In this document: piece after piece, positions 1 to 57,920 of the stretch
Position numbering within the stretch: position 1 is the stretch's first letter
Layout: each line of letters starts with the position of its first letter
DNA from: a virus
Taxonomy: Duplodnaviria; Caudoviricetes
DNA: 57,920 bases
Virus record (IMG/VR): IMGVR_UViG_3300043447_000200
Location: 1 to 57,920 of that record
Reading direction: 5' to 3' (one strand)
Translations under genes and position numbers: made by a program
Notes under the pieces: model-generated
Database searches by the model: none
Told to the model about the DNA's origin: nothing
The model's input: only the letters and a program-made list of their open reading frames with translations

Positions 1-127
1 CATTGATGGCCGGTATTGCGTCAGCTCGAGTGGCCACCAACAATTGGGGCACTGATCTTCGTTTCTATACGCACCCCGATACAACAAGCGGAGTCTCTGA
101 AACTTACGAACGCGCCCGTATCGACTC
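1..127 (+). repeat. Terminal overlap block 1 (copy at 57105-57231)
   Basis: 126/127 identical by manual alignment (T31 vs C57135). Identity ends within GAACGCGCCCGTATCGACTC. Confidence 0.95.
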
Positions 128-641
128 AACCGGCTGCTTTTTTGTAGGAACCACGTCAAAAATTGGCAATCCGAAGATTATGACGATTGCCAACGATAGC
201 ACTGCTGCTTTGCATATTGCCGGTGGCAGCACCAGCATCAACTACGCTTTGAGTTTCTACAACCCATCACTAGGTCAGCCTGGCAGTATCTCTTTTTCTA
301 ATACAACGACAACATACAGCACATCTTCTGACTATCGTCTGAAAGAAGACATCCAGCCAATGGCTGGGGCGCTAGCCCGTGTAGCTTCGCTCAAGCCATG
401 CACATACAAATGGAAACTTGATGGCTCTACTGGTGAAGGTTTTATTGCGCATGAACTGCAAGCGGTTGTACCCAATGCTGTCACGGGCGAGAAAGATGCC
501 ATCAATGAAGACGGCTCAATCAAACCACAAGGCATCGACACCAGCTTCTTGGTCGCGACCCTGACCGCCGCCATTCAAGAGCAACAAGCCATCATCGAAC
601 AGCTCAAGGCTGACGTACAAGCATTGAAGGAGGCAGCATGA
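1..641 (+). CDS. 5'-truncated tail fibre C-terminus with peptidase S74-type intramolecular chaperone (allele A of 56168-57880)
   Basis: SDYRLKEDI...GFIAHELQ...coiled-coil motif. N- and C-terminal parts match the end of the 56168-57880 product. Confidence 0.9.
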   Translation, partial: LMAGIASARVATNNWGTDLRFYTHPDTTSGVSETYERARIDSTGCFFVGTTSKIGNPKIMTIANDSTAALHIAGGSTSINYALSFYNPSLGQPGSISFSNTTTTYSTSSDYRLKEDIQPMAGALARVASLKPCTYKWKLDGSTGEGFIAHELQAVVPNAVTGEKDAINEDGSIKPQGIDTSFLVATLTAAIQEQQAIIEQLKADVQALKEAA

Positions 642-681
642 GCCGCGCATCAACACTAGCAAGAGCAGGCACCGCCCTGGC
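528..681 (+). repeat. Terminal overlap block 2 (copy at 57767-57920)
   Basis: 153/154 identical (synonymous C/T at 554). Confidence 0.95.
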
Positions 682-1909
682 TGGCGATTCATCGGGCAAC
701 GTTTCAGTTGGCGGTAACCTCTTTCTTGGGACAACGTCGCAAGCTTACTCGGCCAAGGTCTTGCGTTCTGATAACTCAGATGCGGCAATCCAAAGCTTCT
801 TGATTCGCAACAACAGCAGCGGTAGCGCATCGAGCTGCGGCTACTTCCTTAACTCCTTCGGTAACTCGTGGGCGATTGAGATGGGATCCACAGCTAAAAA
901 CTCGAACGCCTTGACGTTCAGTGTTGATGCTGTCGGTACGCCTTCTGAAAAGATGCGTTTGGATACGGCTGGCCGCCTTTCCGTTGGAACGCAAAATCCA
1001 ACAGCAGGCGGCTTCAATCCAACTGTTTCTGCCAAATCCTTCTTAGACCAAATCGGCGGCGGGATTATGGTGGAAGCCTATGGCAATGACGCCACATTAA
1101 ATTTGGGGTACGACGGCGCATCCATGTTTATTAGTTCGTCGTACCGAACTTCCGCTGGATACAAGCCTATTGCGATCTATACAAGCGGCGTTGAGCGCGC
1201 TCGTTTTGATAACAGTGGTAACTTTGTAATTGGCTCAACAAGTGCGGCCGCATTGCTGCATGCAAAAGGTCAAAACATTCTTACTGCCAACACCACCTAC
1301 CGCAAAGGCTGGATAGGTGGTGCTGGTTCGTGGGGCAGCAATGCCGTAGAAGAGTTGGTTGTTGGATATAGCGGTATTCGAAGCACATACGCCGGTGGCG
1401 ATGACTGGACCCTCTCGTTTACAGCTGGCACATCTGCGCAAACAAACGCAGGAACGCAGGGCGATAAGCTCCGCTTGACAGCTGGCGGCGTGATGACCAA
1501 ATTTGACTCGAACAACAATACCTACGTTCGAGATCATGGCGTATTTTCTGCGGCCGCATCATTTATTCATATCAAATTTAATCTAACAAAAAATACCGAA
1601 AAGATGCTGGGCTTTCGGCTCTATGGGTTTCTTGCTTACAGCGCTTTTATCGAGAGCTACTACGGCTGTTACCTGTACAACGCCGTTTCAACGCCTTACG
1701 GTTCAATCATAAGAGATGCTGGCAATGCTTCTAACGGGTCCATTTACTACGCAGCTGATGGTTACCTCGTGATTAGCTGCTCAACAAATTCTAATAACTA
1801 CACAGGATTACGTTTGGAGTCACTCGTCCACGGAGGGGATTATGGTGGCGGCGTTGATGTTCAGGTGCTCGCGTACAAAGGGCACTCAGCAAGCACAGGA
1901 GCATATTGA
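638..1909 (+). CDS. Tail fibre / receptor-binding protein with ERARFD/EKMRLD-type repeats
   Basis: 423 aa, G/S/T/N-rich, repeated E[RK]xRxDxxG motifs, ATGA overlap with the upstream gene. Confidence 0.8.
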   Translation: MSRASTLARAGTALAGDSSGNVSVGGNLFLGTTSQAYSAKVLRSDNSDAAIQSFLIRNNSSGSASSCGYFLNSFGNSWAIEMGSTAKNSNALTFSVDAVGTPSEKMRLDTAGRLSVGTQNPTAGGFNPTVSAKSFLDQIGGGIMVEAYGNDATLNLGYDGASMFISSSYRTSAGYKPIAIYTSGVERARFDNSGNFVIGSTSAAALLHAKGQNILTANTTYRKGWIGGAGSWGSNAVEELVVGYSGIRSTYAGGDDWTLSFTAGTSAQTNAGTQGDKLRLTAGGVMTKFDSNNNTYVRDHGVFSAAASFIHIKFNLTKNTEKMLGFRLYGFLAYSAFIESYYGCYLYNAVSTPYGSIIRDAGNASNGSIYYAADGYLVISCSTNSNNYTGLRLESLVHGGDYGGGVDVQVLAYKGHSASTGAY

Positions 1910-2202
1910 TGTCATTTATTGAAGTAACGCTCGAAGACGGAAGCAAAGAGTTTCGTCATGTTGATTATGACAAGCTGGTTGTGGATGCCGAGGTTAGGGA
2001 CGCAGCCGCGCAGCCTCTGAACATTCTGACGCCGCAGGATGTTGATGAGTATGAGTCAACTCAATATCAACGTGACCGTGCTCGTGAGTACCCTCCAATC
2101 ACCGACTACATTGACGGCGTTGTTAAAGGCGACCAAGCGCAGATTGATGCGTACATCGCCGCATGCCAAGCGGTCAAGGCCAAGTATCCAAAGCCGGAGT
2201 AA
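1906..2202 (+). CDS. Small fibre-associated (assembly/chaperone-like) protein
   Basis: YQRDRAREYPPI...AVKAKYPK; paralogous to 55890-56168; follows a fibre gene. Confidence 0.65.
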   Translation: MMSFIEVTLEDGSKEFRHVDYDKLVVDAEVRDAAAQPLNILTPQDVDEYESTQYQRDRAREYPPITDYIDGVVKGDQAQIDAYIAACQAVKAKYPKPE

Positions 2203-2206
2203 TTGA

Positions 2207-2413
2207 ATGAACGAAATGATTTCAACAACGGAGGCCAAATTGCAAACACACGAAGCAATCTGCGCCCAACGCTACGAGCAGATCACGCACACGCTCGACA
2301 AGGGCGACAAGCGTATGACCAAGATCGAGTACTGGATTTATGCCGTACTTGCCGCCGTCTTGCTTGGCCCTGGTGCTGCTGCCGAGTTCTTCAAAAAACT
2401 GATCGGCATCTGA
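2207..2413 (+). CDS. Small membrane protein, holin/XhlA-like candidate
   Basis: Coiled-coil followed by one C-terminal TM segment; first gene of the lysis block. Confidence 0.5.
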   Translation: MNEMISTTEAKLQTHEAICAQRYEQITHTLDKGDKRMTKIEYWIYAVLAAVLLGPGAAAEFFKKLIGI

Positions 2414-2414
2414 T

Positions 2415-3158
2415 GTGGACCCTTTCACACTCCTCATGGCCGCTCAGGGCATCGTCGCTGGGATACGCCAGGGGTGTGAAATGCTTTCCCAGGGGCGAGC
2501 TGAAATCAGCAAGCTCAAGAAAACAGTGGAAGGCGGTGTAGCAGATGCTAAAGCGATTTACTCAGAGGTTGCAGGACTTTGGGGCTGGCTTAAAGGCCTA
2601 TTTGGTGGCAAGCCGCCAGCTCGACAAAGCGTTGCAGTCGCCGCCACCGAAGCCAAGCCAGCAGGAAATAAAGGTAGTGCAGGACGAAGTGCAAAAGCTC
2701 GTGAACGAGAGCCTGAACTCAGCTACGAAGAATACCAAACGCAAGCGGTCCACCAGATCTGCGAGCAGCTCAAACAGTTCTTCGAGATCAGGCGCCAACT
2801 CATCGAGTACTGCAAGCAGCTCGAAGAGGAAAGCAAAACAACAGCAGACATCGAAGGGGCGGCGTTAGACCGGATTCAGATCGAAATGCAGCTTGAACAA
2901 ATGACAGTACAGATTCGAGAAACCATGATCTACACGCCGAAGGAAATCGGCTTGCAGTCGATCTACTCCAGGTTCCTCAAGATGTATGACCAGATCTTGG
3001 AAGAGCGTGAGTTCGATCGACAGTTAAAGCGCAAGCAGAGGATTGATGAAGAATGGCAACAAGAATACCGCCGCCAAATCAGGTTCGCCAAGCTGGGGTA
3101 CGCAGTAGTGGTGGCGCTCGTGACCCTGGAGCTGACGGGACTGTTTTTTCATCTATGA
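2415..3158 (+). CDS. Hypothetical coiled-coil protein with C-terminal TM helix
   Basis: 247-aa ORF with phage-like codon usage, tightly packed. Confidence 0.7.
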   Translation: MDPFTLLMAAQGIVAGIRQGCEMLSQGRAEISKLKKTVEGGVADAKAIYSEVAGLWGWLKGLFGGKPPARQSVAVAATEAKPAGNKGSAGRSAKAREREPELSYEEYQTQAVHQICEQLKQFFEIRRQLIEYCKQLEEESKTTADIEGAALDRIQIEMQLEQMTVQIRETMIYTPKEIGLQSIYSRFLKMYDQILEEREFDRQLKRKQRIDEEWQQEYRRQIRFAKLGYAVVVALVTLELTGLFFHL

Positions 3159-3352
3159 CTGAGTTCAAGCTTTGGATGATTGTTGTAACGCTGTTGATTT
3201 TTTGCATCATGTTGCTGTCGTTTACAGCGGCTTACTTGAGTAAGCAGGTTAGCAAAGCGGAGGTGATGCTGTTGAGATTAGAAGAGAAGGAAAAGAAACG
3301 TGAAAAGCCTCGTATTGATCCTAAGCCTAGTGGTGACGATGACCGGTTGTGA
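3155..3352 (+). CDS. Small membrane protein (MTEFKLWMIV...)
   Basis: ATG at 3155 overlaps the upstream stop; N-terminal TM and basic tail. Confidence 0.6.
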   Translation: MTEFKLWMIVVTLLIFCIMLLSFTAAYLSKQVSKAEVMLLRLEEKEKKREKPRIDPKPSGDDDRL

Positions 3353-3518
3353 AGACCGTTACCGTTACTTCTGCCAAGACCCCAAGAACTTTTCAGCCAA
3401 GCGTTGCCAGCGCCCTGATTGCCTGTTTACGCAAGACTGCCCTGATTACCTTGTCGCTCCAGTGCTGGAGAAGCAAGTCCAGCAACCCGCCCAACCCGCA
3501 TCGGAGCCGACGAAATGA
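3300..3518 (+). CDS. Cys-rich lipoprotein
   Basis: Signal peptide and lipobox-like MTG-C, followed by four more Cys. Confidence 0.7.
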   Translation: MKSLVLILSLVVTMTGCEDRYRYFCQDPKNFSAKRCQRPDCLFTQDCPDYLVAPVLEKQVQQPAQPASEPTK

Positions 3519-4039
3519 ACTCACTCGAAATTAAATCAGTCGAAGAACTTGTTCGCCTCATTCAAGTTTGCGTCTGGGGCTTTGTTGTTTTCGTTCTGAT
3601 GCTGGTGCTCGGCGGTATCGTCGGCTCATTCCTCTACTCAATCATGTTCGTTGGTCAGCCAATGAAGGCCATGTCGCCCATCGACCAAGCCTTCACCAAG
3701 ATGCTCAACGACATCGTGCTGATTCTGGCCAGCAGCGTTACGACCATCGTCAGTATGTTCGCCGTTAACAAGGGCATCCAATCTGCCGCAGAAAAGATCG
3801 CGCCTGCGCTCGGCATACCCCCTAGCACACCCCCTAGCCCGCCTCCTGCGCCCGCTCCTGCGGCCCCTGTCGCCCCTTCTGGCGGCATGCCCGACTTCAA
3901 CTGGATGGGCTTGGCGCCTGTTCAGTTTGACGAGACTTGGAGAGCGCCACCTCCGCCCACAACTCCGCCCGACTTTGTTGACCCCTCCAAGGAGGAGATC
4001 TCGGTCGAGCGTGAGCTTGCCAAGCGGGAGAGCGTCTGA
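3515..4039 (+). CDS. Two-TM membrane protein with Pro-rich tail (possible holin)
   Basis: Two hydrophobic segments; lies directly upstream of the spanin. Confidence 0.6.
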   Translation: MNSLEIKSVEELVRLIQVCVWGFVVFVLMLVLGGIVGSFLYSIMFVGQPMKAMSPIDQAFTKMLNDIVLILASSVTTIVSMFAVNKGIQSAAEKIAPALGIPPSTPPSPPPAPAPAAPVAPSGGMPDFNWMGLAPVQFDETWRAPPPPTTPPDFVDPSKEEISVERELAKRESV

Positions 4040-4506
4040 TGCCCAAGCAAATCTATGTAGCGCTGGCCATCGTGCTGGCGCTCTTTGGTCTGTATCGCTA
4101 TGGCCACCATGCTGGCTGGGTTGATCGCGACCAGGAGATGCAGGCCGAGATCGCTCAAAAGAATGAGGAGGCTCGTGAGCGTGAGAAGCAGCTCACTGAG
4201 CAAATTAACTCAACAACCTACAAATTGAAGGATGCGAACGATGCAATCACTCAAAAACAGTCTGCTCTTGATCGCGCTATCAGCGCTGGCAGGGTGCGCC
4301 TCCCCTCCTCAAGTTGCGTACAAGCCAGTGCAAGTGCCGCCCCTGCCGCCGGAAGTGGCGACCAAGCGGGAAGCGAATCTGACCGAGAGACTCTCCGGCT
4401 TATTGCTCAAATCGCAGCCGATGGAGACAAAGCCATCAACCAGCTCAACGCCTGCATCGACGCCTACAACGCCGTCCGCGAGCAAGTAAATTCACAGGGG
4501 AAGTAA
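4039..4506 (+). CDS. Rz-like inner-membrane spanin
   Basis: N-terminal TM, coiled coil and QLNACIDAY C-terminus; contains a nested lipoprotein ORF. Confidence 0.85.
   Translation: MPKQIYVALAIVLALFGLYRYGHHAGWVDRDQEMQAEIAQKNEEAREREKQLTEQINSTTYKLKDANDAITQKQSALDRAISAGRVRLPSSSCVQASASAAPAAGSGDQAGSESDRETLRLIAQIAADGDKAINQLNACIDAYNAVREQVNSQGK
4241..4489 (+). CDS. Rz1-like outer-membrane spanin lipoprotein (embedded, alternate frame)
   Basis: LAG-C lipobox, Pro-rich mature part, AAGGA RBS upstream, fully inside the Rz-like gene. Confidence 0.8.
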   Translation: MQSLKNSLLLIALSALAGCASPPQVAYKPVQVPPLPPEVATKREANLTERLSGLLLKSQPMETKPSTSSTPASTPTTPSASK

Positions 4507-5136
4507 ATGGTTACAGCCGAACAACTACAACGCCTTCACATCAGCCCCGCTCTGGTCGAGCCGCTGAATGCAACCTTTCAGCGATGGGGCATCAACACCC
4601 CTGTGCAGCAAGCAGCTTTCTTGGCGCAATGCGGTCACGAGAGCAACAGCTTCAAGGTCATCGAGGAGAACCTCATGTACCGCGCAGAGACCCTGCTCAA
4701 GCTGTTCCCCAAGACGCCCAAGCGCGCATGGGGCTTCACGCCTGAGGAGGCCAAAGCCTACGAGCGTCAGCCTCAAAAGATCGCCAACCGCATTTACGGC
4801 AACCGTATGGGCAACCGTGATGAAGCTTCAGGCGATGGCTGGCGTTTCCGCGGATCCGGATATTTGCAGCTCACCGGCCATGCAAACTTCTTCCACGCTG
4901 GCAAAGCCCTCGGCCAAGACTTCGTGATGAAGCCTGACCTGGTGCGCACACCAGAGTGGGGTATGCAGACCGCTGGCTGGTATTGGGCAACCCACAAGTG
5001 CAACGAGCTGGCCGACGCAAGGAACTGGCAGGGTCTCACCAAGGCCATCAACGGTGGACTGATCGGTCTTGAAGATCGCATCCACCATACGAATTTGGCG
5101 TTCTCCGCTATCGGTGACACAAGCGTTTTTGCTTAA
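4507..5136 (+). CDS. Endolysin, glycoside hydrolase family 19
   Basis: FLAQCGHES, FRGSGYLQLTG and INGGLIGLEDR motifs. Confidence 0.92.
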   Translation: MVTAEQLQRLHISPALVEPLNATFQRWGINTPVQQAAFLAQCGHESNSFKVIEENLMYRAETLLKLFPKTPKRAWGFTPEEAKAYERQPQKIANRIYGNRMGNRDEASGDGWRFRGSGYLQLTGHANFFHAGKALGQDFVMKPDLVRTPEWGMQTAGWYWATHKCNELADARNWQGLTKAINGGLIGLEDRIHHTNLAFSAIGDTSVFA

Positions 5137-5159
5137 CCCCCAAGTATCCTAGGGCCATC

Positions 5160-5471
5160 ATGAAAGCATCAGGAATCAAGCGTCAGGGCGGCAAGCTCGT
5201 CTACCGCGGCATCGAGTTCGATGGGTTTAACAAGCCCAAGAATGCCCCTGCCGGCGCGAAAGAAAAGAAGATCGTGCTGGCCAAGAAAGGTGACGAGGTC
5301 AAGATCGTGCGGTTTGGTCTGCGCGGTATGTCCGACTTCACCCAGCACAAGGATCCTGAGCGCCGTGCCAACTACCTCGCTCGGTCTGGCGGCATCCGCA
5401 ACAAGAGTGGCGAGCTGACCAAGAACGACCCGTTCAGCGCCAACTACTGGGCCAGAAAAGTTCTCTGGTAA
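5160..5471 (+). CDS. Conserved basic phage protein
   Basis: K/R-rich; VRFG...SANYWARKVLW. Confidence 0.7.
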   Translation: MKASGIKRQGGKLVYRGIEFDGFNKPKNAPAGAKEKKIVLAKKGDEVKIVRFGLRGMSDFTQHKDPERRANYLARSGGIRNKSGELTKNDPFSANYWARKVLW

Positions 5472-5477
5472 TCAGCC

Positions 5478-7100
5478 ATGCCAACCATTTCACTCAAAGC
5501 TTTCTCCGGCCTCAAGCCCATCGTTGACCCAACCCTGCTGGCCAACGGTGAGGCGACCATCGCCAGCAACCTTAAATTGATCTCTGGGGCGCTTTCTCCG
5601 CTTCTGGGTACCACCACCCTCAAAGCCCTGACAAAGACCACTCCTGCCACGATTTACCGCTACGGCACGGCATCGGCAGAGACCGACTACTGGCTCGAGT
5701 TCACCGCCCAGACCGATGTGATGAAGTCGCCGGTGCTGAACAATCAGTACGGCATGCTCTACTGGAGCGACGGTGTCCAGGCTAAGTACGCCCCCAACAG
5801 CGCGATCCTGTCTGGCTCGACCTACCCTGGCGCCAGCTACAACCTGGGCATCCCCGCCCCTGCTGCCACCCCTTCGGCGTCTGGAACGGCTGCATCCGCG
5901 GCAGCTCAGTCCGAAACCCGAACCTATGTCTATACCTACGTATCGGCCTATGGCGAGGAGGGACCACCCTCGGCTGCATCCACCCCCATCACCATCAATC
6001 CGACCGCAGCCGTGACCGTTTCTGGCATGTCTGTGGCCCCTGCTGGCGCCTACAACATCACCGCCAAGCGGATCTACCGGTCCTCTACCGTTGGTAATCA
6101 GGCTCAGTTCCAGTTCGTGGCCGAGATTCCGGTGGCCAACACCAGCTATTCGGACACCGTGACTCAGGCAAATCTGGGGGAAACCCTAGAGACCGAGAGC
6201 TGGTATGCCCCTCCAGCCAACCTCAAGGGGTTGAAGATGATGGCGGGCAACATTGCCTTGGGCTTCGTCGACAACACGGTCTACGCCTCGATGAACGGCC
6301 TGCCTCATGCCTGGCCATACAAATACCCCATTGACCACAACATCGTGGGCATCGGTGTGTTTAGCCAGTCGGCTGTCATCCTGACTGATGGCTACCCTTA
6401 CACCATGTCGGGCGTCGATCCGGAGACCATGACGCCTGAGCGCATGAAGTTACCTCAGGCCTGCCTGTCCAGAGAGTCGATCGTCGAGATCGGTGACGGC
6501 ATCCTGTACGCCTCGCCTGATGGCCTGATCTCGATCGGCTCTGCTGGCGTGGACATCCTGACCAAAGGCATGTTCAGCCCTGTCCAGTGGCGAGCCTACA
6601 ACCCTGCCAGCTTCAAGGCCGTGGTGTACGAGAACCGCTACATCGCGTTCTTCACCCGAGCCAACGGCACCCGCGGGGTTCTGATCCTCGACTTCTCCGG
6701 CGCCAGCGCACCGGTGACCGAGTGCGACATCAACTCGGCAACGGCAGTTACGGCGGTATACGCAGATCCACGTACAGATACGTTGTACATGGCACAAGGA
6801 ACGAACATCGTTCGCTTTGACCGCGGCTCTGCGATGACCTACACATGGCGCTCGAAGGTCTATCGCCAAGCCTACGCCATCAACTATGGTTACGGTCAGG
6901 TGGTGGCTGACGCCTACCCTGTGACCATGAAGGTCTATGCGGATGGTGTGCTCAAGGTGACCAAGACGGTGACCAGCAGCGGCGTCTTCCCGCTGCCAAG
7001 CGGTTTCCGAGCCACCGATTACCAGATCGAGCTGACCGGCACGGCCAACGTCACCCAGGCCAACCTCTCCACCTCGGTTGAGGAGCTGCGTCAGACATGA
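5478..7100 (+). CDS. Virion tail/nozzle (DNA-stabilisation-like) protein
   Basis: 540 aa, beta-rich, YVYTYVSAYGEEGPPS motif, located before the ejection genes. Confidence 0.65.
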   Translation: MPTISLKAFSGLKPIVDPTLLANGEATIASNLKLISGALSPLLGTTTLKALTKTTPATIYRYGTASAETDYWLEFTAQTDVMKSPVLNNQYGMLYWSDGVQAKYAPNSAILSGSTYPGASYNLGIPAPAATPSASGTAASAAAQSETRTYVYTYVSAYGEEGPPSAASTPITINPTAAVTVSGMSVAPAGAYNITAKRIYRSSTVGNQAQFQFVAEIPVANTSYSDTVTQANLGETLETESWYAPPANLKGLKMMAGNIALGFVDNTVYASMNGLPHAWPYKYPIDHNIVGIGVFSQSAVILTDGYPYTMSGVDPETMTPERMKLPQACLSRESIVEIGDGILYASPDGLISIGSAGVDILTKGMFSPVQWRAYNPASFKAVVYENRYIAFFTRANGTRGVLILDFSGASAPVTECDINSATAVTAVYADPRTDTLYMAQGTNIVRFDRGSAMTYTWRSKVYRQAYAINYGYGQVVADAYPVTMKVYADGVLKVTKTVTSSGVFPLPSGFRATDYQIELTGTANVTQANLSTSVEELRQT

Positions 7101-8605
7101 GTTCGAAGGTCCCATCAATCCCAGCGGTCACGGACGACAACCTTGTCGCCGTGGCCAAGGCCGTCAAGTCGATCCTCGATGTGCGCGAGGGGCGCGTCGG
7201 CAATGTGCTGGATTCGTACATCACCTACCGCGACCTGATCACATCCGGCATCGCTGCCCAGGCTACCGGCCTAAGCGGTGGATCTGCCTCGCCGATCATC
7301 TCGGCTGGCCTGCCGCCCGATGGCTACGACCCAACAACCGACACCACACCTCCACCGATACCTACCGGCCTGAGCCAATCTGCTGGCATCACAGCCATCC
7401 AGTTGCAATGGAGCGATTGGGGCTACCGAAACCACGCTTACACCGAGGTGTGGCGCCATACGAGCAACGCCCTTGGTTCGGCGGTCCTGATCGGCACAAC
7501 CGACACGACCTTCTATTCCGACTCGGTTGGCTCGACGAGCAAGACCTACTACTACTGGATCCGGTTTGTTTCGCAAGCCAACGTTAAAAGCCCGTACAAC
7601 AACACCAATGGCCTTGCCTCATCGACCGGTCTGATCGCTGGTGTTGACCTATCCGACCTGATCATCACCGCCAGCAAGCTGGCTGCTGACGCTGTCGAGA
7701 GCGGCAAGATCAAAGATGCTGCGGTCACCACAACCAAGATCGCCAACCTTGCCGTTGGCAATGCTGCGATCGCCAATGGCGCAATCACCAATGCAAAGAT
7801 CGGGGATGCCGCAGTTGATACAGCGAAGATCTCGGATGCAGCCATCACGAACGCCAAGATCGGTAACCTGGCTGTCACGACAGCTAAGATCGCAGACGGC
7901 AATATCACCTCGGCGAAGATTGCTGATGCCAACATCACGACAGCCAAGATTGCTGACGCGAACATTACGGCAGCGAAGATCGCCGATGCAAACATCACTT
8001 CAGCCAAGATTGCTGACGGCAACATTACAAGCGCCAAAATTGCTGATGCCTCGATCACCACGGCGAAGATCGCTGATGGCCAGATCACGAACGCCAAGAT
8101 CGGCGACACGATTCAGTCAAACAATTACAGCCCAGGCGGGGCTGGCTGGCGCATTCTCAAAGACGGTAGCGCCGAGTTCAATGGTCCGGTCATCTCGCGA
8201 AACATCGTGGTGGCCAGCGGCACTGCCGCCCTGTGGAACACGAGAACATATCTCGGCGGGGCAATCACCATCAACGGGGTGACTTGGCGCGACCAAGGGT
8301 ACGCCTGGATTGAAACCGGCTTCACCACAGAGGCTTGGAAGGCCACGAATTCTGCGCTGGTATTCACGGCTGGCGTGAATGATGGCGTGACCGTCTGGCA
8401 ATCGCCTCCTCCTGCCTATGCCATTCAATATGTTTGGTTCTCGGTTCAGGTTGTTGAAATCGGATACCAGTGGCGCTGGACCGGAAACCCTCAGGTCATG
8501 GTCTTGATTCGCTTGCTGGTCAGGCCGTTCGATAACCTCGAGTCATTCATGCTGAACAACGGCGGCGTGGGCGGTATTGATTGGAAACTTTATAGGGTGA
8601 CGTAA
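7097..8605 (+). CDS. Tail fibre/host-specificity protein with 10-aa ITxAKIADxN repeats
   Basis: FN3-like YYYWIRFV segment, tandem repeats, IQSNNY..G..GWRI motif, divergent C-terminus. Confidence 0.8.
   Translation: MSSKVPSIPAVTDDNLVAVAKAVKSILDVREGRVGNVLDSYITYRDLITSGIAAQATGLSGGSASPIISAGLPPDGYDPTTDTTPPPIPTGLSQSAGITAIQLQWSDWGYRNHAYTEVWRHTSNALGSAVLIGTTDTTFYSDSVGSTSKTYYYWIRFVSQANVKSPYNNTNGLASSTGLIAGVDLSDLIITASKLAADAVESGKIKDAAVTTTKIANLAVGNAAIANGAITNAKIGDAAVDTAKISDAAITNAKIGNLAVTTAKIADGNITSAKIADANITTAKIADANITAAKIADANITSAKIADGNITSAKIADASITTAKIADGQITNAKIGDTIQSNNYSPGGAGWRILKDGSAEFNGPVISRNIVVASGTAALWNTRTYLGGAITINGVTWRDQGYAWIETGFTTEAWKATNSALVFTAGVNDGVTVWQSPPPAYAIQYVWFSVQVVEIGYQWRWTGNPQVMVLIRLLVRPFDNLESFMLNNGGVGGIDWKLYRVT
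7700..8110 (+). repeat. Degenerate 30-nt coding tandem repeat
   Basis: About 13 units of (A/G)ATCACxxCxGCCAAGATTGCTGAY-like sequence. Confidence 0.85.
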
Positions 8606-8805
8606 TGATTGTTGTACTGAATCACGAAGGCTATTTCATATCCAGATTGCACGAGCCGACAGAAGAAGATCTGGCTCGTCCTGACGTATTCGAGGCGCCC
8701 GAATCGGACATGCTCAACAACCAATGGAAGTTGGTCGATGGAGCTTGGGTTGCTCCTCCTGTGGTTGAGCCTGACCCTGGTGCAATCGTGCGCCCTCCAC
8801 GTTGA
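8605..8805 (+). CDS. Small fibre-associated hypothetical protein
   Basis: TAATG overlap with the fibre gene; WKLVDGAWVAP motif. Confidence 0.6.
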   Translation: MIVVLNHEGYFISRLHEPTEEDLARPDVFEAPESDMLNNQWKLVDGAWVAPPVVEPDPGAIVRPPR

Positions 8806-8846
8806 TTTACGTACTTTTAAGAACGACCCCCACCTAGAATAAACCC

Positions 8847-9431
8847 ATGCTCGACCCTCGAAATCTTCGCAGCAGCCTTGCTCGGCATCTTGGTCAAACC
8901 TTGACGCCAGAGCTTGCTTCGCAGATCGAGATCGAGGCTGGCGTCCAATCAAGTGATTGGCTGAATTTCCACAATCTTGTGGAGCCTCAGGTGTGGGGTG
9001 ATTACATGTTTGCAGCAGAAGATGTCGAACCGATCGCAGGTCAAATCTGCGATATGGCTGGGCAAATGTCTGCCGAACTGTCGTCTGTAACTAGACCGAA
9101 GGCTCCGAGCCAATTTGATCTTATGGCGCTTCAATCGCGTGGTCAGATCACATTCACCATTCGCAAGGGTGGTGACCTCATTGGCATGTGCTTTGTTGCA
9201 CCTGTGCGTGATGGTTGTTCGGACGCTGGCATGTACATCCTGCCAAACCACCGTGGCGGCATGGCGTCCATGCGATTTGTTAAATATATCGAAGAGCAGG
9301 TTCGTCTGCTTGGCGCTAGATGGATGTTGTGGGAGTGTGATGCGAAGTCACGCACTCAGTTGATGGCAAAGCGTATGTGCCATCCACTGATCTCACAACG
9401 ATTTCTAGCCAAGTTTTCCGAAGGGGAATAA
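8847..9431 (+). CDS. GNAT-like acetyltransferase
   Basis: MYILPNHRGG acetyl-CoA-binding-like motif; a common position upstream of podovirus ejection genes. Confidence 0.6.
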   Translation: MLDPRNLRSSLARHLGQTLTPELASQIEIEAGVQSSDWLNFHNLVEPQVWGDYMFAAEDVEPIAGQICDMAGQMSAELSSVTRPKAPSQFDLMALQSRGQITFTIRKGGDLIGMCFVAPVRDGCSDAGMYILPNHRGGMASMRFVKYIEEQVRLLGARWMLWECDAKSRTQLMAKRMCHPLISQRFLAKFSEGE

Positions 9432-9434
9432 GTC

Positions 9435-10454
9435 ATGGGTGGTATTGTTGATATGGTGTTTGGCGGAAGCGATGCTCCCGCTCCAGATCCGAAGATTGGT
9501 GAGGCTGCATCGGCCAACGCCGCGGTTGCGAAAGAGTCATTAGACTTTTATAAAACCATTTACGAGCGTGACATCGCTCCAGCGCAGAAGCGTGACCTTG
9601 ACATGCGCGAGGCTTTGATCAATGACACGAGATCTAGCCTGGCTCAACAGAAGAAGTTTGCCGAAGAGCAGAACGATTATTACAAGAGCACCTTCCAGCC
9701 CATTGAAAAGAAGATGGCGCAGGAGGCGATGGAGTATGACTCTGACGCCAACGTCAACAGGCGTATGGGCATCGCGTCAGCAAACGTCAACCAACAGTTC
9801 TCCAACGCTCGTGGCCAAGGCATGCGAGCTTTGTCTCGTTACGGCATTGGCCTCAACCCAGAAGCCTTTGCTCGCGAGAACCAGAAGCTCACCACCTCTC
9901 AGGCTCTAGCGTCCTCTGGCGCACAGACCGGCGCGGCATTCGAGACCCAAGACAAGGGCATCGCCCTCCGTGCTGGCGCTGCGAACTTCGGTCGCAACAT
10001 GCCCAACACCGCGGCAACCTACTACGCCAACACAAACAACACAGCCAACACCGCATCAGGCATCTCGTCTGGCGGCATCAACAACATTGCCACCGGCACT
10101 GGTGTGATGGGTCAAGGCTTCAACACTGCGATCGCAGGCAACCAATCTGCTGGCAACCTGATGCTCGGCGACTTCAATGCCCGTATGCAAGGTTATGTTG
10201 CAGACCAGAACCTCAAAGGCTCTATGTACGAGGGTATCGGTATGGCTGCTGGCATGGCCTACAAGAAGGCAGACGGCGGCGTTATCGAAGGGCCAGGTGG
10301 TCCACGCGATGACAAGATCCCAACGCTTCTGTCTGACGGCGAATTCGTTTTGAACGAAGGCGCGGTCAAGCATTTCGGTCTGTCAAAGTTAAACAAGATG
10401 AATGAGATCGGCCTCCAAAACCAAGAGCGCCGTGGCTTGATTAGGAGAGCATGA
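9435..10454 (+). CDS. Ejection (internal virion/DNA transfer) protein
   Basis: A/G/N/Q-rich; C-terminal ADGG..GPG..DD.IP..LSDGEFV motif. Confidence 0.65.
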   Translation: MGGIVDMVFGGSDAPAPDPKIGEAASANAAVAKESLDFYKTIYERDIAPAQKRDLDMREALINDTRSSLAQQKKFAEEQNDYYKSTFQPIEKKMAQEAMEYDSDANVNRRMGIASANVNQQFSNARGQGMRALSRYGIGLNPEAFARENQKLTTSQALASSGAQTGAAFETQDKGIALRAGAANFGRNMPNTAATYYANTNNTANTASGISSGGINNIATGTGVMGQGFNTAIAGNQSAGNLMLGDFNARMQGYVADQNLKGSMYEGIGMAAGMAYKKADGGVIEGPGGPRDDKIPTLLSDGEFVLNEGAVKHFGLSKLNKMNEIGLQNQERRGLIRRA

Positions 10455-11596
10455 TGGCAACAGCAGGTATCGGTGGATTCGCTAAAGGCTTTGCCAGTGG
10501 CATGCGTTTGCAGTCAGACATGCAGGACTCTGAGGCCAAGCGCGGCCTGATGGATCTTCAGCGCCAAAGCGAAGAACTCAAGATAGGTCGTGAGCAGCAG
10601 ATGGCTGACCTCAGCAAGAATATGGGATTGGAGCAAAAGAGCTTCATCGACCGCGCAGGCGAGTACGAGGGCCTTGATGACGTCAAGGCGGCTGATTTGA
10701 ACTACACCCGTATGGGCGCCTTGCTCAAGCAGCAAGCGGCCATTGCTGGCAAGAACCCGTTCGAGGTTGATGAGTCGATCAACAGGCTGCGCAAAGAGCG
10801 ATTCAGCGAACGCGTGATGCAAGGCACAAACTTGCTCAAGGCTGGCGACGACAAGGGCTTCGATGTTTTGAAGCCGGTCTACAACAGCCTGTTCAAAGAT
10901 GGCAGTGAGCTGATCGGCGGCAAGTACAACAAGGATTCAGACACCTTCACTCTGGCGTACAAGGACAAGGATGGCGTCGAGCAAACACGCGATGTCAAGC
11001 GTGAGCAGTTCACCGAGGGCATGATCCCCTTGGCGCTCAATGCTGCCGACGCAGCCAAGTACATGATGCAGAACAAAGAGATGGAGATGAAGGTTCGCGA
11101 GAACGAGAAGGAGCGCACCTTCCGCGCTGGCGAAGGCGAGAAGGAGCGTTCAAACCGCGTTGGCATAGCCATGATTGGTGAGCGCGGCGCTAACTCTCGT
11201 GCCGAGATGGGCCTCAAGGGAACCATATACGCCGCAGACAAGGGCGCTGAAAGCCGCTCTAGCCTGCGTCAAGAAGGCATTGACCAGAAGAACCTTGATG
11301 ACGTGCAGAAGGAATACAACATTGCGATCGGTTTCACCGAGTCTCGCAGTGGCATCTTCTCTCCTCAAGAGATCGCTCAAATGAACCTGGATCGCGCAGA
11401 TGCCATGCAGATGTATCGCCTGACCAAGCAACACACCAATCAAAATCTGACAGGTAGCGAACTTCGCATGTTGCAAGACGCGGTTCGCTCTAACAAAGCA
11501 AAAGTTAAGGTCGATCAAGCAAGCGGTCTGGCTGGCGTTGAATACAACGGCGTAAGAGCGGTTGTTCCTGCATCAGCATTTGCGCCGAAGCAATAA
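10451..11596 (+). CDS. Ejection protein (putative)
   Basis: GGFAKGFASG N-terminus, helical and charged, located between the ejection gene and the giant protein. Confidence 0.55.
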   Translation: MMATAGIGGFAKGFASGMRLQSDMQDSEAKRGLMDLQRQSEELKIGREQQMADLSKNMGLEQKSFIDRAGEYEGLDDVKAADLNYTRMGALLKQQAAIAGKNPFEVDESINRLRKERFSERVMQGTNLLKAGDDKGFDVLKPVYNSLFKDGSELIGGKYNKDSDTFTLAYKDKDGVEQTRDVKREQFTEGMIPLALNAADAAKYMMQNKEMEMKVRENEKERTFRAGEGEKERSNRVGIAMIGERGANSRAEMGLKGTIYAADKGAESRSSLRQEGIDQKNLDDVQKEYNIAIGFTESRSGIFSPQEIAQMNLDRADAMQMYRLTKQHTNQNLTGSELRMLQDAVRSNKAKVKVDQASGLAGVEYNGVRAVVPASAFAPKQ

Positions 11597-11605
11597 GGAG
11601 TTTCC

Positions 11606-14600
11606 ATGGCGACTGGAGTTAACCTCTCCGCCCTGTTTGACAATCCACCACAGGGCGCAGGGGCAGTTGCTCCTGCCGCTCCGTCCGTCAATCGAACAGG
11701 CGTAAATCTCGACAACCTCTTCTACAAGGACAGCGAACAAGCTGGTTCAGAGGTTCGCAGGGGCGGTATTGCGCCGCCTCCTCAGACCGTTCAGCCGACC
11801 ACTCCAATCGAGCCAGAACGCTCGCAAACTCGAATCCTAGACCTGGGTACCAACTACACCTACAACGGCCCACGCATCGAGGATCCAGCCCCCAAAGAGC
11901 CAGGCTTGAACCTGATGGGTTCTGCCGCCAAGGGCATCAAAGCGGTCAAGCTGACATGGGACTTTCTGGCCAACAAGCTGGAGAACGCCGTCACCGGATC
12001 TGATGAGGACACCGGTGCGATCTTGGCCAAGAGCGCTGCCGAATACAAAGCCATGGAATCTGACCCTCGCATTGCCGAGATGGTCAAGAAGGGTGACAAC
12101 GCAGAAACCACCCCTGCCGCTGTGTACGACATGCTCTCGTTTGCCGTGCGCAACCCCACCATGGTGGCCAACTTCGTGGCCGAGCAAGTTCCTTCCGTCG
12201 TTGTTGGTGGTGGACTCGGTGCTGTGGCTACCGCACCCGTTCGCGCTGGCATCACCGGCCTTGCTACCCGAGCTGGCGCAAGCGCTGCAACCCAAGCTGT
12301 CGTGGGCGCTGGTGCTACCGGCGCATCCGTAGCCTCGTCTGCCGTGGTGCTGCAATCCCTTGGCTCGAACTATGCCGAGGGCCTGGACAAGTTCAAAGGC
12401 GACAAGGATCTGGCGTCAGACTACGCCGTGACCAAGACCGCCAACGAAGTGCCTGCAAACGCCATTGCTGGCGCTTTCCTGGGCTTCAACCCCTTTGCAT
12501 CCAAGATCGCCAACATCGCCCTGCAAGCCAACATCCAAGGTGTTGGTGGTGCAACTGGCGCTTACATGGCGTCCAAGTCGGTTGGCGAAGATCCAAGCCG
12601 TGGCGAGATGCTGCTCGAGTATTTGGGCGAAGCTGCCTCAGCGCCTGTCGACATCGGCATTGAGAAGCTGTCACAGCGTAAAGCTGGCGCAGCCGACACG
12701 ACCGCTGTCAACCCGCCTCCTGCTGGCTCCGTGCCGCCCGCTGGTCCTGTGGTCGACGACACACAAACCGAACGCCAAGGGCTGCAAGTCATCCCCCGCA
12801 AGGAGCTGCTTGCCACCCTCAAGGACATGGATGCCGTTGCCTACCTGTACAGCACAGGCAACAAAGAGCAGAAGCAAAGCATCGAAACCGCGATCGACCG
12901 TGCCGGTACTGATTACCGCCAAGCATTCGACGCAACCGTTGGTCGTGAGCAAAACATCATGGCTGGTGAGCGCAAGCTCGGCCAAGAGCCTTTGTTCGTT
13001 GACTCGCTGCGCAACGCGATCGACGTATTCGGGAATACCCTTAATCTCAACTCAACCGCCAAGGTCGCCAAGAAGCCTGCCGTTGAGCCAGCCCCGATCG
13101 ACGACCCTGACTTTGTGGCTAATCAGGACGCCGAAGCCGAGCGTATTCTGGCTGACGCGGAGCGCCGCAAGAGCCAGCAAAAGCCAGCTCCTTTGAACCT
13201 GCCAGAAGGCGTCAAGTTCGCCGACCTGCCAGCTCAAGAGAAGGTCAAGGCCCTGGCTGCTGACGCGCCCTCTGCCGATTGGGAGAAGGGCAAGGCGAAC
13301 CAATACGGCGTGACCACACACTTTGGACCTGAGAGCCAAAGCGCTGATGTGCGCCCTACCCGCTTCTCGCATCCAGCTCTGCCCAACCTGTTTTACGACA
13401 GCGAGCGCAAGCTGTTCGACTCTTTGAAGATCCGCAAGGACGCCAAGGAAAAGGGTTTGTGGACTGCTGCTCGTCCAGCCGAAAGCACATCCAAGGTTTT
13501 GAACGTCAACAAGACGGCGACCCAGATTCAAGAAGCCGCTGACCAGGCTGCGACCAGCCCCAACAACGATCTGCCTGAGCCAACCGAAGGCCAGAAGAAG
13601 GCTGGAAACTACACCAAGGGTCACACCACCCTGCAAGGTATCGACATCACCATCGAGAACCCTCGTGATTCAAACCGTAGCGGCACATCGCCAGACGGCA
13701 CGAGCTGGTCAAACAAGATGGCGCACCACTACGGCTACATCAAAGGCTCTGTTGGCGCTGACAAAGACCATGTCGACACCTTTATTGGGGAAAACCCTGA
13801 TAGCAAGAAGGCGTTCGTCATTGACCAAGTGAACCCTGATGGCTCATTCGACGAGCACAAGGTCATGCTTGGCTTCGACACAGCCGAGGAAGCTCGTGCT
13901 GGCTACCTCGCCAACTACTCCAAAGGCTGGACCGGTCTCGGCGCCATGACCGAGATGCCTGTTGAGGCGCTCAAGTCATGGGTCAAGGACGGCAAGAAGA
14001 AGCAGCCATTGGGCGACCTCGAGGCCAAGCCACAGAGCGAAGTCGACAAGGCCAAGCAGGACCTGAAAGACGCCGCCTTCGACTTGTGGGATGTGGCGTC
14101 TGACGCCGCAGGCACAAAGATGAACATCACTGGCAAGCGCTACACCGTGGCCGACTTGCCAAAGGCAATCCAAAAGGTGATGGAAGCCCTGGTCAAACTC
14201 GGCTATGTCCAGTTTAAGGACATGTCTGCCGAGCTGATGAAGCGCATGCGCGCCAACGAGAACTGGAAAGATCTCGCAGACAACGTTTCCCCCGCCATGC
14301 TGCGTCAGGCGTACAAGAAGCTGGCCGATTTCGACGGCAAGCAGACTGACGCCGAAGTTGACGCCGTGCTTGGCAAGGATCTGGAATCCGTCACCCGCGG
14401 TAAGAACACAGCCAAAGAGCCTGTGCGCCCAGCGGAAAAGGAAGAGGTCGTCAAGCCAAAGCAGCAGGCCAAGCCAGCGACCGCACCCGCGCCCAAGACC
14501 GTCACGCAAGAGATCGCCAGCCGAATCGAAAAGCTCGATCTCGGCAAGGAGCGCACTCAAGCCAAAGAGCTGCTGCGTCAAGGCAAGTACGACGAGGCAG

Positions 14601-17600
14601 AGGCTGTCGTCAACAACTTCTACAAGAAGCAGGCCGAAGCCAAGAAAGCTGACCTGCTCGGCGCTCGTCGCAAGGCAGAGCAACTGGAGAAGGTGAAGAA
14701 CGCATTCAAGATCAGCGAAGCGATCCTGACCAACTTCCAGAACCGCACCAACGCCTCACGCAAGCGCGATGGCCTTGAGCCTATCGACGTTGTGCCTGAC
14801 TTCAAAGCACAGCTCGATGCCTTGCTTGGCGCTGACACCACACAGATGAACGTTGAGCGAGCCAACGAGTTGATCTCGTATCAGGCTTCTATCCTTGCTC
14901 GCATGCTGATCCGCAACGGCAAGATCAACGCTGGCGGCAAGCTGTTCAAGGCGATGAACTTGGGCTACGAGCAGGTCATCAAGACCATGCAGTCCATCCG
15001 CGCCGGTGCTGATGTTTCTCCTGGCGAGATCAGCGGCGGCAAGATCCAAGACAAGCGCCCAACCATTCCGAACAATGAGTTGGCCAAGTACCCATCTCTG
15101 GAGCGCCGCGTCAACGAGATGCGAGCCAAGCTCCAGTTGCTCGAGTCTTCGTCTGACGCCAAGGAAAAAGAAGTCAAAGCAGCCAAGGGCGACTTGATCG
15201 ACATGCTCAAGTACCTCGGCACACAGGACATGAAGAAGCTCAAGGATATGGACGATACCTGGGCGGCTTTGTACAAGGCTGAGGCTGGCGAGAAGCAGGC
15301 TCAGATGCGCCTTGACCTGGGCGAGAACCAACGCACTGAGCGTCAGCTCAAACTCGACACTCGATTCAAGAACATCATCAACGACATCACTGGCGCCAAC
15401 CTGCTCAAAGAAGCGATGCAGGATCTGCGCGACAAGATCGAACGCCTCGATGCGCTGATTGCGCAGGAAGATCGACCATACCGCCCAGACGAACTGCGCG
15501 GCTTGTTCGGCATGTTCGATGAGAGCACATACGCCCGTGATGAAGAAGGCTTCCGTGGTGACCGTGCCAACACAACTCGTGACGATCTGGTCTACGAGCG
15601 CTCACGCTTGTCGAAAGAACTTTCCGAAGCAACCAAGGACGGTATCAAAGGCAAGGCCAAGCGTCTTGAAAAAGGTATCGAGAAGCTGCGCGATCGCATG
15701 ATCAACGCTGGCCAATCTGCTGTTGCTGGCGGCATGTCATTCGAGGATGTTGCTCAAGTGATGGGCAAGTACCTGCAAGACCTGGGCTTCGCGCAGAACG
15801 GCGGCATCGTCAACGTCAACAAGGATGTTGAAGAGCAATTCAACCAAGGCGAGAAGGACATCGCTGAGTCGCAGACCTTTGACCTGTTCGAAGAGAACAA
15901 GGCAGTCGAGCAGCTTGCCGCTGGCGAGTTGTCTGCACAAGAAGCAGCTAAGGTTGCTGGCGTCCTTGACCCCAGGACCACTGTCGTTGAGGCGATGAAT
16001 GTCTTGGCTCGTCAGATCAAGGATCTTGGCAAGACAGGCTTCGAAGCTGAGTACACATCCAAGCTGCGTCAAGTATCAGGCTGGATCGCAAAGAACATGC
16101 GAGCCAACACCCTGCTCTTCTCGCAGGTTCAAGACGCTTTCCGCGGCAACGGTATCGACCTGCCAATCGAGATGGTGAACAACACCATGGTGGCGATGCA
16201 CACCCCCATGCTCGAGTACGCCAAGCAACAAGGTGGCGGCTACGCTCCTCGCGAGTTCTGGCTGCGCTCGATGGATCAAGCGATTGAGTTCAACCCTGAT
16301 GTTGAAACAAACGGCACATTCACTGATGCCGAACTTGCCATGTACGACGAGTGGAAAGAGCGCCAGCAAGCCTTGCGTGATCGCAGGGATGATGCGCGTA
16401 TCGAAGAGTCGCCCTCGATGCAGGATGCCTTCTCCGGCATGCTGTTCATGCGCTACTCGCTGGCTCAGATGAAGAACCCTCGCTTGATTGCGAACGAGCG
16501 TGACCGTCTGAACCTGACCAACTCGATCCCTGATCTGGTCAACGCATGGCATGCTGACCTGGAGCTTGCTCTCCAGAAGCGCTCTGACCTTTTCAAACAA
16601 CTGACAGACGCCGAAGACGGCGCTGTGCTGCCAACCGACTACGCAGAACATCAGGCATGGCGTGAACGCAAAGCCAAGGCCGATGAGCTGAAAGCCGAGA
16701 TGATTGCCAAGTCTCAGTACTACTTGGCGCTCCCCTCCTTCGAGGGCTTGAGCGACGAGCAGGTTGATGCCTTGCGCACCAAGCTCGTTCAGTCCGACGT
16801 GGCTTCTTCTGATTACGTACTTGAGCTTGCCAACATGATGGCCGAAGCAAACCAAGCGGCCAAGCCAAGCAAAGACGCCGTGGTGGATCCAGAGACCGGT
16901 GAGCTGGTCGACCCCGCGGAACTTGCTCGATCACAAATCGTCGACGACATGCTGGCTCGTGACCAGAGCATTGAGGCTTTGGCTGAGGCTTTCGGCACAC
17001 GCGACAAGAAGAAGTTGGCTCCGATCATGCAGTCGATGGACGCTGGCACAGCCGATGTGACCACCGCCGAGGGCAGCTTTGCTCGTCTGGCTGACGAGTC
17101 TGGCTCTGGCGAGTTCATGCCGGATCCAGAGGATCTCGATTCATACGAGATGCTGCAAGAATCCGCCGAGAACAGCGAAGGAATGGACGGCCTCGATGAT
17201 CCCCTGCGCTTCAAGCATGGCTTCTTCTCTGGCTTGTTGACCAACGCCCAGGTGCAGTCAACTGTGGCTCGCCTGACACAAGGCTGGAAGAGCGCACCTC
17301 AGATCGTCACATTGAAGAACGTGGCGCAGTTGCCTGACGGCCTGCGTGAGCGTGTGATGGAGAAGCTGCAAGGCGACATGGGTGCTCGCGGCCTGTTCGA
17401 CAGCGAGACCGGTGTGACCTACCTGTTCTCCGACATGATGCGCAGCGATGCCGATGTCGAGTTCACGCTCTACCACGAGGTCTATGGCCACCTTGGTATG
17501 CGCGCATTCCTTGGCGCCAAGTTCGATGCAACGCTCAACAGCCTGTACGCCAACCACTCAAGCATCAAGTCCAAGGCTGATGCCTTGATTGCTGCCGGTC

Positions 17601-20600
17601 GCCCCAAGCTGGAGGCGATCGACGAGGTGCTGGCTGACATGGCAGGCAAGAACGAACAGGCTGGCGCAGTCAAGCAGTGGGTCGGTCAGATGATCGACGG
17701 TCTGCGTGAATTAGGGTTTACCCGTATCGCAGATTGGATGTCGAAACTCACCGGTGCTGACCTGGCTTACTACCTGAACGGCGCTCGCAAAGCTGCACAG
17801 AACAACGAGTACAAGGTGATGGACGGCGCACCCGCCGAGATCCGCTTGTCCGAAGTCATGCATGACCGCCTGTACGAAATGTTCGCTGTGAAGGATGGCA
17901 AGACCACAGCATACGCTCGCTTCAACCCAATCACTCAATCATGGGCTGTGTTCACCGCGGCAGGCACTGGCAACGACATCCGCGCCGACGGCTACTCTGC
18001 TGGCGCTTACGACAGCTACGAGGCTGTGCTGGCGACGATGCGCAAGAACGGCAAGGTCGAGTTCCGCAAACGCTCTGGCGCATACATCGAAGACAAGATG
18101 CCCAAGGATCTGGCCAAGTTCTCTGAGGTTGCTGACCTCGGCACTGGCGCCAAGGGCATGGTCAAGCGCTGGATGCGTTCACTGATCACTCTGCACCAGA
18201 ACGAATTCCGTCCGATCTTTGACTTGGTTGAATACATTGCTCGCGAAGGTGTGCTGACTCCACGCATGGATGTGAAGACTGCGCTCATCAACTACGAGCG
18301 CCGCACAGCCGAGATCATTCGCTCGTTCAACCAGAGCTATGTGAAGCCCATCGAGCAGCTCGCCAAAGAAGCTGGCGAAATGGGCGCCGACTACGGCACG
18401 ATCAACACCTTCTTGCTGGCTCGTCACGCACCAAGCCGCAACGCTCAGATCGCTCGCATCAACGAGAACTTCCCTGACGGCGGCTCTGGCATGTACACCG
18501 ATGACGCCAAGGCTTTCCTTGAGTCAATCCAAGACGAGCCTTACTTCGAGAAGCTGCAAGAGATCGGCATGTACTTCGATCGCATGAGCGAGTACAAGCT
18601 GGCCTACCAAGTCAAGACCGGCATGATCACTGAGCGCCAAGCTGAGAAGATGGACTCGGTGTATGAGCACTACGTCAACCTGTCTGGCCAGAAGAACAAG
18701 CTCGACCAGTTCGACATCGGTCAGCTCGTTGGCACACGCTTCAACGTCAAGGGTAAAGAGGCTCGCGCCTTCGGTCGTTCTGAGCCAGCCTCAGACATCA
18801 TGGCCAACACAATCCTTGGCATGGAAGCGGCGCTCATCCGTGGCCAGAAGAACATCATTGCTCAACGCTTGCTGAACTTCTTAGAAGCCAACTACGACCC
18901 CAACTTCGCAGCCATCAACGCCATCGAGTACAAGCGCGTGATCGGTGAAGACGGCATGGTCATGGAAGTTGAGGACGGCGACTACATCCGTCGCAAGGAT
19001 GTGATGGTGGCCAAGGTCAACGGTATCCCTGTGACCATCCAGTTCAAGGACACAAGCCCTGGCTCATTTGCCGAGGCTATCCATGGCTCCGTCTATCCTA
19101 CCCAAAGCGGTGATGTGATGGAGTACATGGGCAAATTCAACCAGTTGATCGGTCGCATGCTGACCACACTGAACCCTGCCTGGGTTCCTGTGAACTTTGC
19201 GCGTGATGCTCAGTCGATGTATCTCAACGCCGCCTCTGACGGCAAGATCACCAAAGAGCAAGCGGCAGAAATGTTCAAGCTGCTGCCCAAAGCCATCAAG
19301 ACGGCGTACTACATGGATCGCTCCGAGAACGGCAAAGAGCCGAACATCGAGGTCGATCCAGAACTGATCCGTTTCTACCGCGAGATGCGCACATCAGGCG
19401 GTATGACCAGCTTCTTGAACCGCCGCAGCCTGGAAGAGACCGTGGCTGATGTGAATGTCATGCTCGGAGAAGCAACCAAGGCTCAACAGTTCAAGCAAAA
19501 AGCCAAGGATGTGATTGATTGGATCGAGCACTGGACCATCCCGATGGAAGTTGCGCCTCGTCTTGCTGCCTACAAGGTGGCTCGCGAGGGCGGTATGTCC
19601 AGAGAAGATGCCGCAGCGTTTGCCGGTGAGATCACCGTCAACTTCAACATGCGCGGATCCATGAAGTTCATGCGCCAAGCGTTCCTGTTCTACAACCCTG
19701 CCGTCCAAGGCATGGCCAAGATGGGTTCGTTGTTCTTCGACATCACCCCAGACTACGGCTTGAAGGTGAAGAAGGACAGCCTTGCATGGAAGTTTGCCGG
19801 CGGCCTGATGGTCTTGGGCATGATGACCAACCTGATCGCTCGCGCCACAGGCGACGACGATGAAGCTGGCCGCAACGACCTCGACAAGATCCCGACCTAC
19901 AAGCGGGCTACGTCGATCGTGTTGGCGCCCAATATCCCAGGTGGGGCTATCCCCATCCCTTACGGCTGGAACGCCTTCTACGCCACAGGACACTTCCTGA
20001 TGGACGGCATGCTCGGCATCCAATCGGCTAGCACCACAGCCAAGCGGATCTTCATGGCTACGCTGGACGCCTTCTCGCCGGTTCAAAGCTCTGGCTTAGA
20101 GTCGAAAACCTTGGCCGGCGGTCTGCTCAAGACCGTCTCGCCAACCGGTGTGCTGCCCCTGACCGAGCTGGCTTTGAACGAGAATCGCCAAGGCGCTCCG
20201 ATCTACAAGGAAGACGCCATCTTCGGTGGGCCAGAGCTGCCAAACAGCGAACGCGGGTTCCGTTCGACCTCGCCCATTTCCACCGGCTTGGCCAAGACGC
20301 TGAACCAGTGGGGTGGCAACACCATGCGGTCGGGCTACATCGACATGAACCCCGCGGTCATTGACCACCTAATCAGCTCATACCTCCCAGGCGCGATAAA
20401 TGAGACCTACAAGGGCGCCGGATTGATCGTAAGGGGTGCGCGTGGGGAAGAGGTCAGAAACACGCCCTTGCCCCTTTTGGACCGTCTGACGGCCAAGGTT
20501 TCTGACACCTACGATGCCTCAGCCTTCCGGCGCGCCAGCACCCTGATCAACACCCGTTACAAGGAATACGAGCTGTACCCAGATCGCCGTCAGGAAATCC

Positions 20601-20842
20601 TCAAGGAAGTTCCTGGCCTGCTCCGCGCTCAGGCGATCATGTCCAGCACGACGCAGGAGATCAGGAAGCTGGAGGCCGACCAGAAGATGATCGAGTCACC
20701 GCTGTCCAAGCAGACCGACGAGTACAAGGTCCAGCGTTTGAACCGGATGCGCGAGACTGAAAGGCGCCTCTACACCCGAGCCGTGAAAGCGGTGATGGAG
20801 TCAGGCGGCGAACTGCGGGACGCACTGATGAATTCAAACTAA
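11606..20842 (+). CDS. Large polyvalent virion protein (inorganic-pyrophosphatase-like domain, zincin-like HExxGH domain, LPD38-like C-terminus)
   Basis: 3078 aa. AGNYTKGH...IENP...HYGYI.G..GAD.DHVD...FDEHKVMLGF at about 13570-13995; YHEVYGHLG at about 17471; IPIPYG...NENRQGAPI near the C-terminus. Confidence 0.8.
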   Translation: MATGVNLSALFDNPPQGAGAVAPAAPSVNRTGVNLDNLFYKDSEQAGSEVRRGGIAPPPQTVQPTTPIEPERSQTRILDLGTNYTYNGPRIEDPAPKEPGLNLMGSAAKGIKAVKLTWDFLANKLENAVTGSDEDTGAILAKSAAEYKAMESDPRIAEMVKKGDNAETTPAAVYDMLSFAVRNPTMVANFVAEQVPSVVVGGGLGAVATAPVRAGITGLATRAGASAATQAVVGAGATGASVASSAVVLQSLGSNYAEGLDKFKGDKDLASDYAVTKTANEVPANAIAGAFLGFNPFASKIANIALQANIQGVGGATGAYMASKSVGEDPSRGEMLLEYLGEAASAPVDIGIEKLSQRKAGAADTTAVNPPPAGSVPPAGPVVDDTQTERQGLQVIPRKELLATLKDMDAVAYLYSTGNKEQKQSIETAIDRAGTDYRQAFDATVGREQNIMAGERKLGQEPLFVDSLRNAIDVFGNTLNLNSTAKVAKKPAVEPAPIDDPDFVANQDAEAERILADAERRKSQQKPAPLNLPEGVKFADLPAQEKVKALAADAPSADWEKGKANQYGVTTHFGPESQSADVRPTRFSHPALPNLFYDSERKLFDSLKIRKDAKEKGLWTAARPAESTSKVLNVNKTATQIQEAADQAATSPNNDLPEPTEGQKKAGNYTKGHTTLQGIDITIENPRDSNRSGTSPDGTSWSNKMAHHYGYIKGSVGADKDHVDTFIGENPDSKKAFVIDQVNPDGSFDEHKVMLGFDTAEEARAGYLANYSKGWTGLGAMTEMPVEALKSWVKDGKKKQPLGDLEAKPQSEVDKAKQDLKDAAFDLWDVASDAAGTKMNITGKRYTVADLPKAIQKVMEALVKLGYVQFKDMSAELMKRMRANENWKDLADNVSPAMLRQAYKKLADFDGKQTDAEVDAVLGKDLESVTRGKNTAKEPVRPAEKEEVVKPKQQAKPATAPAPKTVTQEIASRIEKLDLGKERTQAKELLRQGKYDEAEAVVNNFYKKQAEAKKADLLGARRKAEQLEKVKNAFKISEAILTNFQNRTNASRKRDGLEPIDVVPDFKAQLDALLGADTTQMNVERANELISYQASILARMLIRNGKINAGGKLFKAMNLGYEQVIKTMQSIRAGADVSPGEISGGKIQDKRPTIPNNELAKYPSLERRVNEMRAKLQLLESSSDAKEKEVKAAKGDLIDMLKYLGTQDMKKLKDMDDTWAALYKAEAGEKQAQMRLDLGENQRTERQLKLDTRFKNIINDITGANLLKEAMQDLRDKIERLDALIAQEDRPYRPDELRGLFGMFDESTYARDEEGFRGDRANTTRDDLVYERSRLSKELSEATKDGIKGKAKRLEKGIEKLRDRMINAGQSAVAGGMSFEDVAQVMGKYLQDLGFAQNGGIVNVNKDVEEQFNQGEKDIAESQTFDLFEENKAVEQLAAGELSAQEAAKVAGVLDPRTTVVEAMNVLARQIKDLGKTGFEAEYTSKLRQVSGWIAKNMRANTLLFSQVQDAFRGNGIDLPIEMVNNTMVAMHTPMLEYAKQQGGGYAPREFWLRSMDQAIEFNPDVETNGTFTDAELAMYDEWKERQQALRDRRDDARIEESPSMQDAFSGMLFMRYSLAQMKNPRLIANERDRLNLTNSIPDLVNAWHADLELALQKRSDLFKQLTDAEDGAVLPTDYAEHQAWRERKAKADELKAEMIAKSQYYLALPSFEGLSDEQVDALRTKLVQSDVASSDYVLELANMMAEANQAAKPSKDAVVDPETGELVDPAELARSQIVDDMLARDQSIEALAEAFGTRDKKKLAPIMQSMDAGTADVTTAEGSFARLADESGSGEFMPDPEDLDSYEMLQESAENSEGMDGLDDPLRFKHGFFSGLLTNAQVQSTVARLTQGWKSAPQIVTLKNVAQLPDGLRERVMEKLQGDMGARGLFDSETGVTYLFSDMMRSDADVEFTLYHEVYGHLGMRAFLGAKFDATLNSLYANHSSIKSKADALIAAGRPKLEAIDEVLADMAGKNEQAGAVKQWVGQMIDGLRELGFTRIADWMSKLTGADLAYYLNGARKAAQNNEYKVMDGAPAEIRLSEVMHDRLYEMFAVKDGKTTAYARFNPITQSWAVFTAAGTGNDIRADGYSAGAYDSYEAVLATMRKNGKVEFRKRSGAYIEDKMPKDLAKFSEVADLGTGAKGMVKRWMRSLITLHQNEFRPIFDLVEYIAREGVLTPRMDVKTALINYERRTAEIIRSFNQSYVKPIEQLAKEAGEMGADYGTINTFLLARHAPSRNAQIARINENFPDGGSGMYTDDAKAFLESIQDEPYFEKLQEIGMYFDRMSEYKLAYQVKTGMITERQAEKMDSVYEHYVNLSGQKNKLDQFDIGQLVGTRFNVKGKEARAFGRSEPASDIMANTILGMEAALIRGQKNIIAQRLLNFLEANYDPNFAAINAIEYKRVIGEDGMVMEVEDGDYIRRKDVMVAKVNGIPVTIQFKDTSPGSFAEAIHGSVYPTQSGDVMEYMGKFNQLIGRMLTTLNPAWVPVNFARDAQSMYLNAASDGKITKEQAAEMFKLLPKAIKTAYYMDRSENGKEPNIEVDPELIRFYREMRTSGGMTSFLNRRSLEETVADVNVMLGEATKAQQFKQKAKDVIDWIEHWTIPMEVAPRLAAYKVAREGGMSREDAAAFAGEITVNFNMRGSMKFMRQAFLFYNPAVQGMAKMGSLFFDITPDYGLKVKKDSLAWKFAGGLMVLGMMTNLIARATGDDDEAGRNDLDKIPTYKRATSIVLAPNIPGGAIPIPYGWNAFYATGHFLMDGMLGIQSASTTAKRIFMATLDAFSPVQSSGLESKTLAGGLLKTVSPTGVLPLTELALNENRQGAPIYKEDAIFGGPELPNSERGFRSTSPISTGLAKTLNQWGGNTMRSGYIDMNPAVIDHLISSYLPGAINETYKGAGLIVRGARGEEVRNTPLPLLDRLTAKVSDTYDASAFRRASTLINTRYKEYELYPDRRQEILKEVPGLLRAQAIMSSTTQEIRKLEADQKMIESPLSKQTDEYKVQRLNRMRETERRLYTRAVKAVMESGGELRDALMNSN

Positions 20843-20970
20843 TGTGTCGATTTTGTACGGTAGTAGGTATGTTGCTCAACGAGCAAGGGGTGCGGTCTTC
20901 GTAGCGGGCGCTCTATGTAAACGCTCGAAGAACAACATACCAATCTACCCAGAAACGATGCAGTATCGTT

Positions 20971-21015
20971 CTGTTAATCCGCAGGTCCCTGGTTCGAGCC
21001 CAGGTCGGGGAGCCA
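20971..21015 (+). other. attP: attP core: 3' half of tRNA-Asn(GTT)
   Basis: CTGTTAATCCGCAGGTCCCTGGTTCGAGCCCAGGTCGGGGAGCCA runs from the anticodon loop to CCA, has no 5' half, and lies next to the integrase 3' end. Confidence 0.92.
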
Positions 21016-21022
21016 AATAATC

Positions 21023-21055
21023 AAGAGCTTAGAGCAATCTAGGCTCTTTCTTTTT
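21023..21055 (+). terminator. Intrinsic terminator for the reconstituted tRNA
   Basis: AAGAGCTTAGA-GCAA-TCTAGGCTCTT followed by a T-tract. Confidence 0.8.
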
Positions 21056-22112
21056 AGGCGACGTGTAGGTTTTGTACATTCGCCCTGTCTGGCACCCGCG
21101 TGACCATGCGTTCCAGCCGCCTTGCCGAGCTGCTCAGATGGGACACATCGAGGTGCGCGTAACGCCTCACCATCGACTCATCCTCCCACCCGCCCAGCTC
21201 CTGGATCCGGTCGAGGGTTTCACCGTCCTGCCGTAGCCAGCTTGCCCAGGTGTGGCGCAAGTCGTGCCACCGAAAGTCGGTGATTCCTGCCTTCTCCAGC
21301 GCCGCTTTCCACATCTTGGGCGGGATGTCCCTGATCTGCTCCCCATCCCAACGCGGGAAAACCAGCGTGTCGTGCTTTCCTACCTGCGCCTTGATGACCT
21401 CGACTGCCACATCGTTGAGGGGGATCGAGAACGGGTTGCCGTTCTTCATGACCTGGCCTGGGAATGTGGCGATCCGTCTGGTCAGGTTGATCTGTGACCA
21501 TTTCAGACCGAACACATTCGCCCGCCTCAGACCGGTCATCACGGCGAATAAAGACATCGCCTGAAACGGTTGAGGCAGAGCTGGCATCAGGCGCATGAAC
21601 TCGTCATGGGTGATATACCGCAGCCGCTCCGACTCTTCGAATGTCGGGAACTTAGGGTTAACCCCTAGCCACATATATTCTCTGGCGCAGGCGTTGATCA
21701 CGGCCCTCAAGAAGCTGAGATACCGGTTGATCGTGCCGTTTGCCAGAGCTTCACCATGCCGATTCTGGCGCTCACGCAACTCGTCGATCACATCCCCCAC
21801 AACTTCGGGGTCTACTTCATCTAGGTAGACGATGCTACGAGACTCGAACTCTTTGTCCCAGAACGCCCGAAATCTGACATCCTCGCGACTCGACTTCTTG
21901 TGCTCGTGCTCTTTCATCCACCGATTTGCACCATCAGTCCACAGGTGCCTCGGCTTATCGCCTAGCCTACGCTCACGCCAAGCCTTGGCCTTCTCTTGAT
22001 CGTGATACTCAAGCGCTTGCTTCTCATCCGTGGTGTGGCATGAAGCTCGGAAGAACTTACCCTTCACCCAGAACTGATACCACCACACATTTCCTCGACG
22101 GTAAATTGCCAT
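21054..22112 (-). CDS. int: Tyrosine recombinase / phage integrase
   Basis: TGLRR, KNG, HDLRHTWAS, LGGW and RRYAH catalytic motifs; N-terminal arm-binding domain. Confidence 0.97.
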   Translation of the reverse strand: MAIYRRGNVWWYQFWVKGKFFRASCHTTDEKQALEYHDQEKAKAWRERRLGDKPRHLWTDGANRWMKEHEHKKSSREDVRFRAFWDKEFESRSIVYLDEVDPEVVGDVIDELRERQNRHGEALANGTINRYLSFLRAVINACAREYMWLGVNPKFPTFEESERLRYITHDEFMRLMPALPQPFQAMSLFAVMTGLRRANVFGLKWSQINLTRRIATFPGQVMKNGNPFSIPLNDVAVEVIKAQVGKHDTLVFPRWDGEQIRDIPPKMWKAALEKAGITDFRWHDLRHTWASWLRQDGETLDRIQELGGWEDESMVRRYAHLDVSHLSSSARRLERMVTRVPDRANVQNLHVA

Positions 22113-22145
22113 AACTACCTCCTACCCGCCGAAGGCCGCGGTATC

Positions 22146-22175
22146 AAAGTACCATGGACCTGCGGATTCCTGCAA
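22146..22175 (-). promoter_or_regulatory. Putative sigma70 promoter of int containing an attP-core copy
   Basis: TTGCAG-N18-TACTTT with extended TG; the spacer matches attP 20976-20993. Confidence 0.5.
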
Positions 22176-22190
22176 CACATTAAAAAAATC

Positions 22191-22356
22191 GGGTACTCAC
22201 TGGCCTGTATCTTGGGCAGGATTGCCCCCAGCTTTCCCCTTGATGGGTGGGGTACTCAAGCGACCTGATCGTATGCCGAGGCTTCGAAGCTTGACCACCA
22301 GGAACCCCTAGCAGCCCTCGCGCCGGACCAGTGCATGCTGTCGCTCTTTCCCCCGC
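22191..22356 (-). ncRNA. Two tandem hairpins with GAAA/GAGUA (loop-E / sarcin-ricin-like) internal loops
   Basis: GGG-GAAA-GAGCGAC...GTCGCTT-GAGTA-CCC and GGG-GAAA-GCTGG...CCAGT-GAGTA-CCC, followed by a U-tract. Confidence 0.55.
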
Positions 22357-22359
22357 TAA

Positions 22360-22560
22360 CTATTCCAGCGCACTGATCGAGCTGATCAATTGCGTGGCGG
22401 TGGCATCGCGTCTCTTGAGGAGCTTCTCGGCCCTCTTCCTCGCTTCCATCCAGTTTCTTGTGGTCTCGATGCCGCCGTTGTTGACACGCTCCGGCACCTT
22501 GTTCATACGCTCTTGTAAGCGGCGTCTGTACGTCTCGATTACTTCTTTGTCGTCGTTCAT
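22360..22560 (-). CDS. Hypothetical protein
   Basis: 66 aa, coupled to the upstream gene. Confidence 0.7.
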   Translation of the reverse strand: MNDDKEVIETYRRRLQERMNKVPERVNNGGIETTRNWMEARKRAEKLLKRRDATATQLISSISALE

Positions 22561-22793
22561 TTGTAAACCATTTTTTCTAGATGCCTGAGTTGAATCCTCC
22601 CCTCAAGCACAGCCTCTGAAAACTTTGCCGACTCCCTCGCAGTGTCATCGCCGTACAGTTGCCGCCACTCTGTATAGAGCGCGTAGCGTCGTGTTGGGGA
22701 TGACAGAGCAATCGCACTTTTCACTCGCTGGATTAACCTGATTCGTGACTCGTGCAGTTGCTCTGCCCATACCCGTTCCTGCTCTTCGTTCAC
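22557..22793 (-). CDS. Hypothetical protein
   Basis: 78 aa, 4-nt start/stop overlaps on both sides. Confidence 0.7.
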   Translation of the reverse strand: MNEEQERVWAEQLHESRIRLIQRVKSAIALSSPTRRYALYTEWRQLYGDDTARESAKFSEAVLEGRIQLRHLEKMVYK

Positions 22794-23236
22794 ACAAATT
22801 GTTGCAGGTCTGGAGCCTTCCAGCCTTCGGGCTTACCGATCTTCCCGCCTGGCAGGAGGACCGGTCTACCGTTGACCAGCTTGGCTTCATTGGATGACAA
22901 CACTTCCTCGTCTGCGGCGGGCTTAATAAAGTTCGCCATGAACGCCACACCATTGCCAGTGACCTCCGCATCACACAACGCATCAAGTGCGTCCACACGG
23001 CGCTCGGTTGGGATGGTTGCTTTGACCATACCTTTCTTGAGACCTTCGCCCAATGTGGTGAGCTGAATGATGGCGTTGCGCAACACGAAGTCAGACAGCG
23101 CGGTGTTGACTTCAAGTGCAGACAAGAACTCGGCGACCTCTTCCAAGTGGCAACCGATTTGAACAGAAAGGTTCTGCTCATTCGGCGCTTTGCCACAGGC
23201 AATCAGCCAATCCCTTGTTCGTTCGTAGTTGGTCAC
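22790..23236 (-). CDS. MazG-like NTP pyrophosphohydrolase
   Basis: EE..EF, DALCD, SN.AK and GKI.KP.GW..PDL motifs. Confidence 0.8.
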   Translation of the reverse strand: MTNYERTRDWLIACGKAPNEQNLSVQIGCHLEEVAEFLSALEVNTALSDFVLRNAIIQLTTLGEGLKKGMVKATIPTERRVDALDALCDAEVTGNGVAFMANFIKPAADEEVLSSNEAKLVNGRPVLLPGGKIGKPEGWKAPDLQQFV

Positions 23237-23427
23237 TGCAACTGTTCCTGTGGTTCCTGGGGAGCGGGTGTAGGCTCGACCTGAGGAATCGCCTGAGTGC
23301 GAATGTTGGTGATCACATCAGCGACCTGCTCGTAAGGAGCTTTGGCCAATGCGCCAATGACGAGGTTGACCTGATCGACTGTCAGGTTGAGGGTGATGGT
23401 TTGATTTTGGTTCATTTGAGTTTCCAA
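23233..23427 (-). CDS. Hypothetical protein
   Basis: Conserved-looking LTVDQVN...L...PY..V motif. Confidence 0.65.
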   Translation of the reverse strand: METQMNQNQTITLNLTVDQVNLVIGALAKAPYEQVADVITNIRTQAIPQVEPTPAPQEPQEQLQ

Positions 23428-23750
23428 ATAGTTTTAGGAGAGCCGTGGCAAGTCGATGATCGTTGCTTGCCAAAGCCTATTGCCACGACGACGCCACGAT
23501 GGGCGGCTTTCCTGGCGACATAGCCCCATGCTCGGTTGTCAGGCGGCGATTGAAAGCCGAGCTTGTCAGCCCATGCTCTCACCTCTTCCGTCATAAACCC
23601 TTCACGGTGCATTCTTGCGTAGCACTCGAAGAACTTTGATGCCATCGCAGTCCATTGTTTGTGCTCGTCATCAGCATGCGATGCGGCCAGCAGCATGCCG
23701 GTCTCAGCGCCTTGATGTGCAAGATCTTGGTTCAGCACGACAGGCGTCAT
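23412..23750 (-). CDS. Hypothetical protein
   Basis: PPDNRAWG...CHGSP..W motif. Confidence 0.7.
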   Translation of the reverse strand: MTPVVLNQDLAHQGAETGMLLAASHADDEHKQWTAMASKFFECYARMHREGFMTEEVRAWADKLGFQSPPDNRAWGYVARKAAHRGVVVAIGFGKQRSSTCHGSPKTIWKLK

Positions 23751-24187
23751 ACCTCACCTCGCTCTTTCAGAATCGCCATGCCAGCGTAGACGATTGCACC
23801 CAAGACCTCGGTCTCGAACGCAACGCCTTCGCGTGTGCTTGCGGCTTCTTCAAGTTTCTTGGCGGCTTGGCCAGTGGCGAAACCACGACCATGCATGTTC
23901 ACATAGTGAACCCAAGGCTGATCTTTGAAAGGTGTCACAGCACCGCCGTGACGCTCACCCTTGCCGAACATGGCTTGCTCGATCGCAGCCATGAACACTG
24001 GATACAACGGGTGAGTTGTGGCGTCAGGCTTTTCCATCATCCGCTCCATACTGCACTCGGAGGAATGCATCGAGGTCTTCCTTGTGGAAGCGCCACTGAC
24101 GACCAACCTTACCTGCTGGCAAACGCTTTTCACGAGCCAGCTTGCGTAGCGAGAACACACTGATACCCAGGTATTTCGCCGCTTCAA
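23747..24187 (-). CDS. Conserved phage hypothetical protein (start uncertain)
   Basis: GKGERHG...GQAAKK..EA...LGAIVY. Confidence 0.65.
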   Translation of the reverse strand: MKRRNTWVSVCSRYASWLVKSVCQQVRLVVSGASTRKTSMHSSECSMERMMEKPDATTHPLYPVFMAAIEQAMFGKGERHGGAVTPFKDQPWVHYVNMHGRGFATGQAAKKLEEAASTREGVAFETEVLGAIVYAGMAILKERGEV

Positions 24188-25032
24188 AAATCGACATCAT
24201 ATTTTGGTTCCTGACTTTTTAATTTTTGAAATTGCGCACAGAACGGGGCAACTTCGCAGTAGCCTTCGCAACGTCTGCTCATGCCAGGACGCTCCTCAAC
24301 ATAATGATCGTCTGGCACTACCCCGAGTTCGTCGCGTGTAGGCGCTACTTTCTTTGCGCGCTTCCCACCCACTTTCATAAGGGCGTAGCTTGTGCCCGTG
24401 TACCACCGCTCCTCCTCGGTGCATTCGACCTCTTCACCAGCCTCTGAGCGTTGATGCATTTGCACACGAGCCTGAGCGTATGCCTCTGCATCATCCAAAG
24501 ACCAGACCGGAACTTCGATGACGGCGACATTCTGCTTTGGGTAATCGTCTTTGCGCTCCGCCTCTGCCCGCTTCCAATCACGGAATATGGCAACGACCTG
24601 CAAACGATCAACCTTGTAGCCGTTCTTGTGGGCCAGCCAACGCAACATGTTGAGCTGTCGCTCCCATGAAACATCGCCTTTGGCTTTGTAGACTGAGCAA
24701 ACTTTCCAGTCTTGCAGAACGCTGTCAGCAAGGTGCAAGCGATCAAACTGACCACTGACCTTCCAACCATTCACCTCGGCGTAAAGACGCTGCTCAACCA
24801 AGGCGTTGGTTCCTGCGCGTTCAAGGACGGTGTGAACCGCCTGACCCATCAAGGACCAAATTCTCTCAGATACATCCTCAACCACAAAATCCTTGTGCAT
24901 CTTGTAGAGGGTGCGCCGTCTTGGTGCATCAATGAGCTTGGTCACAGAGATATCGCCCCCACCGGTGTAAGGGTCATTCTTCACGGCGTTGACCAAGGCG
25001 TCTGGCAACCCGTGGATGTTGGTCAAGTTCAT
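24184..25032 (-). CDS. PD-(D/E)XK exonuclease (Cas4/RecE-like)
   Basis: G.AVH..LE, SGQFD, DWK, QLN motifs and a C-terminal Cys cluster (RCEGYCEVAPFC). Confidence 0.85.
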   Translation of the reverse strand: MNLTNIHGLPDALVNAVKNDPYTGGGDISVTKLIDAPRRRTLYKMHKDFVVEDVSERIWSLMGQAVHTVLERAGTNALVEQRLYAEVNGWKVSGQFDRLHLADSVLQDWKVCSVYKAKGDVSWERQLNMLRWLAHKNGYKVDRLQVVAIFRDWKRAEAERKDDYPKQNVAVIEVPVWSLDDAEAYAQARVQMHQRSEAGEEVECTEEERWYTGTSYALMKVGGKRAKKVAPTRDELGVVPDDHYVEERPGMSRRCEGYCEVAPFCAQFQKLKSQEPKYDVDF

Positions 25033-25034
25033 GG

Positions 25035-25487
25035 TTATGCGTCCTCCCGTGTGACGAAGTCTTGGTTCTGGACGGCCTGCGGATAGGCGCTGTTAGGGCC
25101 GCTTGGAACCATGACGGTGTGATTGCGTTGCACGGACTCGCGCACAGCGTTTGGCTTAAACACCATCGCCATTGCGCCTTGCCATGCATCGGCCACAGCC
25201 TTGTGCTTTGCCGCCTCGTGGATGGCGTCACGACCTTTGATCACAGTCTCTTCATTCTCTTTGATGCTTTTTTCCAAGGCCGCAATTTTGTTTCCTTGCC
25301 AAGTGTTGGCCTTGGCCAGCTCTTCACAGCGCGCAGTTTCATCTTTCAACTTTTTGGCCATCCATTCAGTCTCATTGATTTGTTTCTGCAAATCATCTTT
25401 GAGCTGTTTGATGCCATCGAGTGCATCGAGGTTGAAGGTCTTGCTTGCAACCAGGTCGTCGATTTGTTTGAGTAGATCGTTGCTCAT
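25035..25487 (-). CDS. Coiled-coil hypothetical protein
   Basis: 150-aa ORF within the operon. Confidence 0.7.
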   Translation of the reverse strand: MSNDLLKQIDDLVASKTFNLDALDGIKQLKDDLQKQINETEWMAKKLKDETARCEELAKANTWQGNKIAALEKSIKENEETVIKGRDAIHEAAKHKAVADAWQGAMAMVFKPNAVRESVQRNHTVMVPSGPNSAYPQAVQNQDFVTREDA

Positions 25488-25654
25488 GCGATGTATGCCG
25501 TCTTGCGGTACTCAGCCAACACCATCGAGGGCGTAATGCCAAGTCGTTTGAAATACTGGCGCAAACCCTTGGGCATACCCAAGCGCTTGGCCACCTTTTT
25601 TTCCTGTGCGTTTACGCGCTCACGCACAGACTTGCGGTACTGAGTGCGGTTCAT
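25484..25654 (-). CDS. Small basic protein, 56 aa (absent from ORF track)
   Basis: MNRTQYRKSVRERVNAQEKKVAKRLGMPKG...; overlaps both neighbouring start/stop codons. Confidence 0.7.
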   Translation of the reverse strand: MNRTQYRKSVRERVNAQEKKVAKRLGMPKGLRQYFKRLGITPSMVLAEYRKTAYIA

Positions 25655-25923
25655 CAGAAATCAACCTTCACGCCGCCAGTAGGAGCGCCGCCACCTTGAT
25701 AGCCGCCGCCGTTGTCTTGGCGTTGATACTTGGGGTCAGGCAACTTCAATGTGCCGGACTTGAAGGGGTTGCCGTTCTTGCTCATGCGATTCCAGATAGC
25801 AACGTCATACTTTGTGCCGTCAGGGAAGGTCACCGTGCCGGTTTCGTGCGGGGCCTTGTCGCTCTTGCGCTTGTTGTTGGTGAACAGAACGATCTCGATT
25901 TGATTGTTGTAGGTTGCAGACAT
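25654..25923 (-). CDS. Putative small ssDNA-binding protein
   Basis: LF.N....DKAP..TG...VAIW motif with a Gly-rich tail ending VDF; adjacent to ERF. Confidence 0.55.
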   Translation of the reverse strand: MSATYNNQIEIVLFTNNKRKSDKAPHETGTVTFPDGTKYDVAIWNRMSKNGNPFKSGTLKLPDPKYQRQDNGGGYQGGGAPTGGVKVDF

Positions 25924-25926
25924 TGA

Positions 25927-26568
25927 TTACTCCTTGGTCTCTGCGGGTTGTTGTTTTGCTTCGGCGATCTTGGCTTGTAGTCGAGCGATCACATCAGCGG
26001 TATGAACAAGCGGGAGCTTGTCGATGGAAGCGATGCCATAGGCATCAGCAATCTTTTGCACATCAACGCCTGCTGACTTGGCTAGCTTGTTGATGGCGTT
26101 CACCTCGTTGACTGTGACCACCGCGGGAGGTGCGGCCACAACCTGATGGGTGGTCTTGTCGGCGTCGTTGTCGCCCTCTGTGGGGATGCAGAAGGCTTGC
26201 ATGCATGCGTACTTGTACGCCGCACTCATGGCCTTATTCGTGGCCTTGTCGCCGCTGTCCATGGCTTCACCGCACACGCTGATCACATGGGTTGAGCCGT
26301 CCTTGGCTGAGACCAAGTGGAAGTCGACATCCACATTCACATAGAACAGGACGCCACCGCGTTGGGTTTGGCGCTCCGTGACGGTGCGACCCTTCACATA
26401 GGGGAGGATGCACAACTGAGCTTCTGACAGGATGGGCGCCAGGGCGTTGTACACATCGTCAATGCCGCGGAAGTTGTAGCCCTGCTGGTCGTTCTTGCGA
26501 TCTTTCGAGATGCCCTGCTTGCCGATCTCTGCCATCACCGCAGAGATAGCGGTGTAGACATGCGGCAC
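25927..26568 (-). CDS. erf: ERF-family ssDNA annealing protein (start uncertain)
   Basis: YNFRGIDDV and GEAMDSGDKATNKAMSAAYKYA...F.IPT.GD.DAD motifs. Confidence 0.9.
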   Translation of the reverse strand: MPHVYTAISAVMAEIGKQGISKDRKNDQQGYNFRGIDDVYNALAPILSEAQLCILPYVKGRTVTERQTQRGGVLFYVNVDVDFHLVSAKDGSTHVISVCGEAMDSGDKATNKAMSAAYKYACMQAFCIPTEGDNDADKTTHQVVAAPPAVVTVNEVNAINKLAKSAGVDVQKIADAYGIASIDKLPLVHTADVIARLQAKIAEAKQQPAETKE

Positions 26569-26912
26569 CGCCGCATTTGATTCCTCTTTTTTCAATTGAT
26601 TACTCCGGTTTAGGTACGCGATACTGCGCAAAAATCTCACTTGACACGATGCGTTAAGTGTGGAGCAGATTGTAGTGGAGTGTATCTCCATGTTGCACTA
26701 GGGGTTTTCACCAATAGCACCGGCATTTTCGTGACAGATAATACAACTGTCTGTTTCGTCTAGGTTTTTTAGGTTTCACAACGTACAACAAAGACAACGG
26801 TGCGGATCTTACTGAGCAGTAATGCACCTTGTCTAGCCTGTACAAACCCTTCCTGTACTACCTAGGTATTCAACAGATATTCTTAACTGAACTTAAAACA
26901 ACGCAGAGCAAC

Positions 26913-28625
26913 ATGAAAAATTTTTCCGACTTTGGAATTGACCTCCAAGGGAGATCAGGGGAGGAGGTCAAAACGACCTGCCCTCAGTGCTCCCATACGA
27001 GGAAGAAGAAGAGCTACCCATGCTTGAACGTGAACACGATCAAAGCTGTGTGGCACTGCCACCACTGTGGTTGGTCGGGTGGACTTGGATCTGGTGTCAT
27101 CAACCGATCAGCTCCACCTAGCCGCCGCGTCTATCACAAGCCTGAGTTCAGACCTGCCGCCCTGTCTGATGCGGCGTTCACTTGGTTTGAAAAACGAGGA
27201 ATCACACCAGAGGTTTTGATCAGGAACCGGATCTCGATGGAGCGTGTGTGGATGCCGCAGATCGAGGACGAGGTCACGGCGATCGCCTTCCCCTACTACA
27301 AGAACGGTGAGGTGGTGAATGTCAAATACCGTGACGGCGCCAAGAACTTTCGCCAAGTAGCTGGCGCACAGAAGGTCCTCTACAAATACGACGACCTCTC
27401 CGATGTGACGATCATCTGCGAAGGTGAGATGGATGCCCTGTCATTCGAGGTCGCAGGTTTCCGCAACGCGATCTCGGTTCCTGACGGCGCCCCTACTCCA
27501 GACGCCAAGAACTTTGACAGCAAGTTCGAGTTCCTCGATGACGAGAAGCTCGACACCGTAGGCCAGTGGATTCTGGCGGTGGACAACGACGAGCCTGGGC
27601 GCAAACTCGAAGATGAATTGGCTCGTCGCCTTGGCCGTGACAAATGCTTGCGCATCACATGGCCAGAAGGATGCAAGGACGCCAACGATGTGCTGGTAAA
27701 GCTCGGCGTCGAGGCTTTGCAGAATGTGATCTCTGATGCCAAGTCATTCCCTGTTGAGGGCGTGTTCTCAGTCGGCGACATCGAGGACGACATCAACACC
27801 ATGCTCGAGTTCGGCATGGTCAAGGGTGAGCCTACCGGTTGGGGTAGCGTAAACGGCCTATACACCCCCGCACCTGGCCAATGGACGCTGGTCACAGGCA
27901 TACCCTCAATGGGTAAATCTGAGTGGCTTGACGCCCTTGCAGTCAACATCGCAGAGAACGCTGGTTGGGTGTTTGGCGTGTGCTCACCAGAGAACCAACC
28001 GATCTCATGGCATGCCGCCAAGTTGATCGAGAAGCGCATGGAAGAGCGCCTCGTTGCTGGTCGTGTGAACCAATCACGGTTCAACGAAGCCAAGGCGTGG
28101 CTCAACGAACACTTCCACTTCATCATGCCCGAGGAACCTACCCTCGACGCAGTGCTTTCCAAGGCCAAGGTCTTGGTACGCCGCCACGGTATGAAGGGTT
28201 TGATCATCGACCCTTACAACGAACTCGATCACATCCGTCGCAAAGAGGGTGTATCTGAAACCGAGTATGTGTCCACCTTCCTCACGCAAATGCGCAAGTT
28301 CGCTCGTGAGAACTCGATTCACATTTGGTTGGTTGCCCACCCTGCCAAGCTGATGAAGGACAACAAGGGCATCTACCCTGTGCCTGATGGCTATACGGTG
28401 TCTGGCTCGGCCCACTTCTATAACAAGGCCGACAACATCATTGCAGTGCACCGTGATCTGACCATGACCAACGCACCTACCGAGGTGCATGTGCAGAAGA
28501 TCCGCTCTCGCTGGCTCGGCAAGCGTGGCATCGCATACCTGCAATGGCGTCCTGAGTGTGGTCGCTTCCGTGAGTACGCTGGCGCTTACAGCCCACCACC
28601 TGGCGGTGAAGGGGGTGACGAATGA
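26913..28625 (+). CDS. Primase-helicase (Zn finger + TOPRIM + DnaB/T7 gp4-like helicase)
   Basis: CPQC..CHHC, ICEGEMDALS, DNDEPG, KDAND, GIPSMGKS, IIDPYN and LVAHP motifs. Confidence 0.93.
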   Translation: MKNFSDFGIDLQGRSGEEVKTTCPQCSHTRKKKSYPCLNVNTIKAVWHCHHCGWSGGLGSGVINRSAPPSRRVYHKPEFRPAALSDAAFTWFEKRGITPEVLIRNRISMERVWMPQIEDEVTAIAFPYYKNGEVVNVKYRDGAKNFRQVAGAQKVLYKYDDLSDVTIICEGEMDALSFEVAGFRNAISVPDGAPTPDAKNFDSKFEFLDDEKLDTVGQWILAVDNDEPGRKLEDELARRLGRDKCLRITWPEGCKDANDVLVKLGVEALQNVISDAKSFPVEGVFSVGDIEDDINTMLEFGMVKGEPTGWGSVNGLYTPAPGQWTLVTGIPSMGKSEWLDALAVNIAENAGWVFGVCSPENQPISWHAAKLIEKRMEERLVAGRVNQSRFNEAKAWLNEHFHFIMPEEPTLDAVLSKAKVLVRRHGMKGLIIDPYNELDHIRRKEGVSETEYVSTFLTQMRKFARENSIHIWLVAHPAKLMKDNKGIYPVPDGYTVSGSAHFYNKADNIIAVHRDLTMTNAPTEVHVQKIRSRWLGKRGIAYLQWRPECGRFREYAGAYSPPPGGEGGDE

Positions 28626-28819
28626 TCGCCGAACACATCATCAAGACTGCGCGTGACGCTGGTTGCAAGCCAGTTCGTAGCCCTGAGTGTTGGGATGACG
28701 TGCAAGTGTTTGCCACGCCAGAGGTGCTCGAGCGCTTCTACAACGAGGCGTATCGCCACGGCGCGCTAGCAATGGCTCACGAAATTCAAAGCGCCATGAA
28801 AAAGAAGGAGGCCGAATGA
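28622..28819 (+). CDS. Hypothetical protein
   Basis: Coupled small ORF with RBS. Confidence 0.6.
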   Translation: MIAEHIIKTARDAGCKPVRSPECWDDVQVFATPEVLERFYNEAYRHGALAMAHEIQSAMKKKEAE

Positions 28820-28998
28820 TCTCTACTTGGATCCTCATCATCTCGATGAATGGCTCAAGCCCGTCTTGGCCGATGCACCTCTTCCAGATTCCTGACATGC
28901 CATCGCAACAGGAATGTCAGCGCGTCAGCATTGAGATCAGTCAACGCTTTACCGTCAGGCAAAGCCTATGTGTAGAAGTAAAGAAAGTTAAGCAATGA
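28816..28998 (+). CDS. Hypothetical protein
   Basis: Coupled ORF with AGGAGG RBS. Confidence 0.6.
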   Translation: MISTWILIISMNGSSPSWPMHLFQIPDMPSQQECQRVSIEISQRFTVRQSLCVEVKKVKQ

Positions 28999-29201
28999 AC
29001 ATCAACCGACAGCAATACAAAATCGTGGTGCGTGACCCTGTGACCATCAGCAACGGCATGCTTATCACCAAAGATGCGTTCATCGAACTCGATGCGCCGA
29101 ACATGCGCTCCGACTTCTTGAAGTTCTTCCAGCACTATTACAACGAAGGAATGATCCGCGTGAAGGTGGCTCGCATCAAACCAGCGGAGGTGCAGCAATG
29201 A
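28995..29201 (+). CDS. Hypothetical protein
   Basis: Coupled small ORF. Confidence 0.6.
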   Translation: MNINRQQYKIVVRDPVTISNGMLITKDAFIELDAPNMRSDFLKFFQHYYNEGMIRVKVARIKPAEVQQ

Positions 29202-29707
29202 GCGTCGGATTAATCGCCCAAGAAATCGGCCAGCTCGATGGCTCTATGCGCTTCATGACAGGCGACGGCGAATGGAAAGTCGTTGCGTGGAATGGTCGCT
29301 TCGCGTTGTGCAAGTTCACCAATGAGCGCATGCGCATCACGGCTGACGGCTCACTGCTCTACGGCGCTAGCTTGCAGACGCCAGACAATGCACTCGAGGT
29401 GTACTGGTTCAACACACGCGAGTGGTGTGAGCTGGCGCGGAGACGAATGATTGCCATCGACCGCATCCCATACGACATCAAGATGAGGATGATCACGCCA
29501 CTGTCGTTCTCAAACGGCACGGTTGGACCGTCTTACAAGTTCGAGATGGGGCCTGAGCTTTCGGATTGGCAGTGCTACCTGTTTGGCTCAAGGCAATGGT
29601 CGGAAGGCATCACATACCGACCCAAGGCTGGCCATGTCCCCAACTTCTTCGTTCGCTGGTGCATGAAGGTGATGTTGGCCTGTACATGGGTGAAGGACAA
29701 GGCATGA
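29198..29707 (+). CDS. Hypothetical protein containing an ERMRITADG fibre-like motif
   Basis: GGAGG RBS; 169 aa. Confidence 0.65.
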   Translation: MSVGLIAQEIGQLDGSMRFMTGDGEWKVVAWNGRFALCKFTNERMRITADGSLLYGASLQTPDNALEVYWFNTREWCELARRRMIAIDRIPYDIKMRMITPLSFSNGTVGPSYKFEMGPELSDWQCYLFGSRQWSEGITYRPKAGHVPNFFVRWCMKVMLACTWVKDKA

Positions 29708-29997
29708 CCTTTCGCAGTCGAGCCCTCCTCGATCTTGCCAGAGATCAAGCCTGCGTCATGTGTGGTCGCCAAGATGGAACGATCGTGGCGGCGCACAGCA
29801 ACCTACTCGAACACGGCAAGGGTGCCGGTCACAAGGCCCATGACGGCATGCATGCATGGCTCTGCTATGTGTGCCACAGCGATGTCGATCAGGGCAACTC
29901 AATGAGCAAACAACAGAAACGCGAGTTCATGCTCACCGCGATTTGCAGAACGGTGATGGAACTATGGAATCAAGAACTTATAGAGGTCAAAAAATGA
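29704..29997 (+). CDS. DUF1364/YbcO-like Zn-binding nuclease
   Basis: C..C...TIVAAHSN...C..CH..D. Confidence 0.75.
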   Translation: MTFRSRALLDLARDQACVMCGRQDGTIVAAHSNLLEHGKGAGHKAHDGMHAWLCYVCHSDVDQGNSMSKQQKREFMLTAICRTVMELWNQELIEVKK

Positions 29998-30380
29998 AAG
30001 AAGCAATTAAACAAAACCTGAAAACTGTGCGCGCAGAAGCCCACGAAATGCTCAAGACATTGAAGGCTGTGCGTGGTGAGAAATACCACCAAGCCGTCTA
30101 CTACCTGCTCGTCAGCACACAGGTGGCAGAGATCGTCAGCCACTTGGTTGCATTGGCTGAGGACAACGATCAGGTTGCATCGCACATCATGGCGTTTGCC
30201 ATCGGCGACAACCTCAGCACTGCGGCGACAATCATGCTCGAGTCAACTGGCTTGAGTGAAGGTGAAATCAAAGAGGCTTTGGATGATGCGAAGCGAATCA
30301 GCGAGAACACGCACAGCCTGATCGACTCAGCCTTTGCCGCTGGCAAGGAAGGCAAAGCGTTCGGAGGTGCTGATGCTTGA
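29994..30380 (+). CDS. Hypothetical protein
   Basis: ATG at 29994 with GAGG RBS. Confidence 0.65.
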   Translation: MKEAIKQNLKTVRAEAHEMLKTLKAVRGEKYHQAVYYLLVSTQVAEIVSHLVALAEDNDQVASHIMAFAIGDNLSTAATIMLESTGLSEGEIKEALDDAKRISENTHSLIDSAFAAGKEGKAFGGADA

Positions 30381-30579
30381 TGGAACGATGAACCTGCCTG
30401 GGTCGCATGACCTCGGCACTCGCAAGATCGGTTGCTACAAGTGCGGCAGAGAGCGATTGAATGGCGGTGGTGTAGACCTTGGTCCTGCCAAGTTTATTTG
30501 CGGTGAGTGCTGGCGTTTACGCGCAACACGCCCCAACGGTGCGGTTCACTCACTCAAAAAGGAAGGGAAGCGTAAATGA
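30373..30579 (+). CDS. Small Zn-finger protein
   Basis: CYKC...CGEC. Confidence 0.6.
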   Translation: MLDGTMNLPGSHDLGTRKIGCYKCGRERLNGGGVDLGPAKFICGECWRLRATRPNGAVHSLKKEGKRK

Positions 30580-30989
30580 ATAACGGGAAGATTGTTCGCA
30601 ATGCGGGGTCACATCGCATCCTCTACGCCCTGTCACTACACGAGCACACCTCACGAGAGTTGAAGCTTCTGGTTGGCGCCATCAACAGCGTATCCAGATT
30701 CGATGGTGAGTACATGAAGCGCCTGATCGACAACGGTCATGTGCGCCGTACCGCTGATGCGTGGACGCTGACCGATGCTGGCAGAGAGAAGGTGGAGGAA
30801 CTTGGTCCAGCCACAGGCGTGAGGGTAAAGCGCGTAGACAGAAGCCGAGAGGTCATGCAACGCCCTCTATACACAGGCAAGCGCGAAACACCAATGCGTA
30901 TTGGCGCAGAAGAATTTTTGAAATACCCAAGCAGGGTCGGCAACACCCTTATCTATCGTGATGGTCGCAAGGAGAAAATAAATGATTGA
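30576..30989 (+). CDS. Winged-helix-like DNA-binding protein
   Basis: L...G.V.....W.LT..G motif. Confidence 0.55.
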   Translation: MNNGKIVRNAGSHRILYALSLHEHTSRELKLLVGAINSVSRFDGEYMKRLIDNGHVRRTADAWTLTDAGREKVEELGPATGVRVKRVDRSREVMQRPLYTGKRETPMRIGAEEFLKYPSRVGNTLIYRDGRKEKIND

Positions 30990-31320
30990 CAACATGGAAG
31001 AAATGGTCGAGCGATACCGCCAACTGGCAGACCGGTATGCGCCAGCTCGCGCCAAGCGTGAGTACCTCGACGAGTACAAGAAGAGCCTGCTGGCCCTACT
31101 CATGAAGAAGTATGAGAAGGCAGGCTTCACCTCTGGCGTAGCGCAAGAGCGTGAGTCTCGAGCTGATGAGGATTACATCAAGCTGCTCGGTGATTTGCAG
31201 ATCGCCGTGCATGAGGAAGAGAAGCTGCGCTACCACCTCAAGGCGGTCGAGATCGAGATCGAGATCTGGCGTACCCAAAGCGCCAATCAAAGGGTTGAAC
31301 GAAAGGCATACGGGGCATGA
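30982..31320 (+). CDS. Helical phage protein (UvsY-like recombination mediator candidate)
   Basis: AQERE.RA...Y...EIWRT.SAN.R.E motif. Confidence 0.5.
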   Translation: MIDNMEEMVERYRQLADRYAPARAKREYLDEYKKSLLALLMKKYEKAGFTSGVAQERESRADEDYIKLLGDLQIAVHEEEKLRYHLKAVEIEIEIWRTQSANQRVERKAYGA

Positions 31321-31526
31321 GCATTACCAACCTAACCGACACAGAACGCCGTCTTCAAGAGGAGAACGAAGAACTCAGGGCAGAGATCGAGCGGTACAAG
31401 AATGTGATTGAGGTCACCGAGCGTGAGATCCAGCGCATGGCTGTGAGGATTCGTGACCTTGAGACCCATGTCAATCAGCTCCGAAACATCGGTGCGTTAC
31501 TCGATAGAAAGGTGCTGACACGATGA
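31317..31526 (+). CDS. Coiled-coil hypothetical protein
   Basis: Coupled ORF. Confidence 0.6.
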   Translation: MSITNLTDTERRLQEENEELRAEIERYKNVIEVTEREIQRMAVRIRDLETHVNQLRNIGALLDRKVLTR

Positions 31527-31930
31527 GAAGAGAATGGGGCGAAACATCCGCCAAGATATTGCAAGCGTTGAAGGATGATGGACCGATGACCAAGACGGAA
31601 ATATCTGCCCGTATTGGCGTGGACCATGACCATATCTCGACGATCCTTAACAGGCTGTCGAAGCCAGGAAAGATCCAGCCAAAGCGGGTCTACATCTGCG
31701 CGTATGTGTATGACTCATGGGGTGAGCGCCGCTACCCTCGACCGGTCTATCAGTTGGGTATGCTGCCGAATGTGAAGAAGCCAAAGCGGGATGTGAAGGA
31801 GACAAGACGGCGCTACCTGCAAGGTCTACAAAAGCGCATGACCATGAACAGCGTGTTCAACCTTGGGCTTACGCGCAAGGAGTACACCGCGGTGATGCGT
31901 GGAAAAACTGAGGAGGCGTTGAGTGCTTGA
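31523..31930 (+). CDS. HTH-domain protein
   Basis: GPMTKTEISARIG.....IS..L.RL. Confidence 0.65.
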   Translation: MRREWGETSAKILQALKDDGPMTKTEISARIGVDHDHISTILNRLSKPGKIQPKRVYICAYVYDSWGERRYPRPVYQLGMLPNVKKPKRDVKETRRRYLQGLQKRMTMNSVFNLGLTRKEYTAVMRGKTEEALSA

Positions 31931-32108
31931 GAAGTTACTCGAGCAAGTGACATGGACATACGGCTCGGTCCGAGGGACTGAGTACCGGTATGTCAAGCAA
32001 GTGAGAGGCAAGCTATGGCGTTGCCTTGGGTGTGGAAAGTTTTATGAAAGGCCAACAGATGCAAGAGAACATGTCGTCTACGAATGCACAAGACCCCTAC
32101 TTCGCTGA
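31923..32108 (+). CDS. Small Zn-finger protein
   Basis: CLGC...H...C; GAGGAGG RBS. Confidence 0.5.
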   Translation: MLEKLLEQVTWTYGSVRGTEYRYVKQVRGKLWRCLGCGKFYERPTDAREHVVYECTRPLLR

Positions 32109-32323
32109 ACAGAAGAAGGCGGCAACAGGTGTGACCGATGGGTCAAGCGGGTGGCGTAAGCGTCAGATCGCAGAGTGGATAGCGCAGAACGAGGGATCGT
32201 TCCTGCCTCCCCTGCCCCTGACCAAGAGCCAGTACGGGTTCGACGATACGCCCGCGTTCACCGCCAACCAGATGCGTGAGTACGCGATCGAAGCGTTGCG
32301 CACCATCGCAGGAAAGGTAAAGC

Positions 32324-32782
32324 ATGGGCAAGATTAACAGCCGAGCCAAGGGCGCAGCGGGTGAGCGCGAGTTCATCAAGGAGCTGGCGATGGAGTTGGG
32401 TGACGAGCTGGTAGCCCCGCTTAAACGCAACCTCGAACAGACCCGAGCTGGTGGACACGACATCGTCGGGCTTGAGGGGTTTGCCATCGAGATCAAGCGG
32501 TACAAGCAGATCAAGGAAGGCGACATCGTCAAGTTCTGGGAGCAAGCCAAGGATCAGGCACAACGCATCAATGCCGAGCCTGTGCTGGCCTATCGTGAGG
32601 ACATGCGATCGTGGCGCGTGGTGGTTTCCTGCAACCTGCTCAACAAGGGATACATGACCGGCGACTGGTCGGTGGACTGGACTGCAACGATCAGCCTCAA
32701 GGCGTTTGCATACCTAGTTCGTGAACAACATAACACCACCAAGTTGCAACATACAGAAACACCAATCACACTCGCGGCATGA
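32324..32782 (+). CDS. Holliday junction resolvase-like PD-(D/E)XK nuclease
   Basis: SRAKGAAGERE, DI and IEIKR motifs. Confidence 0.8.
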   Translation: MGKINSRAKGAAGEREFIKELAMELGDELVAPLKRNLEQTRAGGHDIVGLEGFAIEIKRYKQIKEGDIVKFWEQAKDQAQRINAEPVLAYREDMRSWRVVVSCNLLNKGYMTGDWSVDWTATISLKAFAYLVREQHNTTKLQHTETPITLAA

Positions 32783-32830
32783 AGCCACCGCTCAGAAGGC
32801 GGCGCCCAGATGAGGCGACGAGCTACATAC

Positions 32831-32864
32831 GGGGTCAGGTCAAAAGCCTGGCCCCTTTTTATTT
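32831..32864 (+). terminator. Intrinsic terminator of the plus-strand operon
   Basis: GGGGTCAGGT-CAAAA-GCCTGGCCCC followed by a T-tract. Confidence 0.8.
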
Positions 32865-32900
32865 GGCTGCGTGTAAATATTGAATCGCCCTGTGATTGTG

Positions 32901-32932
32901 AAAAAAAGACCAGGAGCTGAAAGCCCCTGGCC
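32901..32932 (-). terminator. Intrinsic terminator of the minus-strand early operon
   Basis: GGCCAGGGGC-TTTCA-GCTCCTGGTC followed by T7. Confidence 0.8.
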
Positions 32933-32937
32933 ATATG

Positions 32938-33420
32938 TTAGAAACCGAACCAACCTTTGAACCGTTGCCAGAAGCTGGGCGGTTCAATCATGGTTACAGG
33001 CAATGGGCTGGGTTCAACCCGTTGCTGGTTAATCTCATGCACTCGCTTTGCGATCTCGTCTATGCTTGGTTGCACAGGCGTCAAAGCCACAGGCCGCTCC
33101 GCGTAGCGCTTTGCCGTGCTGTAACTGACATTGCAGATGTTCTTGATGTCGACAACTGATGCGCCAGACTGAGCAAGGCCGAAGATGCGGCGGTGCAATT
33201 CTGGTGACACCATCACTCGCACCTTGCGGTGCTTGCCTTTGGGTCGAGAGTGAGTTCGATCAACACGAACACCGCGCGCTTGAAGGATGCGGTACATGGC
33301 CGAGCGGCTTATGTTGTGCAGCTCTTGGATCTTCTCGACCGAAACTTCACGGCTGAGGTACATTTTTACAACGCTGTTTGAGATGGCGTCATTGATTTTG
33401 GTTTTTGGTTTTCTGGTCAT
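32938..33420 (-). CDS. Double-HTH DNA-binding protein
   Basis: ISRSAMYRIL and VSYSTAKRY helices. Confidence 0.7.
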   Translation of the reverse strand: MTRKPKTKINDAISNSVVKMYLSREVSVEKIQELHNISRSAMYRILQARGVRVDRTHSRPKGKHRKVRVMVSPELHRRIFGLAQSGASVVDIKNICNVSYSTAKRYAERPVALTPVQPSIDEIAKRVHEINQQRVEPSPLPVTMIEPPSFWQRFKGWFGF

Positions 33421-33625
33421 GCTTATTAAAAATACGATTGAGTTCGGCGGTCTTGTTTCGTATCCAGCGTCGGTCACTTGATGAGCATGGGAAGACAATC
33501 GTCTTTCGTGTTGTGCCGTTGCTAATACAAACCTTGTAGTGACCACCACCTGAGCGAACAAACGACTCAACCCGAAGGTTGAGCCGCTCGCATAGCTTAC
33601 GAATGTCTAGGTGATGTCGATCCAA
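33389..33625 (-). CDS. HicA-like small protein (tentative)
   Basis: RSGGGHYKV...FPCSSSD.R...N pattern. Confidence 0.45.
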   Translation of the reverse strand: MDRHHLDIRKLCERLNLRVESFVRSGGGHYKVCISNGTTRKTIVFPCSSSDRRWIRNKTAELNRIFNKHDQKTKNQNQ

Positions 33626-34143
33626 ATCCCTCCTCGTTTCTTCACTTTGACCTCAGTAGCTCGTGTCCCCTCGGGGTAGCTGATGAAGCCATACGGGTTG
33701 ATGTAAGCCTCCGGATGGGCGTAGAAGGCGGTGAGCAGCTTCGAGTTTGTGATGCGGTGCAACCGTTGCATCGCTTGATTCACAGTCTCACCGGTCTCAA
33801 CTGAGCCATCCTTTGCCAACACGAAGAAGCATCGCTCCTTCGGGTCTAACGCCTTGACCGGAGTGGTGTCCTCCATTGCTTGCTTGACCAGCTCGTCTGA
33901 CGCCATGCCAATAAAGTCATGACGGAACAGATATGTGGTCGTTGAATCGGCGATGTACTCGCCGAACACCTTGCTGCCGAGGCTGTTTGCTTGACAGCCG
34001 AAACCTCCTGTCGCCTTGAAGATTTGAAAGCGAGGCATCTGGTAGCGTCGATTGAGCTTTGTGTGATCGACGACCAGAAGCTTGCCGAGGATGTTGCTGA
34101 CAAGGGGTGTTACCCCCTCGTCGCCCTTAACGATAAGGTTCAT
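33607..34143 (-). CDS. Hypothetical protein
   Basis: ATGGFGC...G..VFG motif; GGAGG RBS. Confidence 0.7.
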   Translation of the reverse strand: MNLIVKGDEGVTPLVSNILGKLLVVDHTKLNRRYQMPRFQIFKATGGFGCQANSLGSKVFGEYIADSTTTYLFRHDFIGMASDELVKQAMEDTTPVKALDPKERCFFVLAKDGSVETGETVNQAMQRLHRITNSKLLTAFYAHPEAYINPYGFISYPEGTRATEVKVKKRGGIWIDIT

Positions 34144-34322
34144 TTACCTCCTTCATTGACATTGGTGATGTGATTGAAAAGCGAATCAGATATCGGCTCC
34201 GGTATTAGCTCGGCGCCATCCATCTGCATCAGTGCCTGTGTGATCTCAAGCAGGCGTTCATCGTTACCTAGTGCATCAGAGATCTCGAGGCAAACATGTT
34301 GTTGCCACTTATCCATGTGCAT
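34140..34322 (-). CDS. Hypothetical protein
   Basis: Coupled small ORF. Confidence 0.55.
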   Translation of the reverse strand: MHMDKWQQHVCLEISDALGNDERLLEITQALMQMDGAELIPEPISDSLFNHITNVNEGGK

Positions 34323-34324
34323 CC

Positions 34325-35311
34325 TTACTGGTAGAGTGATGGCTGAATAGAGTCAGTGCGGAACAAGTCGTAGATCCACTCGGCTGCTTCGACAGGTTCT
34401 TCGGCAAGCAGCTCGATGTCGTCGATGTCGTCGTACCAGTACGACAACACGGCTGCTGCCTTGTGCGGTGCGTCATAGCACCACTGCTCGATGCCAGCCA
34501 GACCTCTGCGCTCGAAGCTGTTGTAGCAAGCGCGGATCATTGGCCTGATTTGACTGGCTGTAAGAGCTTTCTTTTCTTCTTTTTCGTAAGACCCTTTCGC
34601 TTCGTAAGACTTGCCGACTTTCCCGAACCCACCAACTGGCTCTTCGTACTCTGCTTCGTCTTCGTACTGGAGCCCTTTGTACCAGGACCCTGAGTACCCA
34701 GAGCCGTACATGTCCGTGTACCCGCTCTGGCTTTGGTACGACGAACGAAACCCAAACTTGTGTGTTGACCATGCATAGGTGTTGGATAGCCAAGCACCCA
34801 CGAACTCAACGCCCGACTTCTCGTTGATGATCACGATCTCACCGTCAGCGCGGACCAAGCCGAACTTGTTGCTGCGACCGATCATGTCGCCGATGAAGTC
34901 TTGCCAATCTGCATCGACCAGCAGATCTGGGTTGGCAGTCAACGCTGGCGCAATGATGTTGCGGATGAAGTGCCAGGTGTCAGAGCGAGACTTGTCTGCG
35001 TTGTTGCCGGTAGACAGGACGCCGTTGTGTGCCAGCCAAATGTCATCGGTGACTTTGTATGGATGGCAGTTGTCGAAGTCGATGTCGCCGTGCGTTTGCA
35101 TGCGGGCATGCCAGACGCAGTCTTTGTTCTCGATGTACTGACGGTAGAAGTCGATGAACTCTTGCGCGTTGGCGGGCAACGATTTGTAGACATGCAGCTT
35201 ACCGTCTTCTGCATACATAACGCCGAGGCCATCGCTGTTCTTGCTGTACACATCTTCCAAGAAGTCATCGGTGAAAACGGTAGACGCAGGTTGTTTAACG
35301 AGTAGACACAT
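34325..35311 (-). CDS. Class II glutamine amidotransferase
   Basis: N-terminal Cys2, N.DG.G, HAR..THG, NCHP, HNG and SDT motifs. Confidence 0.9.
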   Translation of the reverse strand: MCLLVKQPASTVFTDDFLEDVYSKNSDGLGVMYAEDGKLHVYKSLPANAQEFIDFYRQYIENKDCVWHARMQTHGDIDFDNCHPYKVTDDIWLAHNGVLSTGNNADKSRSDTWHFIRNIIAPALTANPDLLVDADWQDFIGDMIGRSNKFGLVRADGEIVIINEKSGVEFVGAWLSNTYAWSTHKFGFRSSYQSQSGYTDMYGSGYSGSWYKGLQYEDEAEYEEPVGGFGKVGKSYEAKGSYEKEEKKALTASQIRPMIRACYNSFERRGLAGIEQWCYDAPHKAAAVLSYWYDDIDDIELLAEEPVEAAEWIYDLFRTDSIQPSLYQ

Positions 35312-35322
35312 ATTTATTTTCC

Positions 35323-36801
35323 TTATGCCAATTCAAGGCGTTGTTCGATATACGGGCGCAGCACGGTCGTTTCTTTGTGCATACGGTCAGAGAGGAAGTT
35401 CATGTAGTGATCAGTCGTGAGGTGACCGATGTCGCCTTCACTGGCTGGTCGCGTGAACTCGACGAGCGAATGACAAAACTCCAAAGCAGCAATCACAGAC
35501 TCATACTTGAGCGAGCCTTTGAAGATGCGGAACTCGATCGTGTTCTGGCTGGTCAAGTTGATAGCCTCGTACCTGTCACTTGACTGATGAGCCGAGCCGA
35601 TCTTCTTCTCCTTGATCTTGCAGTAGCCTTCTGCGTAGCGTCGGGCGATTGCACGGATCAGCTGCTCATTGGCTGGGTCATTGACGAAGGTGACCATCTT
35701 GGCGATCTGAAGCTTGGTCAAACCAGTGCGACTCACATGCACATGCAACCCGCAGGTTGATGTGTTGTGCGAACGCAGGTTGGCGACAGCCTCCTTGTCG
35801 TTGAGCCAAGACCAGACATCACGATGCATTGGCAGCGACATGGGCTGGCTGACAATCTCGAAGCCATGATTGAGCGAGCCGTCGTTCTCGAAGAACGCAC
35901 GACTGCCGATGTCACCATCGTTGATCACATCGTTGAGTATGCGAGCCTTCTCGATTCGATCAATGCGATCGCCACGCAGCTCGACCTCCAGCTCGACGCC
36001 GAAGAATCGGTTGTGCTGCTGCGACCAAGCATCAACGATCGGTCGCTGATACCGCTTTGACGAGTGGTAGTTGCCGATGATGCGAGGCTCACGCTGGTAA
36101 TCGTAGTGGTAGTACTCGTCGTCATCGTCGTCATAGCGGAAGTTGTCATCGTCGTAGTAGATCGTGACGCTCTCGCCGTTGCGGTCTGTGGCAGTGCGAG
36201 CATCGTCTGATGGCACATACGATCCGTAGTAACCCGAGTATGTGTAGTTTTCACTGGCGCACTCACGGCAGATCTCTTCTTCGTGATATGTGGTGCAAAC
36301 CTTGGCCCTGTATTCGTACTCGTTGCAATCGTTACAGTGAATCAGCTCAAGATGGTCTTCAAGCCACTCGATGATCGTGTCGCTGTCGTCATAGTTCTCG
36401 ACGGCACTCATCAGGTTGCGCATCTTGTCAAGGTTCCTAACAGTGCCAAGCTCCTTGAGGTGCAGCACACGGATGGCAATGTTGGCGTAGCCGTTTGTGC
36501 TGCGCATGGTGGCATCAGCAATCAAGCGAAGCAGTCTGTCGACATTGGTTCGACGATCTGTAAGATCACTGAGCTTTTTGAACTGCGCGTTGCGCTCTTC
36601 GGTTGTGCCTGTGTAGTTGACCAAGAACAGGTGTTGCTCAGACTCTTGACGCTTGAGGCTGTTGTGATGGGTGATCATCTTGCGGATGTAATCACCCCAA
36701 CGCTGTGAGTCTTGCTCATGAGCCTTGACTATGCTGTCGACCATGAAGGCACGACGAACGGGGTCTGCTATTACGGCATCCCAATATGGTGTGTTGAACA
36801 T
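35323..36801 (-). CDS. Putative amidoligase (COOH-NH2 ligase family)
   Basis: FGVELEVE, DGSL..GFEIVS.P, CGLHVHV and TIEFRIF motifs. Confidence 0.88.
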   Translation of the reverse strand: MFNTPYWDAVIADPVRRAFMVDSIVKAHEQDSQRWGDYIRKMITHHNSLKRQESEQHLFLVNYTGTTEERNAQFKKLSDLTDRRTNVDRLLRLIADATMRSTNGYANIAIRVLHLKELGTVRNLDKMRNLMSAVENYDDSDTIIEWLEDHLELIHCNDCNEYEYRAKVCTTYHEEEICRECASENYTYSGYYGSYVPSDDARTATDRNGESVTIYYDDDNFRYDDDDDEYYHYDYQREPRIIGNYHSSKRYQRPIVDAWSQQHNRFFGVELEVELRGDRIDRIEKARILNDVINDGDIGSRAFFENDGSLNHGFEIVSQPMSLPMHRDVWSWLNDKEAVANLRSHNTSTCGLHVHVSRTGLTKLQIAKMVTFVNDPANEQLIRAIARRYAEGYCKIKEKKIGSAHQSSDRYEAINLTSQNTIEFRIFKGSLKYESVIAALEFCHSLVEFTRPASEGDIGHLTTDHYMNFLSDRMHKETTVLRPYIEQRLELA

Positions 36802-36817
36802 GTGTTCTCCAGAAATG

Positions 36818-36840
36818 AAAAAGCCCGCACGGTGGCGGGC
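36818..36840 (-). terminator. Intrinsic terminator-like hairpin
   Basis: GCCCGC-CACCGT-GCGGGC followed by TTTT. Confidence 0.55.
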
Positions 36841-36932
36841 ACGAGGGTTCGGGAGATCAGAGGAAACAGTAGTAAGAAATCAGAGGGAACAGGGGAAAGC
36901 GAAGCCGCACCCCGAAAGGGGCGGCGTAGCGG

Positions 36933-37202
36933 TCATTGCCGAAGCAAGAGGTAGAGGACAGTCACAGTCGTAACAAAGCTTGCCGCCAGGGTTAGCCTGT
37001 CCGGAAGGTTGTACTGTCTGATGGGTTCGCCGCTTGGCAGGAGCAGGTCCTGTATCCACAGCTCTTCCGGCGTGATGTCGGTGCGAACTGGTTGGTCGTA
37101 GGCGCAGCCGATGGCAATGCCTGTTGCCGTAATGTACGGCGTGGTCCTGTTGGGGTTCCAGAGTAAAGGCTTGTCAGCCTTCTTCGATCTGCGTGTTGCC
37201 AT
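36933..37202 (-). CDS. Hypothetical protein
   Basis: T.TG..IG.AY motif and C-terminal TM. Confidence 0.6.
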   Translation of the reverse strand: MATRRSKKADKPLLWNPNRTTPYITATGIAIGCAYDQPVRTDITPEELWIQDLLLPSGEPIRQYNLPDRLTLAASFVTTVTVLYLLLRQ

Positions 37203-37211
37203 GCTTACCTT

Positions 37212-37574
37212 TCAATACTCAGAGGTAAGCATTAGAACACCGCCGACTGTGAAGAATTTCCACTCCCCATCGGGGCAGTCGGTGAAGCTGATGTGCTTGC
37301 GATACATCTCTTCGTAGTCACCGTCGGTAACAAGCAGCACCGCCTTGCCGTTGGTGACTGACAGCGTGATAGCCAAGAAGCCAAGGCGTAGCGCCATGTC
37401 TTTCAGCTCTGTGCCGATGATGTCGGACAGCCAGTAAGCGCCGTTGCCTGCGTTCTCGAAGAAGAACTTGGCGCCGTCTGTGTACTGCATCCAACGATAC
37501 AGCGGGTTGAAGTGGTATTTCTCGGAGCCAACGAAGTGCGCCAAGGCTGATTGCAGTTCGAGTGTGTCTTTCAT
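37212..37574 (-). CDS. DUF6876-like protein
   Basis: YTDGA......AYWL.DII...FTD.P...L.SEY. Confidence 0.75.
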   Translation of the reverse strand: MKDTLELQSALAHFVGSEKYHFNPLYRWMQYTDGAKFFFENAGNGAYWLSDIIGTELKDMALRLGFLAITLSVTNGKAVLLVTDGDYEEMYRKHISFTDCPDGEWKFFTVGGVLMLTSEY

Positions 37575-37903
37575 CGTAGTTCCTCAGGTATGTCAATGTC
37601 AGCGCCCAGCTTGGACGCAACGAAGCAGCGCATGGCTGCGATCAATGGTGTCGGCCCCCATGATTCATGTTGGCCGTACTGCTTGGCCTCCCAGTCATAG
37701 CCCTCTGACCACAAAGCAATGTGTGCAAGCTCAATGATCGGCCCGCCTTGCTCCCATTTGGTTGATGGTGAGTAGTGAACAAACCCGCTCGAGCAGCGCC
37801 CATACAAAACATTACCGCCGTGGACTTCTATGTCGTTGTCCTTGCCTGCACACTTTGCCACCGCCCAATCGAGGGCTGGCCCGATTAGTTCTGCTGTCTT
37901 CAT
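37571..37903 (-). CDS. NinX/DUF2591-like protein
   Basis: L.G.ALDWAVA...YSPST.W..GGPII...GPTPLIAAMRC.V..KLG. Confidence 0.8.
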   Translation of the reverse strand: MKTAELIGPALDWAVAKCAGKDNDIEVHGGNVLYGRCSSGFVHYSPSTKWEQGGPIIELAHIALWSEGYDWEAKQYGQHESWGPTPLIAAMRCFVASKLGADIDIPEELR

Positions 37904-37904
37904 G

Positions 37905-38291
37905 TCACCACCATGAGTCATAGAAAACAGCGCCGCCGCCAGCGATGTACTCGCGAGCCTTGGCGATGAACGCCATGTCATCAGCCATCGTGTCTTCATC
38001 CGGCGGGTTGTTGCCGAAAAAAAAGCCTGTCGTTTCCGGCAGGCTCTTGTTCTTGATGTCACGCTCAAGGTCATTGAGCATCTCAAGCGTGAGCCTGAGC
38101 TTCACGCAGTTGAATGAGTCGGCGTCACCGCCTTCCTCGTAGTAGCGAGCTTCCATCCAGCCGTGCAAGTCGTGATGCTTGCGCCAGTAGTGCAGCTCCT
38201 CTGGTTTGATTGGCGCTCCGGTTTGATCGCCGTTGAGAAAGCGTTCAGCGTCGTTCTCGTCGACGCCCCATGCGTACATGTCTAATCCCAT
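37905..38291 (-). CDS. Conserved phage protein (MGLDMY family)
   Basis: YWRK...LHGW...FNC...GFFFG...Y.SWW. Confidence 0.8.
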   Translation of the reverse strand: MGLDMYAWGVDENDAERFLNGDQTGAPIKPEELHYWRKHHDLHGWMEARYYEEGGDADSFNCVKLRLTLEMLNDLERDIKNKSLPETTGFFFGNNPPDEDTMADDMAFIAKAREYIAGGGAVFYDSWW

Positions 38292-38365
38292 GATTAACTC
38301 CTAGTTGCGTGGAAATATGGCTCCGTGAGTGAAGCCAAAAGAAATGTGATCCCTGTATGCGGGGA

Positions 38366-38635
38366 TCAGTTCAGCGCCGCGGACATGGCCTTGCGGTCCA
38401 TCTCGTGGCTTTCAGCGAGCTGCTGGTATTGCTCGGTCATGTGACCAAGCACCTGCTCGATGGACATCAGCTTCATGCTGACATCGCCGACCAGCTTGCG
38501 TGATGCGGCGAGTTCAGATTCAAGCTCGGCAACACGGTCACGCAGGATTGCGTTCTCGCGCATGGCTTCATCGAGCATGGCTGACTTCAAGGTTTCTGAG
38601 TTGCGAACAAACTGTTCGATTGGTGACAAGGTCAT
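38366..38635 (-). CDS. Coiled-coil hypothetical protein
   Basis: AGGAG RBS. Confidence 0.65.
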   Translation of the reverse strand: MTLSPIEQFVRNSETLKSAMLDEAMRENAILRDRVAELESELAASRKLVGDVSMKLMSIEQVLGHMTEQYQQLAESHEMDRKAMSAALN

Positions 38636-38705
38636 AGTTCTCCTTACAGAATTAACAACAGAATTACGAGTGCGGTAAGCAGTAACAGGTCGAGTTCATC
38701 TTCCA

Positions 38706-39059
38706 TCAAAAGTCCTCGGCATGTGTGACACGGTGCTGTGCCGGTGAACGCCTGCGTCTGGCGATTTGATTGGCCAGTTCAGCCAAGCGATCGCTGACAC
38801 GGGAAGGCTTGATGGCCATGCTCATCCAGACCAGATAGCCAGGGTCATAGTCATAGATCTCACGCGGCGTCTTGCCCTTGTACTTGCCAAAGGTAAGAGG
38901 CTTGAAGTCGATGTCACTGGACTCAGGTGGCGGCGGTATCTGTCGCATGTAGACGCCAGCCTTGGCAAGCCATTCATCGTAGGCATTGCCGTTGGCTTTG
39001 TTGTGGTTGCGGATGATTCGATGAGCTTCCGCGATCAGCTCGTGGACGCTGTCTGTCAT
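38706..39059 (-). CDS. Protein with ExoX-C-terminal/DUF3820-like motif
   Basis: FGKYKGK......DPGYLVW. Confidence 0.65.
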   Translation of the reverse strand: MTDSVHELIAEAHRIIRNHNKANGNAYDEWLAKAGVYMRQIPPPPESSDIDFKPLTFGKYKGKTPREIYDYDPGYLVWMSMAIKPSRVSDRLAELANQIARRRRSPAQHRVTHAEDF

Positions 39060-39361
39060 ATCAGGTCTCCATATTCCTTGATAGTTTGGTCAATCTGTAC
39101 AGCCAGATCGTAGGTCTCTGGGTAGTCGGCATGACCGGTTCGTTGATTGGGCAGATGGTTAAACGCCACTTGGCAAACATGCATGATCTGCCACATGTCA
39201 CTGCACATACGCTTCAAGACATCATTGTTTGATGGCAGGTTGATAAGCGCCCATTCCAGCGAGCCAAGCTCTGCAAGGTCATAGCTGTTCTGGTGTTCAC
39301 GCGACCTCAAGAAGTCGACGCGCCGTTGTAGCGTCTTGATGTGTTCACTCGGCGATCTCAT
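39056..39361 (-). CDS. Hypothetical protein
   Basis: Coupled ORF. Confidence 0.65.
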   Translation of the reverse strand: MRSPSEHIKTLQRRVDFLRSREHQNSYDLAELGSLEWALINLPSNNDVLKRMCSDMWQIMHVCQVAFNHLPNQRTGHADYPETYDLAVQIDQTIKEYGDLI

Positions 39362-39693
39362 GCGTTCTTCTCCCTAAGTTTGGTTTCTGTAAATTTCATG
39401 GCGCTGTACACGGTGTTAGACGACAACAGAATTCCTGTTTCTTCCAGCTCGGTAAGCCCAAACCATTCACGCTTCGGTTGTGGGCGGGTGTAGAAAGCAG
39501 TGCCATCTGGAAACACAACATGAGGCGTGTTACTGACATAAGTGAATCGACCGCCATAAGTGCCTGTTGCAATAGCCGCGGGCTCTGGCTTCATTGCGAT
39601 GGCGCTGCGCAAGCACTTCACGATGTCCTCATTTGTTGCCACCGCACCCAACTCAATCAGGTCGATGACTGCTTCTACTGCTTCAATGCTCAT
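39358..39693 (-). CDS. Hypothetical protein
   Basis: PKREWFGLT...E.KLREKN motif. Confidence 0.65.
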   Translation of the reverse strand: MSIEAVEAVIDLIELGAVATNEDIVKCLRSAIAMKPEPAAIATGTYGGRFTYVSNTPHVVFPDGTAFYTRPQPKREWFGLTELEETGILLSSNTVYSAMKFTETKLREKNA

Positions 39694-39860
39694 GGCGATC
39701 CTTTCGATTGCATCCACTCAAGCAGGACATCGCGGGCTTCACGCGGGCCAACGCCGAATGAATCCTCGAGATGTTTGCCTGCGCCCATCATGTTCACGGC
39801 GCCAATCTCCCGAAGGTCATCGAGGTAGGCGAACATGTCTTGTTTCAAATCATTGCTCAT
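39690..39860 (-). CDS. Small conserved phage protein, 56 aa (absent from ORF track)
   Basis: FAYLDDLREIGAVNMMGA..L...F...EA..VL.EW; AGGAG RBS. Confidence 0.75.
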   Translation of the reverse strand: MSNDLKQDMFAYLDDLREIGAVNMMGAGKHLEDSFGVGPREARDVLLEWMQSKGSP

Positions 39861-40045
39861 GGTTGCTCCTTGGGCATGTGATATTCACAGCCGTAGTTGG
39901 TTCGGGGTGGATCAACGAACCACGGCGAGCGTGGTCCGGCTGGCTGACGCTCGAGGTATCGGCGGCAGGTGTTACATGGGGCGACAACCTCCCCTTCGTC
40001 GGTGCTCACGGCAACACAACGGCAGATGTCGAACGGTAGGGTCAT
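39857..40045 (-). CDS. Cys-rich small protein
   Basis: DICRC...CNTCRRY...C. Confidence 0.65.
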   Translation of the reverse strand: MTLPFDICRCVAVSTDEGEVVAPCNTCRRYLERQPAGPRSPWFVDPPRTNYGCEYHMPKEQP

Positions 40046-40281
40046 GCTTTGTCTTTCAGGTATTGCGCCAATGCTTCGGCTCCCTTTTTGGTGAGCCTGC
40101 CCTTGGCGATCAGGTTGGTTGAGGTTTTGACTGTCGGCCCATCGCCGAGCAATCCACGACGCTTCAATGACCAGTAGGTATTCCACGATCCTGGCGTCTT
40201 GTTGTACATCTTGAAGCCCCAGCCATCGGCAAACATCTTGAGCATGAATGCCTGGTGCTGGCTCAATTTGATTTTGGACAT
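40042..40281 (-). CDS. Hypothetical protein
   Basis: SL.RRGL...LT.KG. Confidence 0.6.
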   Translation of the reverse strand: MSKIKLSQHQAFMLKMFADGWGFKMYNKTPGSWNTYWSLKRRGLLGDGPTVKTSTNLIAKGRLTKKGAEALAQYLKDKA

Positions 40282-40451
40282 GGCTGTGTGTCTTCGGCTG
40301 CATGGATACCCATGGCCTCAAGCCTGGCCACGCAGTACTCGACCGTGCAGTTGATGTCGTCAGCCTTCTCGCGGATCTCGTTAAGCTCATGCAAAGAGCC
40401 GTTCAGCTCCTCCCAGATCACTCCAAGGATTGCTTTTTGTGCTTCATTCAT
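40263..40451 (-). CDS. Hypothetical protein
   Basis: GAGG RBS before ATG at 40451. Confidence 0.55.
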   Translation of the reverse strand: MNEAQKAILGVIWEELNGSLHELNEIREKADDINCTVEYCVARLEAMGIHAAEDTQPCPKSN

Positions 40452-40896
40452 CGTTCCACCTCTTTGGATCAATGCAGGCAGCTTCACCGAAGGTGCACGG
40501 TCCACACATTTCAGAGCGGTAGATCTGCTTGCCATCCTTCACGCCAGTGACTGTTGGTTTCTGACCACAGACTTCGCAGTCATGCTGATAGTCAGGCTCG
40601 AAACGGTCGATCGACAGCACCTCATCATTAAGTGCGGCCTCCATCTCGGCATCAAACTCGGCGTATGGATCGCCGCCAGCCATGTGATGGTTGCTCGGGC
40701 AGTCGATAGCGCCGAGATACCCGTCAGCCCAGCCGTCGCAGGTCTGATTGCCAGCAACAAAGGTTTGATGCTTGGGTGATGCTCGGTTCAGGCAGTAAGC
40801 CTCCACCGGTTTGCCGCCTTCGGCTTTGGCGATCATCTCCGACCAGTAGCGGCAGCTCTGGCAGGTCTTGGCTGATGAATAGTTCCTGTGATCCAT
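40444..40896 (-). CDS. Cys-rich (Zn-binding) hypothetical protein
   Basis: Three CxxC motifs. Confidence 0.65.
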   Translation of the reverse strand: MDHRNYSSAKTCQSCRYWSEMIAKAEGGKPVEAYCLNRASPKHQTFVAGNQTCDGWADGYLGAIDCPSNHHMAGGDPYAEFDAEMEAALNDEVLSIDRFEPDYQHDCEVCGQKPTVTGVKDGKQIYRSEMCGPCTFGEAACIDPKRWNDE

Positions 40897-40985
40897 AGGT
40901 ATTACTTTCGTGCGTGTAAATATTGAACAGAGAGTGAGGCCAAAAGCGAAGTGGTGAGGTCGGCGAACCGACCCCACCTCTATCG

Positions 40986-41375
40986 TTACATCGGTGCTTC
41001 ATCCGATGTTTGTGGCATCACAGGCTTGGCCACGGCAGCCTTGGCGAAACGCTCACGGACGCGAGCGATTAAAACCTCGGCTGCTTCGTTGGCCTCAGCA
41101 CCTTCGGTAGCGCTGTCGAAGATCGCTAAAGCTTCGAGCAGGTAGATCTGGGTTGACTTCTCACGAACGCCAGCACCAGGCAGGTCACGACCACCCAAGG
41201 CTCCAGCAGCGTTGATTTGACGCTGTGTAGCGGGTTGCATGTCGCGTTGAGCCAAGATCCGAGTGATCGTGGCAGAAGCCTCGGAACGAGTGCGAGGCGT
41301 TTCGTTGTAGCCAAGCTGGAGCAAACGCTCGATCTGTTTGGCGGTAGGTTGAGCTGCGATAACGGTTGTGTTCAT
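40986..41375 (-). CDS. Hypothetical early protein with repeated PT.KQ/AT.RQ motifs
   Basis: AGGAG RBS; flanked by hairpins. Confidence 0.75.
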   Translation of the reverse strand: MNTTVIAAQPTAKQIERLLQLGYNETPRTRSEASATITRILAQRDMQPATQRQINAAGALGGRDLPGAGVREKSTQIYLLEALAIFDSATEGAEANEAAEVLIARVRERFAKAAVAKPVMPQTSDEAPM

Positions 41376-41459
41376 GGATATCTCCTAAAGTTGAACAAGG
41401 GAACAAAAGAAAAAGGAAAAAGCGGAGTGCCTCTCCCGAAGGAGAGGTACGGAGCGGAT

Positions 41460-41549
41460 CTAAGAGAAGAACCACCAGTAGTCGAGTGCCAAGGCAAGGC
41501 CAGCGGCGATAGCCAAGGCAACGAGGTAATCAAGAGCTTTTGAGGACAT
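41460..41549 (-). CDS. 29-aa membrane peptide (absent from ORF track)
   Basis: MSSKALDYLVALAIAAGLALALDYWWFFS; GGAG RBS. Confidence 0.55.
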   Translation of the reverse strand: MSSKALDYLVALAIAAGLALALDYWWFFS

Positions 41550-41552
41550 GGT

Positions 41553-41693
41553 TCATCTCCAACGGTTTGTGATCGGGTTAAAGCCAGCCAACACCAGAGC
41601 ATTGAAGGTGTGGATGGACACAGGCTGGAAGCCTTTAGCAGAGGCGTAGGCTTTGTAGTTGCTGTATGTCAGCAAAGGTGTCGTCTGATTCAT
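41553..41693 (-). CDS. 46-aa hypothetical protein
   Basis: ATG overlaps the upstream stop. Confidence 0.55.
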   Translation of the reverse strand: MNQTTPLLTYSNYKAYASAKGFQPVSIHTFNALVLAGFNPITNRWR

Positions 41694-41857
41694 TGCTGAC
41701 CTTCCAAGAAGTAGAACAAAGGCATGGCTACCAAAGAGGCAACAGAAACCCACATCAGCAGGTCAGAAGGTTGGCCGAGAAGCAGTGACCAGACATAGCC
41801 AAAGAAGCAGATCGAAGCCTTGAAAGCGTAGAAGAGGGTGAATGAGTGGTTGGACAT
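41690..41857 (-). CDS. 55-aa two-TM membrane protein (absent from ORF track)
   Basis: MSNHSFTLFYAFKASICFFGYVWSLLLG...; GGAG RBS. Confidence 0.55.
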   Translation of the reverse strand: MSNHSFTLFYAFKASICFFGYVWSLLLGQPSDLLMWVSVASLVAMPLFYFLEGQQ

Positions 41858-42362
41858 GAGTTAGCTCCAGAAAAGTGAGTGGTGAGAACAAGATGACCTA
41901 CGCACGGCGTAATCCGGTGCAAAAGCTCTGGATTAGGTATGCAAAAGTCACAAATCAAAGAAGAAGGAGTGGAGACCACCCCCCATGTGGGGTGGTTGAA
42001 ACGAGAACAGAAGCTACACATCTAGGTAGCAAGTCCTTGATACAGCTAGCTGACCTGCGGAGTATGGATCTGCACAGATGGTGGATCGGCGCTAGCAGGC
42101 CTACCCCCGAGTGGACGCAGCTACGAAGTACGGGGGTATGAGGACTCCACTGCTATCACCATCTCACACACGAGCTTCATCATTTTTTTTCTAAACCTTG
42201 GACAACCCCCAGATCGTGGATGCCGTTTCCTCAGCTTCTTTGGTGCCTTGGCTGCGTTGAAATAGGTGGGGGTATACCTACCCCTAGGGGACCATCGAAA
42301 AAAGCTTGTAGGGGGCTTTAACAATCCCTGCGATAATTTTTTTCACGAAAAAGGAGCAGACG

Positions 42363-42623
42363 ATGATGAACGCAGAGTACGTGCAAAACTTCCTACGCCG
42401 CTTTGAGCCGTTGAAGGAGATCGAGGTATCGCCTCAGTCGGATTTGGTGCTGGCACCGAACTTGGTGAAGGTTCACGGGATGGTGATGATCTACGGTGAA
42501 CCGCATGCCTTCGAAGCCGATTTGGATCTGAACGAGTTCGGTGGCCAGGACGATTTGATCAAACTGGCTGGCCAGTTGCTCAAGAGCTTTGCTGCTGCAA
42601 GTCGAGTGGTCACACCGGCATAG
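42363..42623 (+). CDS. Hypothetical protein
   Basis: AAGGAG RBS; 86 aa. Confidence 0.7.
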   Translation: MMNAEYVQNFLRRFEPLKEIEVSPQSDLVLAPNLVKVHGMVMIYGEPHAFEADLDLNEFGGQDDLIKLAGQLLKSFAAASRVVTPA

Positions 42624-42842
42624 AGATGGTTACCGACGGTAGGAGGTAACCGTCGATGATTACCGTTACTACGGTTATCCGTAGTACGGTTTACCGTAGT
42701 ACGGTTAACCATATATTTTTATTATTGTTTTGGATTAGTTATTGTTTTTGGATAAGAGATGGTTCTACGTATAACCGGTTATACGTATAACGGTTCTACG
42801 TAGTACCGATGGTTCTACGTATATATTTATAAATATATATTC
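42624..42842. repeat. Palindrome/iteron-like array, candidate replication origin
   Basis: CCGTAGTACGGTT repeats, GGTTCTACGTA x3, perfect palindromes at 42766-42787 and 42820-42839, AT-rich tracts. Confidence 0.65.
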
Positions 42843-42858
42843 GCAAGGATCGTGCCAA
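42843..42858 (-). promoter_or_regulatory. Sigma-54 (-24/-12) consensus site
   Basis: TTGGCACG-ATCC-TTGC on the minus strand. Confidence 0.6.
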
Positions 42859-43073
42859 GTGTTTGAAAAGGTCATGTACACAGCTTGAAAACCACCGGAT
42901 ATGCTGACGCCAGTGGCTGAGTTTTTGCTCTCGTTTTTCCTCTGCCATGACCCCAGCGGCTGGTGGGGATGTAACCGCCGCAGTCAGAGCCGACGACCTC
43001 CTCTAAGCGTTTCATGGGCGGTGATCTGACCGATTCACCCACGTCACGGGTGGTTTAACTTTTGGAGTGGATA

Positions 43074-43232
43074 ATGAAGCCAGGTCTTTACGCAAACATT
43101 CACGCCAAGCGTGAACGCATCGAGAGCCAGAAAGCCGCGGGCAAGACCCCTGAGAAGATGCGCAAGCCTGGATCCAAGGGCGCCCCAACGGACGCTGACT
43201 TCAAGGCTTCGGCAAAGACCGCCAAGAAGTGA
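43074..43232 (+). CDS. 52-aa basic conserved phage protein (absent from ORF track)
   Basis: MKPGLYANIHAKRERI...KMRKPGSKGAPT..DFK.SAKTAKK; GGAG RBS. Confidence 0.85.
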   Translation: MKPGLYANIHAKRERIESQKAAGKTPEKMRKPGSKGAPTDADFKASAKTAKK

Positions 43233-43255
43233 TTGTTGGTAGCTGGCGCTACCCT

Positions 43256-43364
43256 CAACACGCATGAGGACTGCTGATGGAGCCAGTGGTAGCAGCAGCC
43301 AACCCAGCAATGGGTTACGGATAATCGGGGGTTCGACTCCCCCCATCAGTCCTCAGTCGTGTTG
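43256..43364 (+). ncRNA. Long stem enclosing a tRNA-like domain
   Basis: CAACACG/CGTGTTG and TGAGGACTG/CAGTCCTCA stems; internal GGGGG-TTCGACT-CCCCC T-arm. Confidence 0.55.
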
Positions 43365-43448
43365 GTGGAAACGGATTAGCCCCGTGGGGTTTTTGTGTGT
43401 TCAATTGCGGCCTCCACCCTGCTTCATGGGAGCCACCAACAACCGTTA

Positions 43449-43522
43449 CGCAGGAAGGTCAAGTGACCCGACCGGTCTCATAAGCCGAGTTGTGCGTGGA
43501 GCGTTACCACGTCCTGCAACCA
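43449..43522 (+). tRNA. Atypical tRNA-Met(CAT), initiator-like
   Basis: C1:A72 mismatch, CT-CAT-AA loop, ACCA end; non-canonical T-loop AGCGTTA and 4-nt D-loop. Confidence 0.7.
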
Positions 43523-43649
43523 GATCTAAGCCGAAGGCTCGGGTTTCAATCTAACAACCCTGAGGTTCACCGCACCAAGAAACAGAAGCGGCAAAACACC
43601 GTGTACACTTCGAGGCATGAAACAAGTCTTCCAACCGCGACCGACAAAT

Positions 43650-43725
43650 CTGGGTGTAGCTCAGATGGCAGAGCGCGCGCTTTGGGAGCGTGAGGTCGCA
43701 GGTTCGAAGCCTGTCACCCAGACCA
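43650..43725 (+). tRNA. tRNA-Pro(TGG)
   Basis: Canonical cloverleaf, CCA encoded. Confidence 0.95.
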
Positions 43726-43782
43726 ATTCAAACTCATCCAACTCAACGACGCGAAATTCGCGTTATTGACCATCCCTGCAAC

Positions 43783-43869
43783 GGGGATGCGGTGCAGTTG
43801 GTGAGGCACGGCAGACTGTAAATCTGTTCTCTTATGAGTGAGTAGGTTCGATTCCTACCATCCCCACCA
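43783..43869 (+). tRNA. tRNA-Tyr(GTA)
   Basis: Cloverleaf with long variable arm, CCA. Confidence 0.93.
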
Positions 43870-43888
43870 AGACCCCTCCCAAAGTTAT

Positions 43889-43963
43889 TCCGAGGTAGCA
43901 CAGCGGTAGTGCAGTTGGCTGTTAACCAATTGGTCGCTGGTTCGATCCCAGCCCTCGGAGCCA
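43889..43963 (+). tRNA. tRNA-Asn(GTT)
   Basis: TCCGAGG/CCTCGGA acceptor stem, GCCA end. Confidence 0.95.
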
Positions 43964-43966
43964 TAC

Positions 43967-44050
43967 GGAGGTTGGCGCGTAGGACGCAAACAGGGCTTGA
44001 ACCCCTGGCCATCCGCAAGGGTGAGGGTTCGATTCCTTCAACCTCCGCCA
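43967..44050 (+). tRNA. tRNA-Ser(TGA)
   Basis: CAGGG-CTTGAAC-CCCTG anticodon arm, long variable arm, reduced D-loop, GCCA end. Confidence 0.85.
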
Positions 44051-44053
44051 AAC

Positions 44054-44129
44054 GCTGGCGTAGCTCAGTTGGCAGAGCAGCCGCCTTGTAAGCGGAAGGT
44101 CGCGGGTTCGATGCCTGCCGCCAGCACCA
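44054..44129 (+). tRNA. tRNA-Thr(TGT)
   Basis: Canonical cloverleaf, CCA. Confidence 0.95.
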
Positions 44130-44212
44130 CGTACTGCAATTGCGGTACTCGCAAAACTCCCATGTAAAGTCGGGACAAAGCCGAAAGGCCATTCCAACAT
44201 TACGAGGGTGTC

Positions 44213-44446
44213 ATGGCAGCACGCATGCGCAAATACCATCAAGACGAAGTGAGGGCGAAAATCCAAGCTTCGCAGCTCGTCAACCGTCTGACCGATTGCG
44301 CGATGGGCAGAGTTGTACTCAACACACAACAAGTCCAGGCGATCAAGGTCCTACTGGACAAGTCTCTCCCCAACCTGTCCGACGTGAAGATCGAAACGTC
44401 AGGTAACGGCATCACGTTCAACCTCAATGCCAATCTTCCGAAATGA
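44213..44446 (+). CDS. Terminase small subunit (putative)
   Basis: Directly upstream of TerL; RAKIQASQLVNRL...LLDK.LP.L. Confidence 0.6.
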   Translation: MAARMRKYHQDEVRAKIQASQLVNRLTDCAMGRVVLNTQQVQAIKVLLDKSLPNLSDVKIETSGNGITFNLNANLPK

Positions 44447-45906
44447 CAGATCTGGCCGTTGCCGACTATGCCGATGAAGGACTGGTCACCTACTTTCCTC
44501 CAGGGCCAAACGCCGCCCTGTTCCACAACGACCACTCCTTCGTCCGCGGCCTCATGGGGCCGGTCGGTTCTGGTAAGTCGTCTTCCTGCTGCTCCGAGAT
44601 CGTCATGCGAGCCATCAAGCAGGAGCCGTGGTACGACAAGGTCAGACGATCGCGATGGGCCATCATCCGAAACACCTACCCCGAGCTGAAGTCCACCACG
44701 ATCAAAACGTGGCAAACCTGGTTCCCCCAGAACGTGGCGCCTATCCGCTGGGATACGCCCATCACCTCGACCATGCGCATCGACGACATTGGCGACGGCA
44801 CAGCCCTTGAGCTGGAAGTCGTCTTCTTGGCGCTCGATTCCGAGATGGACACTGGCAAGCTGCGTTCACTCGAACTCACTGGCGTCTGGATCAACGAAGC
44901 ATCTGAGATCGCCAAGGGCGTGTTCGACATGTGCACCCAGCGTGTGGGGCGCTATCCCTCCAAGTTGAAGGGTGGCCCAAGCTGGACCGGCGTGATCATG
45001 GATACCAACCCACCCGACGACGACCACTGGTATTACCAGTTCGCCGAGGTGGAAACGCCAAAAGCATGGAAGTTCTTCCGTCAGCCTGGCGGCTTGTACC
45101 GCGACGAGGACGGCACCTACCATCCCAATCCAGAGGCCGAGAACACTGACAACCTGCCCAACGGCCACCAGTACTACATGAACCAGATCGCCGGTAAGAC
45201 CGAGGGCTGGATCAATGTGTTCCTGATGGGCAACTACGGCACGACCTCAGACGGCAAGCCGGTCTACCCTGAGTGGAATGACCGAGTGCATGTGTCCGAC
45301 AAACCGCTTGAGCCTGTGCGTGGCCTGCCCATCATCCTTGGGTGGGACTTCGGGTTAACCCCAGCATGCATCATTGGCCAACAGATGCCCACCGGCCAGC
45401 TCCGGATCCTCGAAGAGATCATCGCCGAGGACATGGGTATTCGCCAATTCGTGTCTGATGTGGTTCGCCCGATCCTCACGAACAAGTACAACGGCTTCAC
45501 CCGATTTTCCGAAGGCGACCCTGCTGGCCAGATCCGCGCTCAGACCGATGAGCGCACCTGCTTGCAAGAGCTTCTCGAACTAGGCATCCCTACTGAGCCT
45601 GCGCCAACCAATGATTGGATCCCACGGCGCGAATCAGTGGCGTACTTCCTGACCCGCATGATTGACGGCGCTGGCGGCTTATTGCTCGACCCGCGCTGCT
45701 CAACACTGCGCAAAGGATTCAATGGTCGCTACCGCTATGAACGCCTGAAATCCTCAGGCCAAGCGCGATACAGAGACCGCCCTGTCAAGGATGCGTTCTC
45801 GCACCCCCACGACGCTCTCCAGTATTTGTGCATGCGAGTTCGCAATGGCCTGCGCCCTGTGCGCGCTCGTACCGTTGCAACCGTATCAAGTAAAGGTTGG
45901 ACCTGA
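44443..45906 (+). CDS. terL: Terminase large subunit
   Basis: Walker A GPVGSGKS, Walker B WINEA, DTNPP, nuclease GWDFG and SHPHDALQY. Confidence 0.96.
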   Translation: MTDLAVADYADEGLVTYFPPGPNAALFHNDHSFVRGLMGPVGSGKSSSCCSEIVMRAIKQEPWYDKVRRSRWAIIRNTYPELKSTTIKTWQTWFPQNVAPIRWDTPITSTMRIDDIGDGTALELEVVFLALDSEMDTGKLRSLELTGVWINEASEIAKGVFDMCTQRVGRYPSKLKGGPSWTGVIMDTNPPDDDHWYYQFAEVETPKAWKFFRQPGGLYRDEDGTYHPNPEAENTDNLPNGHQYYMNQIAGKTEGWINVFLMGNYGTTSDGKPVYPEWNDRVHVSDKPLEPVRGLPIILGWDFGLTPACIIGQQMPTGQLRILEEIIAEDMGIRQFVSDVVRPILTNKYNGFTRFSEGDPAGQIRAQTDERTCLQELLELGIPTEPAPTNDWIPRRESVAYFLTRMIDGAGGLLLDPRCSTLRKGFNGRYRYERLKSSGQARYRDRPVKDAFSHPHDALQYLCMRVRNGLRPVRARTVATVSSKGWT

Positions 45907-45908
45907 TC

Positions 45909-47912
45909 ATGAATGGCATCGCCGTAGCAGCTATTAAGCCGCCTCCACTCATCGAGGTGGACATCAAAACCAAACAAGAGGTCAAGCTCATCGACGAGCT
46001 TGGCTCCGATTTATCACGCCATCTCACTGATTGCTGGGAGCGCGCCAAGTTCGCGAAGACCGAAATTACTGAGCGCCTGCTCAAGTGCGAGCGCCAGCGC
46101 CGCGGCGTCTACGACCCCGATCGGCAGATGGACATCGCCAAGACCGGCGGCTCCGACATCTACATGCGCCTGACCGACATCAAGGCCCGCGCTGCTGCCA
46201 ACTGGATCACCGATGTGATGCTGGCCTCTGGCCGTCGCCCCTTCGAACTCCAGGCATCCAAAGAGCCTGAGCTGCCACCCGAGATCTCGGCGGGCATCGT
46301 TGAGCTGGTGCGCATGGAGATGGAAGCCTTCGTACAGTCCGGTGGTCAAGTCCATCCCGAGGCCTTCCGTGTGCGCATGGAGCAGGTTCACGATCACATC
46401 ATGGACAAGATGCGGGAAGAGGCCGACAAGTGCGCCAACCGCATGGAAGACAAGATCGAGGACCAGCTCATGCAGGGCGGCTTCGAGCATGCCTTCCGCG
46501 ACTTCGTGGATGACTTCGTCACCTACCCTACGGCGATCTTGAAAGGCCCTGTTGTGCGCCGCAAGAAGCACATGAAGTGGGGTCCCAACTTCCAGCCCGT
46601 GGTCATCACAGACCATGTGCGTGAGACCGAGCGTGTATCGCCTCACGACATATTCCCCTCCCCCAACGCCAGCAACGTCAATGACGGCTACCTTATCCAG
46701 CGTCACCGCCTGACCCGAGCCTCGCTCGAGTCCATGCGCGGCACACCTGGGTACAGCGATTCACAGATCGACCAAGTTCTGCTGCGCTTTGGCGAGACCG
46801 GCTTCCGCAACTGGCTCATGGGCGACCAAGAGCGCGACCGCTTGGAAGGCAAGCCAATGGCTCGCATGTACACCAAGGAGGTCATCGAGGGCATCGAGTA
46901 TTGGGGTTCAGTCTCCGGCAAGATGCTCATCGGCTGGGGCATGAAGGGCAAGATCGACCAGTTCAAAGAATACGAGTGCAACATTTGGCAGATCGGCCCG
47001 TTCGTCATCAAGGCCATCTTGAACCCAGATCCTCTGGGCGAGCGTCCATACGAGATCGCCCAATGGGTGCCTGTTCCTGGCTCCTTCTGGGGCACAGCCC
47101 TGCCTGAGCAGATGCGCGATGTGCAGATCATGTGCAACGCCGCAGCTCGTGGCTTGGCCAACAACATGGGCATTGCCTCCGGTCCTCAGGCTGAGGTTGC
47201 CGTCGATCGCTTGCCTGACGGCGAACAAGTGACCTCGATGTTCCCCTGGAAGATCTGGCAGGTCACCTCGGACCGCACCGGTGGCGGTCAGCCAGCCGTT
47301 CGCTTCTTCCAGCCTGACATGAACGCCCAGCCTTTGATGGCGGTGTTCCAGTACTTCTCGAAGCAGGCCGACGAAGTGACCGGCATCCCGAACTATGTGT
47401 ACGGCGGTCAGGCTTCTGGCGGCGCTGGTCGCACGGCGTCTGGCTTATCCATGCTGATGGACAACGCAGCCAAGGGCATCAAGAGCGCGATCGCCTCCTG
47501 TGATGCGGTGGTCGCTTCGATCGTTGGGCGCCTGTATGTGCACAACATGATCTACGACCCCGACATCTCAGCCAAGGGTGATTTCAAGATCATTCCTCGT
47601 GGAGCCATGGGATTGGTGGCCAAAGAGCAGTTGCAGATGCGTCGCAACGAGTTCTTGCAAGCAACAGCGAACCCTGTCGACTTGCAGATCGTTGGACCCA
47701 AGGGTCGCGCCTACCTGCTTCGCCAGGTCGCCGAGTCTCTCCAGATGGACACAGACAAGCTCGTGCCCACCACAGAGCAAATCGAGTTCAAGGAAGAAAA
47801 CATGGCGGCGATGGCGCAGATGCAGCAGATGCAGCAACAGCCCGCAGCCCCCGCAGAGTTAGACCCCGCTGGCAATCCCGCCGGTGGGCAAGACGCAAAC
47901 ATTGTTCAGTGA
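45909..47912 (+). CDS. Portal protein
   Basis: About 670 aa after TerL; DEVTGIP...GAGRTASGLSMLM motif. Confidence 0.88.
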   Translation: MNGIAVAAIKPPPLIEVDIKTKQEVKLIDELGSDLSRHLTDCWERAKFAKTEITERLLKCERQRRGVYDPDRQMDIAKTGGSDIYMRLTDIKARAAANWITDVMLASGRRPFELQASKEPELPPEISAGIVELVRMEMEAFVQSGGQVHPEAFRVRMEQVHDHIMDKMREEADKCANRMEDKIEDQLMQGGFEHAFRDFVDDFVTYPTAILKGPVVRRKKHMKWGPNFQPVVITDHVRETERVSPHDIFPSPNASNVNDGYLIQRHRLTRASLESMRGTPGYSDSQIDQVLLRFGETGFRNWLMGDQERDRLEGKPMARMYTKEVIEGIEYWGSVSGKMLIGWGMKGKIDQFKEYECNIWQIGPFVIKAILNPDPLGERPYEIAQWVPVPGSFWGTALPEQMRDVQIMCNAAARGLANNMGIASGPQAEVAVDRLPDGEQVTSMFPWKIWQVTSDRTGGGQPAVRFFQPDMNAQPLMAVFQYFSKQADEVTGIPNYVYGGQASGGAGRTASGLSMLMDNAAKGIKSAIASCDAVVASIVGRLYVHNMIYDPDISAKGDFKIIPRGAMGLVAKEQLQMRRNEFLQATANPVDLQIVGPKGRAYLLRQVAESLQMDTDKLVPTTEQIEFKEENMAAMAQMQQMQQQPAAPAELDPAGNPAGGQDANIVQ

Positions 47913-47919
47913 GGCAATC

Positions 47920-48243
47920 ATGACCAAACCATTCCAAGGTAAACAGACCCCCGCCGAAGAGCGCGCAGAAGCTCGCATGGTTCGTTCGGGGAAGATGACT
48001 CCAGCTCAGTACGCCGCCGCAGAGAAGCGTGAGGGCGATACCAAATCAAAGGCTTCGCTCGAGTCCCGCGGTCGCGAGCTGGCCAGCGGTCGCATGAGCG
48101 CCGACAAGTACGCCGCAAGCGCACCCGACATGCGCAAGATGGCAGACGGTGGCTTGGTGTCCGGCATGGGCTTCCATGCACCCAACACACCCACCGGTGT
48201 ATGCGGCCCTGGCGTTCGTAGCCAGCAAGACTATCGCAAGTGA
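47920..48243 (+). CDS. Hypothetical protein
   Basis: GAGG RBS; KMADGGLV motif. Confidence 0.65.
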   Translation: MTKPFQGKQTPAEERAEARMVRSGKMTPAQYAAAEKREGDTKSKASLESRGRELASGRMSADKYAASAPDMRKMADGGLVSGMGFHAPNTPTGVCGPGVRSQQDYRK

Positions 48244-48249
48244 TTTGCA

Positions 48250-48483
48250 ATGCTAGGGAAAACACCAGCTAGAGTCATTGCAGCGTTGGCCTCATTGGAG
48301 GGCAACAGTGATTTTGAAGAGGTTTGTAAGTGGCTCAGTGATTCACTGAACGACATACGAACCTTGAATGATTCGACCAAGGATGAAGTTCAGACTCGGT
48401 GGAATCAAGGAGGATCGCAAGTGTTGGCCGATTTTCTCGAGAAGAAAGCCACTGCTCGCGCCACCCTCTACAAGATGAAGTAA
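48250..48483 (+). CDS. Small head-region protein (between portal and scaffold)
   Basis: Position and R..QG motif. Confidence 0.6.
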   Translation: MLGKTPARVIAALASLEGNSDFEEVCKWLSDSLNDIRTLNDSTKDEVQTRWNQGGSQVLADFLEKKATARATLYKMK

Positions 48484-48581
48484 ACCGCCCCGTCGGGGCA
48501 AACGCTTGCTCAGTGGCGTTCACTGGCACCGAGAACACCGGAACGAAGTGTAGGGAAAACCCTTAGAGGCCCCGAACCGAA

Positions 48582-49547
48582 GTGAAGGCTCAAGGAGATT
48601 TTGATTTGGAAGCAACCCTACCACGCTCTGTCCAAGAGGCAGAAAGAAAGGCAGAAGAAGCTCTTCAACGACTGCAAGCTGCTCGTCAGCCGCAGCCACC
48701 ACAGGCAGATCCAGCTCCGGCTCCTGCCGATCCGCAACCGGCCACACCGCCTGTTGCGAGCGCACCTTCAGCGCCAGCCGCAGATCCTGCGCCAGCGCCC
48801 ACCAACACCCCTTCCGAGGGAGACGACAAGTGGGAAGCACGGTACAAGACCTTGCATGGCAAGTACAACGCTGAGGTTCCGCGGTTGCATGCGGCGCTCA
48901 AAGAGCGCGAAAGCAAGTTGAATAGCCTGACCGAAGAGGTGGAGGCGTTGAAGGCGCAGATGGAGGCTCGTAAAGATCCTCTCGTCAAGCCAGAGGAAGT
49001 GAATGAGTTTGGTGAGCCACTCGTTGATCTGATCCGTCGCGCAGCGCGTGAAGAGGTTCAGGCCAAGGATCTGGAAATTCAGCAGCTCAAGCGTCGTGTC
49101 GACTCTGTTGAGACCACGAAGGTGCAGGACAAAGAGATCAGCTTTTATGAGAAGTTGAATCAGGATGTCCCGAACTGGATGGCAATCAACGACGACCCCG
49201 CATTTCACGCCTGGCTCGGTGAGGTCGATGACCTTACAGGCGCACAACGTCAGGCCATTTTGTCGGCGGCTGAGGAGCAGCGCGATGCGGATCGCGTTGC
49301 CAGATTCTTCAAAGCGTTTGAACGGGTGCAAACAAATAACGCGGCGACAGCTTCGGCTTCGCTTGACGCGCAGACTGCGCCGGTGACATCGCGAGTCGAT
49401 GTTCCACCGCAGGGCAAGAAGATCTGGACTCGAGCAGAGATCGCAGACTTTTATGCCCGTGACCGCAGAGGCGAGTTGAGTGAAAAGGATGCTGCTGCCA
49501 TTGATGCAGAAATTCAGTTAGCTGTTCGCGAGAATCGTGTCAGGTAA
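48582..49547 (+). CDS. Capsid scaffolding protein (true start possibly TTG 48606)
   Basis: Pro/Ala-rich N-terminus, WEARYKTLHGKYNAEV, coiled coil; upstream of the capsid gene. Confidence 0.8.
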   Translation: MKAQGDFDLEATLPRSVQEAERKAEEALQRLQAARQPQPPQADPAPAPADPQPATPPVASAPSAPAADPAPAPTNTPSEGDDKWEARYKTLHGKYNAEVPRLHAALKERESKLNSLTEEVEALKAQMEARKDPLVKPEEVNEFGEPLVDLIRRAAREEVQAKDLEIQQLKRRVDSVETTKVQDKEISFYEKLNQDVPNWMAINDDPAFHAWLGEVDDLTGAQRQAILSAAEEQRDADRVARFFKAFERVQTNNAATASASLDAQTAPVTSRVDVPPQGKKIWTRAEIADFYARDRRGELSEKDAAAIDAEIQLAVRENRVR

Positions 49548-49571
49548 CTGAGCACCTAAAAGGTACTCAAA

Positions 49572-50549
49572 ATGTCTTTAGCAGTTAACAGCGGTTACTA
49601 CACCTCAGGCCAAACCACCGACGCCTACTCCGGCAACTTCATCCCCGAAATTTGGTCGGGCAAGTTGCAAGTCAAGTTCTACAAATCGACCGTCTTGGGC
49701 GAAATCACGAACAACGACTGGGAAGGCGAGATCAAGGGCCAAGGCGACAAGGTCAACATCCGCACCATCCCAACGATCACCGTTCGTAACTACACCAAGG
49801 GTCAGAACTTGACCAACGAAGTGCCACAAAGCACTCCGATCGAGTTGAACATCGACAAGGGCAAGTACTTCGCCGTGGTCTTGGACGACGTCGACGCTAC
49901 CCAAGCCGATGTGAAGTTGATGGACATGTTCACCAACGACGCATCTCAGCAAATGAAGATCTCTGTGGACGGCGACGTTCTGGGTTCTGTCTACGCTGAC
50001 GCAGCCTCCGCCAACAAAGGCGCAACTGCTGGCGCCATCTCTGGCGACATCAACTTGGGTGCCACTGGCGCTCCTCGTCAGGTGACCGCCGCCAACGTGC
50101 TCGACATGATCTTGGACATGGGCCAAGTGTTGGATGAGCAGAACGTGCCCGAAGATGGCCGCTGGGTCGTGTTGCCCGTGTGGATGACCAGCTTGATCAA
50201 GCGCTCTGACTTGAAGCAAGCCTACCTGACCGGCGACACCGTTACTCCTTTGCGTAACGGCAAGATCGGCATGATCGACCGTTTCACCGTGTACTCGTCT
50301 AACAACCTGGCTTCGGTGAACGACCTGGGTGCTGACGCTGCTTCCGGTGGTACTGGTGGTAACGCCGACTACAAAGCATGGCGCATCTTGGCTGGCACTC
50401 GTGACGCGATCTCTTTCGCTTCACAGATGACCAACGTCGAGACCCTCCGTGCTCAGTCGACATTCGGCAACATCGTGCGCGGCTTGAACGTGTACGGCTA
50501 CAAAGTGACAAAACCCGAAGCTTTGGTTTCTGGTTACGTCCGTAAGTGA
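49572..50549 (+). CDS. Major capsid protein
   Basis: FIPEIWSGKL...GDKVNI...VRGLNVYGYKV..PEAL; strongly biased codon usage. Confidence 0.92.
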   Translation: MSLAVNSGYYTSGQTTDAYSGNFIPEIWSGKLQVKFYKSTVLGEITNNDWEGEIKGQGDKVNIRTIPTITVRNYTKGQNLTNEVPQSTPIELNIDKGKYFAVVLDDVDATQADVKLMDMFTNDASQQMKISVDGDVLGSVYADAASANKGATAGAISGDINLGATGAPRQVTAANVLDMILDMGQVLDEQNVPEDGRWVVLPVWMTSLIKRSDLKQAYLTGDTVTPLRNGKIGMIDRFTVYSSNNLASVNDLGADAASGGTGGNADYKAWRILAGTRDAISFASQMTNVETLRAQSTFGNIVRGLNVYGYKVTKPEALVSGYVRK

Positions 50550-50568
50550 TCCGCAAGGATTGACTAAA

Positions 50569-50602
50569 GGGGAGGATGGGAAACCGTTCTCCCCATTTTT
50601 TT
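50569..50602 (+). terminator. Intrinsic terminator after the capsid gene
   Basis: GGGGAGGATGG-GAAA-CCGTTCTCCCC followed by a T-tract. Confidence 0.85.
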
Positions 50603-50619
50603 AACCAACAGGAACTTGT

Positions 50620-50949
50620 ATGACACAGAAGCTTTTGCGACAAAAAGGTACCGGCGAGATCTACGTCTGGACAGAAACTCTGGCCGCTCGCGACGACATG
50701 GAATTGATCGAGCGTGGCGCCCCTGCCCCGCAACCCGAAGTAGCCGAGCAACCTCAAGAGTCGGAAGCAGTGCAACAAGAGCAAGAGCAAGCTCCTGAGG
50801 CAGAAAACACCAGCCAAAATTCAGACAGTGCCAGCGCGGAACCCGAGCCTGATCCTGCCTTGAACGAGGCGATGCAGGCTTTTCGCAGACAGGTAGGTAA
50901 AGGCGGTAAGAAAGCCGCTGAACAAGACCAACCAACGGGTGACGCATGA
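50620..50949 (+). CDS. Hypothetical protein
   Basis: Acidic low-complexity ORF with AGGA RBS. Confidence 0.7.
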   Translation: MTQKLLRQKGTGEIYVWTETLAARDDMELIERGAPAPQPEVAEQPQESEAVQQEQEQAPEAENTSQNSDSASAEPEPDPALNEAMQAFRRQVGKGGKKAAEQDQPTGDA

Positions 50950-51632
50950 TCGCATCGGACGTAATCTCTCGCGTAAGGAATTTGCTGAACGACACTGATT
51001 CAGCAAATTACCGCTGGACTACGTCCGAGCTTCTTAGCGCGATCAACGACGCACAAGGCGTCATCGCAACCCACCGCCCAGATGCATCGTCAGTTGTTGG
51101 CGATGTCACTCTGATCGAAGGCCCCGCACAAACCATCACCGGCAAGCGTCTGATCGACGTTGTCGGCAATGTCAGTTCTGCTGGCGTTCTAGGCCGTGCA
51201 GTCACACTGGTTGATGGCAGCGTGATCGACGCATTCGATCCTTCGTGGCGCTCTGGAGTCAGGAAGTCATCCGTCAAGCACTACATCTACGATCCTCGCA
51301 ACCCACTGGTGTACGAGGTCTACCCGCCTGTCTTGGCTGACACCAAGCTGCGAATCAAATATGCATCCAACCCCGCGCCCGTTTCGGCAGAGGGCAACAC
51401 ACTGAGCGTTTCGGACGCGTACTTAGAACCAGTGGTCATGTACGTGATGTTCAAGGCTTACTCCAAAGATGCCGAGTTCTCTGGCAACGCCGTGCTTGCA
51501 GCTCAATACCTGGGCTTGTTCAACAGCCTGCTCGGTATCAAGACCACCAAGGACAACTCGTTCAGCCCCGCGGCAAACCGCAGAGGCGACACGTCTAAGG
51601 CTGCTGGCGCACAAATGGGCGGTGTCCTATGA
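50946..51632 (+). CDS. Head-tail adaptor-like virion protein
   Basis: RW...ELL..INDAQ...RPD...YPP...AYSKDAE. Confidence 0.7.
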   Translation: MIASDVISRVRNLLNDTDSANYRWTTSELLSAINDAQGVIATHRPDASSVVGDVTLIEGPAQTITGKRLIDVVGNVSSAGVLGRAVTLVDGSVIDAFDPSWRSGVRKSSVKHYIYDPRNPLVYEVYPPVLADTKLRIKYASNPAPVSAEGNTLSVSDAYLEPVVMYVMFKAYSKDAEFSGNAVLAAQYLGLFNSLLGIKTTKDNSFSPAANRRGDTSKAAGAQMGGVL

Positions 51633-52279
51633 GTTCATACGAAGCATTCTTCCCCTACGTTCTGCCAGAGGTCATCGGTGCACCCGAGCCTTTGGTCATC
51701 AATGCAATCCGCAACTCGGTCATCGAGTTCTGTGAAAAGAGCCTTGTGCTCACCCGCGACCATGATCCCGTGACGGTCTTGCCTGGAATCGTGGACTACG
51801 ACCTGGAGCCGCCTGGCGGTTACCTCGTGGTTAAGGTTATGCAGGCATGGCTCGACAACCAGCCGCTGGATCCTTTGGCGCCTGACTTCGTTCGTGAAGC
51901 GTCGGTCTACAACCGCCTCTTCGAATCCTACGAATCAGCCCCCTCTACGCCTCGTTTCTACCTCCAGAAAGACGAGCGCACGATCACCGTCTGGGAGCTG
52001 CCAGACAAGAAGTACACGAATGGCTTGACCATGCGCGTGGCCTTGAAGCCAACCCGAGCCTCGACAGAGGTTGAGGATGTGGTGTTCGAGGACTACGCCG
52101 AGACCATCGCTGCTGGCGCAATCATGCGTCTGATGATGTCTCCTGGTAAGGCATACACAAACATGGACCTTGCTGCGGTGCACAAGGGCATCTTCAACCA
52201 AGGCATCAACACAGCCAGACAGCGCGCAACGCACGGTCAGGTTCGCTCAGTGATGTCGGTCAAGCTACGAAGGATCTGA
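51629..52279 (+). CDS. Second adaptor/tail-tubular-like virion protein
   Basis: P.PL...AIR....EFCE...IA.GA..RL...PG. Confidence 0.65.
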   Translation: MSSYEAFFPYVLPEVIGAPEPLVINAIRNSVIEFCEKSLVLTRDHDPVTVLPGIVDYDLEPPGGYLVVKVMQAWLDNQPLDPLAPDFVREASVYNRLFESYESAPSTPRFYLQKDERTITVWELPDKKYTNGLTMRVALKPTRASTEVEDVVFEDYAETIAAGAIMRLMMSPGKAYTNMDLAAVHKGIFNQGINTARQRATHGQVRSVMSVKLRRI

Positions 52280-52280
52280 C

Positions 52281-52613
52281 ATGGCCGAGAAAATCAAACT
52301 CGTCCAAGGCGACACACGACCAGCGATTGTGGTGACCCTTACCGATGACATCACCGGTGAGGCAATCAACATCACTGGCGCTTCCGTGGTGATGCGCTTC
52401 CGCGCTGTTGGCAGCGCAACGCTTCAAGCGACGGTTACCGGCTCTGTGACCAACGGATCCGCTGGCCAGTGCGCCTTCTACCCCGCCTCAGCTCCTCAGA
52501 TGCTCACCGGCGATGCTGGCGACTACGAGGGTGAGATCGAGATCACATTCTCAGACAACACCAAGCAGACGGTGTACGACGTCATCAAGTTCAAGATGCG
52601 CGAGGACTTCTGA
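52281..52613 (+). CDS. BppU N-terminal-like virion protein
   Basis: QGDTRP...G.Y.GEIEITF.D....T. Confidence 0.6.
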   Translation: MAEKIKLVQGDTRPAIVVTLTDDITGEAINITGASVVMRFRAVGSATLQATVTGSVTNGSAGQCAFYPASAPQMLTGDAGDYEGEIEITFSDNTKQTVYDVIKFKMREDF

Positions 52614-53524
52614 TGCCGGCCAATGTAACGCCCAACACCACAAGAGCCACTGTCTCGGTCATCACGGCCAGAGCCAGTGTGTCTGTTGTCGTGCCTGTTG
52701 TTGGCGTTACGGTCGCTGTTCCTGTTGCCTACATCAGCTACATCCTGATCACGCCATCTGCCTACACCGACACCACAGGCCGATTCAAATACGTTGTGGA
52801 TTCAGTTGTCATGGCAGACGCCAAGAGCATCGCTCTGGCCAAAGCCTTGTCAGACGCGATCGGCGTTGCTGACAGCGCTCCGGTGTTCAGTGTCAACAAG
52901 AGCTTGACAGACAGTGTGGGCTTGAGCGAGGCGTTCGCTCGCACACTGGTTTACATCCGCAACTTTGCAGACGCCGCAAACATCACAGACGCAGCCGCTT
53001 TCTCGGTGGTGAAGGCTTTGGCCGATACCGCCTCGATGAGCGACTCGGCTACCCGAACCCTGGCCAAGCGGCTTTCTGATGGCGTGGCTATGAACGACTC
53101 GTTCGACGCCACCGATGGATCTCAGTGGGCGTTAACCAAGGGTGTGAACAACGTTGTTCTCGCAACCGACAGCAGGACCACTGCGTTCTCCAAAGCGCTG
53201 GCCGACACAATCGGGTTGCTTGATAGCGTTTCATTCAGCACTTCCAAGTCATTGGCTGATGTTGCGGTCATAGGAGATGCGCATGCGTTTGCGATCGGGA
53301 TAGCCAAATCTGAATCAGTTTCAGCAACCGAGAGCTTTGCGTTTGGTTTCAATTTAGCCCAGCGCCAAGACTCAATTCTCGTGTCGGATTCTTCGACGCG
53401 AACGCCCACGAAGGGCTTATCTGAATCTGCGTCGTCAGCCGACGCCGGATACCTGTATTCGCAGGGGTACTGCGATATAACCTACTTCGCATCCGATTAC
53501 GTCGGCGCGTACAGAACCTTTTAG
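52613..53524 (+). CDS. Virion protein with about 19-aa KALAD/KSLTD repeats
   Basis: Repeats visible in the translation; YFASDYVG C-terminus. Confidence 0.65.
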   Translation: MPANVTPNTTRATVSVITARASVSVVVPVVGVTVAVPVAYISYILITPSAYTDTTGRFKYVVDSVVMADAKSIALAKALSDAIGVADSAPVFSVNKSLTDSVGLSEAFARTLVYIRNFADAANITDAAAFSVVKALADTASMSDSATRTLAKRLSDGVAMNDSFDATDGSQWALTKGVNNVVLATDSRTTAFSKALADTIGLLDSVSFSTSKSLADVAVIGDAHAFAIGIAKSESVSATESFAFGFNLAQRQDSILVSDSSTRTPTKGLSESASSADAGYLYSQGYCDITYFASDYVGAYRTF

Positions 53525-53532
53525 GAACAAAC

Positions 53533-53982
53533 ATGCTTCAAGAAAATATCAAAGTCACTGGCAACGTTTTGGTACAACTGTTCGACAAGAACGGCAACGT
53601 CAAAGAAGAGCGCGAGATCAAGAACCTTGTGGTCACCGCAGGCAAGGGCTTCATCGCCGCGAGCATGCTCAAGACCACAACCAACTCGCCAGCCGCAATG
53701 AGCCACATGGCTATCGGCGCGACCAGCACCGCCGCAGCAAACGGCGACACAGCCTTGGGCAGTGAGCTTGGTCGAGTGAGCTTGGCTTCTGCAACCAACT
53801 CTGGCGCAGTGACCACATACACCGCCTCCTTCCCCGCTGGTACCGGTACTGGTGCTGTGGTGGAGGCTGGCATTCTGAACAACTCGAGCGGTGGCACGAT
53901 GCTTTGCCGCACTGTGTTCGCCGTGGTGAACAAGGGTGCTGACGACGCGATGAGCATTACTTGGGCGATCACGGTCTCCTAA
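53533..53982 (+). CDS. Tail-collar/fibre base protein
   Basis: NLVVTAGK...TALGSELGR...EAGILN...VNK. Confidence 0.65.
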   Translation: MLQENIKVTGNVLVQLFDKNGNVKEEREIKNLVVTAGKGFIAASMLKTTTNSPAAMSHMAIGATSTAAANGDTALGSELGRVSLASATNSGAVTTYTASFPAGTGTGAVVEAGILNNSSGGTMLCRTVFAVVNKGADDAMSITWAITVS

Positions 53983-53994
53983 TAGGAGGGCGGC

Positions 53995-54207
53995 ATGTCA
54001 ACCATAACACTGCGCAACACAAAGGGCTCTCCCCTTACAAACACCGAGGTCGACAACAACTTCTCCAACTTGAACACAGACAAGATGGAGAAGAGCAGCA
54101 ACCTCAGTGACTTGGCGAGCGCGTCGACAGCAAGAACCAATCTGGGCGTATTAAGCGCCGCAGAGGTTCAAGAGCAGGCGATCGCGTTCTCCATCGCGCT
54201 CGGATAA
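53995..54207 (+). CDS. Small virion protein
   Basis: KGSPLTNTEVDNNF..L...AIAFSIALG. Confidence 0.7.
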   Translation: MSTITLRNTKGSPLTNTEVDNNFSNLNTDKMEKSSNLSDLASASTARTNLGVLSAAEVQEQAIAFSIALG

Positions 54208-54216
54208 GGAAGTACC

Positions 54217-54543
54217 ATGGCATTCAAATCAAAAGTAACGGCAAACATCAGCACATCAGGTAGCCCCTCAACCGTGACACCCACGGTGAGCAGCGGCACG
54301 ACCGCTACGCTGATTGGCTTGTCGCTGGCTAACACCACCGCGGTCAACATCACCGTGTCTGCCAAGCTGGTTAAGGCTGATGCGTCAAGCGGCTTCTTGG
54401 TGAAGGATGCCACGGTTCTACCTGGTGGCGCATTGGCCATCGTTGGCGGCGACCAGAAGGTCGTGCTTGAGGCTGGTGACTCGGTCACTGCATATGCAAG
54501 CGCAAGCAACTCTGCTGACGCCGTTGTCTCGTACCTAGTGTAA
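54217..54543 (+). CDS. Virion structural protein
   Basis: Beta-rich; KVVLEAGD motif. Confidence 0.7.
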   Translation: MAFKSKVTANISTSGSPSTVTPTVSSGTTATLIGLSLANTTAVNITVSAKLVKADASSGFLVKDATVLPGGALAIVGGDQKVVLEAGDSVTAYASASNSADAVVSYLV

Positions 54544-54553
54544 GGAGCCGATT

Positions 54554-55900
54554 ATGGGAATGATCGGCAACACGCTAGCTCAAGGCCTCATCAGCGGGGC
54601 CAACATCCAAGACGGTACGGTTGATACAGCCGACATCAAATCGAACGCGATCACGCCTTCGAAGCTGTCGATCGGTGCGCCGACTTGGGATAGTGCTGGC
54701 AACTTAGGCATTGGTACCGCATCGCCAAGCGTTCAACTGCATGTTTACAAAAACGCTGTTGGCGCGGCTAACCTTTTCCTTGAGAACGCCAGCACCTCTG
54801 CCGGTTCTTACGGCACAGTTCAATTCAACGCTGGCACAGTGACATCGCAGTTGTTCTCTGATGCTGCCGGTGGTGTTTACACCGCTGGTGCTGTTTTAAG
54901 AACGACATCAAACCACCCGCTCATTTTTGGTACGAACAGTGCAGAACGCGCCCGTATTGATGCTAGCGGAAATTTTGGTGTTGGCACTGCAAGTCCTGCT
55001 ACAAAGCTTCATGTTGTCAGCTCTTCAAGCCAAGTGGCTCGATTTATTCGTGACAACACGAGCAACGCATCTGGCGGCATTGACATTGGCAACAACAGCC
55101 GTATCTGGACCATATACGGCGACAATTCAGCCCTTTCCTTTTGGGATACCACTGCCGCAGCAGAGCGCGCCCGTATCGACTCCAGCGGCGTTTTCTCCGT
55201 AACAAAGGGAAGCTCTGTACTAGCAGTTTTTGGCGACACCTCAAACTCTACCGACAAGTACATCCGAATCGGAAACAGTAGCGGCAACTTTGAAATGGGT
55301 ACAGCAGGGTCTGCTGGCCACTACCTTTATGGGGTTGGCTCGCTTCCTTTGACGTTCTGGACAAATCAAACTGAACGCTTCCGCATCGACTCCGGTGGAT
55401 TTGTCACCGCCAAAAAATACATTACACAGCATTCCGAAAACGGTAGCTCAATTGCAATGGCTAGGGCATACAGCCTGCCAAGCTACACCTACAACGCAAA
55501 CGGCAATTGGTACAACAGCACTGTGAGGATTGGCAGATTCGGTACTGGTGGCGGGCGCTTGCGCGGCAGAATCCTTTTTGCCGGCGACTTCAACTACGCG
55601 TATCAAACTGCCGTACTCGAGTTTGATATGAAAGTTTGGAACGGTCAGGTTGATAACTTCTGCTTTGCGGCATCGGAAGTGATGGGCTTCGTAGGCGCTC
55701 AATTTGCCACCGACTCAAGTCGCTACATTTATTTCAATCATGGCTATTTGTGGTCGCAGGACTGCCAACTAATTATTGAAGCGGAAGACGGATTTGAACT
55801 GGCCATCAGTGGCGCACAAGATTACCACTCAGTAACAAGACCATGGCGTGGGGTGGCGGCTGGTTCAGCCTTGCAGTATGAGGTTACGTATGGAACATGA
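54554..55900 (+). CDS. Tail fibre / receptor-binding protein with ERARID repeats
   Basis: GIGTASP and three ER(A/F)RID motifs; divergent C-terminal head. Confidence 0.85.
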   Translation: MGMIGNTLAQGLISGANIQDGTVDTADIKSNAITPSKLSIGAPTWDSAGNLGIGTASPSVQLHVYKNAVGAANLFLENASTSAGSYGTVQFNAGTVTSQLFSDAAGGVYTAGAVLRTTSNHPLIFGTNSAERARIDASGNFGVGTASPATKLHVVSSSSQVARFIRDNTSNASGGIDIGNNSRIWTIYGDNSALSFWDTTAAAERARIDSSGVFSVTKGSSVLAVFGDTSNSTDKYIRIGNSSGNFEMGTAGSAGHYLYGVGSLPLTFWTNQTERFRIDSGGFVTAKKYITQHSENGSSIAMARAYSLPSYTYNANGNWYNSTVRIGRFGTGGGRLRGRILFAGDFNYAYQTAVLEFDMKVWNGQVDNFCFAASEVMGFVGAQFATDSSRYIYFNHGYLWSQDCQLIIEAEDGFELAISGAQDYHSVTRPWRGVAAGSALQYEVTYGT

Positions 55901-56168
55901 TTACACTGAACAAGAAATTGCCTTGACCATGAAGGCGTTTAGCTGCACACGCGAGCAGGCTATCGAAAATCACTGCGCTTCTGTTCGATCCGCAATGGCG
56001 GAAACAAGAGCGCAGTTCGATGCTACGCGCTATCAGCGTGATCGCCGCCTTGAGTACCCACCTATCGGAGATCAGCTCGACGCCCTGTTTCATGCTGGCG
56101 TGTTTCCACCCGAAATGGCTGCGCAGATTCAGGCGGTAAAAAATAAGTACCCGAAAGGCAGTGCGTAA
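55890..56168 (+). CDS. Small fibre-associated (assembly/chaperone-like) protein
   Basis: YQRDRRLEYPPIGDQLDAL...VKNKYPK. Confidence 0.7.
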   Translation: MEHDYTEQEIALTMKAFSCTREQAIENHCASVRSAMAETRAQFDATRYQRDRRLEYPPIGDQLDALFHAGVFPPEMAAQIQAVKNKYPKGSA

Positions 56169-57880
56169 TGTCGTACATCGGAAACACCCCAGGCGTATCG
56201 TCACAACGCATTGTTGACACCTTCATCGCAACGGCTGGGCAAACCACATTCACAACATCCAGCGGCTACACCCCTGGCTATGTTGATGTTTACTACAACG
56301 GCGTCAAGCTAGTTGCAGGAGATGACTTCACCGCAGCCACAGGCTCAACCATCGTGTTGGCCAGTGGTGCTGCGCTCGGTGACTCGATCGAGATCGTTGC
56401 TTACCTGCCTCGTGGCTTGAGTGACGGTTACCTCAAGTCTGAGGCTGATGCTCGATATGTTGCACTCACCGGTGCGCAGACGATCGCTGGCGTCAAAACC
56501 TTTTCGAGCCAGTTGGTTGGCATAGCAGGTACTGCCGGTGCGCCAGCCATCACCACCACCGGTGACCTCGACACAGGCATCTTCTTCCCTGCTGCCAACA
56601 CGCTCGCGTTTTCAACCAACGGCACAGAGGACGCTAGGTTTGATGCCAGCGGTAATTTGCTTGTCGGTACATCAACGACGGTTTCAAAAGCAACTGTGTT
56701 TGGAACAGGGAATCAGTTTGTCAGCGTAATTTCGCCAACAGGAAGCTCAACTCAAGTTGGTATTAACCTAAACCCTAGCATGACCGCTGCTGAAGCGGCA
56801 GCTAACCCTGCTCAAGCTGCAATCTATGCGGTTGACAGCAACTACTCCGCAAACATTATTTTTGCGAACAAAGCAACAGGTGCTCTTGGAAATGCGTTGA
56901 CAGAACGCGCCCGTATCGACTCCAGCGGTAATTTGCTGGTGGGTCGCACAAGCGCAGAAGGTACAACACCGTCGAAAATTCAATTGGTTGGCTCAGGCAA
57001 CTTTACTTCGACAACAGTCACTCGCGCCAACACAGCCGGTATCTACCTGACGGAATCGTCTAACACGGCAAATTACGGAACCGGCATTTGGTTTGACCAC
57101 GGCTCATTGATGGCCGGTATTGCGTCAGCTCGAGCGGCCACCAACAATTGGGGCACTGATCTTCGTTTCTATACGCACCCCGATACAACAAGCGGAGTCT
57201 CTGAAACTTACGAACGCGCCCGTATCGACTCCAGCGGTAACTTGCTGGTGGGGACTACCACTGCCAGCGCAAAGGTATCGATCAACGGTGGTATGTTTGC
57301 AACCGGTATAGGTGACCTTTGTATCATCAATAGCAACGATGGTATTTCTGGAGCTGGTTTTGGCTTAGGGGTTAACAGAACAAACGCAGACGGAAACGCT
57401 GTCTACTTCTGGCGAGCTGGCTCTTTCAAGGGTGCGATTGTTGTAAGTACTGGTGGTACGTCATATACAACGGCTTCTGACTACCGCCTGAAAGAAAACG
57501 TCACACCTATGACAGGTGCGTTGGCCCGTGTCGCAGCGCTAAAACCTGTCACATACAAATGGAAGGCTGACGGCTCGGATGGTGAGGGCTTTGTTGCTCA
57601 TGAACTGCAAGAGGTTGTTCCAACTGCGGTATCTGGTGAGAAAGATGCTACACGCATTGAGCAGTACGAGATCAGCCCCGCTGTGCCAGCTACGTTTGAC
57701 GAAGAAGGCAATGAGCTAACACCCGCAGTCGAGGCTGTGATGGGCGAGCGTGAAGTGCCTGTCTATCAAGGCATCGACACCAGCTTCTTGGTTGCGACCC
57801 TGACCGCCGCCATTCAAGAGCAACAAGCCATCATCGAACAGCTCAAGGCTGACGTACAAGCATTGAAGGAGGCAGCATGA
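56168..57880 (+). CDS. Tail fibre with ERARIDSSG repeats and C-terminal peptidase S74-type chaperone (allele B)
   Basis: MSYIGN..., VYYNGVKL, repeats, SDYRLKEN...GFVAHELQ. Confidence 0.9.
   Translation: MSYIGNTPGVSSQRIVDTFIATAGQTTFTTSSGYTPGYVDVYYNGVKLVAGDDFTAATGSTIVLASGAALGDSIEIVAYLPRGLSDGYLKSEADARYVALTGAQTIAGVKTFSSQLVGIAGTAGAPAITTTGDLDTGIFFPAANTLAFSTNGTEDARFDASGNLLVGTSTTVSKATVFGTGNQFVSVISPTGSSTQVGINLNPSMTAAEAAANPAQAAIYAVDSNYSANIIFANKATGALGNALTERARIDSSGNLLVGRTSAEGTTPSKIQLVGSGNFTSTTVTRANTAGIYLTESSNTANYGTGIWFDHGSLMAGIASARAATNNWGTDLRFYTHPDTTSGVSETYERARIDSSGNLLVGTTTASAKVSINGGMFATGIGDLCIINSNDGISGAGFGLGVNRTNADGNAVYFWRAGSFKGAIVVSTGGTSYTTASDYRLKENVTPMTGALARVAALKPVTYKWKADGSDGEGFVAHELQEVVPTAVSGEKDATRIEQYEISPAVPATFDEEGNELTPAVEAVMGEREVPVYQGIDTSFLVATLTAAIQEQQAIIEQLKADVQALKEAA
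56903..57252 (+). repeat. 41-nt direct repeat (56903-56943 and 57212-57252) bounding one fibre module
   Basis: GAACGCGCCCGTATCGACTCCAGCGGTAAYTTGCTGGTGGG, 40/41 identical. Confidence 0.95.
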
Positions 57881-57920
57881 GCCGCGCATCAACACTAGCA
57901 AGAGCAGGCACCGCCCTGGC

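What the first reader, a model, noticed from the sequence alone, without database searches (positions are those of the whole stretch)
1..681. The two window ends are different alleles of the same fibre locus, swapped between conserved junctions
Seen: 1-127 equals 57105-57231 and 528-681 equals 57767-57920 (one SNP each), but the interiors differ (400 nt vs 535 nt). The interior encodes the last fibre module, which is unrelated between alleles (TGCFFVGTTSKIGNPK... vs SGNLLVGTTTASAKV...). It also encodes a diverged S74 chaperone, with a roughly 30-aa-longer loop in allele B. Both alleles keep the reading frame. Divergence starts within GAACGCGCCCGTATCGACTC and ends at CAAGGCATCGACACCAGC. Inference: a captured module-exchange event, either two co-existing haplotypes or a heterozygous terminal redundancy in a single molecule.
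Basis: partly seen in the sequence, partly recalled or inferred. Interest (0 to 1): 0.85.

Follow-up and report, generated by a model that had tools for sequence, protein, structure and literature searches.

The report
Phage fibre-tip variants at contig ends
The two ends of this phage contig are the same tail-fibre locus assembled twice, once for each of two co-occurring fibre-tip variants, so it shows ordinary fibre-tip diversity and not a special genome end.

Summary
1-127 equals 57105-57231 and 528-681 equals 57767-57920, each with one SNP. Between them lie 400 nt (allele A) and 535 nt (allele B), both in frame. The window is a whole IMG/VR record of a temperate freshwater phage.

The geometry points to the assembler. 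The contig starts exactly 127 nt before the A/B divergence. Its last 127 nt are an exact copy of 555-681, starting right after the last A/B difference. 127 is the top k of the JGI metaSPAdes workflow. So 1-681 fits one graph edge (127+427+127) attached to a 57,239-nt circle that carries allele B.

Relatives place one S74 fibre locus between the genes at the window's end and those at its start. In run X1, one contig of a separate assembly carries allele B past the window end without a break.

Allele A's flanks are specific to this lineage, so A comes from the same or a closely related phage. Each allele replaces the distal fibre module plus about two thirds of the S74 chaperone.

Both junction strings occur exactly in at least 118 other viral contigs. 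Twenty-three further interiors lie between both.

Verdict: real but ordinary fibre-tip polymorphism, shown through an assembly artefact. A terminal redundancy in one molecule is unlikely. No raw reads were available to settle this.

The parts
1..127 (+). Left shared block, A-side copy. It is exactly 127 nt and is read as the start vertex of the allele-A graph edge. It encodes the end of the penultimate fibre module and the module-boundary motif (108-127).
   Evidence: identical to 57105-57231 except T/C at 31/57135.
128..527 (+). Allele A interior (400 nt). The distal fibre module (tip, about 129-326, 66 aa) is followed by the N-terminal part of a short-loop S74 chaperone (from 327).
528..681 (+). 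Right shared block, A-side copy. It holds the last 37 codons and the stop of the fibre gene and the first 44 nt of the next gene. 555-681 is exactly repeated as the last 127 nt of the window.
638..1909 (+). Next gene (423 aa, fibre-like, carries one copy of the boundary motif at 1193). It has no relatives in Pfam, PHROGs or the IMG/VR scan, so its start is a lineage-specific marker in allele A's right flank.
56168..57880 (+). Complete tail-fibre gene carrying allele B (570 aa). It has an N-terminal anchor, repeated modules each opened by the boundary motif (56627, 56903, 57212), a tip, and a C-terminal S74 chaperone.
57105..57231 (+). Left shared block, B-side copy.
57232..57766 (+). Allele B interior (535 nt). 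The tip (about 57233-57475, 81 aa) is followed by the S74 chaperone from 57476, which has a 30-aa loop insertion (about 57650-57766).
   Evidence: In run X1, Logan contig record 8 covers 57225-57920 with no difference.
57767..57920 (+). Right shared block, B-side copy. 57794-57920 is the exact 127-nt repeat of 555-681, read as the end vertex where the path closes the circle.
54554..55900 (+). Upstream fibre gene (448 aa) with two more copies of the boundary motif (54944, 55163).

Best explanation
The window is a metagenome-assembled circular genome of about 57.2 kb from a temperate freshwater tailed phage with one S74-type tail-fibre locus. The sampled population held at least two versions of the last 400-535 nt of variable sequence in that gene. 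The de Bruijn graph (k=127) therefore had a bubble. The assembler's path started on the allele-A edge (1-681 = 127+427+127), entered the circle at the vertex 555-681, went once round through allele B, and stopped on reaching that vertex again. Each genome carries one allele. Each allele consists of the distal fibre module plus the first two thirds of the intramolecular chaperone. By inference from the family, the chaperone folds the trimeric tip and then cuts itself off at the Ser of the S-D-Y-R-L-K motif. The mature fibres would then differ only in their last 66 or 81 residues, the part expected to touch the host. The mosaic pattern (99% / 52% / 99% identity) is best explained by homologous recombination at two boundaries that many phages share. 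Shown: the geometry, the domains, the synteny and the shared boundaries. Inferred: the assembler path, one allele per genome, cleavage, receptor binding and recombination.
For: (1) The longest repeated suffix of the window is exactly 127 nt (57794-57920 = 555-681) and starts right after the last A/B difference. The contig also starts exactly 127 nt before the first A/B divergence. (2) The JGI workflow assembles with metaSPAdes at k = 33,55,77,99,127 (passage in the Assembly section). The window is an IMG/VR record classed 'linear' with CheckV completeness 100. (3) Synteny supports one locus at the join. The S74 fibre is preceded by homologues of window genes 52281-54217 in L167, L182, L138, L089, L008, L220, L273 and L227. 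It is followed by homologues of 2415-5136 in L079, L173, L059, L210, L287, L109, L041, L276 and L216. One uninterrupted 60-kb contig (L415) runs terminase, portal, capsid, 53533 and 53995, then 8.4 kb of unlike DNA where the fibre locus would lie, then 3515, 4039 and 4507. (4) In run X1, Logan contig record 8 (3502 nt, depth 28) covers 57225-57920 with 0 differences, is not broken at the right shared block, and runs 2806 nt past the window end. Backbone contigs there have depth 24.8-31.3. So after allele B there is a single continuation, and allele B has roughly backbone depth. (5) Allele A's flanks are lineage-specific. In 23 other loci that hold both junction strings, the 100 nt upstream are 20-39% identical to the window and the next-gene start is 10-41% identical. 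A and B share 107 nt upstream and 128 nt downstream with one SNP each, including 44 nt of a gene with no relative in IMG/VR. (6) No second copy of either interior exists elsewhere in the window.
Against: No raw reads were available; all runs are kept as contigs, so the decisive depth and read-pair test was not done. Allele A was not seen in any independent data. The single read-laying run used the B side, and no loose end at 57231-57241 appears among the X1 rows shown (98 more rows were not shown). The left 127-mer is not identical in the two copies (SNP at 31), so a strict shared vertex needs a third combination, T followed by B-like sequence. X1 record 7 (56901-57241, one C>T change, depth 16.4) fits that, but I could not see at which position its change lies. 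The same record has 284 unlike letters upstream of 56901, so the variant carrying T may differ from this phage in more than the last module. I do not know which assembler made this particular record. That circular SPAdes paths end with a k-long overlap is recalled, not tested here.
Confidence: 0.8

Rival explanations
1. Allele A comes from a different co-occurring phage, or from another fibre gene, that shares only the penultimate module and the fibre 3' end. Its attachment to the contig start would then be a chimeric join made by the assembler at shared k-mers.
For: X1 record 7 shows the penultimate module (56901-57241, one C>T change) attached to 284 unlike letters upstream, at about half the backbone depth. 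Fibre modules and junction strings are shared by many unrelated phages. Allele A was not found in any other record.
Against: A's flanks match this lineage over 107 nt upstream and 128 nt downstream with one SNP each. The downstream flank includes 44 nt of the next gene, which has no relative in IMG/VR. The 23 other cassettes with both junction strings have unlike outer flanks.
Confidence: 0.13
2. Both copies exist in one DNA molecule, either as a terminal redundancy whose two copies differ or as tandem paralogous fibre ends in a longer genome.
For: Some relatives do carry two S74 fibre ends 1.7-2.6 kb apart: L128 and L168 each have two matches to the right junction string. The assembly alone cannot tell a repeat from a bubble.
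Against: Both contig ends lie exactly 127 nt from the points of difference, which a physical end would match only by coincidence. X1 record 8 passes the right shared block unbroken, so only one continuation follows it. CheckV completeness is 100. Synteny in relatives leaves room for one such locus at the join. That terminal repeats of one molecule are copied from one template and are normally identical is general knowledge, not tested here.
Confidence: 0.04
3. A programmed diversification system of the phage switches the tip, such as a diversity-generating retroelement, an invertase shufflon or silent-cassette conversion.
For: The phage encodes a tyrosine integrase (21054-22112, minus strand) and an ERF annealing protein (25927-26691, minus strand). 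The variable part is the host-recognition end.
Against: No silent copy of either interior and no flanking inverted repeats are present. The alleles differ in length by 135 nt and are 52% identical, which is not the pattern of adenine-directed retroelement mutagenesis. The two copies are in direct orientation at contig ends. I did not scan every ORF for a reverse transcriptase.
Confidence: 0.02

Closest known systems
Unpopped strain bubble in a circular de Bruijn-graph assembly (metaSPAdes, k=127), giving an imperfect end overlap
   Same: The end overlap is exactly k long. The contig begins with a whole edge whose first k letters precede the divergence. A circular gene order is supported by relatives.
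   Different: An ordinary circular contig repeats its own first k letters at its end. Here the path closes on an internal vertex (555-681) because it began on the alternative branch, so end-repeat detection failed and IMG/VR classed the record 'linear'.
Tail fibres and tailspikes with a C-terminal intramolecular chaperone (Peptidase_S74), such as the K1F endosialidase and phage T5 L-shaped fibre families (names recalled)
   Same: PF13884 scores above its cut-off in both alleles. The S-D-Y-R-L-K start is invariant in 14 of 14 aligned sequences. The domain is C-terminal. A profile gives weak hits to solved fibre chains: 8jov at E = 4.2e-4 and 6f45 at E = 0.16.
   Different: No solved structure matches the whole protein at E <= 0.01. 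The domain comes in two discrete forms here, a short loop and a 30-aa longer loop. The swap boundary lies inside the chaperone, after the loop.
Mosaic receptor-binding proteins exchanged by recombination at conserved motifs, as in T-even distal fibre genes (recalled) and in Ackermannviridae tailspikes, Alteromonas phage fibres and Klebsiella phage RBPs (search listing and abstracts only: PMC8432352, PMC10579305, PMC12654880)
   Same: Identity steps sharply at conserved boundaries. The variable part is the distal host-recognition end. The same boundaries recur in many otherwise unrelated phages.
   Different: The phages here are uncultured and from fresh water. The unit is one roughly 70-aa terminal module plus part of its chaperone. 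Host and receptor are unknown.

Membership tests
Peptidase_S74 intramolecular chaperone fibre | Pfam PF13884 match above the gathering score | tested here: met
   B scores 47.8 bits (residues 437-488) and A scores 52.3 bits (residues 109-161), against a cut-off of 22.
Peptidase_S74 intramolecular chaperone fibre | Conserved Ser and Lys of the S-D-x-R-x-K start of the domain (their catalytic role is recalled from the endosialidase literature) | tested here: met
   S1, D2, R4 and K6 are invariant in 14 of 14 sequences, including both alleles.
Peptidase_S74 intramolecular chaperone fibre | Autoproteolytic release of the domain after trimer folding | not testable with these tools
   This needs expression and mass or gel analysis.
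Direct terminal repeat or terminal redundancy of a phage genome | The same sequence at both ends of the molecule | tested here: not met
   The ends do not match base for base. The shared blocks enclose 400 and 535 nt that are 52% identical. IMG/VR classes the record 'linear'.
De Bruijn-graph bubble traversed twice | Contig ends lie exactly k from the points where the branches differ | tested here: met
   the repeated suffix is exactly 127 nt and the left shared block is 127 nt; k=127 is the largest k of the JGI workflow.
De Bruijn-graph bubble traversed twice | Branch depths sum to the backbone depth, and the shared blocks are at backbone depth | not testable with these tools
   Only contigs of the runs are kept, not reads. 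The only hint is that the contig holding B has depth 28 against 24.8-31.3 for the backbone.
Diversity-generating retroelement | A template and variable repeat pair of equal length that differs at adenines, plus a reverse transcriptase | tested here: not met
   No further copy of either interior is in the window. The alleles differ by 135 nt in length. A reverse transcriptase was not searched for in all ORFs.
Invertase-driven fibre switching (Gin/Cin/shufflon type) | Inverted repeats flanking alternative fibre ends, plus a serine invertase | tested here: not met
   One search found only one weak inverted pair (14319 and 29202), far from the locus. The copies are in direct orientation. No invertase was seen among the ORFs scanned, but not all ORFs were scanned.

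The most novel reading that the evidence does not exclude
The two junction strings are not merely conserved protein motifs. They would be recombination linkers maintained at the nucleotide level, letting a community-wide pool of 'tip plus chaperone' cassettes move between unrelated freshwater phages. Phage annealing proteins such as the ERF encoded here might help. This phage population would then keep several cassettes as a balanced polymorphism. In support: both strings are exact in at least 118 and at least 120 IMG/VR contigs; 23 distinct interiors lie between both, all in the same frame; tip type and chaperone type occur in mixed pairings (L010, L089); and a third junction in run X1 sits at another copy of the left motif. 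Against: in 107 chaperone genes chosen by protein patterns, synonymous variation is only mildly reduced over Q-G-I-D-T-S-F and is normal in the codons that follow.
Probability: 0.15. Interest if true: 0.55.

Novelty: new member of a known kind. Interest (0 to 1): 0.25.

Why it matters
There are two practical points. First, a complete circular phage genome can be classed 'linear' because a strain bubble sits at the point where the assembler closed the circle. An exact k-long match between a contig's last bases and an internal site near its start is a simple way to recognise such cases and recover both alleles. Second, the locus gives a clean natural example of which part of an S74-type fibre is exchanged: the last module of about 70 aa plus the loop-bearing part of its chaperone. 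It also shows where the boundaries lie, which is useful for reading host-range variation in uncultured freshwater phages. Neither point would surprise a phage specialist.

Tried and rejected
Close cultured relatives: blastn of 54000-57920 against the phage collection gave a single 190-nt match at 70%, to Roseobacter phage CRP-7.

Other carriers of allele A: the IMG/VR protein scan peaked at 64% identity. The metagenome-contig scan peaked at 61% for matches reaching the tip and 76% for a chaperone-only match. Both tools warn that records very near the window may be left out.

Relatives of the next gene (638-1909): none in IMG/VR, Pfam or PHROGs.

Solved structures: the whole fibre gave nothing at E <= 0.01. 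The chaperone profile gave only weak hits.

Reads: all 20 runs listed are kept as contigs, so depth, read pairs and allele fractions could not be measured. In X1, bins 55168-56553 have no cover. Only about 86 in 100 of that run was read, so this hole means nothing. The joints linking about 57238-57258 to about 57757-57815 in X1, X2, X4 and X7 have sides of only 21-30 nt. The tool warns that such joints often come from other organisms, so I use them only as a hint that other interiors sit between the same motifs. The shares of 0.05-0.30 in X2-X20 were not used to name a habitat beyond the labels shown.

Nucleotide-level selection on the junction strings: the effect was mild only, so I do not claim it.

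The genome-contig scan for a host gave four MAG contigs. The best, L415, is labelled Phycisphaerales, but it is a 60-kb phage-like contig, so the bin label is not evidence of the host.

I did not run structure prediction or complex prediction, because neither would change the verdict.

Full report
WHAT THE SEQUENCE SHOWS

1-127 equals 57105-57231 except at 31/57135 (T vs C, Val vs Ala). 528-681 equals 57767-57920 except at 554/57793 (C vs T, synonymous). Between these blocks lie 400 nt at the start of the window (allele A) and 535 nt at its end (allele B). The difference is 45 codons, and the interiors are 52% identical in a global alignment.

The window is a whole IMG/VR virus record of 57,920 nt. 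It is classed 'linear', with a CheckV completeness of 100.

The end copy lies in a complete 570-aa fibre gene (56168-57880). The start copy is the last 212 codons of the same kind of gene (3-641). A 423-aa gene (638-1909) starts 4 nt before the fibre stop, and its first 44 nt are part of the right shared block.

THE PHAGE

- Terminase large subunit at 44443, portal or adaptor at 45897, major head protein at 49572, internal virion protein at 5478, and fibre-like genes at 54554 and 7097.
- A 3078-aa protein with InPase and LPD38 domains at 11606-20842.
- On the minus strand, a tyrosine integrase (21054-22112) and an ERF annealing protein (25927-26691). On the plus strand, a primase-helicase (26829-28625).
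- Five tRNA genes at 43650-44129.
- GC content is 55%.
- The runs that hold the sequence are labelled freshwater or aquatic metagenomes.
- No cultured phage is close.

WHY THE TWO ENDS ARE AN ASSEMBLY PATH AND NOT A GENOME END

The longest suffix of the window that occurs a second time is exactly 127 nt: 57794-57920 equals 555-681. It begins at the base after the last difference between the two copies. The contig also begins exactly 127 nt before the first A/B divergence.

The JGI metagenome workflow, which feeds IMG, assembles with metaSPAdes at k = 33,55,77,99,127 (passage read in the Assembly section of bioRxiv 10.1101/2020.09.30.320929). In such a graph an edge carries the k-mer of its start and end vertices. 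So 1-681 (127+427+127) has the exact form of the alternative branch of a bubble.

The rest of the contig is one turn of a 57,239-nt circle through the other branch, ending when the vertex 555-681 is met again. This leaves no free parameter for either end. A packaging end or a terminal repeat would fall at these two positions only by coincidence. I do not know which assembler made this particular record. That circular SPAdes paths end in a k-long overlap is recalled, not tested.

One wrinkle remains. The left 127-mer differs at position 31 between the copies. For 1-127 to be a branching vertex, the T form must also be followed by B-like sequence in some molecules.

Run X1 may be the source sample, so it is not independent. 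It has a Logan contig (record 7, 625 nt, depth 16.4) that covers 56901-57241 with one change. The only change type listed for X1 is C>T, which matches 57135, but I could not see the position. That contig runs 10 nt into B-like sequence. Upstream of 56901 it has 284 letters unlike the window. The break falls at another copy of the module-boundary motif.

So at least three combinations seem to be present, and the variant carrying T may differ from this phage in more than the last module.

ONE LOCUS PER GENOME

In related contigs the S74 fibre is preceded by homologues of window genes 52281-54217 (L167, L182, L138, L089, L008, L220, L273, L227). It is followed by homologues of 2415-5136 (L079, L173, L059, L210, L287, L109, L041, L276, L216).

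One uninterrupted 60-kb contig (L415) runs terminase, portal, capsid, 53533 and 53995, then 8.4 kb that matched none of the window genes used as queries, where the fibre locus would lie, then 3515, 4039 and 4507. So the window's end runs naturally into its start.

In X1, a 3502-nt Logan contig (record 8, depth 28) covers 57225-57920 without a difference. It is not broken at the right shared block and continues 2806 nt past the window's last base. Backbone contigs there have depths of 24.8-31.3. A k=31 contig that passes the shared block unbroken means only one continuation follows it. B is at about backbone depth, so A is rare or absent in that run's contigs. This argues against tandem copies. 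It is not proof, because contigs drop rare variants and I could not see the letters beyond the window.

DOES ALLELE A BELONG TO THIS PHAGE?

Locally, yes. Among the loci fetched, 33 (23 distinct interiors) hold both junction strings. Their outer flanks are unlike the window: 20-39% identity in the 100 nt upstream and 10-41% at the next gene's start.

A and B share 107 nt upstream and 128 nt downstream of those strings, with one SNP on each side. The downstream part includes 44 nt of a gene that has no relative in IMG/VR, Pfam or PHROGs.

Beyond these flanks nothing is known about A's carrier. No near-identical allele A was found elsewhere, though the tools may withhold near-identical records.

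WHAT IS EXCHANGED

The fibre is built of modules, each opened by the same motif. That motif occurs seven times in three fibre genes: at 108, 1193, 54944, 55163, 56627, 56903 and 57212.

The left junction is the last of these motifs. After it comes the distal module, 66 aa in A and 81 aa in B. Then comes the Peptidase_S74 chaperone, which starts with S-D-Y-R-L-K and is 104 aa in A and 134 aa in B.

The two tips have no detectable pairwise similarity (747 of 2000 shuffles reach the score). However, of 174 unique tips cut from the loci held at that time, 170 form one network at E < 1e-4. A and B are joined through two intermediates at 34%, 39% and 32% identity. They are therefore far-diverged members of one module family, not unrelated.

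The chaperone halves are 75-77% identical at the nucleotide level, about the same as between unrelated phages. B carries a 30-aa loop that is itself well conserved in a minority of relatives: 6 of 174 chaperones are 130 aa or longer.

Identity returns to 99% at the Q-G-I-D-T-S-F block. So the exchanged unit is the tip plus about two thirds of its chaperone.

Tip type and chaperone type are not strictly tied in relatives. L010 pairs an A-like tip (39%) with a long-loop chaperone. L089 pairs a B-like tip (38%) with a short-loop chaperone.

The closest backbone relative, L273 (86-94% aa in 53533-54217), has the long-loop form at 85% but a fibre body only 36-50% identical. The whole fibre region is thus the variable part of this lineage.

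HOW IT MOST LIKELY WORKS

By family membership, the chaperone helps the trimeric tip to fold and then cleaves itself off at the Ser of its first motif. Cleavage and the catalytic Ser/Lys roles are recalled from the endosialidase literature and not tested here. The motif is invariant in 14 of 14 aligned sequences.

The mature A and B fibres would then differ only in their last 66 or 81 residues, at the far end of the fibre where host contact is expected. The sharp 99/52/99% pattern is the mark of homologous recombination with a fibre gene from another lineage at two shared boundaries. No donor was found.

THE BOUNDARIES ARE COMMON PROPERTY

The 26-mer at the right junction is exact in at least 118 IMG/VR contigs, and the 20-mer at the left junction in at least 120.

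Twenty-three distinct interiors of 397-691 nt lie between both strings. All have a length of 1 modulo 3, as do A and B.

I tested whether this is nucleotide conservation beyond what the protein needs. In 107 unique chaperone genes chosen through protein patterns, synonymous variation is mildly lower over Q-G-I-D-T-S-F and ordinary in the following codons. I therefore do not claim special recombination linkers and keep that only as the boldest reading.

COMPARISON WITH WHAT IS KNOWN

Exchange of receptor-binding modules at conserved boundaries is well documented. I saw only listings and abstracts for Ackermannviridae, Alteromonas phages and Klebsiella phages; the T-even and K1 phage cases are recalled. 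C-terminal S74 chaperones on fibres and spikes are a known family. Imperfect end overlaps caused by strain bubbles are a known class of assembly artefact (recalled).

What is specific here is the clean geometry, which allows both alleles and both circular genome versions to be read from one record.

VERDICT

The biology is real but ordinary: fibre-tip polymorphism in a phage population. The 'two ends' are an assembly effect. A differing terminal redundancy within one molecule is unlikely. I put the main reading at about 0.8. Read mapping in the source sample would settle it.

Noticed in passing
window 11606-20842 (+): A 3078-aa ORF with an InPase domain (residues 662-794, E = 9.6e-57) and an LPD38 domain (2757-2955). 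It is a giant polyvalent protein next to internal-virion and tail genes.
   Followed up: no
window 34325-36801 (-): Neighbouring genes with Amidoligase_2 and class-II glutamine amidotransferase (GATase_4) domains in the early or accessory region.
   Followed up: no
window 43650-44129 (+): A cluster of five tRNA genes (Pro, Tyr, Asn, Ser, Thr) just upstream of the terminase gene.
   Followed up: no
window 7785-8114 (+), inside ORF 7097-8605: About eleven head-to-tail 30-nt (10-aa) repeat units in a fibre-like protein that matches many PHROG tail-fibre families.
   Followed up: no
window 108, 1193, 54944, 55163, 56627, 56903, 57212: Seven copies of the same roughly 41-nt module-boundary motif across three fibre genes. 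The copies at 56903 and 57212 share 29 identical bases.
   Followed up: partly
window 56901 (run X1, record 7): A contig of run X1 matches 56901-57241 with one change but is unlike the window upstream of 56901. This looks like a third mosaic junction at another copy of the boundary motif, at about half the backbone depth.
   Followed up: partly
window 638-1909 (+): The gene after the fibre (423 aa) has a fibre-like motif but no match in Pfam, PHROGs or the IMG/VR scan. It seems specific to this lineage.
   Followed up: partly
L415 (60,447-nt contig in a MAG labelled Phycisphaerales): This contig has the same structural gene order as the window and is about one phage genome long. It is probably a phage contig swept into a bin, so the label says little about the host.
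   Followed up: partly
L128 and L168: Two IMG/VR contigs carry two copies of the right junction string 1.7-2.6 kb apart. Some relatives therefore have two S74-type fibre ends in tandem.
   Followed up: no

Follow-up and report, generated by a model that had tools for sequence, protein, structure and literature searches.

What occupies positions 42913-43440 of a temperate phage genome, at the start of a tRNA cluster, is the question raised by the window analyzed here (the whole 57,920-nt stretch of a Caudoviricetes record). An earlier note had read this segment as a set of hairpins whose loops are antisense to translation-initiation regions, that is, as trans-acting silencing RNAs with interchangeable guides. 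Our best reading is that the segment holds two conserved folded RNAs, called Element 1 and Element 2, and a small protein gene (43074-43232) that had been overlooked, rather than guide hairpins. The temperate phage type is given by integrase, Erf, primase/helicase, terminase, portal, and head and tail genes. An N4-like phage with DNA-hairpin promoters was considered and ruled out, as the 3078-aa ORF matches virion, lysozyme-like and DarB-like families and integrase, Erf and a P22/SU10-type head module are present. An iteron/AT-rich region lies directly upstream of the locus.

Table 1. Predicted features of the locus, with the observation on which each assignment is based
Feature	Position	Strand	Basis
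5' hairpin of Element 1	42913-42948	+	Minimum free energy (MFE) fold; stem GUGGC 42913-42917 / GCCAU 42944-42948
H-type pseudoknot domain of Element 1	42949-42983	+	Alignment A1
P3 hairpin of Element 1	42984-43029	+	P3a covariation; CUCC enrichment
Linker CCGAU, then P4 hairpin (43035-43053)	43030-43053	+	Covariation; CGNNA loop consensus
52-aa gene, starting at ATG 43074, with Shine-Dalgarno GGAG at 43064-43067	43074-43232	+	phrog_16028
Element 2 basal stem around hypervariable insert	43256-43364	+	Alignment A6
Element 2 3' domain	43361-43440	+	Near-invariance in 16 viral contigs
tRNA-like gene, CAU anticodon, atypical D and T loops	43450-43522	+	Identity; acceptor-stem covariation
Five canonical tRNA genes (Pro, Tyr, Asn, Ser, Thr)	43650-44129	+	ARAGORN; Rfam

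The sequences on which the antisense proposal was built are present. The reverse complement of 43391-43420 (loop a) is AGGGTGGAGGCCGCAATTGAACACACAAAA, as had been quoted; 42993-43018 (loop b) contains ACCTCCT and TTTCAT between the CCG/CGG and TCAGA/TCTGA stems; and 42922-42942 (stretch c) is complementary to GAGGAAAAACGAGAGCAAAAA, so that a start codon results only when the single G:U pair specified in that note is allowed. Of the nested stem assigned to loop a, the outer stem, GTTGGTGG at 43361-43368 with CCACCAAC at 43433-43440, exists, but CCUCCAC is not a loop in the MFE structure, which pairs it with GUGGGG. The order of motifs in loop b is unfit for a translation-initiation region, as its complement puts the AUG 5' of the Shine-Dalgarno sequence. 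Taken from the single sequence alone, the hairpin/antisense pattern is at chance level. MFE z-scores were +1.21 for 42880-43075, +0.67 for 42945-43058, -1.16 for 43233-43650 and -1.61 for 43250-43445. Within 42913-43440 a start-codon complement spaced 4-9 nt from an anti-Shine-Dalgarno core was found twice versus 1.16 expected (155 of 500 dinucleotide shuffles had at least 2), and CCTCC was found twice versus 0.73 expected (53 of 300 shuffles reached 2).

The earlier note had also proposed a comparison of relatives, and there conserved stems with hypervariable apical parts were indeed found. The hairpin cluster is real conserved RNA structure in these relatives, but its hairpins are parts of two folded RNAs accompanied by a protein gene and, on our reading, not a set of guides. 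The proposed link of the hairpins to the tRNA cluster was supported, as plus-strand structured RNAs. Element 1 (42913-43053, plus strand) is predicted by comparative analysis to be an RNA of ~140 nt composed of a 5' hairpin, an H-type pseudoknot and the hairpins P3 and P4. In the pseudoknot domain, 42951-42953 pair with 42965-42967 to form P1, the GCGG of the P1 loop (42956-42959) pairs with CCGC (42978-42981), and UAAC and GCAG are invariant. P3 consists of a TCAGA/TCTGA stem, an invariant internal loop in which G 42989 is opposite UGA 43022-43024, a CCG/CGG stem and a variable apex, which is loop b, with CCUCC at 42997-43001. The P4 loop is CGUCA (43042-43046). P4 together with a T-run is terminator-like in this phage, and the P4 U-run is found in only some members.

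In an alignment of 22 sequences and 24 pairs (A1), 89.8% of the cells were paired versus 73.7% in shuffles (none of 500 reached the observed value), both-side changes were seen in 16 of the 24 pairs, and the covariation score was 0.464 versus 0.175 for shuffles and 0.03-0.11 for slid partners. The GCGG/CCGC helix was paired in 100% of the 22 sequences, two of which carry the compensatory GCUG/CAGC; pair 12-29 of P1 was CG in 16 sequences and GC in 5. Divergent members gave further covariation in P1 and the pseudoknot, with GCCGG/CCGGC and GCCAG/CUGGC in other branches. The P3a helix was 100% paired with both-side changes in all five pairs, and P4 had such changes in five of seven. About 30 invariant nucleotides are spread over three domains. 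The U-G pairs are compatible with the plus strand only, and the alignment indels are not multiples of three. ORFs of 42-100 aa overlap the 42913-43440 region on both strands; those on the minus strand at 42872-43042 and 43044-43346 had no PHROG or Pfam match, which together with the strand-specific U-G pairs rules out remnants of minus-strand ORFs, the refuting outcome that had been foreseen. The 5' hairpin gave a z-score of -0.94 (MFE, the phage's own sequence). Most of 21 distinct relatives have a predicted hairpin whose end lies 2-6 nt ahead of P1, although with a mean z of only -0.99 and values below -2 in 4 of the 21. Stretch c is the variable interior of this hairpin and is not conserved in relatives.

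Judged by shared motifs and model scores, Element 1 is a divergent relative of the orphan Rfam family Proteo-phage-1 (RF03044). When searched directly, the RF03044 model gave no match at E<=10 on 42930-43070 (the gathering threshold of 42 bits was not reached), and over the whole genome only an 11.4-bit noise match at 20034-20119. The defining pairing of the family, that of a hairpin loop with downstream AACACCNGCAG, is nevertheless found in Element 1 as GCGG 42956-42959 with CCGC 42978-42981. In Proteo-phage-1 the loop A-GC[C/G]GG..GUG pairs with downstream AACACC[G/C]GCAG to give an H-type pseudoknot as in Element 1, although the GCGG/CCGC helix of the latter is one pair shorter. Both have a phage or prophage context and no known function, and the 5' hairpin directly upstream in the family (model positions ~7-37 of RF03044) may have its counterpart in the one predicted at 42913-42948 (z of -0.94). 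Most of the bona fide members fetched (L204 type) continue differently on the 3' side. Element 1 and the family are connected by intermediates. Among loci fetched with an RF03044-type pattern, 12 of 20 scored at or above the gathering score (69-83 bits), and R1, a covariance model built from the Element 1 group of this phage, matched 23 of 80 (E 1.8e-8 to 7e-3). Three loci, L206, L214 and L220, were matched by both models (68.8-71.7 bits on RF03044) and share with Element 1 the G/UGA loop, the CUCC apex, a CCGAAU linker and a CGUAA loop. A variant from P. aeruginosa phages scored 29.8 bits on RF03044. Note that the RF03044 model ends at GCAGCC, so that P3 and P4, the best-conserved half of Element 1, are not described by it. 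Rfam types the family as 'Gene; sRNA'. The motif comes from the candidate set of Weinberg et al. 2017, whose main text does not carry the name (PMC5737381). Our literature search found no paper naming Proteo-phage-1 or RF03044, and core sequence strings returned only unrelated papers. Thousands of unnamed phage RNA candidates are catalogued according to PMC10690425, and Element 1 or Element 2 may be among them.

R1 finds a single copy in the 57,920-bp genome. A core-pattern search returned at least 120 viral contigs; R1 matched 71 of 80 loci fetched, and 48 of 80 sources carried a single copy each, on the terminase strand in every case. The terminases of the carrier phages are only 65-78% identical, yet each genome has one Element 1 copy. 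The family is also present, unannotated, in P22-, HK97/HK022- and D3-like phages, and 1121 of 5426 complete E. coli genomes have Element-1-type RNAs in their prophages. The element in HK022, HK97 and the E. coli prophages is flanked by the lysis genes on one side and HNH/terminase on the other. Element 1 stands 8-20 nt ahead of the GGAG ribosome-binding site of its cargo, and sequence homology breaks right behind the element. In 6 of 11 D3-like loci the spacer and Shine-Dalgarno sequence are identical as far as the ATG, and the six genes that start there are all different. The downstream genes of the family are diverse (methyltransferases, HNH, exonuclease, RDF, Rha, small terminase, structural proteins and unknowns); a coherent riboswitch-type gene set was not found among 36 proteins scanned, 15 of which had no match. 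In the group of this phage the interval between Element 1 and a 77-aa ORF/terminase is filled by a gene, Element 2, tRNAs or nothing, and many relatives have tRNAs or Element 2, and no ORF, behind Element 1. A tRNA-like gene follows it at a distance of 5 nt in L010 and L083. The neighboring ORF was on the same strand in 48 of 54 cases upstream and 38 of 57 downstream, counts that are noisy owing to crude ORF calls (a spurious ORF of at least 70 aa ran across 33 of 58 motifs). A single sigma-70-like site was seen (42690-42717), and promoter-like and terminator-like counts were at the shuffle level. The word ACCAGYCAMAMT was tried as a conserved promoter-like signal upstream of Element 1 and rejected, being not enriched in this sequence (18 versus 26.7 expected).

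The anti-Shine-Dalgarno-like sequence of loop b held up as a conserved, mostly unpaired family feature, but no start-codon complement accompanies it. CTCC was present in 51 of 73 distinct P3 apexes versus 16.4 in shuffles (0 of 500 reached the observed count), and 46 of 52 CUCC sites had a predicted unpaired probability above 0.5. A start-codon complement was found up to 11 nt 5' of CUCC at 11 of 65 sites, compared with 9 of 65 on the 3' side. These counts, and the lack of conservation of loop a and stretch c, do not bear out the view that the loops are antisense to initiation regions. The CCUCC of loop a is not a conserved guide, as relatives have CCCTCA, GCTCCAA, CCCCCA, CCCCGA or CCCTAA in its place. 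Pairing of a, b and c with the 68 start regions of this phage was no better than that of shuffled loops. The P3 apex formed its best predicted duplex, at -31.3 kcal/mol, with the start region of 40444-40977 (minus strand), which is no more than a lead, as 7 of 100 shuffled loops reached this energy and 85 of 100 reached the mean energy of the apex. The P. aeruginosa variant lacks CUCC. For capture of the next Shine-Dalgarno sequence in cis, 4-bp complementarity was seen by eye in this phage and the L206 group, where no covariation was found; CUCC is kept in relatives having no following ORF, which argues against such simple capture.

The cargo directly behind Element 1 is the gene for a 52-aa protein, which belongs to phrog_16028 (E 3.2e-22) and had no Pfam match. 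It is followed by Element 2 (43256-43440), which by comparison of relatives is a second conserved RNA scaffold, predicted to surround a hypervariable insert that is tRNA-like here. Helix H1 pairs CAACACG (43256-43262) with CGUGUUG (43358-43364), and H2 pairs GAGGACUG (43266-43273) with CAGUCCUC (43347-43354). In alignment A6, H2 was 98.2% paired with both-side changes in four of eight pairs and had many G-U pairs, compatible with the plus strand only. The insert in this phage (43273-43352) has a tRNA-like fold that includes a T arm, and a GCAA-capped hairpin takes the place of the anticodon arm. ARAGORN made no call by default and with relaxed settings gave 'tRNA-???' with a 6-nt loop (7 nt expected); the Rfam tRNA-Sec score was 21.4 bits versus a gathering score of 47. 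A T-arm-like GGTTCGAnTCC recurs in the inserts of L323, L328, and L329 and L335 (same insert type as here), and other inserts are unrelated. The 3' domain is predicted to be closed by GUUGGUGG/CCACCAAC and to contain a terminator-like hairpin (43378-43391) with a U-run, and it has a C-rich stretch with CCUCC (43411-43415); loop a lies within this domain. The domain shows almost no covariation, and signals in the DNA, namely a terminator and a promoter, could account for the conservation of its sequence. The closing stem is GUUGGUA/UACCAAC in L003 and L006 and only GUUGG/CCAAC in L014 and L064. Element 2 had no Rfam match in nine loci at E<=1. The tRNA-like gene that follows was overlooked by default ARAGORN; its L083 copy was called tRNA-Met by ARAGORN. 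It is 79-84% identical in L002, L010-L012 and L019, and its acceptor stem covaries (GCAGGA/UCCUGC versus GCGGGU/ACCCGC in L332). Four of the five canonical tRNAs scored 54-69 bits with the Rfam tRNA model.

The structures, conservation, strand, family link, CUCC motif and variable-cargo context established above are the starting point for an explanation that we favor with slightly better than even confidence: 42913-43440 would be the head of an array of cis-encoded RNA modules on the plus strand of the late (structural) operon. Element 1 would be read as part of the operon transcript ahead of the GGAG site of its cargo, the order here, ahead of the terminase, being Element 1, the 52-aa gene, Element 2, then tRNA-like and tRNA genes. 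As a folded leader or intercistronic domain it would work in cis, a role that we infer from position alone. A factor would recognize it through the invariant junction nucleotides and the CUCC loop, and Element 1 would determine how the downstream cistron is translated or processed or how stable it is. The enzymes of tRNA processing would free Element 2 and the tRNA-like units from the same precursor. In a bolder version, which we regard as doubtful, Proteo-phage-1-type RNAs are portable expression gates. A factor- or signal-responsive pseudoknot would present the CUCC loop, which captures or releases the GGAG of cargo such as methyltransferases, nucleases, small proteins or tRNA arrays, and Element 2 would present interchangeable inserts, e.g. 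anticodon-less tRNA mimics, as decoys for tRNA-directed host factors.

The CUCC motif would be equally suited to a trans-acting anti-Shine-Dalgarno seed. That Element 1 is, or becomes, an sRNA whose CUCC(U) binds GGAG in mRNAs of the host, competitors or the phage and blocks their translation is a rather unlikely alternative. CUCC is conserved and predicted to be unpaired, the parent family is typed sRNA in Rfam, and partners exist, since GGAG occurs in 23 of the 68 start regions of this phage. Moreover, as Element 1 heads a tRNA array, processing by RNase P or RNase Z could free a stable small RNA; the tRNA-like gene of L010 and L083 is 5 nt after the element. However, CUCC comes without a start-codon complement, loop complementarity to the 68 start regions is not above that of shuffled loops, a seed of 4-5 nt is unspecific, and a U-run follows P4 in some members only. 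In D3-like phages the stop codon of the upstream ORF lies inside the 5' hairpin, which leaves the element no space for a promoter of its own. We are more skeptical of an RNA processing or insulator signal, in which an endonuclease site or protective 5' structure would split the late transcript into parts of differing stability; to RNase P the stacked pseudoknot helices could resemble a tRNA acceptor/T arm, and CUCC would be incidental to recognition. The intercistronic position in long operons of three unrelated phage groups, the association with tRNA and tRNA-like genes in the group of this phage and the homology boundary directly behind the element fit this explanation, but Element 1 lacks CCA-like and T-loop motifs, P4 having a CGNNA loop, and ~30 invariant nucleotides over three domains exceed the needs of a simple nuclease site.

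A role at the DNA level, with the elements as recombination linkers at cassette boundaries or as packaging or replication signals by the iterons and folding secondary, seems to us very improbable. Compensatory changes keep the pairing, the pseudoknot partners covary (GCGG/CCGC, GCUG/CAGC, GCCGG/CCGGC, GCCAG/CUGGC), many U-G pairs would turn into C-A mismatches if the opposite strand were the RNA, and orientation relative to the operon is fixed, although the elements do mark slots with differing genes, homology breaks at their 3' edge, the iteron/AT-rich region is just upstream and the Element 2 3' domain is conserved in sequence with covariation nearly absent. Functionless chance hairpins or ORF remnants on either strand deserve hardly any credence. 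The chance-level single-sequence statistics and the 42-100 aa ORFs overlapping on both strands would agree with such an origin, which is already contradicted by the covariation in both Elements, by retention of one copy per genome across phages with 65-78% identical terminases, and by the overlapping ORFs having no protein-family matches and the indels not being multiples of three.

A folded RNA of the Element 1 type is carried, unannotated, by a freshwater-type temperate phage, D3-like Pseudomonas phages, P22, HK97 and HK022. What is new is that the catalogued RF03044 model covers the 5' half only, that the G/UGA loop, CGNNA hairpin and exposed CUCC belong to the conserved core, that the element is found at the leading edge of cargo-gene exchange slots, and that an uncatalogued second scaffold with variable, sometimes tRNA-like, inserts lies beside it. 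As the family is present in HK97 and HK022, its function is directly testable in E. coli K-12.

Among known RNAs, the put RNA of HK022 is, by the account in PMC9378689, a cis-acting processive antiterminator. Like Element 1 in the cis model, it is a folded nascent RNA in a phage operon and needs no dedicated protein for its action in cis, which makes it a possible analogue. Element 1 is not put itself, as R1 had no match in the HK022 early operons, where the put sites presumably lie; its only HK022 match (39756-39878) is between the lysis genes and HNH/terminase. The lambdoid carriers of Element 1 already have Q antitermination, and the likeness drawn here is one of description. RsaE/RoxS of Firmicutes are sRNAs with C/U-rich seeds, in which exposed loop pyrimidines are complementary to Shine-Dalgarno sequences. 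They are independent genes that have a promoter and a terminator, carry several C-rich repeats and act on known targets, whereas Element 1 has one CUCC in a large pseudoknotted scaffold and no target among the 68 phage start regions. YrlA, a bacterial Y-RNA-like RNA, has a tRNA-mimic module closed by a long stem. Element 2 resembles it in the long basal stem of 5' and 3' arms around a tRNA-like domain with a canonical T arm (43273-43352), although no Rfam Y-RNA or YrlA match to Element 2 and no Ro/Rsr-like gene among 60 ORFs scanned were found. The tRNA cluster of phage T4 includes the small stable RNAs species 1 and 2 (RNA C and D), whose function is still unknown. T4 is unrelated to this temperate phage, and the likeness, again by description, is that of non-tRNA structured RNAs beside a phage tRNA cluster, probably co-transcribed and co-processed with it.

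RNA-library contigs give a weak hint that the array is expressed, although DNA carry-over is possible. None from two RNA libraries and a third, doubtful one covered 42300-43069, an interval that includes Element 1, and this gap is uninformative either way. Metatranscriptome run X7 gave a contig covering 43084-43233 with four differences and one spanning 43389-43793 with a single difference, and RNA contig sequence from X22 covers 43463-43599 with no differences and also 43660-43894.

We fetched 79 loci around relatives of the terminase for comparison, and in BLAST against these the flanks diverged around short islands of conservation, namely 42943-43051, 43256-43442 and 43446-43522. Alignment of the first island resolved a structured RNA, Element 1, consisting of P1, a pseudoknot, P3, a CCGA-type linker and P4. 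The P1 hairpin loop GCGG and a downstream CCGC form an H-type pseudoknot, UAAC and GCAG are invariant, P3 is a long hairpin whose apex is hypervariable and in which a single G always faces UGA, and the P4 loop is CGNNA. When 24 pairs were counted over 22 sequences, 89.8% of cells were paired versus 73.7% in shuffles (a level reached by 0 of 500), both sides had changed at 16 of the 24 pairs, and the covariation score was 0.464 (shuffles, 0.175; slid partners, 0.03-0.11). The P3a helix was 100% paired with covariation in 5/5 pairs, and P4 showed covariation in 5/7 pairs. RNAalifold independently gave the same helices. Because several U-G pairs would become C-A on the other strand, Element 1 is a + strand RNA. 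R1, the covariance model of Element 1 from the window's group, found one copy each in 48 of 80 sources, on the terminase strand every time, and a single copy in the window's genome. The hairpin abutting P1 (42913-42948) is also predicted in most relatives with a different interior, its support being thermodynamic only.

Rfam gave no match to the window's Element 1. A degenerate core pattern had matches in at least 120 viral contigs; of 80 loci that were fetched, R1 recognized 71. One branch, 98% conserved across 34 P. aeruginosa phage records (e.g., PAJU2), scored 29.8 bits on RF03044 (Proteo-phage-1 RNA, an orphan family), below the gathering score of 42, and the second hairpin and 3' AAAACACCGGCAGCC of RF03044 align to P1 and its pseudoknot partner. 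When loci were fetched by an RF03044-type pattern, 12/20 were above the Rfam threshold and R1 matched 23/80. Three relative loci (L206, L214 and L220) were matched by both models; they share the G/UGA loop with Element 1 and have CUCC at the apex, CCGAAU as the linker and CGUAA as the P4 loop. The dual match and these common features therefore place Element 1 as a divergent branch of the Proteo-phage-1 family, a kinship that we consider highly probable. The catalogued model covers the 5' half only, and most other bona fide members (L204 type) have a different continuation after the pseudoknot.

The HK022-type Element 1 sequence was present in 165 phage records, HK97 and P22 included, and in 1121 of 5426 complete E. 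coli genomes; an annotated feature lay beneath it in 1 of the 12 E. coli genome matches listed. In HK97 and an E. coli prophage the element is found within an unannotated gap that separates lysis/KilA-N genes from HNH endonuclease/terminase genes. An unannotated relative likewise lies between such genes in HK022, in P22-like phages and in the prophages of the 1121 E. coli genomes.

Features of the window and Element 1 relatives in other phages
Feature	Position	Strand	Remarks
Integrase	21054-22112	-	
Element 1	42913-43053	+	
Shine-Dalgarno GGAG	43064-43067	+	directly 3' of P4
52-aa gene	43074-43232	+	ATG behind GGAG; phrog_16028, E 3.2e-22
Element 2	43256-43440	+	
tRNA-like gene, CAU anticodon	43450-43522		4-nt D loop; non-canonical T loop AGCGUUA
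Five canonical tRNA genes	43650-44129		within the 1.8-kb gene-poor stretch
Terminase	44443-45906	+	within the + strand structural operon
Element 1 relative, HK022 (L339)	39756-39878		R1 match; pseudoknot GCCAG/CUGGC
Element 1 relative, HK97 (L341)	~1501-1661		unannotated
Element 1 relative, E. coli prophage (L340)	2501-2661		unannotated

An exact 18-mer of Element 2 recurred in 16 viral contigs, and Rfam holds no family matching this RNA. Its alignment gave a 5' arm, CAACACG-CAU-GrGGAyUG, and a 3' arm, CAGUCCyC-AGy-CGUGUUG, separated by a hypervariable insert of ~40-90 nt. The nearly invariant domain after the arms has GUUGGUGG/CCACCAAC as its closing stem and contains a terminator-like hairpin, then a U-run, and a C-rich stretch. 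In the basal helix, H2, pairing was 98.2%, with both-side changes in 4/8 pairs and many G-U pairs; this support is modest because the 14 sequences are closely related. More distant relatives carry other inserts within the same arms. In L003 and L006 the closing stem has become GUUGGUA/UACCAAC; L014 and L064 keep only GUUGG/CCAAC. Two folds are possible, as a central CGUGUUGG can pair with either the 5' arm or the 3' end. The window's own insert resembles a tRNA: its stem is acceptor-like and its T arm canonical, with a GCAA-capped hairpin in place of the anticodon arm.

The CAU tRNA-like gene that follows was missed by default ARAGORN. It is kept in relatives with compensatory acceptor-stem changes, and the copy in one of them (L083) was called tRNA-Met by ARAGORN. 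The conserved spacer from this gene to tRNA-Pro (43523-43650), common to L002, L327, L329 and L335, contains a small hairpin, CCGA AGGC TCGG, and then GTTT.

The earlier note had read 42913-43440 as a cluster of hairpins whose loops are antisense to translation-initiation regions. Its three sequence statements are literally correct, but the single-sequence statistics are at chance level: folding of four segments of the window gave MFE z-scores of +1.21, -1.16, +0.67 and -1.61, and the pattern of a start complement, 4-9 nt and an anti-SD was seen twice versus 1.16 expected (155 of 500 shuffles reached two). The interval does hold structured RNAs, and the 52-aa protein gene inside it had been overlooked. 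The loop at 42993-43018 is the P3 apex, and as a start-region complement its anti-SD and CAU stand in the wrong order. The complementarity at 42922-42942, the interior of the hairpin abutting P1, is present, although a start codon arises only by allowing a G:U pair. The CCUCC of the loop at 43391-43420, within Element 2, is not conserved in relatives and is paired in the MFE structure. None of the three loops paired with the 68 start regions of the phage better than did shuffled loops.

What survives of the antisense reading is the anti-SD-like P3 loop. We compared 73 distinct P3 apexes from across the family with composition-preserving shuffles. CTCC was present in 51 of the 73 versus 16.4 in shuffles (51 was reached by 0/500) and in 31/50 clustered apexes versus 10.3, CCTCC was present in 15/73 versus 5.0, and GGAG and GAGG showed no enrichment among the 73. 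In partition-function folds of P3 the CUCC sites were mostly unpaired (probability >0.5 at 46/52 sites; mean 0.74 versus 0.48 for the interior). A start-codon complement lay near CUCC at 11/65 sites on the 5' side and 9/65 on the 3' side, giving no association. These RNAs are genuine and + strand, conserved in their stems and variable in their apexes, and one loop is both conserved and anti-SD-like; they are not antisense copies of start regions, and no target for them emerged. Among the duplexes predicted for the P3 apex, the best was with the start region of 40444-40977 (-), across a putative GTG start, at -31.3 kcal/mol, a value also reached by 7/100 shuffled loops, which makes this partner a lead only.

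The sequences 3' of Element 1 differ widely. Family-wide, the genes there encode DNA methyltransferases, HNH proteins, exonuclease, RDF, Rha, small terminase, structural proteins and many unknowns. In the window's group the span from Element 1 to the 77-aa ORF is either empty or contains a gene, Element 2 or tRNAs; several relatives pass directly from P4 to the 5' arm of Element 2, and the window has the 52-aa gene in between. In D3-like Pseudomonas phages the 5' hairpin contains the end of the upstream ORF, and an identical spacer/SD precedes six different genes in 6/11 loci. Homology in the L206 group ends ~8 nt past P4. The diverse downstream content and recurring layout therefore indicate that Element 1 stands at the leading edge of a slot for variable cargo within an operon. 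This position argues against a metabolite riboswitch and favors, short of proof, a cis-acting leader or intercistronic role; in the mechanism that we prefer, Element 1 would act in cis as the leader of the slot. A processed trans-acting RNA is a possible alternative to this cis-acting role. The 52-aa product is lysine-rich, Pfam has no family for it, and its gene was found only in the window among the terminase-related loci compared. In one such locus (L055) the equivalent slot is occupied by the gene of another small, basic protein.

A search of public sequencing runs gave two metatranscriptomic libraries containing parts of the stretch. Contigs of run X7 matched 43084-43233 (4 differences) and 43389-43793 (1 difference), and those of X22 matched 43463-43599 and 43660-43894 with 0 differences. 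These contigs weakly suggest transcription of the small gene, the 3' part of Element 2, the CAU tRNA-like gene and the tRNAs; such contigs give neither RNA ends nor strand, and they may stem from DNA carry-over.

The window is a complete virus record of 57,920 bp from a temperate tailed phage, which also encodes Erf, exonuclease, primase/helicase and RusA. Its + strand structural operon contains the terminase, an SU10-type portal, head and tail genes and a 3078-aa virion protein. Segments of the 3078-aa ORF (11606-20842) match lysozyme-like, minor-head and DarB-like antirestriction families; given these matches, we dropped an N4-type virion RNA polymerase in favor of a giant ejected virion protein as the probable product. 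The RNAs lie in a 1.8-kb nearly gene-free stretch bounded by an 86-aa ORF (42363-42623) and the 77-aa ORF/terminase. Many relatives (L016-L039) share a small CCAG-N5-CUGG hairpin, e.g., CCAGUCACACUGG, which lies before the 5' hairpin, ~30-45 nt upstream of Element 1; some also have a similar word ahead of the 77-aa ORF. In the window the hairpin is diverged, and the word shows no enrichment. Adjoining the RNA modules upstream, 42624-42850 is an iteron-like array with four copies of a ~15-16-nt unit of the CGGTT..CCGTAGTAC type and four of GATGGTTCTACGTATA, in which the repeats flank an AT-rich core and several palindromes are present. This array, parts of which recur in L010, L011, L029 and L035, may serve as a replication origin or bind a regulator.

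Follow-up and report, generated by a model that had tools for sequence, protein, structure and literature searches.

The window, which is the whole 57,920-nt phage record analysed here, carries three fibre genes that lie at its two ends (Table 1). Fibre 1 (P0001) is related to phrog_18345, tail fiber (E 3e-17), and matches the solved fibres PDB 8ojn (E 4e-7) and 8ond, which is bd2133 (E 4.7e-5), with the alignment spanning the junction motif described below and the loop that follows it. Fibre gene 2 is present as P0002 at the record end and as the C-terminal part P0003 at its start. Both translations contain SDYRLKE, the SDxxxK motif of the S74 intramolecular chaperone, and P0003, like P0002, matches PF13884 (E 7e-14). 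Against solved fibres, P0002 reaches E 0.14 at best, and its AlphaFold2 monomer model, built on a 6-row alignment, is poor (mean pLDDT 40.6, pTM 0.19). Fibre 3 (P0004) has no Pfam match and no PHROG match; fibres 1 and 3 are without S74, as in the non-S74 members of the MAT fibres of Bdellovibrio. The small ORF behind fibre 1 has a paralogue at 1906-2202, behind fibre 3, and is possibly a fibre chaperone. Among annotated phages, the fibre region has one weak match only, to Roseobacter phage CRP-7 (69.7% over 191 nt), and 44443-54543 has none. The portal protein points to relatives at 80% identity, namely a pair of 57-kb contigs assigned to MAGs, and to three others at 41%; P0002 has one weak match only (E 2.5e-5) in four of these genomes, which is uninformative on junctions and host.

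Table 1. Positions of the fibre genes, junction copies, exchanged segments and recombination genes in the window.
Feature	Position	Strand	Remarks
Fibre 2 C-terminal part, allele B (P0003)	3..641	+	record begins inside gene
Allele B junction copy ERARIDSTGCFFVG	108..149	+	first 20 bases equal allele A
Allele B cassette	129..534	+	
Fibre gene 3 (P0004, 423 aa)	638..1909	+	two degenerate motif copies
Degenerate copies in fibre gene 3	947-988, 1193-1234	+	
Tyrosine integrase	21054..22112	-	PF00589 E 2e-29; lysogeny, not tied to junctions
Exonuclease	24184..25032	-	phrog_2139 E 3e-43
ERF-family single-strand annealing protein	25927..26691	-	PF04404 E 7e-23; phrog_155 E 3e-38
Fibre gene 1 (P0001, 448 aa)	54554..55900	+	no S74 domain; three motif copies
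Junction copy ERARIDASGNFGVG	54944..54985	+	in fibre gene 1
Junction copy ERARIDSSGVFSVT	55163..55204	+	in fibre gene 1
Degenerate junction copy ERFRIDSGGFVTAK	55373..55414	+	in fibre gene 1
Small ORF behind fibre 1	55848..56168	+	phrog_9114
Fibre gene 2 (P0002, 570 aa)	56168..57880	+	C-terminal Peptidase_S74 chaperone, PF13884 E 1.8e-12; allele A
Degenerate junction copy EDARFDASGNLLVG	56627..56668	+	anchor/shaft boundary, fibre gene 2
Junction copy ERARIDSSGNLLVG	56903..56944	+	holds GCTGGTGG at 56935-56942
Module M2	56945..57211	+	between two ERARIDSSGNLLVG copies
Junction copy ERARIDSSGNLLVG	57212..57253	+	left edge of two-allele cassette; holds GCTGGTGG at 57244-57251
Allele A cassette	57233..57766	+	tip module and N-terminal part of S74
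Second DNA-conserved patch (QGIDTSFLVATLTAAIQEQQ of S74)	57758..57836	+	right edge of cassette

A whole-window search for the 17-mer GARCGCGCCCGTATYGA gives five exact matches, all on the + strand, at 108, 54944, 55163, 56903 and 57212, compared with a mean of 0.00 in 100 shuffles. When up to 3 mismatches are allowed, copies are added at 1193 (2 mismatches) and 55373 (3); the same tolerance gives an unrelated minus-strand match at 32243. Identity to the 41-mer is only 71% in the copy at 56627, and an extra degenerate copy, EKMRLDTAGRLSVG, lies at 947. Every + strand copy is in frame, reads ER[AF]R[IF]D and falls within the ORFs 54554-55900, 56168-57880, 3-641 or 638-1909, giving five exact and four degenerate direct copies across the three fibre genes. 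The original prediction had named all of these except the one at 947, and each was recovered. As judged from sequence, the motif is the element that recurs in trimeric beta-helical fibres of the MAT (Bdellovibrio) and Peptidase_S74 kind; in bd2133, the G of "TSGNLG" is described as the start of the first beta-helix domain (PMC10769870).

The copies at 56903-56943 and 57212-57252 are 98% identical (40/41), as had been claimed. The chance that they share 12 codons is about 6e-7, calculated as the product of the per-residue codon-sharing chances from codon frequencies in the window, and codon bias is rejected as the cause of their identity (window CGC 0.40, GCC 0.35, CGT 0.21, TCC 0.12). The modules between copies are mutually unrelated, the best blastp match (E 1.6e-4 over 30 aa) falling in the loop directly after the motif, and they are AT-richer, with a GC of 0.45-0.52 against 0.55 for the window and 0.52-0.64 for the motif copies; both properties had been predicted. 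The window has no long direct repeats beyond the 41-mer family.

The same DNA is found well beyond this phage. At least 120 IMG/VR stretches contain the 17-mer and, among the matches listed, 111 of 123 full-length ones read ERARIDxxG with differing flanks, while 20 equal the 42-mer of the window. A scan of IMG/VR at the amino-acid level, which is unbiased for codons, provides 81 copies in the first 80 rows listed, and the exact 17-mer is present in only 18 of these 80. In the 81 copies listed, Ala3 is encoded by GCC at a frequency of 0.77, compared with 0.17 in the background of the same ORFs. Codon choice differs between positions that hold the same residue: Ser7 is TCC (0.55) yet Ser8 is AGC (0.61), Leu11 is TTG (0.66) yet Leu12 is CTG (0.61), Gly9 is GGT (0.58) yet Gly14 is GGG (0.53), and the neighbouring Arg codons of the copies listed prefer CGC and then CGT. 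These position-specific codons likewise rule out codon bias. Among pairs of copies that are at least 40/42 identical, 57 of 59 have less than 50% identity in both 60-nt flanks. The conserved island extends from about -12 to +50 of the motif, and mean third-position identity is only 0.30-0.79 in the motif versus approximately 0.28 in the flanks, so that conservation is partial and several haplotypes exist. Overall, motif DNA is kept beyond codon bias, both in the window and across IMG/VR. The exact 41-mer has no match in 185,579 species genomes, and a 26-base degenerate form has none in 401 genomes of the order of G003.

The two ends of the record overlap: positions 1-128 match 57105-57232 and 535-681 match 57767-57920, each with one mismatch. 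The middle of the overlap is diverged, and the divergence begins after motif base 20, so the predicted start of the allele swap at the motif was correct. Outside this middle part the alleles are 99% identical, whereas within it they are unalignable or share about 70% of their bases, and both switches fall at patches that are DNA-conserved elsewhere; the right-hand one, the QGIDTSFLVATLTAAIQEQQ patch, has blastn matches of 80-94% identity in approximately 20 loci. The best explanation is that the fibre-2 tip is a population polymorphism, with allele A at the record end, allele B at its start, the motif as the left edge and the S74 patch as the right edge. Tip A (P0002 residues 363-436) has no relatives in a protein search and tip B (P0003 residues 44-108) has none among longer proteins, which is weak evidence since the search needs shared words; tip A against tip B gives nothing by blastp. 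As both tips are without relatives, the donor is not traceable. Directly before the last motif lies the peptide DLRFYTHPDTT, which is found in 0 IMG/VR stretches.

All of the comparative data are assembled metagenome contigs. In five contig pairs, the edges of a shared cassette lie in or adjoin motif copies. The sole stretch shared by L056 and L136 is a 225-bp cassette of 97.3% identity that runs from motif to motif, and L244 and L245 have a 362-bp motif-M2-motif cassette in common (97.8%). The cassette of L246 and L248 (285 bp, 85%) also breaks at motifs, as do those of L155/L196 and L242/L243. In support of the original proposal, the motif separates unrelated modules, and motif-edged cassettes are common to otherwise unrelated fibre genes. 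In the proposed search by module, M2 is present in 30 other proteins of 314-953 aa with different neighbours, M1 being found in one of these 30 and tip A weakly in four. In addition, contigs of four runs break at motif edges, where the summed depth reaches 3-10 times that of neighbouring bins.

Module exchange by homologous recombination at the conserved motif DNA of MAT/S74-type fibres is, on balance, the probable explanation. Here, ER(A/M)RIDSSGN(LLVG) would be a recurring structural element at the edges of shaft modules in these fibres. Because the peptide is strongly constrained, the motif DNA is among the few sites where unrelated fibre genes share 20-42 near-identical bases, and homologous recombination at these sites would preserve the reading frame and place the joint where the structure tolerates it. 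The layout of the copies, the conservation of their DNA, the shared cassettes with motif edges and the recombination genes are observed; we infer that the crossovers fall within the motif and that homology drives them, and the acting enzymes could be a phage annealing protein and exonuclease, for example the ERF pair encoded here, or a host system. Repeated exchange would then spread and homogenise the motif DNA through a large pool of metagenomic phages. The motif is one junction of several, the others being the edge of the N-terminal anchor, the S74 C-terminus and the gene ends. The earlier reading of a motif-anchored cassette system is partly supported, for mixing between phages rather than within one genome, and the ERF protein and exonuclease that it named are encoded in the window; their involvement in the exchange may be envisaged from published work on other phages.

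Alternatively, joins could arise anywhere by illegitimate or relaxed recombination and only those in frame at domain edges would survive, with the motif marking such edges. The conservation of motif DNA would then reflect shared descent or translational selection on a critical peptide. This explanation is possible, though we think it unlikely. It agrees with an ORF-wide test of HSPs of at least 150 bp and at least 80% identity with ends inside motif-bearing ORFs, where breakpoints are not enriched at the motif (20 of 271 HSP ends versus 19.0 expected, p 0.44; 21 versus 27.0 with a wider margin). For HSPs of 80-88% identity, 38 of 693 ends are at the motif (45.6 expected), and for those of 88-93% identity, 6 of 61 (4.7 expected). 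At 93% identity and above, 4 of 16 ends are at the motif versus 1.3 expected (p 0.03), a significant result for which two contig pairs are responsible. On visual inspection, the motif or a variant missed by the search pattern is the site of 7 of 26 ends. Also in agreement, the closest relatives, L234 and L235 (93-96% identity over window positions 2206-11109), have all three fibres swapped beyond the N-terminal anchors, with breakpoints near 54714, 56451, 57876-57905 and 2206, that is, at other domain edges and none at an ERARID copy. Finally, many motif codons are C-ending or otherwise common, and at the left junction of the window itself allele B shares only 20 motif bases, which is short for a homology-driven crossover. 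Against survival of random joins, neighbouring codons for the same residue differ (TCC/AGC, TTG/CTG, CGC/CGT, GGT/GGG), a pattern not expected from translational selection, the flanks around identical 42-mers are unalignable, and the cassettes of the five pairs end inside the motif itself. Crossovers at the motif would fit the five pairs and the alleles of the window, but not the ORF-wide test or L234 and L235, which break elsewhere.

Two further proposals assign a role to the motif DNA itself. In the first, which is rather improbable, the 42-nt junction would be an evolved DNA-level recombination signal and more than a by-product of a conserved peptide: an in-frame linker under second-order selection for exchangeability throughout a large pool of uncultured phages, with a Chi-type core that recruits host RecBCD to module edges. 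In the second, which we rate as slightly less probable again, a Chi-like octamer would modulate host RecBCD, either protecting the phage DNA or stimulating nearby exchange. The octamer is GCTGGTGG, the Chi site of E. coli; the host of this phage may use another Chi. Of the 35 LLVG copies in the unbiased sample listed, 25 contain it, compared with approximately 1% expected from background codons, and conservation within the motif is highest in the 8-mer windows that cover it, at offsets 30-33 (0.73 versus 0.20-0.63). The window has four octamers, two of them within motifs and none on the minus strand. In three proteobacterial genomes with contigs of related prophages or phages, the octamer outnumbers its reversed control by a factor of 2.1-3.7. 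However, four octamers in the whole window compare with 2.96 expected, and 112 of 150 octamer copies are outside an open LLVG frame, in Gly/Ala-rich genes. In addition, Leu11 TTG (26/30) and Gly14 GGG (21/30) are as conserved although the octamer needs neither, which points to a longer stretch of shared descent. RNA structure is not indicated either, since the folding of 57200-57270 does not surpass that of shuffled sequence (z -0.22).

It is very improbable that the swaps, including the end alleles, are artefacts produced when assemblers jump at a 31-42-nt repeat in co-occurring phages. Such jumping would fit the contigs of all four runs, which break or branch at motif edges, and the imperfect overlap of the record ends, which is typical of a graph bubble. 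Against it, the conservation of motif DNA is independent of assembly, and a single base separates the alleles in each of the flanks that they otherwise share. Identity between the shared cassettes is 85-98%, not 100%, and the contigs concerned carry different sample numbers, both of which speak against chimeric assembly. Moreover, in run X1 allele A continues from 57225 to beyond the record end on one contig of 3502 nt. In contigs of runs X2-X4, the match to the window ends at 56643, in the degenerate copy at 56627. At contig joints such as 54975 to 56900 and 56923 to 57215, each side is no longer than 21-39 letters and may stem from another genome, so that these joints carry no weight here, and nor does the lack of cover over 54970-56550 in run X1. 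The runs with window sequence are labelled freshwater or aquatic.

Shufflons and diversity-generating retroelements diversify receptor-binding tips, and the original prediction had set both aside for want of a reverse transcriptase and an invertase. RVT_1 and Resolvase have no match in the window; a tyrosine integrase, which that prediction did not mention, is encoded. A shufflon-like, site-specific rearrangement by this recombinase is hardly credible, since the enzyme is about 33 kb distant at the place expected for a lysogeny integrase, the copies are all direct on one strand with no inverted motif pair, and the motif occurs in hundreds of contigs as single or direct copies. A diversity-generating retroelement does not apply either, there being no reverse transcriptase and no pair of template and variable repeats.

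Tail fibres set the host range of phages, and what is known of their natural reshuffling comes mainly from a small number of phage groups in culture. The in-frame DNA patch described here, though short, is common to many uncultured phage contigs, often precisely at the edges of exchanged modules. It provides a concrete sequence with which to ask whether exchange is driven by homology or whether selection keeps joins at domain edges, and it points to natural, structurally tolerated joining points for the comparison of fibre modules.

Among the papers listed, a literature search found no description of this junction, and a text search did not find the peptide RIDSSGN; the supplements of the MAT paper may cover the motif. 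In that paper, the MAT fibres of Bdellovibrio bacteriovorus combine beta-helix domains with an ERxRIDxSGN-type element that recurs and with ends of the S74 or non-S74 type, an architecture that the present fibres appear to share, and the authors infer evolutionary "tip swapping" (Caulton et al. 2024, PMC10769870). Unlike the phage fibres, these are cellular proteins of a predatory bacterium, and the paper does not appear to make a claim on DNA-level conservation or on recombination at the motif, which Supplementary Fig. 18 and the supplementary tables may describe. In regard to enzymes, De Paepe et al. (2014, PMC3945230) report that the Erf/Exo pair of phage D3 equals lambda Red in efficiency, including on substrates of 78% identity, and that exchanges took place where no perfect stretch exceeded 41-49 bp. 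That study likewise concerns a temperate phage with an Erf/exonuclease pair, finds short imperfect homology to be enough and tested side tail-fibre genes; its partial identities cover 300-3353 bp, whereas those described here are 20-42 bp, in frame and several per gene. A close precedent is the T-even phages, where distal tail-fibre and adhesin genes recombine between conserved motifs (Tetart et al. 1996, 1998, cited in Trojet et al. 2011, PMC3157838); there, as in the present fibres, hypervariable segments of receptor-binding genes alternate with conserved motifs. The protein family, the motif and the phages are different, the present evidence is comparative and metagenomic, without crosses, and the motif DNA is common to contigs with unalignable flanks. 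As far as PMC3157838 describes the T-even work, exchange at conserved fibre motifs is an idea already known from those phages, and the motif reported here is a new example of it.

The fibre genes of this phage share a motif, a stretch of about 41–42 nt coding ER(A/M)RIDSSGN(LLVG). The original prediction placed in-frame copies of its 17-mer at 108, 54944, 55163, 56903 and 57212, and these were recovered: there are five exact occurrences, every one on the + strand, against 0.00 expected. Degenerate copies lie at 947, 1193, 55373 and 56627 (the last matching 71% of the 41-mer), and every copy is in frame, reading ER[AFM]R[IFL]D and then (S/T/A/N/G)(S/G/A/T)G. Direct comparison confirmed 40 identical positions out of 41 between the 56903 and 57212 copies; from the codon usage of the window, we calculate that 12 shared codons would arise by chance with a probability of roughly 6e-7. 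The modules between copies, said to be unrelated and AT-richer, indeed have no significant mutual similarity and a GC content of 0.45–0.52, versus 0.52–0.64 for the motif copies and 0.55 for the window.

Fibre genes, octamer copies in the motif, and recombination genes of the window
Feature	Position	Strand
Motif-bearing gene, fibre 1	54554-55900	
Motif-bearing gene, fibre 2	56168-57880 (alternative end 3-641)	
Motif-bearing gene, fibre 3	638-1909	
GCTGGTGG in motif copies	56935-56942; 57244-57251	+
Tyrosine integrase	21054-22112	
Exonuclease	24184-25032	
ERF-family annealing protein	25927-26691	

In IMG/VR, at least 120 stretches contain the 17-mer. Among the 123 full-length matches listed, 20 are identical to the 42-mer of the window and 111 encode ERARIDxxG amid fibre-like sequence whose flanks vary. 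As this sample was seeded on DNA, a peptide scan for ERARID(S/T)(S/T)GN in any codons was added (first 80 rows, 81 copies), and the exact 17-mer occurs in 18 of these 80 rows. Here, codon choice is position-specific and departs strongly from the ORF background: Ala3 is GCC in 0.77 of copies and Val13 is GTG in 0.77 (background 0.17 for each), Gly14 is GGG in 0.53 (background 0.11), and the preferred codons elsewhere are Arg2 CGC (0.50), Arg4 CGT (0.52), Ser7 TCC (0.55), Ser8 AGC (0.61), Gly9 GGT (0.58), Leu11 TTG (0.66) and Leu12 CTG (0.61). Codon bias or translational selection is ruled out, since adjacent positions use different codons for the same amino acid, which indicates that the motif DNA has been conserved through shared descent. 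The conserved island spans about -12 to +50 around the motif, and 59 of 2997 copy pairs are at least 40/42 identical, 57 of them with both 60-nt flanks below 50% identity. The synonymous conservation expected at junctions relative to modules is real but partial: third-position identity is 0.30–0.79 in the motif versus about 0.28 in its flanks, and several haplotypes are present. Among loci gathered by protein similarity, the codons of the window are used in 4/4 ERARID copies and 0/6 ERMRI copies. The exact 41-mer was not found in 185,579 prokaryote species (one genome each), nor was a 26-base form in 401 genomes of one proteobacterial order.

Cassettes bounded by the motif are shared between otherwise different loci. 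In one pair of contigs (L056/L136), the sole shared stretch is a 225-bp cassette, 97.3% identical, which runs from one motif copy to the next. In another (L244/L245), a 362-bp cassette, 97.8% identical between unrelated flanks, comprises the fibre-2 module M2 (56945–57211) with a motif on either side. In addition, L246/L248 share 285 bp at 85% identity that breaks at motifs, L155/L196 form a patchwork breaking at motifs, and the segment common to L242/L243 has its left edge at the motif. For local alignment segments (HSPs) of at least 93% identity, 4/16 ends lie at the motif versus 1.3 expected (p 0.03; two contig pairs only). The search pattern missed variants such as EAMRLDSAGN; when these HSPs were read by eye, 7/26 internal ends lay at the motif or its variants, 3/26 at a second conserved element, GVAYLNGSKVVTSGSALTFDG, and 16/26 elsewhere or at unreadable positions. 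Three independent pairs of contigs (among L155, L196, L115, L120, L199 and L222) have GVAYLNGSKVVTSGSALTFDG exactly where a segment of high identity stops, and this fibre element may be a second junction type.

Module-by-module searches were proposed as a means of finding each module beside different neighbours, and this held for M2, which occurs in 30 other proteins (314–953 aa) at 44–78% identity, its start ranging from residue 45 to residue 592. The module M1 can be detected in 1/30 of these, tip A in 4/30 (weakly), the N-terminus in 5/30 and the Peptidase_S74 chaperone (S74) in 17/30; in the alignment, motif-M2-motif is a single conserved block amid variable neighbours. The fibre-2 tips A and B, on the other hand, had no relatives in a protein search, which for tip B covered longer proteins only. 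In four metagenome runs with a freshwater or aquatic label, contigs break at the motif edges (56900–56903, 56938–56943, 57211–57227 and 57258) and continue in several different ways, and summed depth over 57148–57345 is 3–10x that of neighbouring bins. In relatives from runs X2–X4, similarity ends at 56643, within a degenerate copy; run X1 is possibly the source sample and so not independent.

Other results speak against breakpoints being specific to the motif. In an ORF-wide test, which took the ends of HSPs in motif-bearing ORFs with a minimum of 150 bp and 80% identity, 20/271 fell at the motif versus 19.0 expected, and enrichment is absent in the 80–88% and 88–93% identity classes. Locally, 24/67 3' ends inside -300 to +340 fall at 0 to 59 of the motif, an excess due in part to there being few ends directly beside it. 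The closest relatives, L234 and L235, are 93–96% identical in neighbouring genes and have all three fibres replaced (compared with 53823–57905 and 637–2206). They retain only short N-terminal anchors, in all three fibres, and their breaks lie near 54714, 56451, 57876–57905 and 2206, none at any ERARID copy. S74 is on fibre 3 in these relatives and on fibre 2 here; a perfectly conserved 30-nt patch persists at the overlap of the fibre-2 stop and fibre-3 start. With the cassette evidence weighed against these nulls, the motif does mark an edge of modules and is a probable site of crossover, one of several.

The window is a complete IMG/VR virus record (57,920 bases), and two fibre-2 tip/S74 alleles sit in an imperfect overlap of its ends (1–681, 57105–57920). 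Positions 1–128 equal 57105–57232 bar one base and 535–681 equal 57767–57920 bar one base, while 129–534 and 57233–57766 are in part unalignable and in part about 70% identical. Owing to this overlap, the gene order of relatives (fibre 2, fibre 3, then window 2206 onward) and a 3502-nt X1 contig that spans 57225–57920 and continues past the record end, the record is read as circular, the assembly having gone round once before running on into another allele of this locus. The imperfect overlap explains the IMG/VR class 'linear', although the closed molecule would be a circle of about 57.2 kb. Between alleles, identity drops abruptly from 99% to about 70% or to unalignable sequence and then recovers, and the S74 part holds many synonymous differences, a pattern that argues for replacement and not gradual divergence. 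As predicted, the swap begins at the motif, divergence starting after motif base 20; this left edge has only 20 shared bases. The right edge (57758–57767 onward) lies at a second conserved patch at 57758–57836 (also 528–614), QGIDTSFLVATLTAAIQEQQ, in the S74 C-terminal helix, which has blastn matches of 80–94% in about 20 other viral loci.

The fibre proteins suggest what the motif encodes. Fibres 1 and 2 have matches among the PHROG tail-fibre families, and fibre 2 ends in the S74 chaperone. For fibre 1 there are also matches to Bdellovibrio bacteriovorus fibres of solved structure, 8ojn (E 4e-7) and 8ond (bd2133; E 4.7e-5), and the alignment falls exactly on the motif and the loop after it. 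In bd2133, the G of 'TSGNLG' opens the first beta-helix domain (PMC10769870). Since fibre 1 matches these MAT fibres at the motif and a bd2133 domain starts there, homology identifies the motif as a recurring structural element where shaft modules start. The structure model of fibre 2 (P0002; pLDDT 40.6) was too poor to inform. Paralogous small ORFs of phrog_9114 (55848–56168 and 1906–2202) each follow an S74-less fibre gene and may be separate fibre chaperones.

Homologous recombination at the motif and at the second conserved patch, in S74, would exchange modules. The predicted absence of an invertase and a reverse transcriptase was borne out for reverse transcriptase and serine invertase in the gene content of the window, but a tyrosine integrase does exist and marks the phage as temperate. 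The ERF protein and exonuclease are encoded, as claimed, and are candidate enzymes. In PMC3945230, an Erf/Exo pair is reported to equal lambda Red in efficiency on identical and 78%-identical substrates, and exchanges were seen where the longest perfect stretch is 41–49 bp. Elsewhere in the window, genes with GATase_4 and Amidoligase_2 domains adjoin each other amid early genes (34325–36801, -), and one 3078-aa ORF (11606–20842, +) lies downstream of the tail genes.

The best conserved 8-mer windows of the junction (0.73; offsets 30–33) include GCTGGTGG. We take this octamer to be E. coli Chi, which may not be the Chi of this phage's host. It is present in 25/35 LLVG copies of an unbiased IMG/VR sample, versus about 1% expected from background codons by our own arithmetic. 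Leu11 TTG and Gly14 GGG, dispensable for the octamer, are conserved as strongly, the window has four copies (all +) versus three expected, and the octamer is frequent in other frames of these fibre genes too. A Chi role for the junction core would be a bold reading of these counts. L236 (57,146 bases) and L237 (56,755 bases), with portals 80% identical to that of this phage, sit in MAGs with the labels Gammaproteobacteria and Ilumatobacteraceae; these labels are weak host evidence, because both contigs probably represent complete phage genomes that were binned along with cellular sequence.

Overall, motif-anchored cassette exchange is partly supported: the DNA-conserved module edge and the motif-edged shared cassettes speak for it, whereas the ORF-wide test and the breaks in relatives speak against it. 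Recombination at conserved fibre motifs is of a known kind; this instance is new and unusually widespread.
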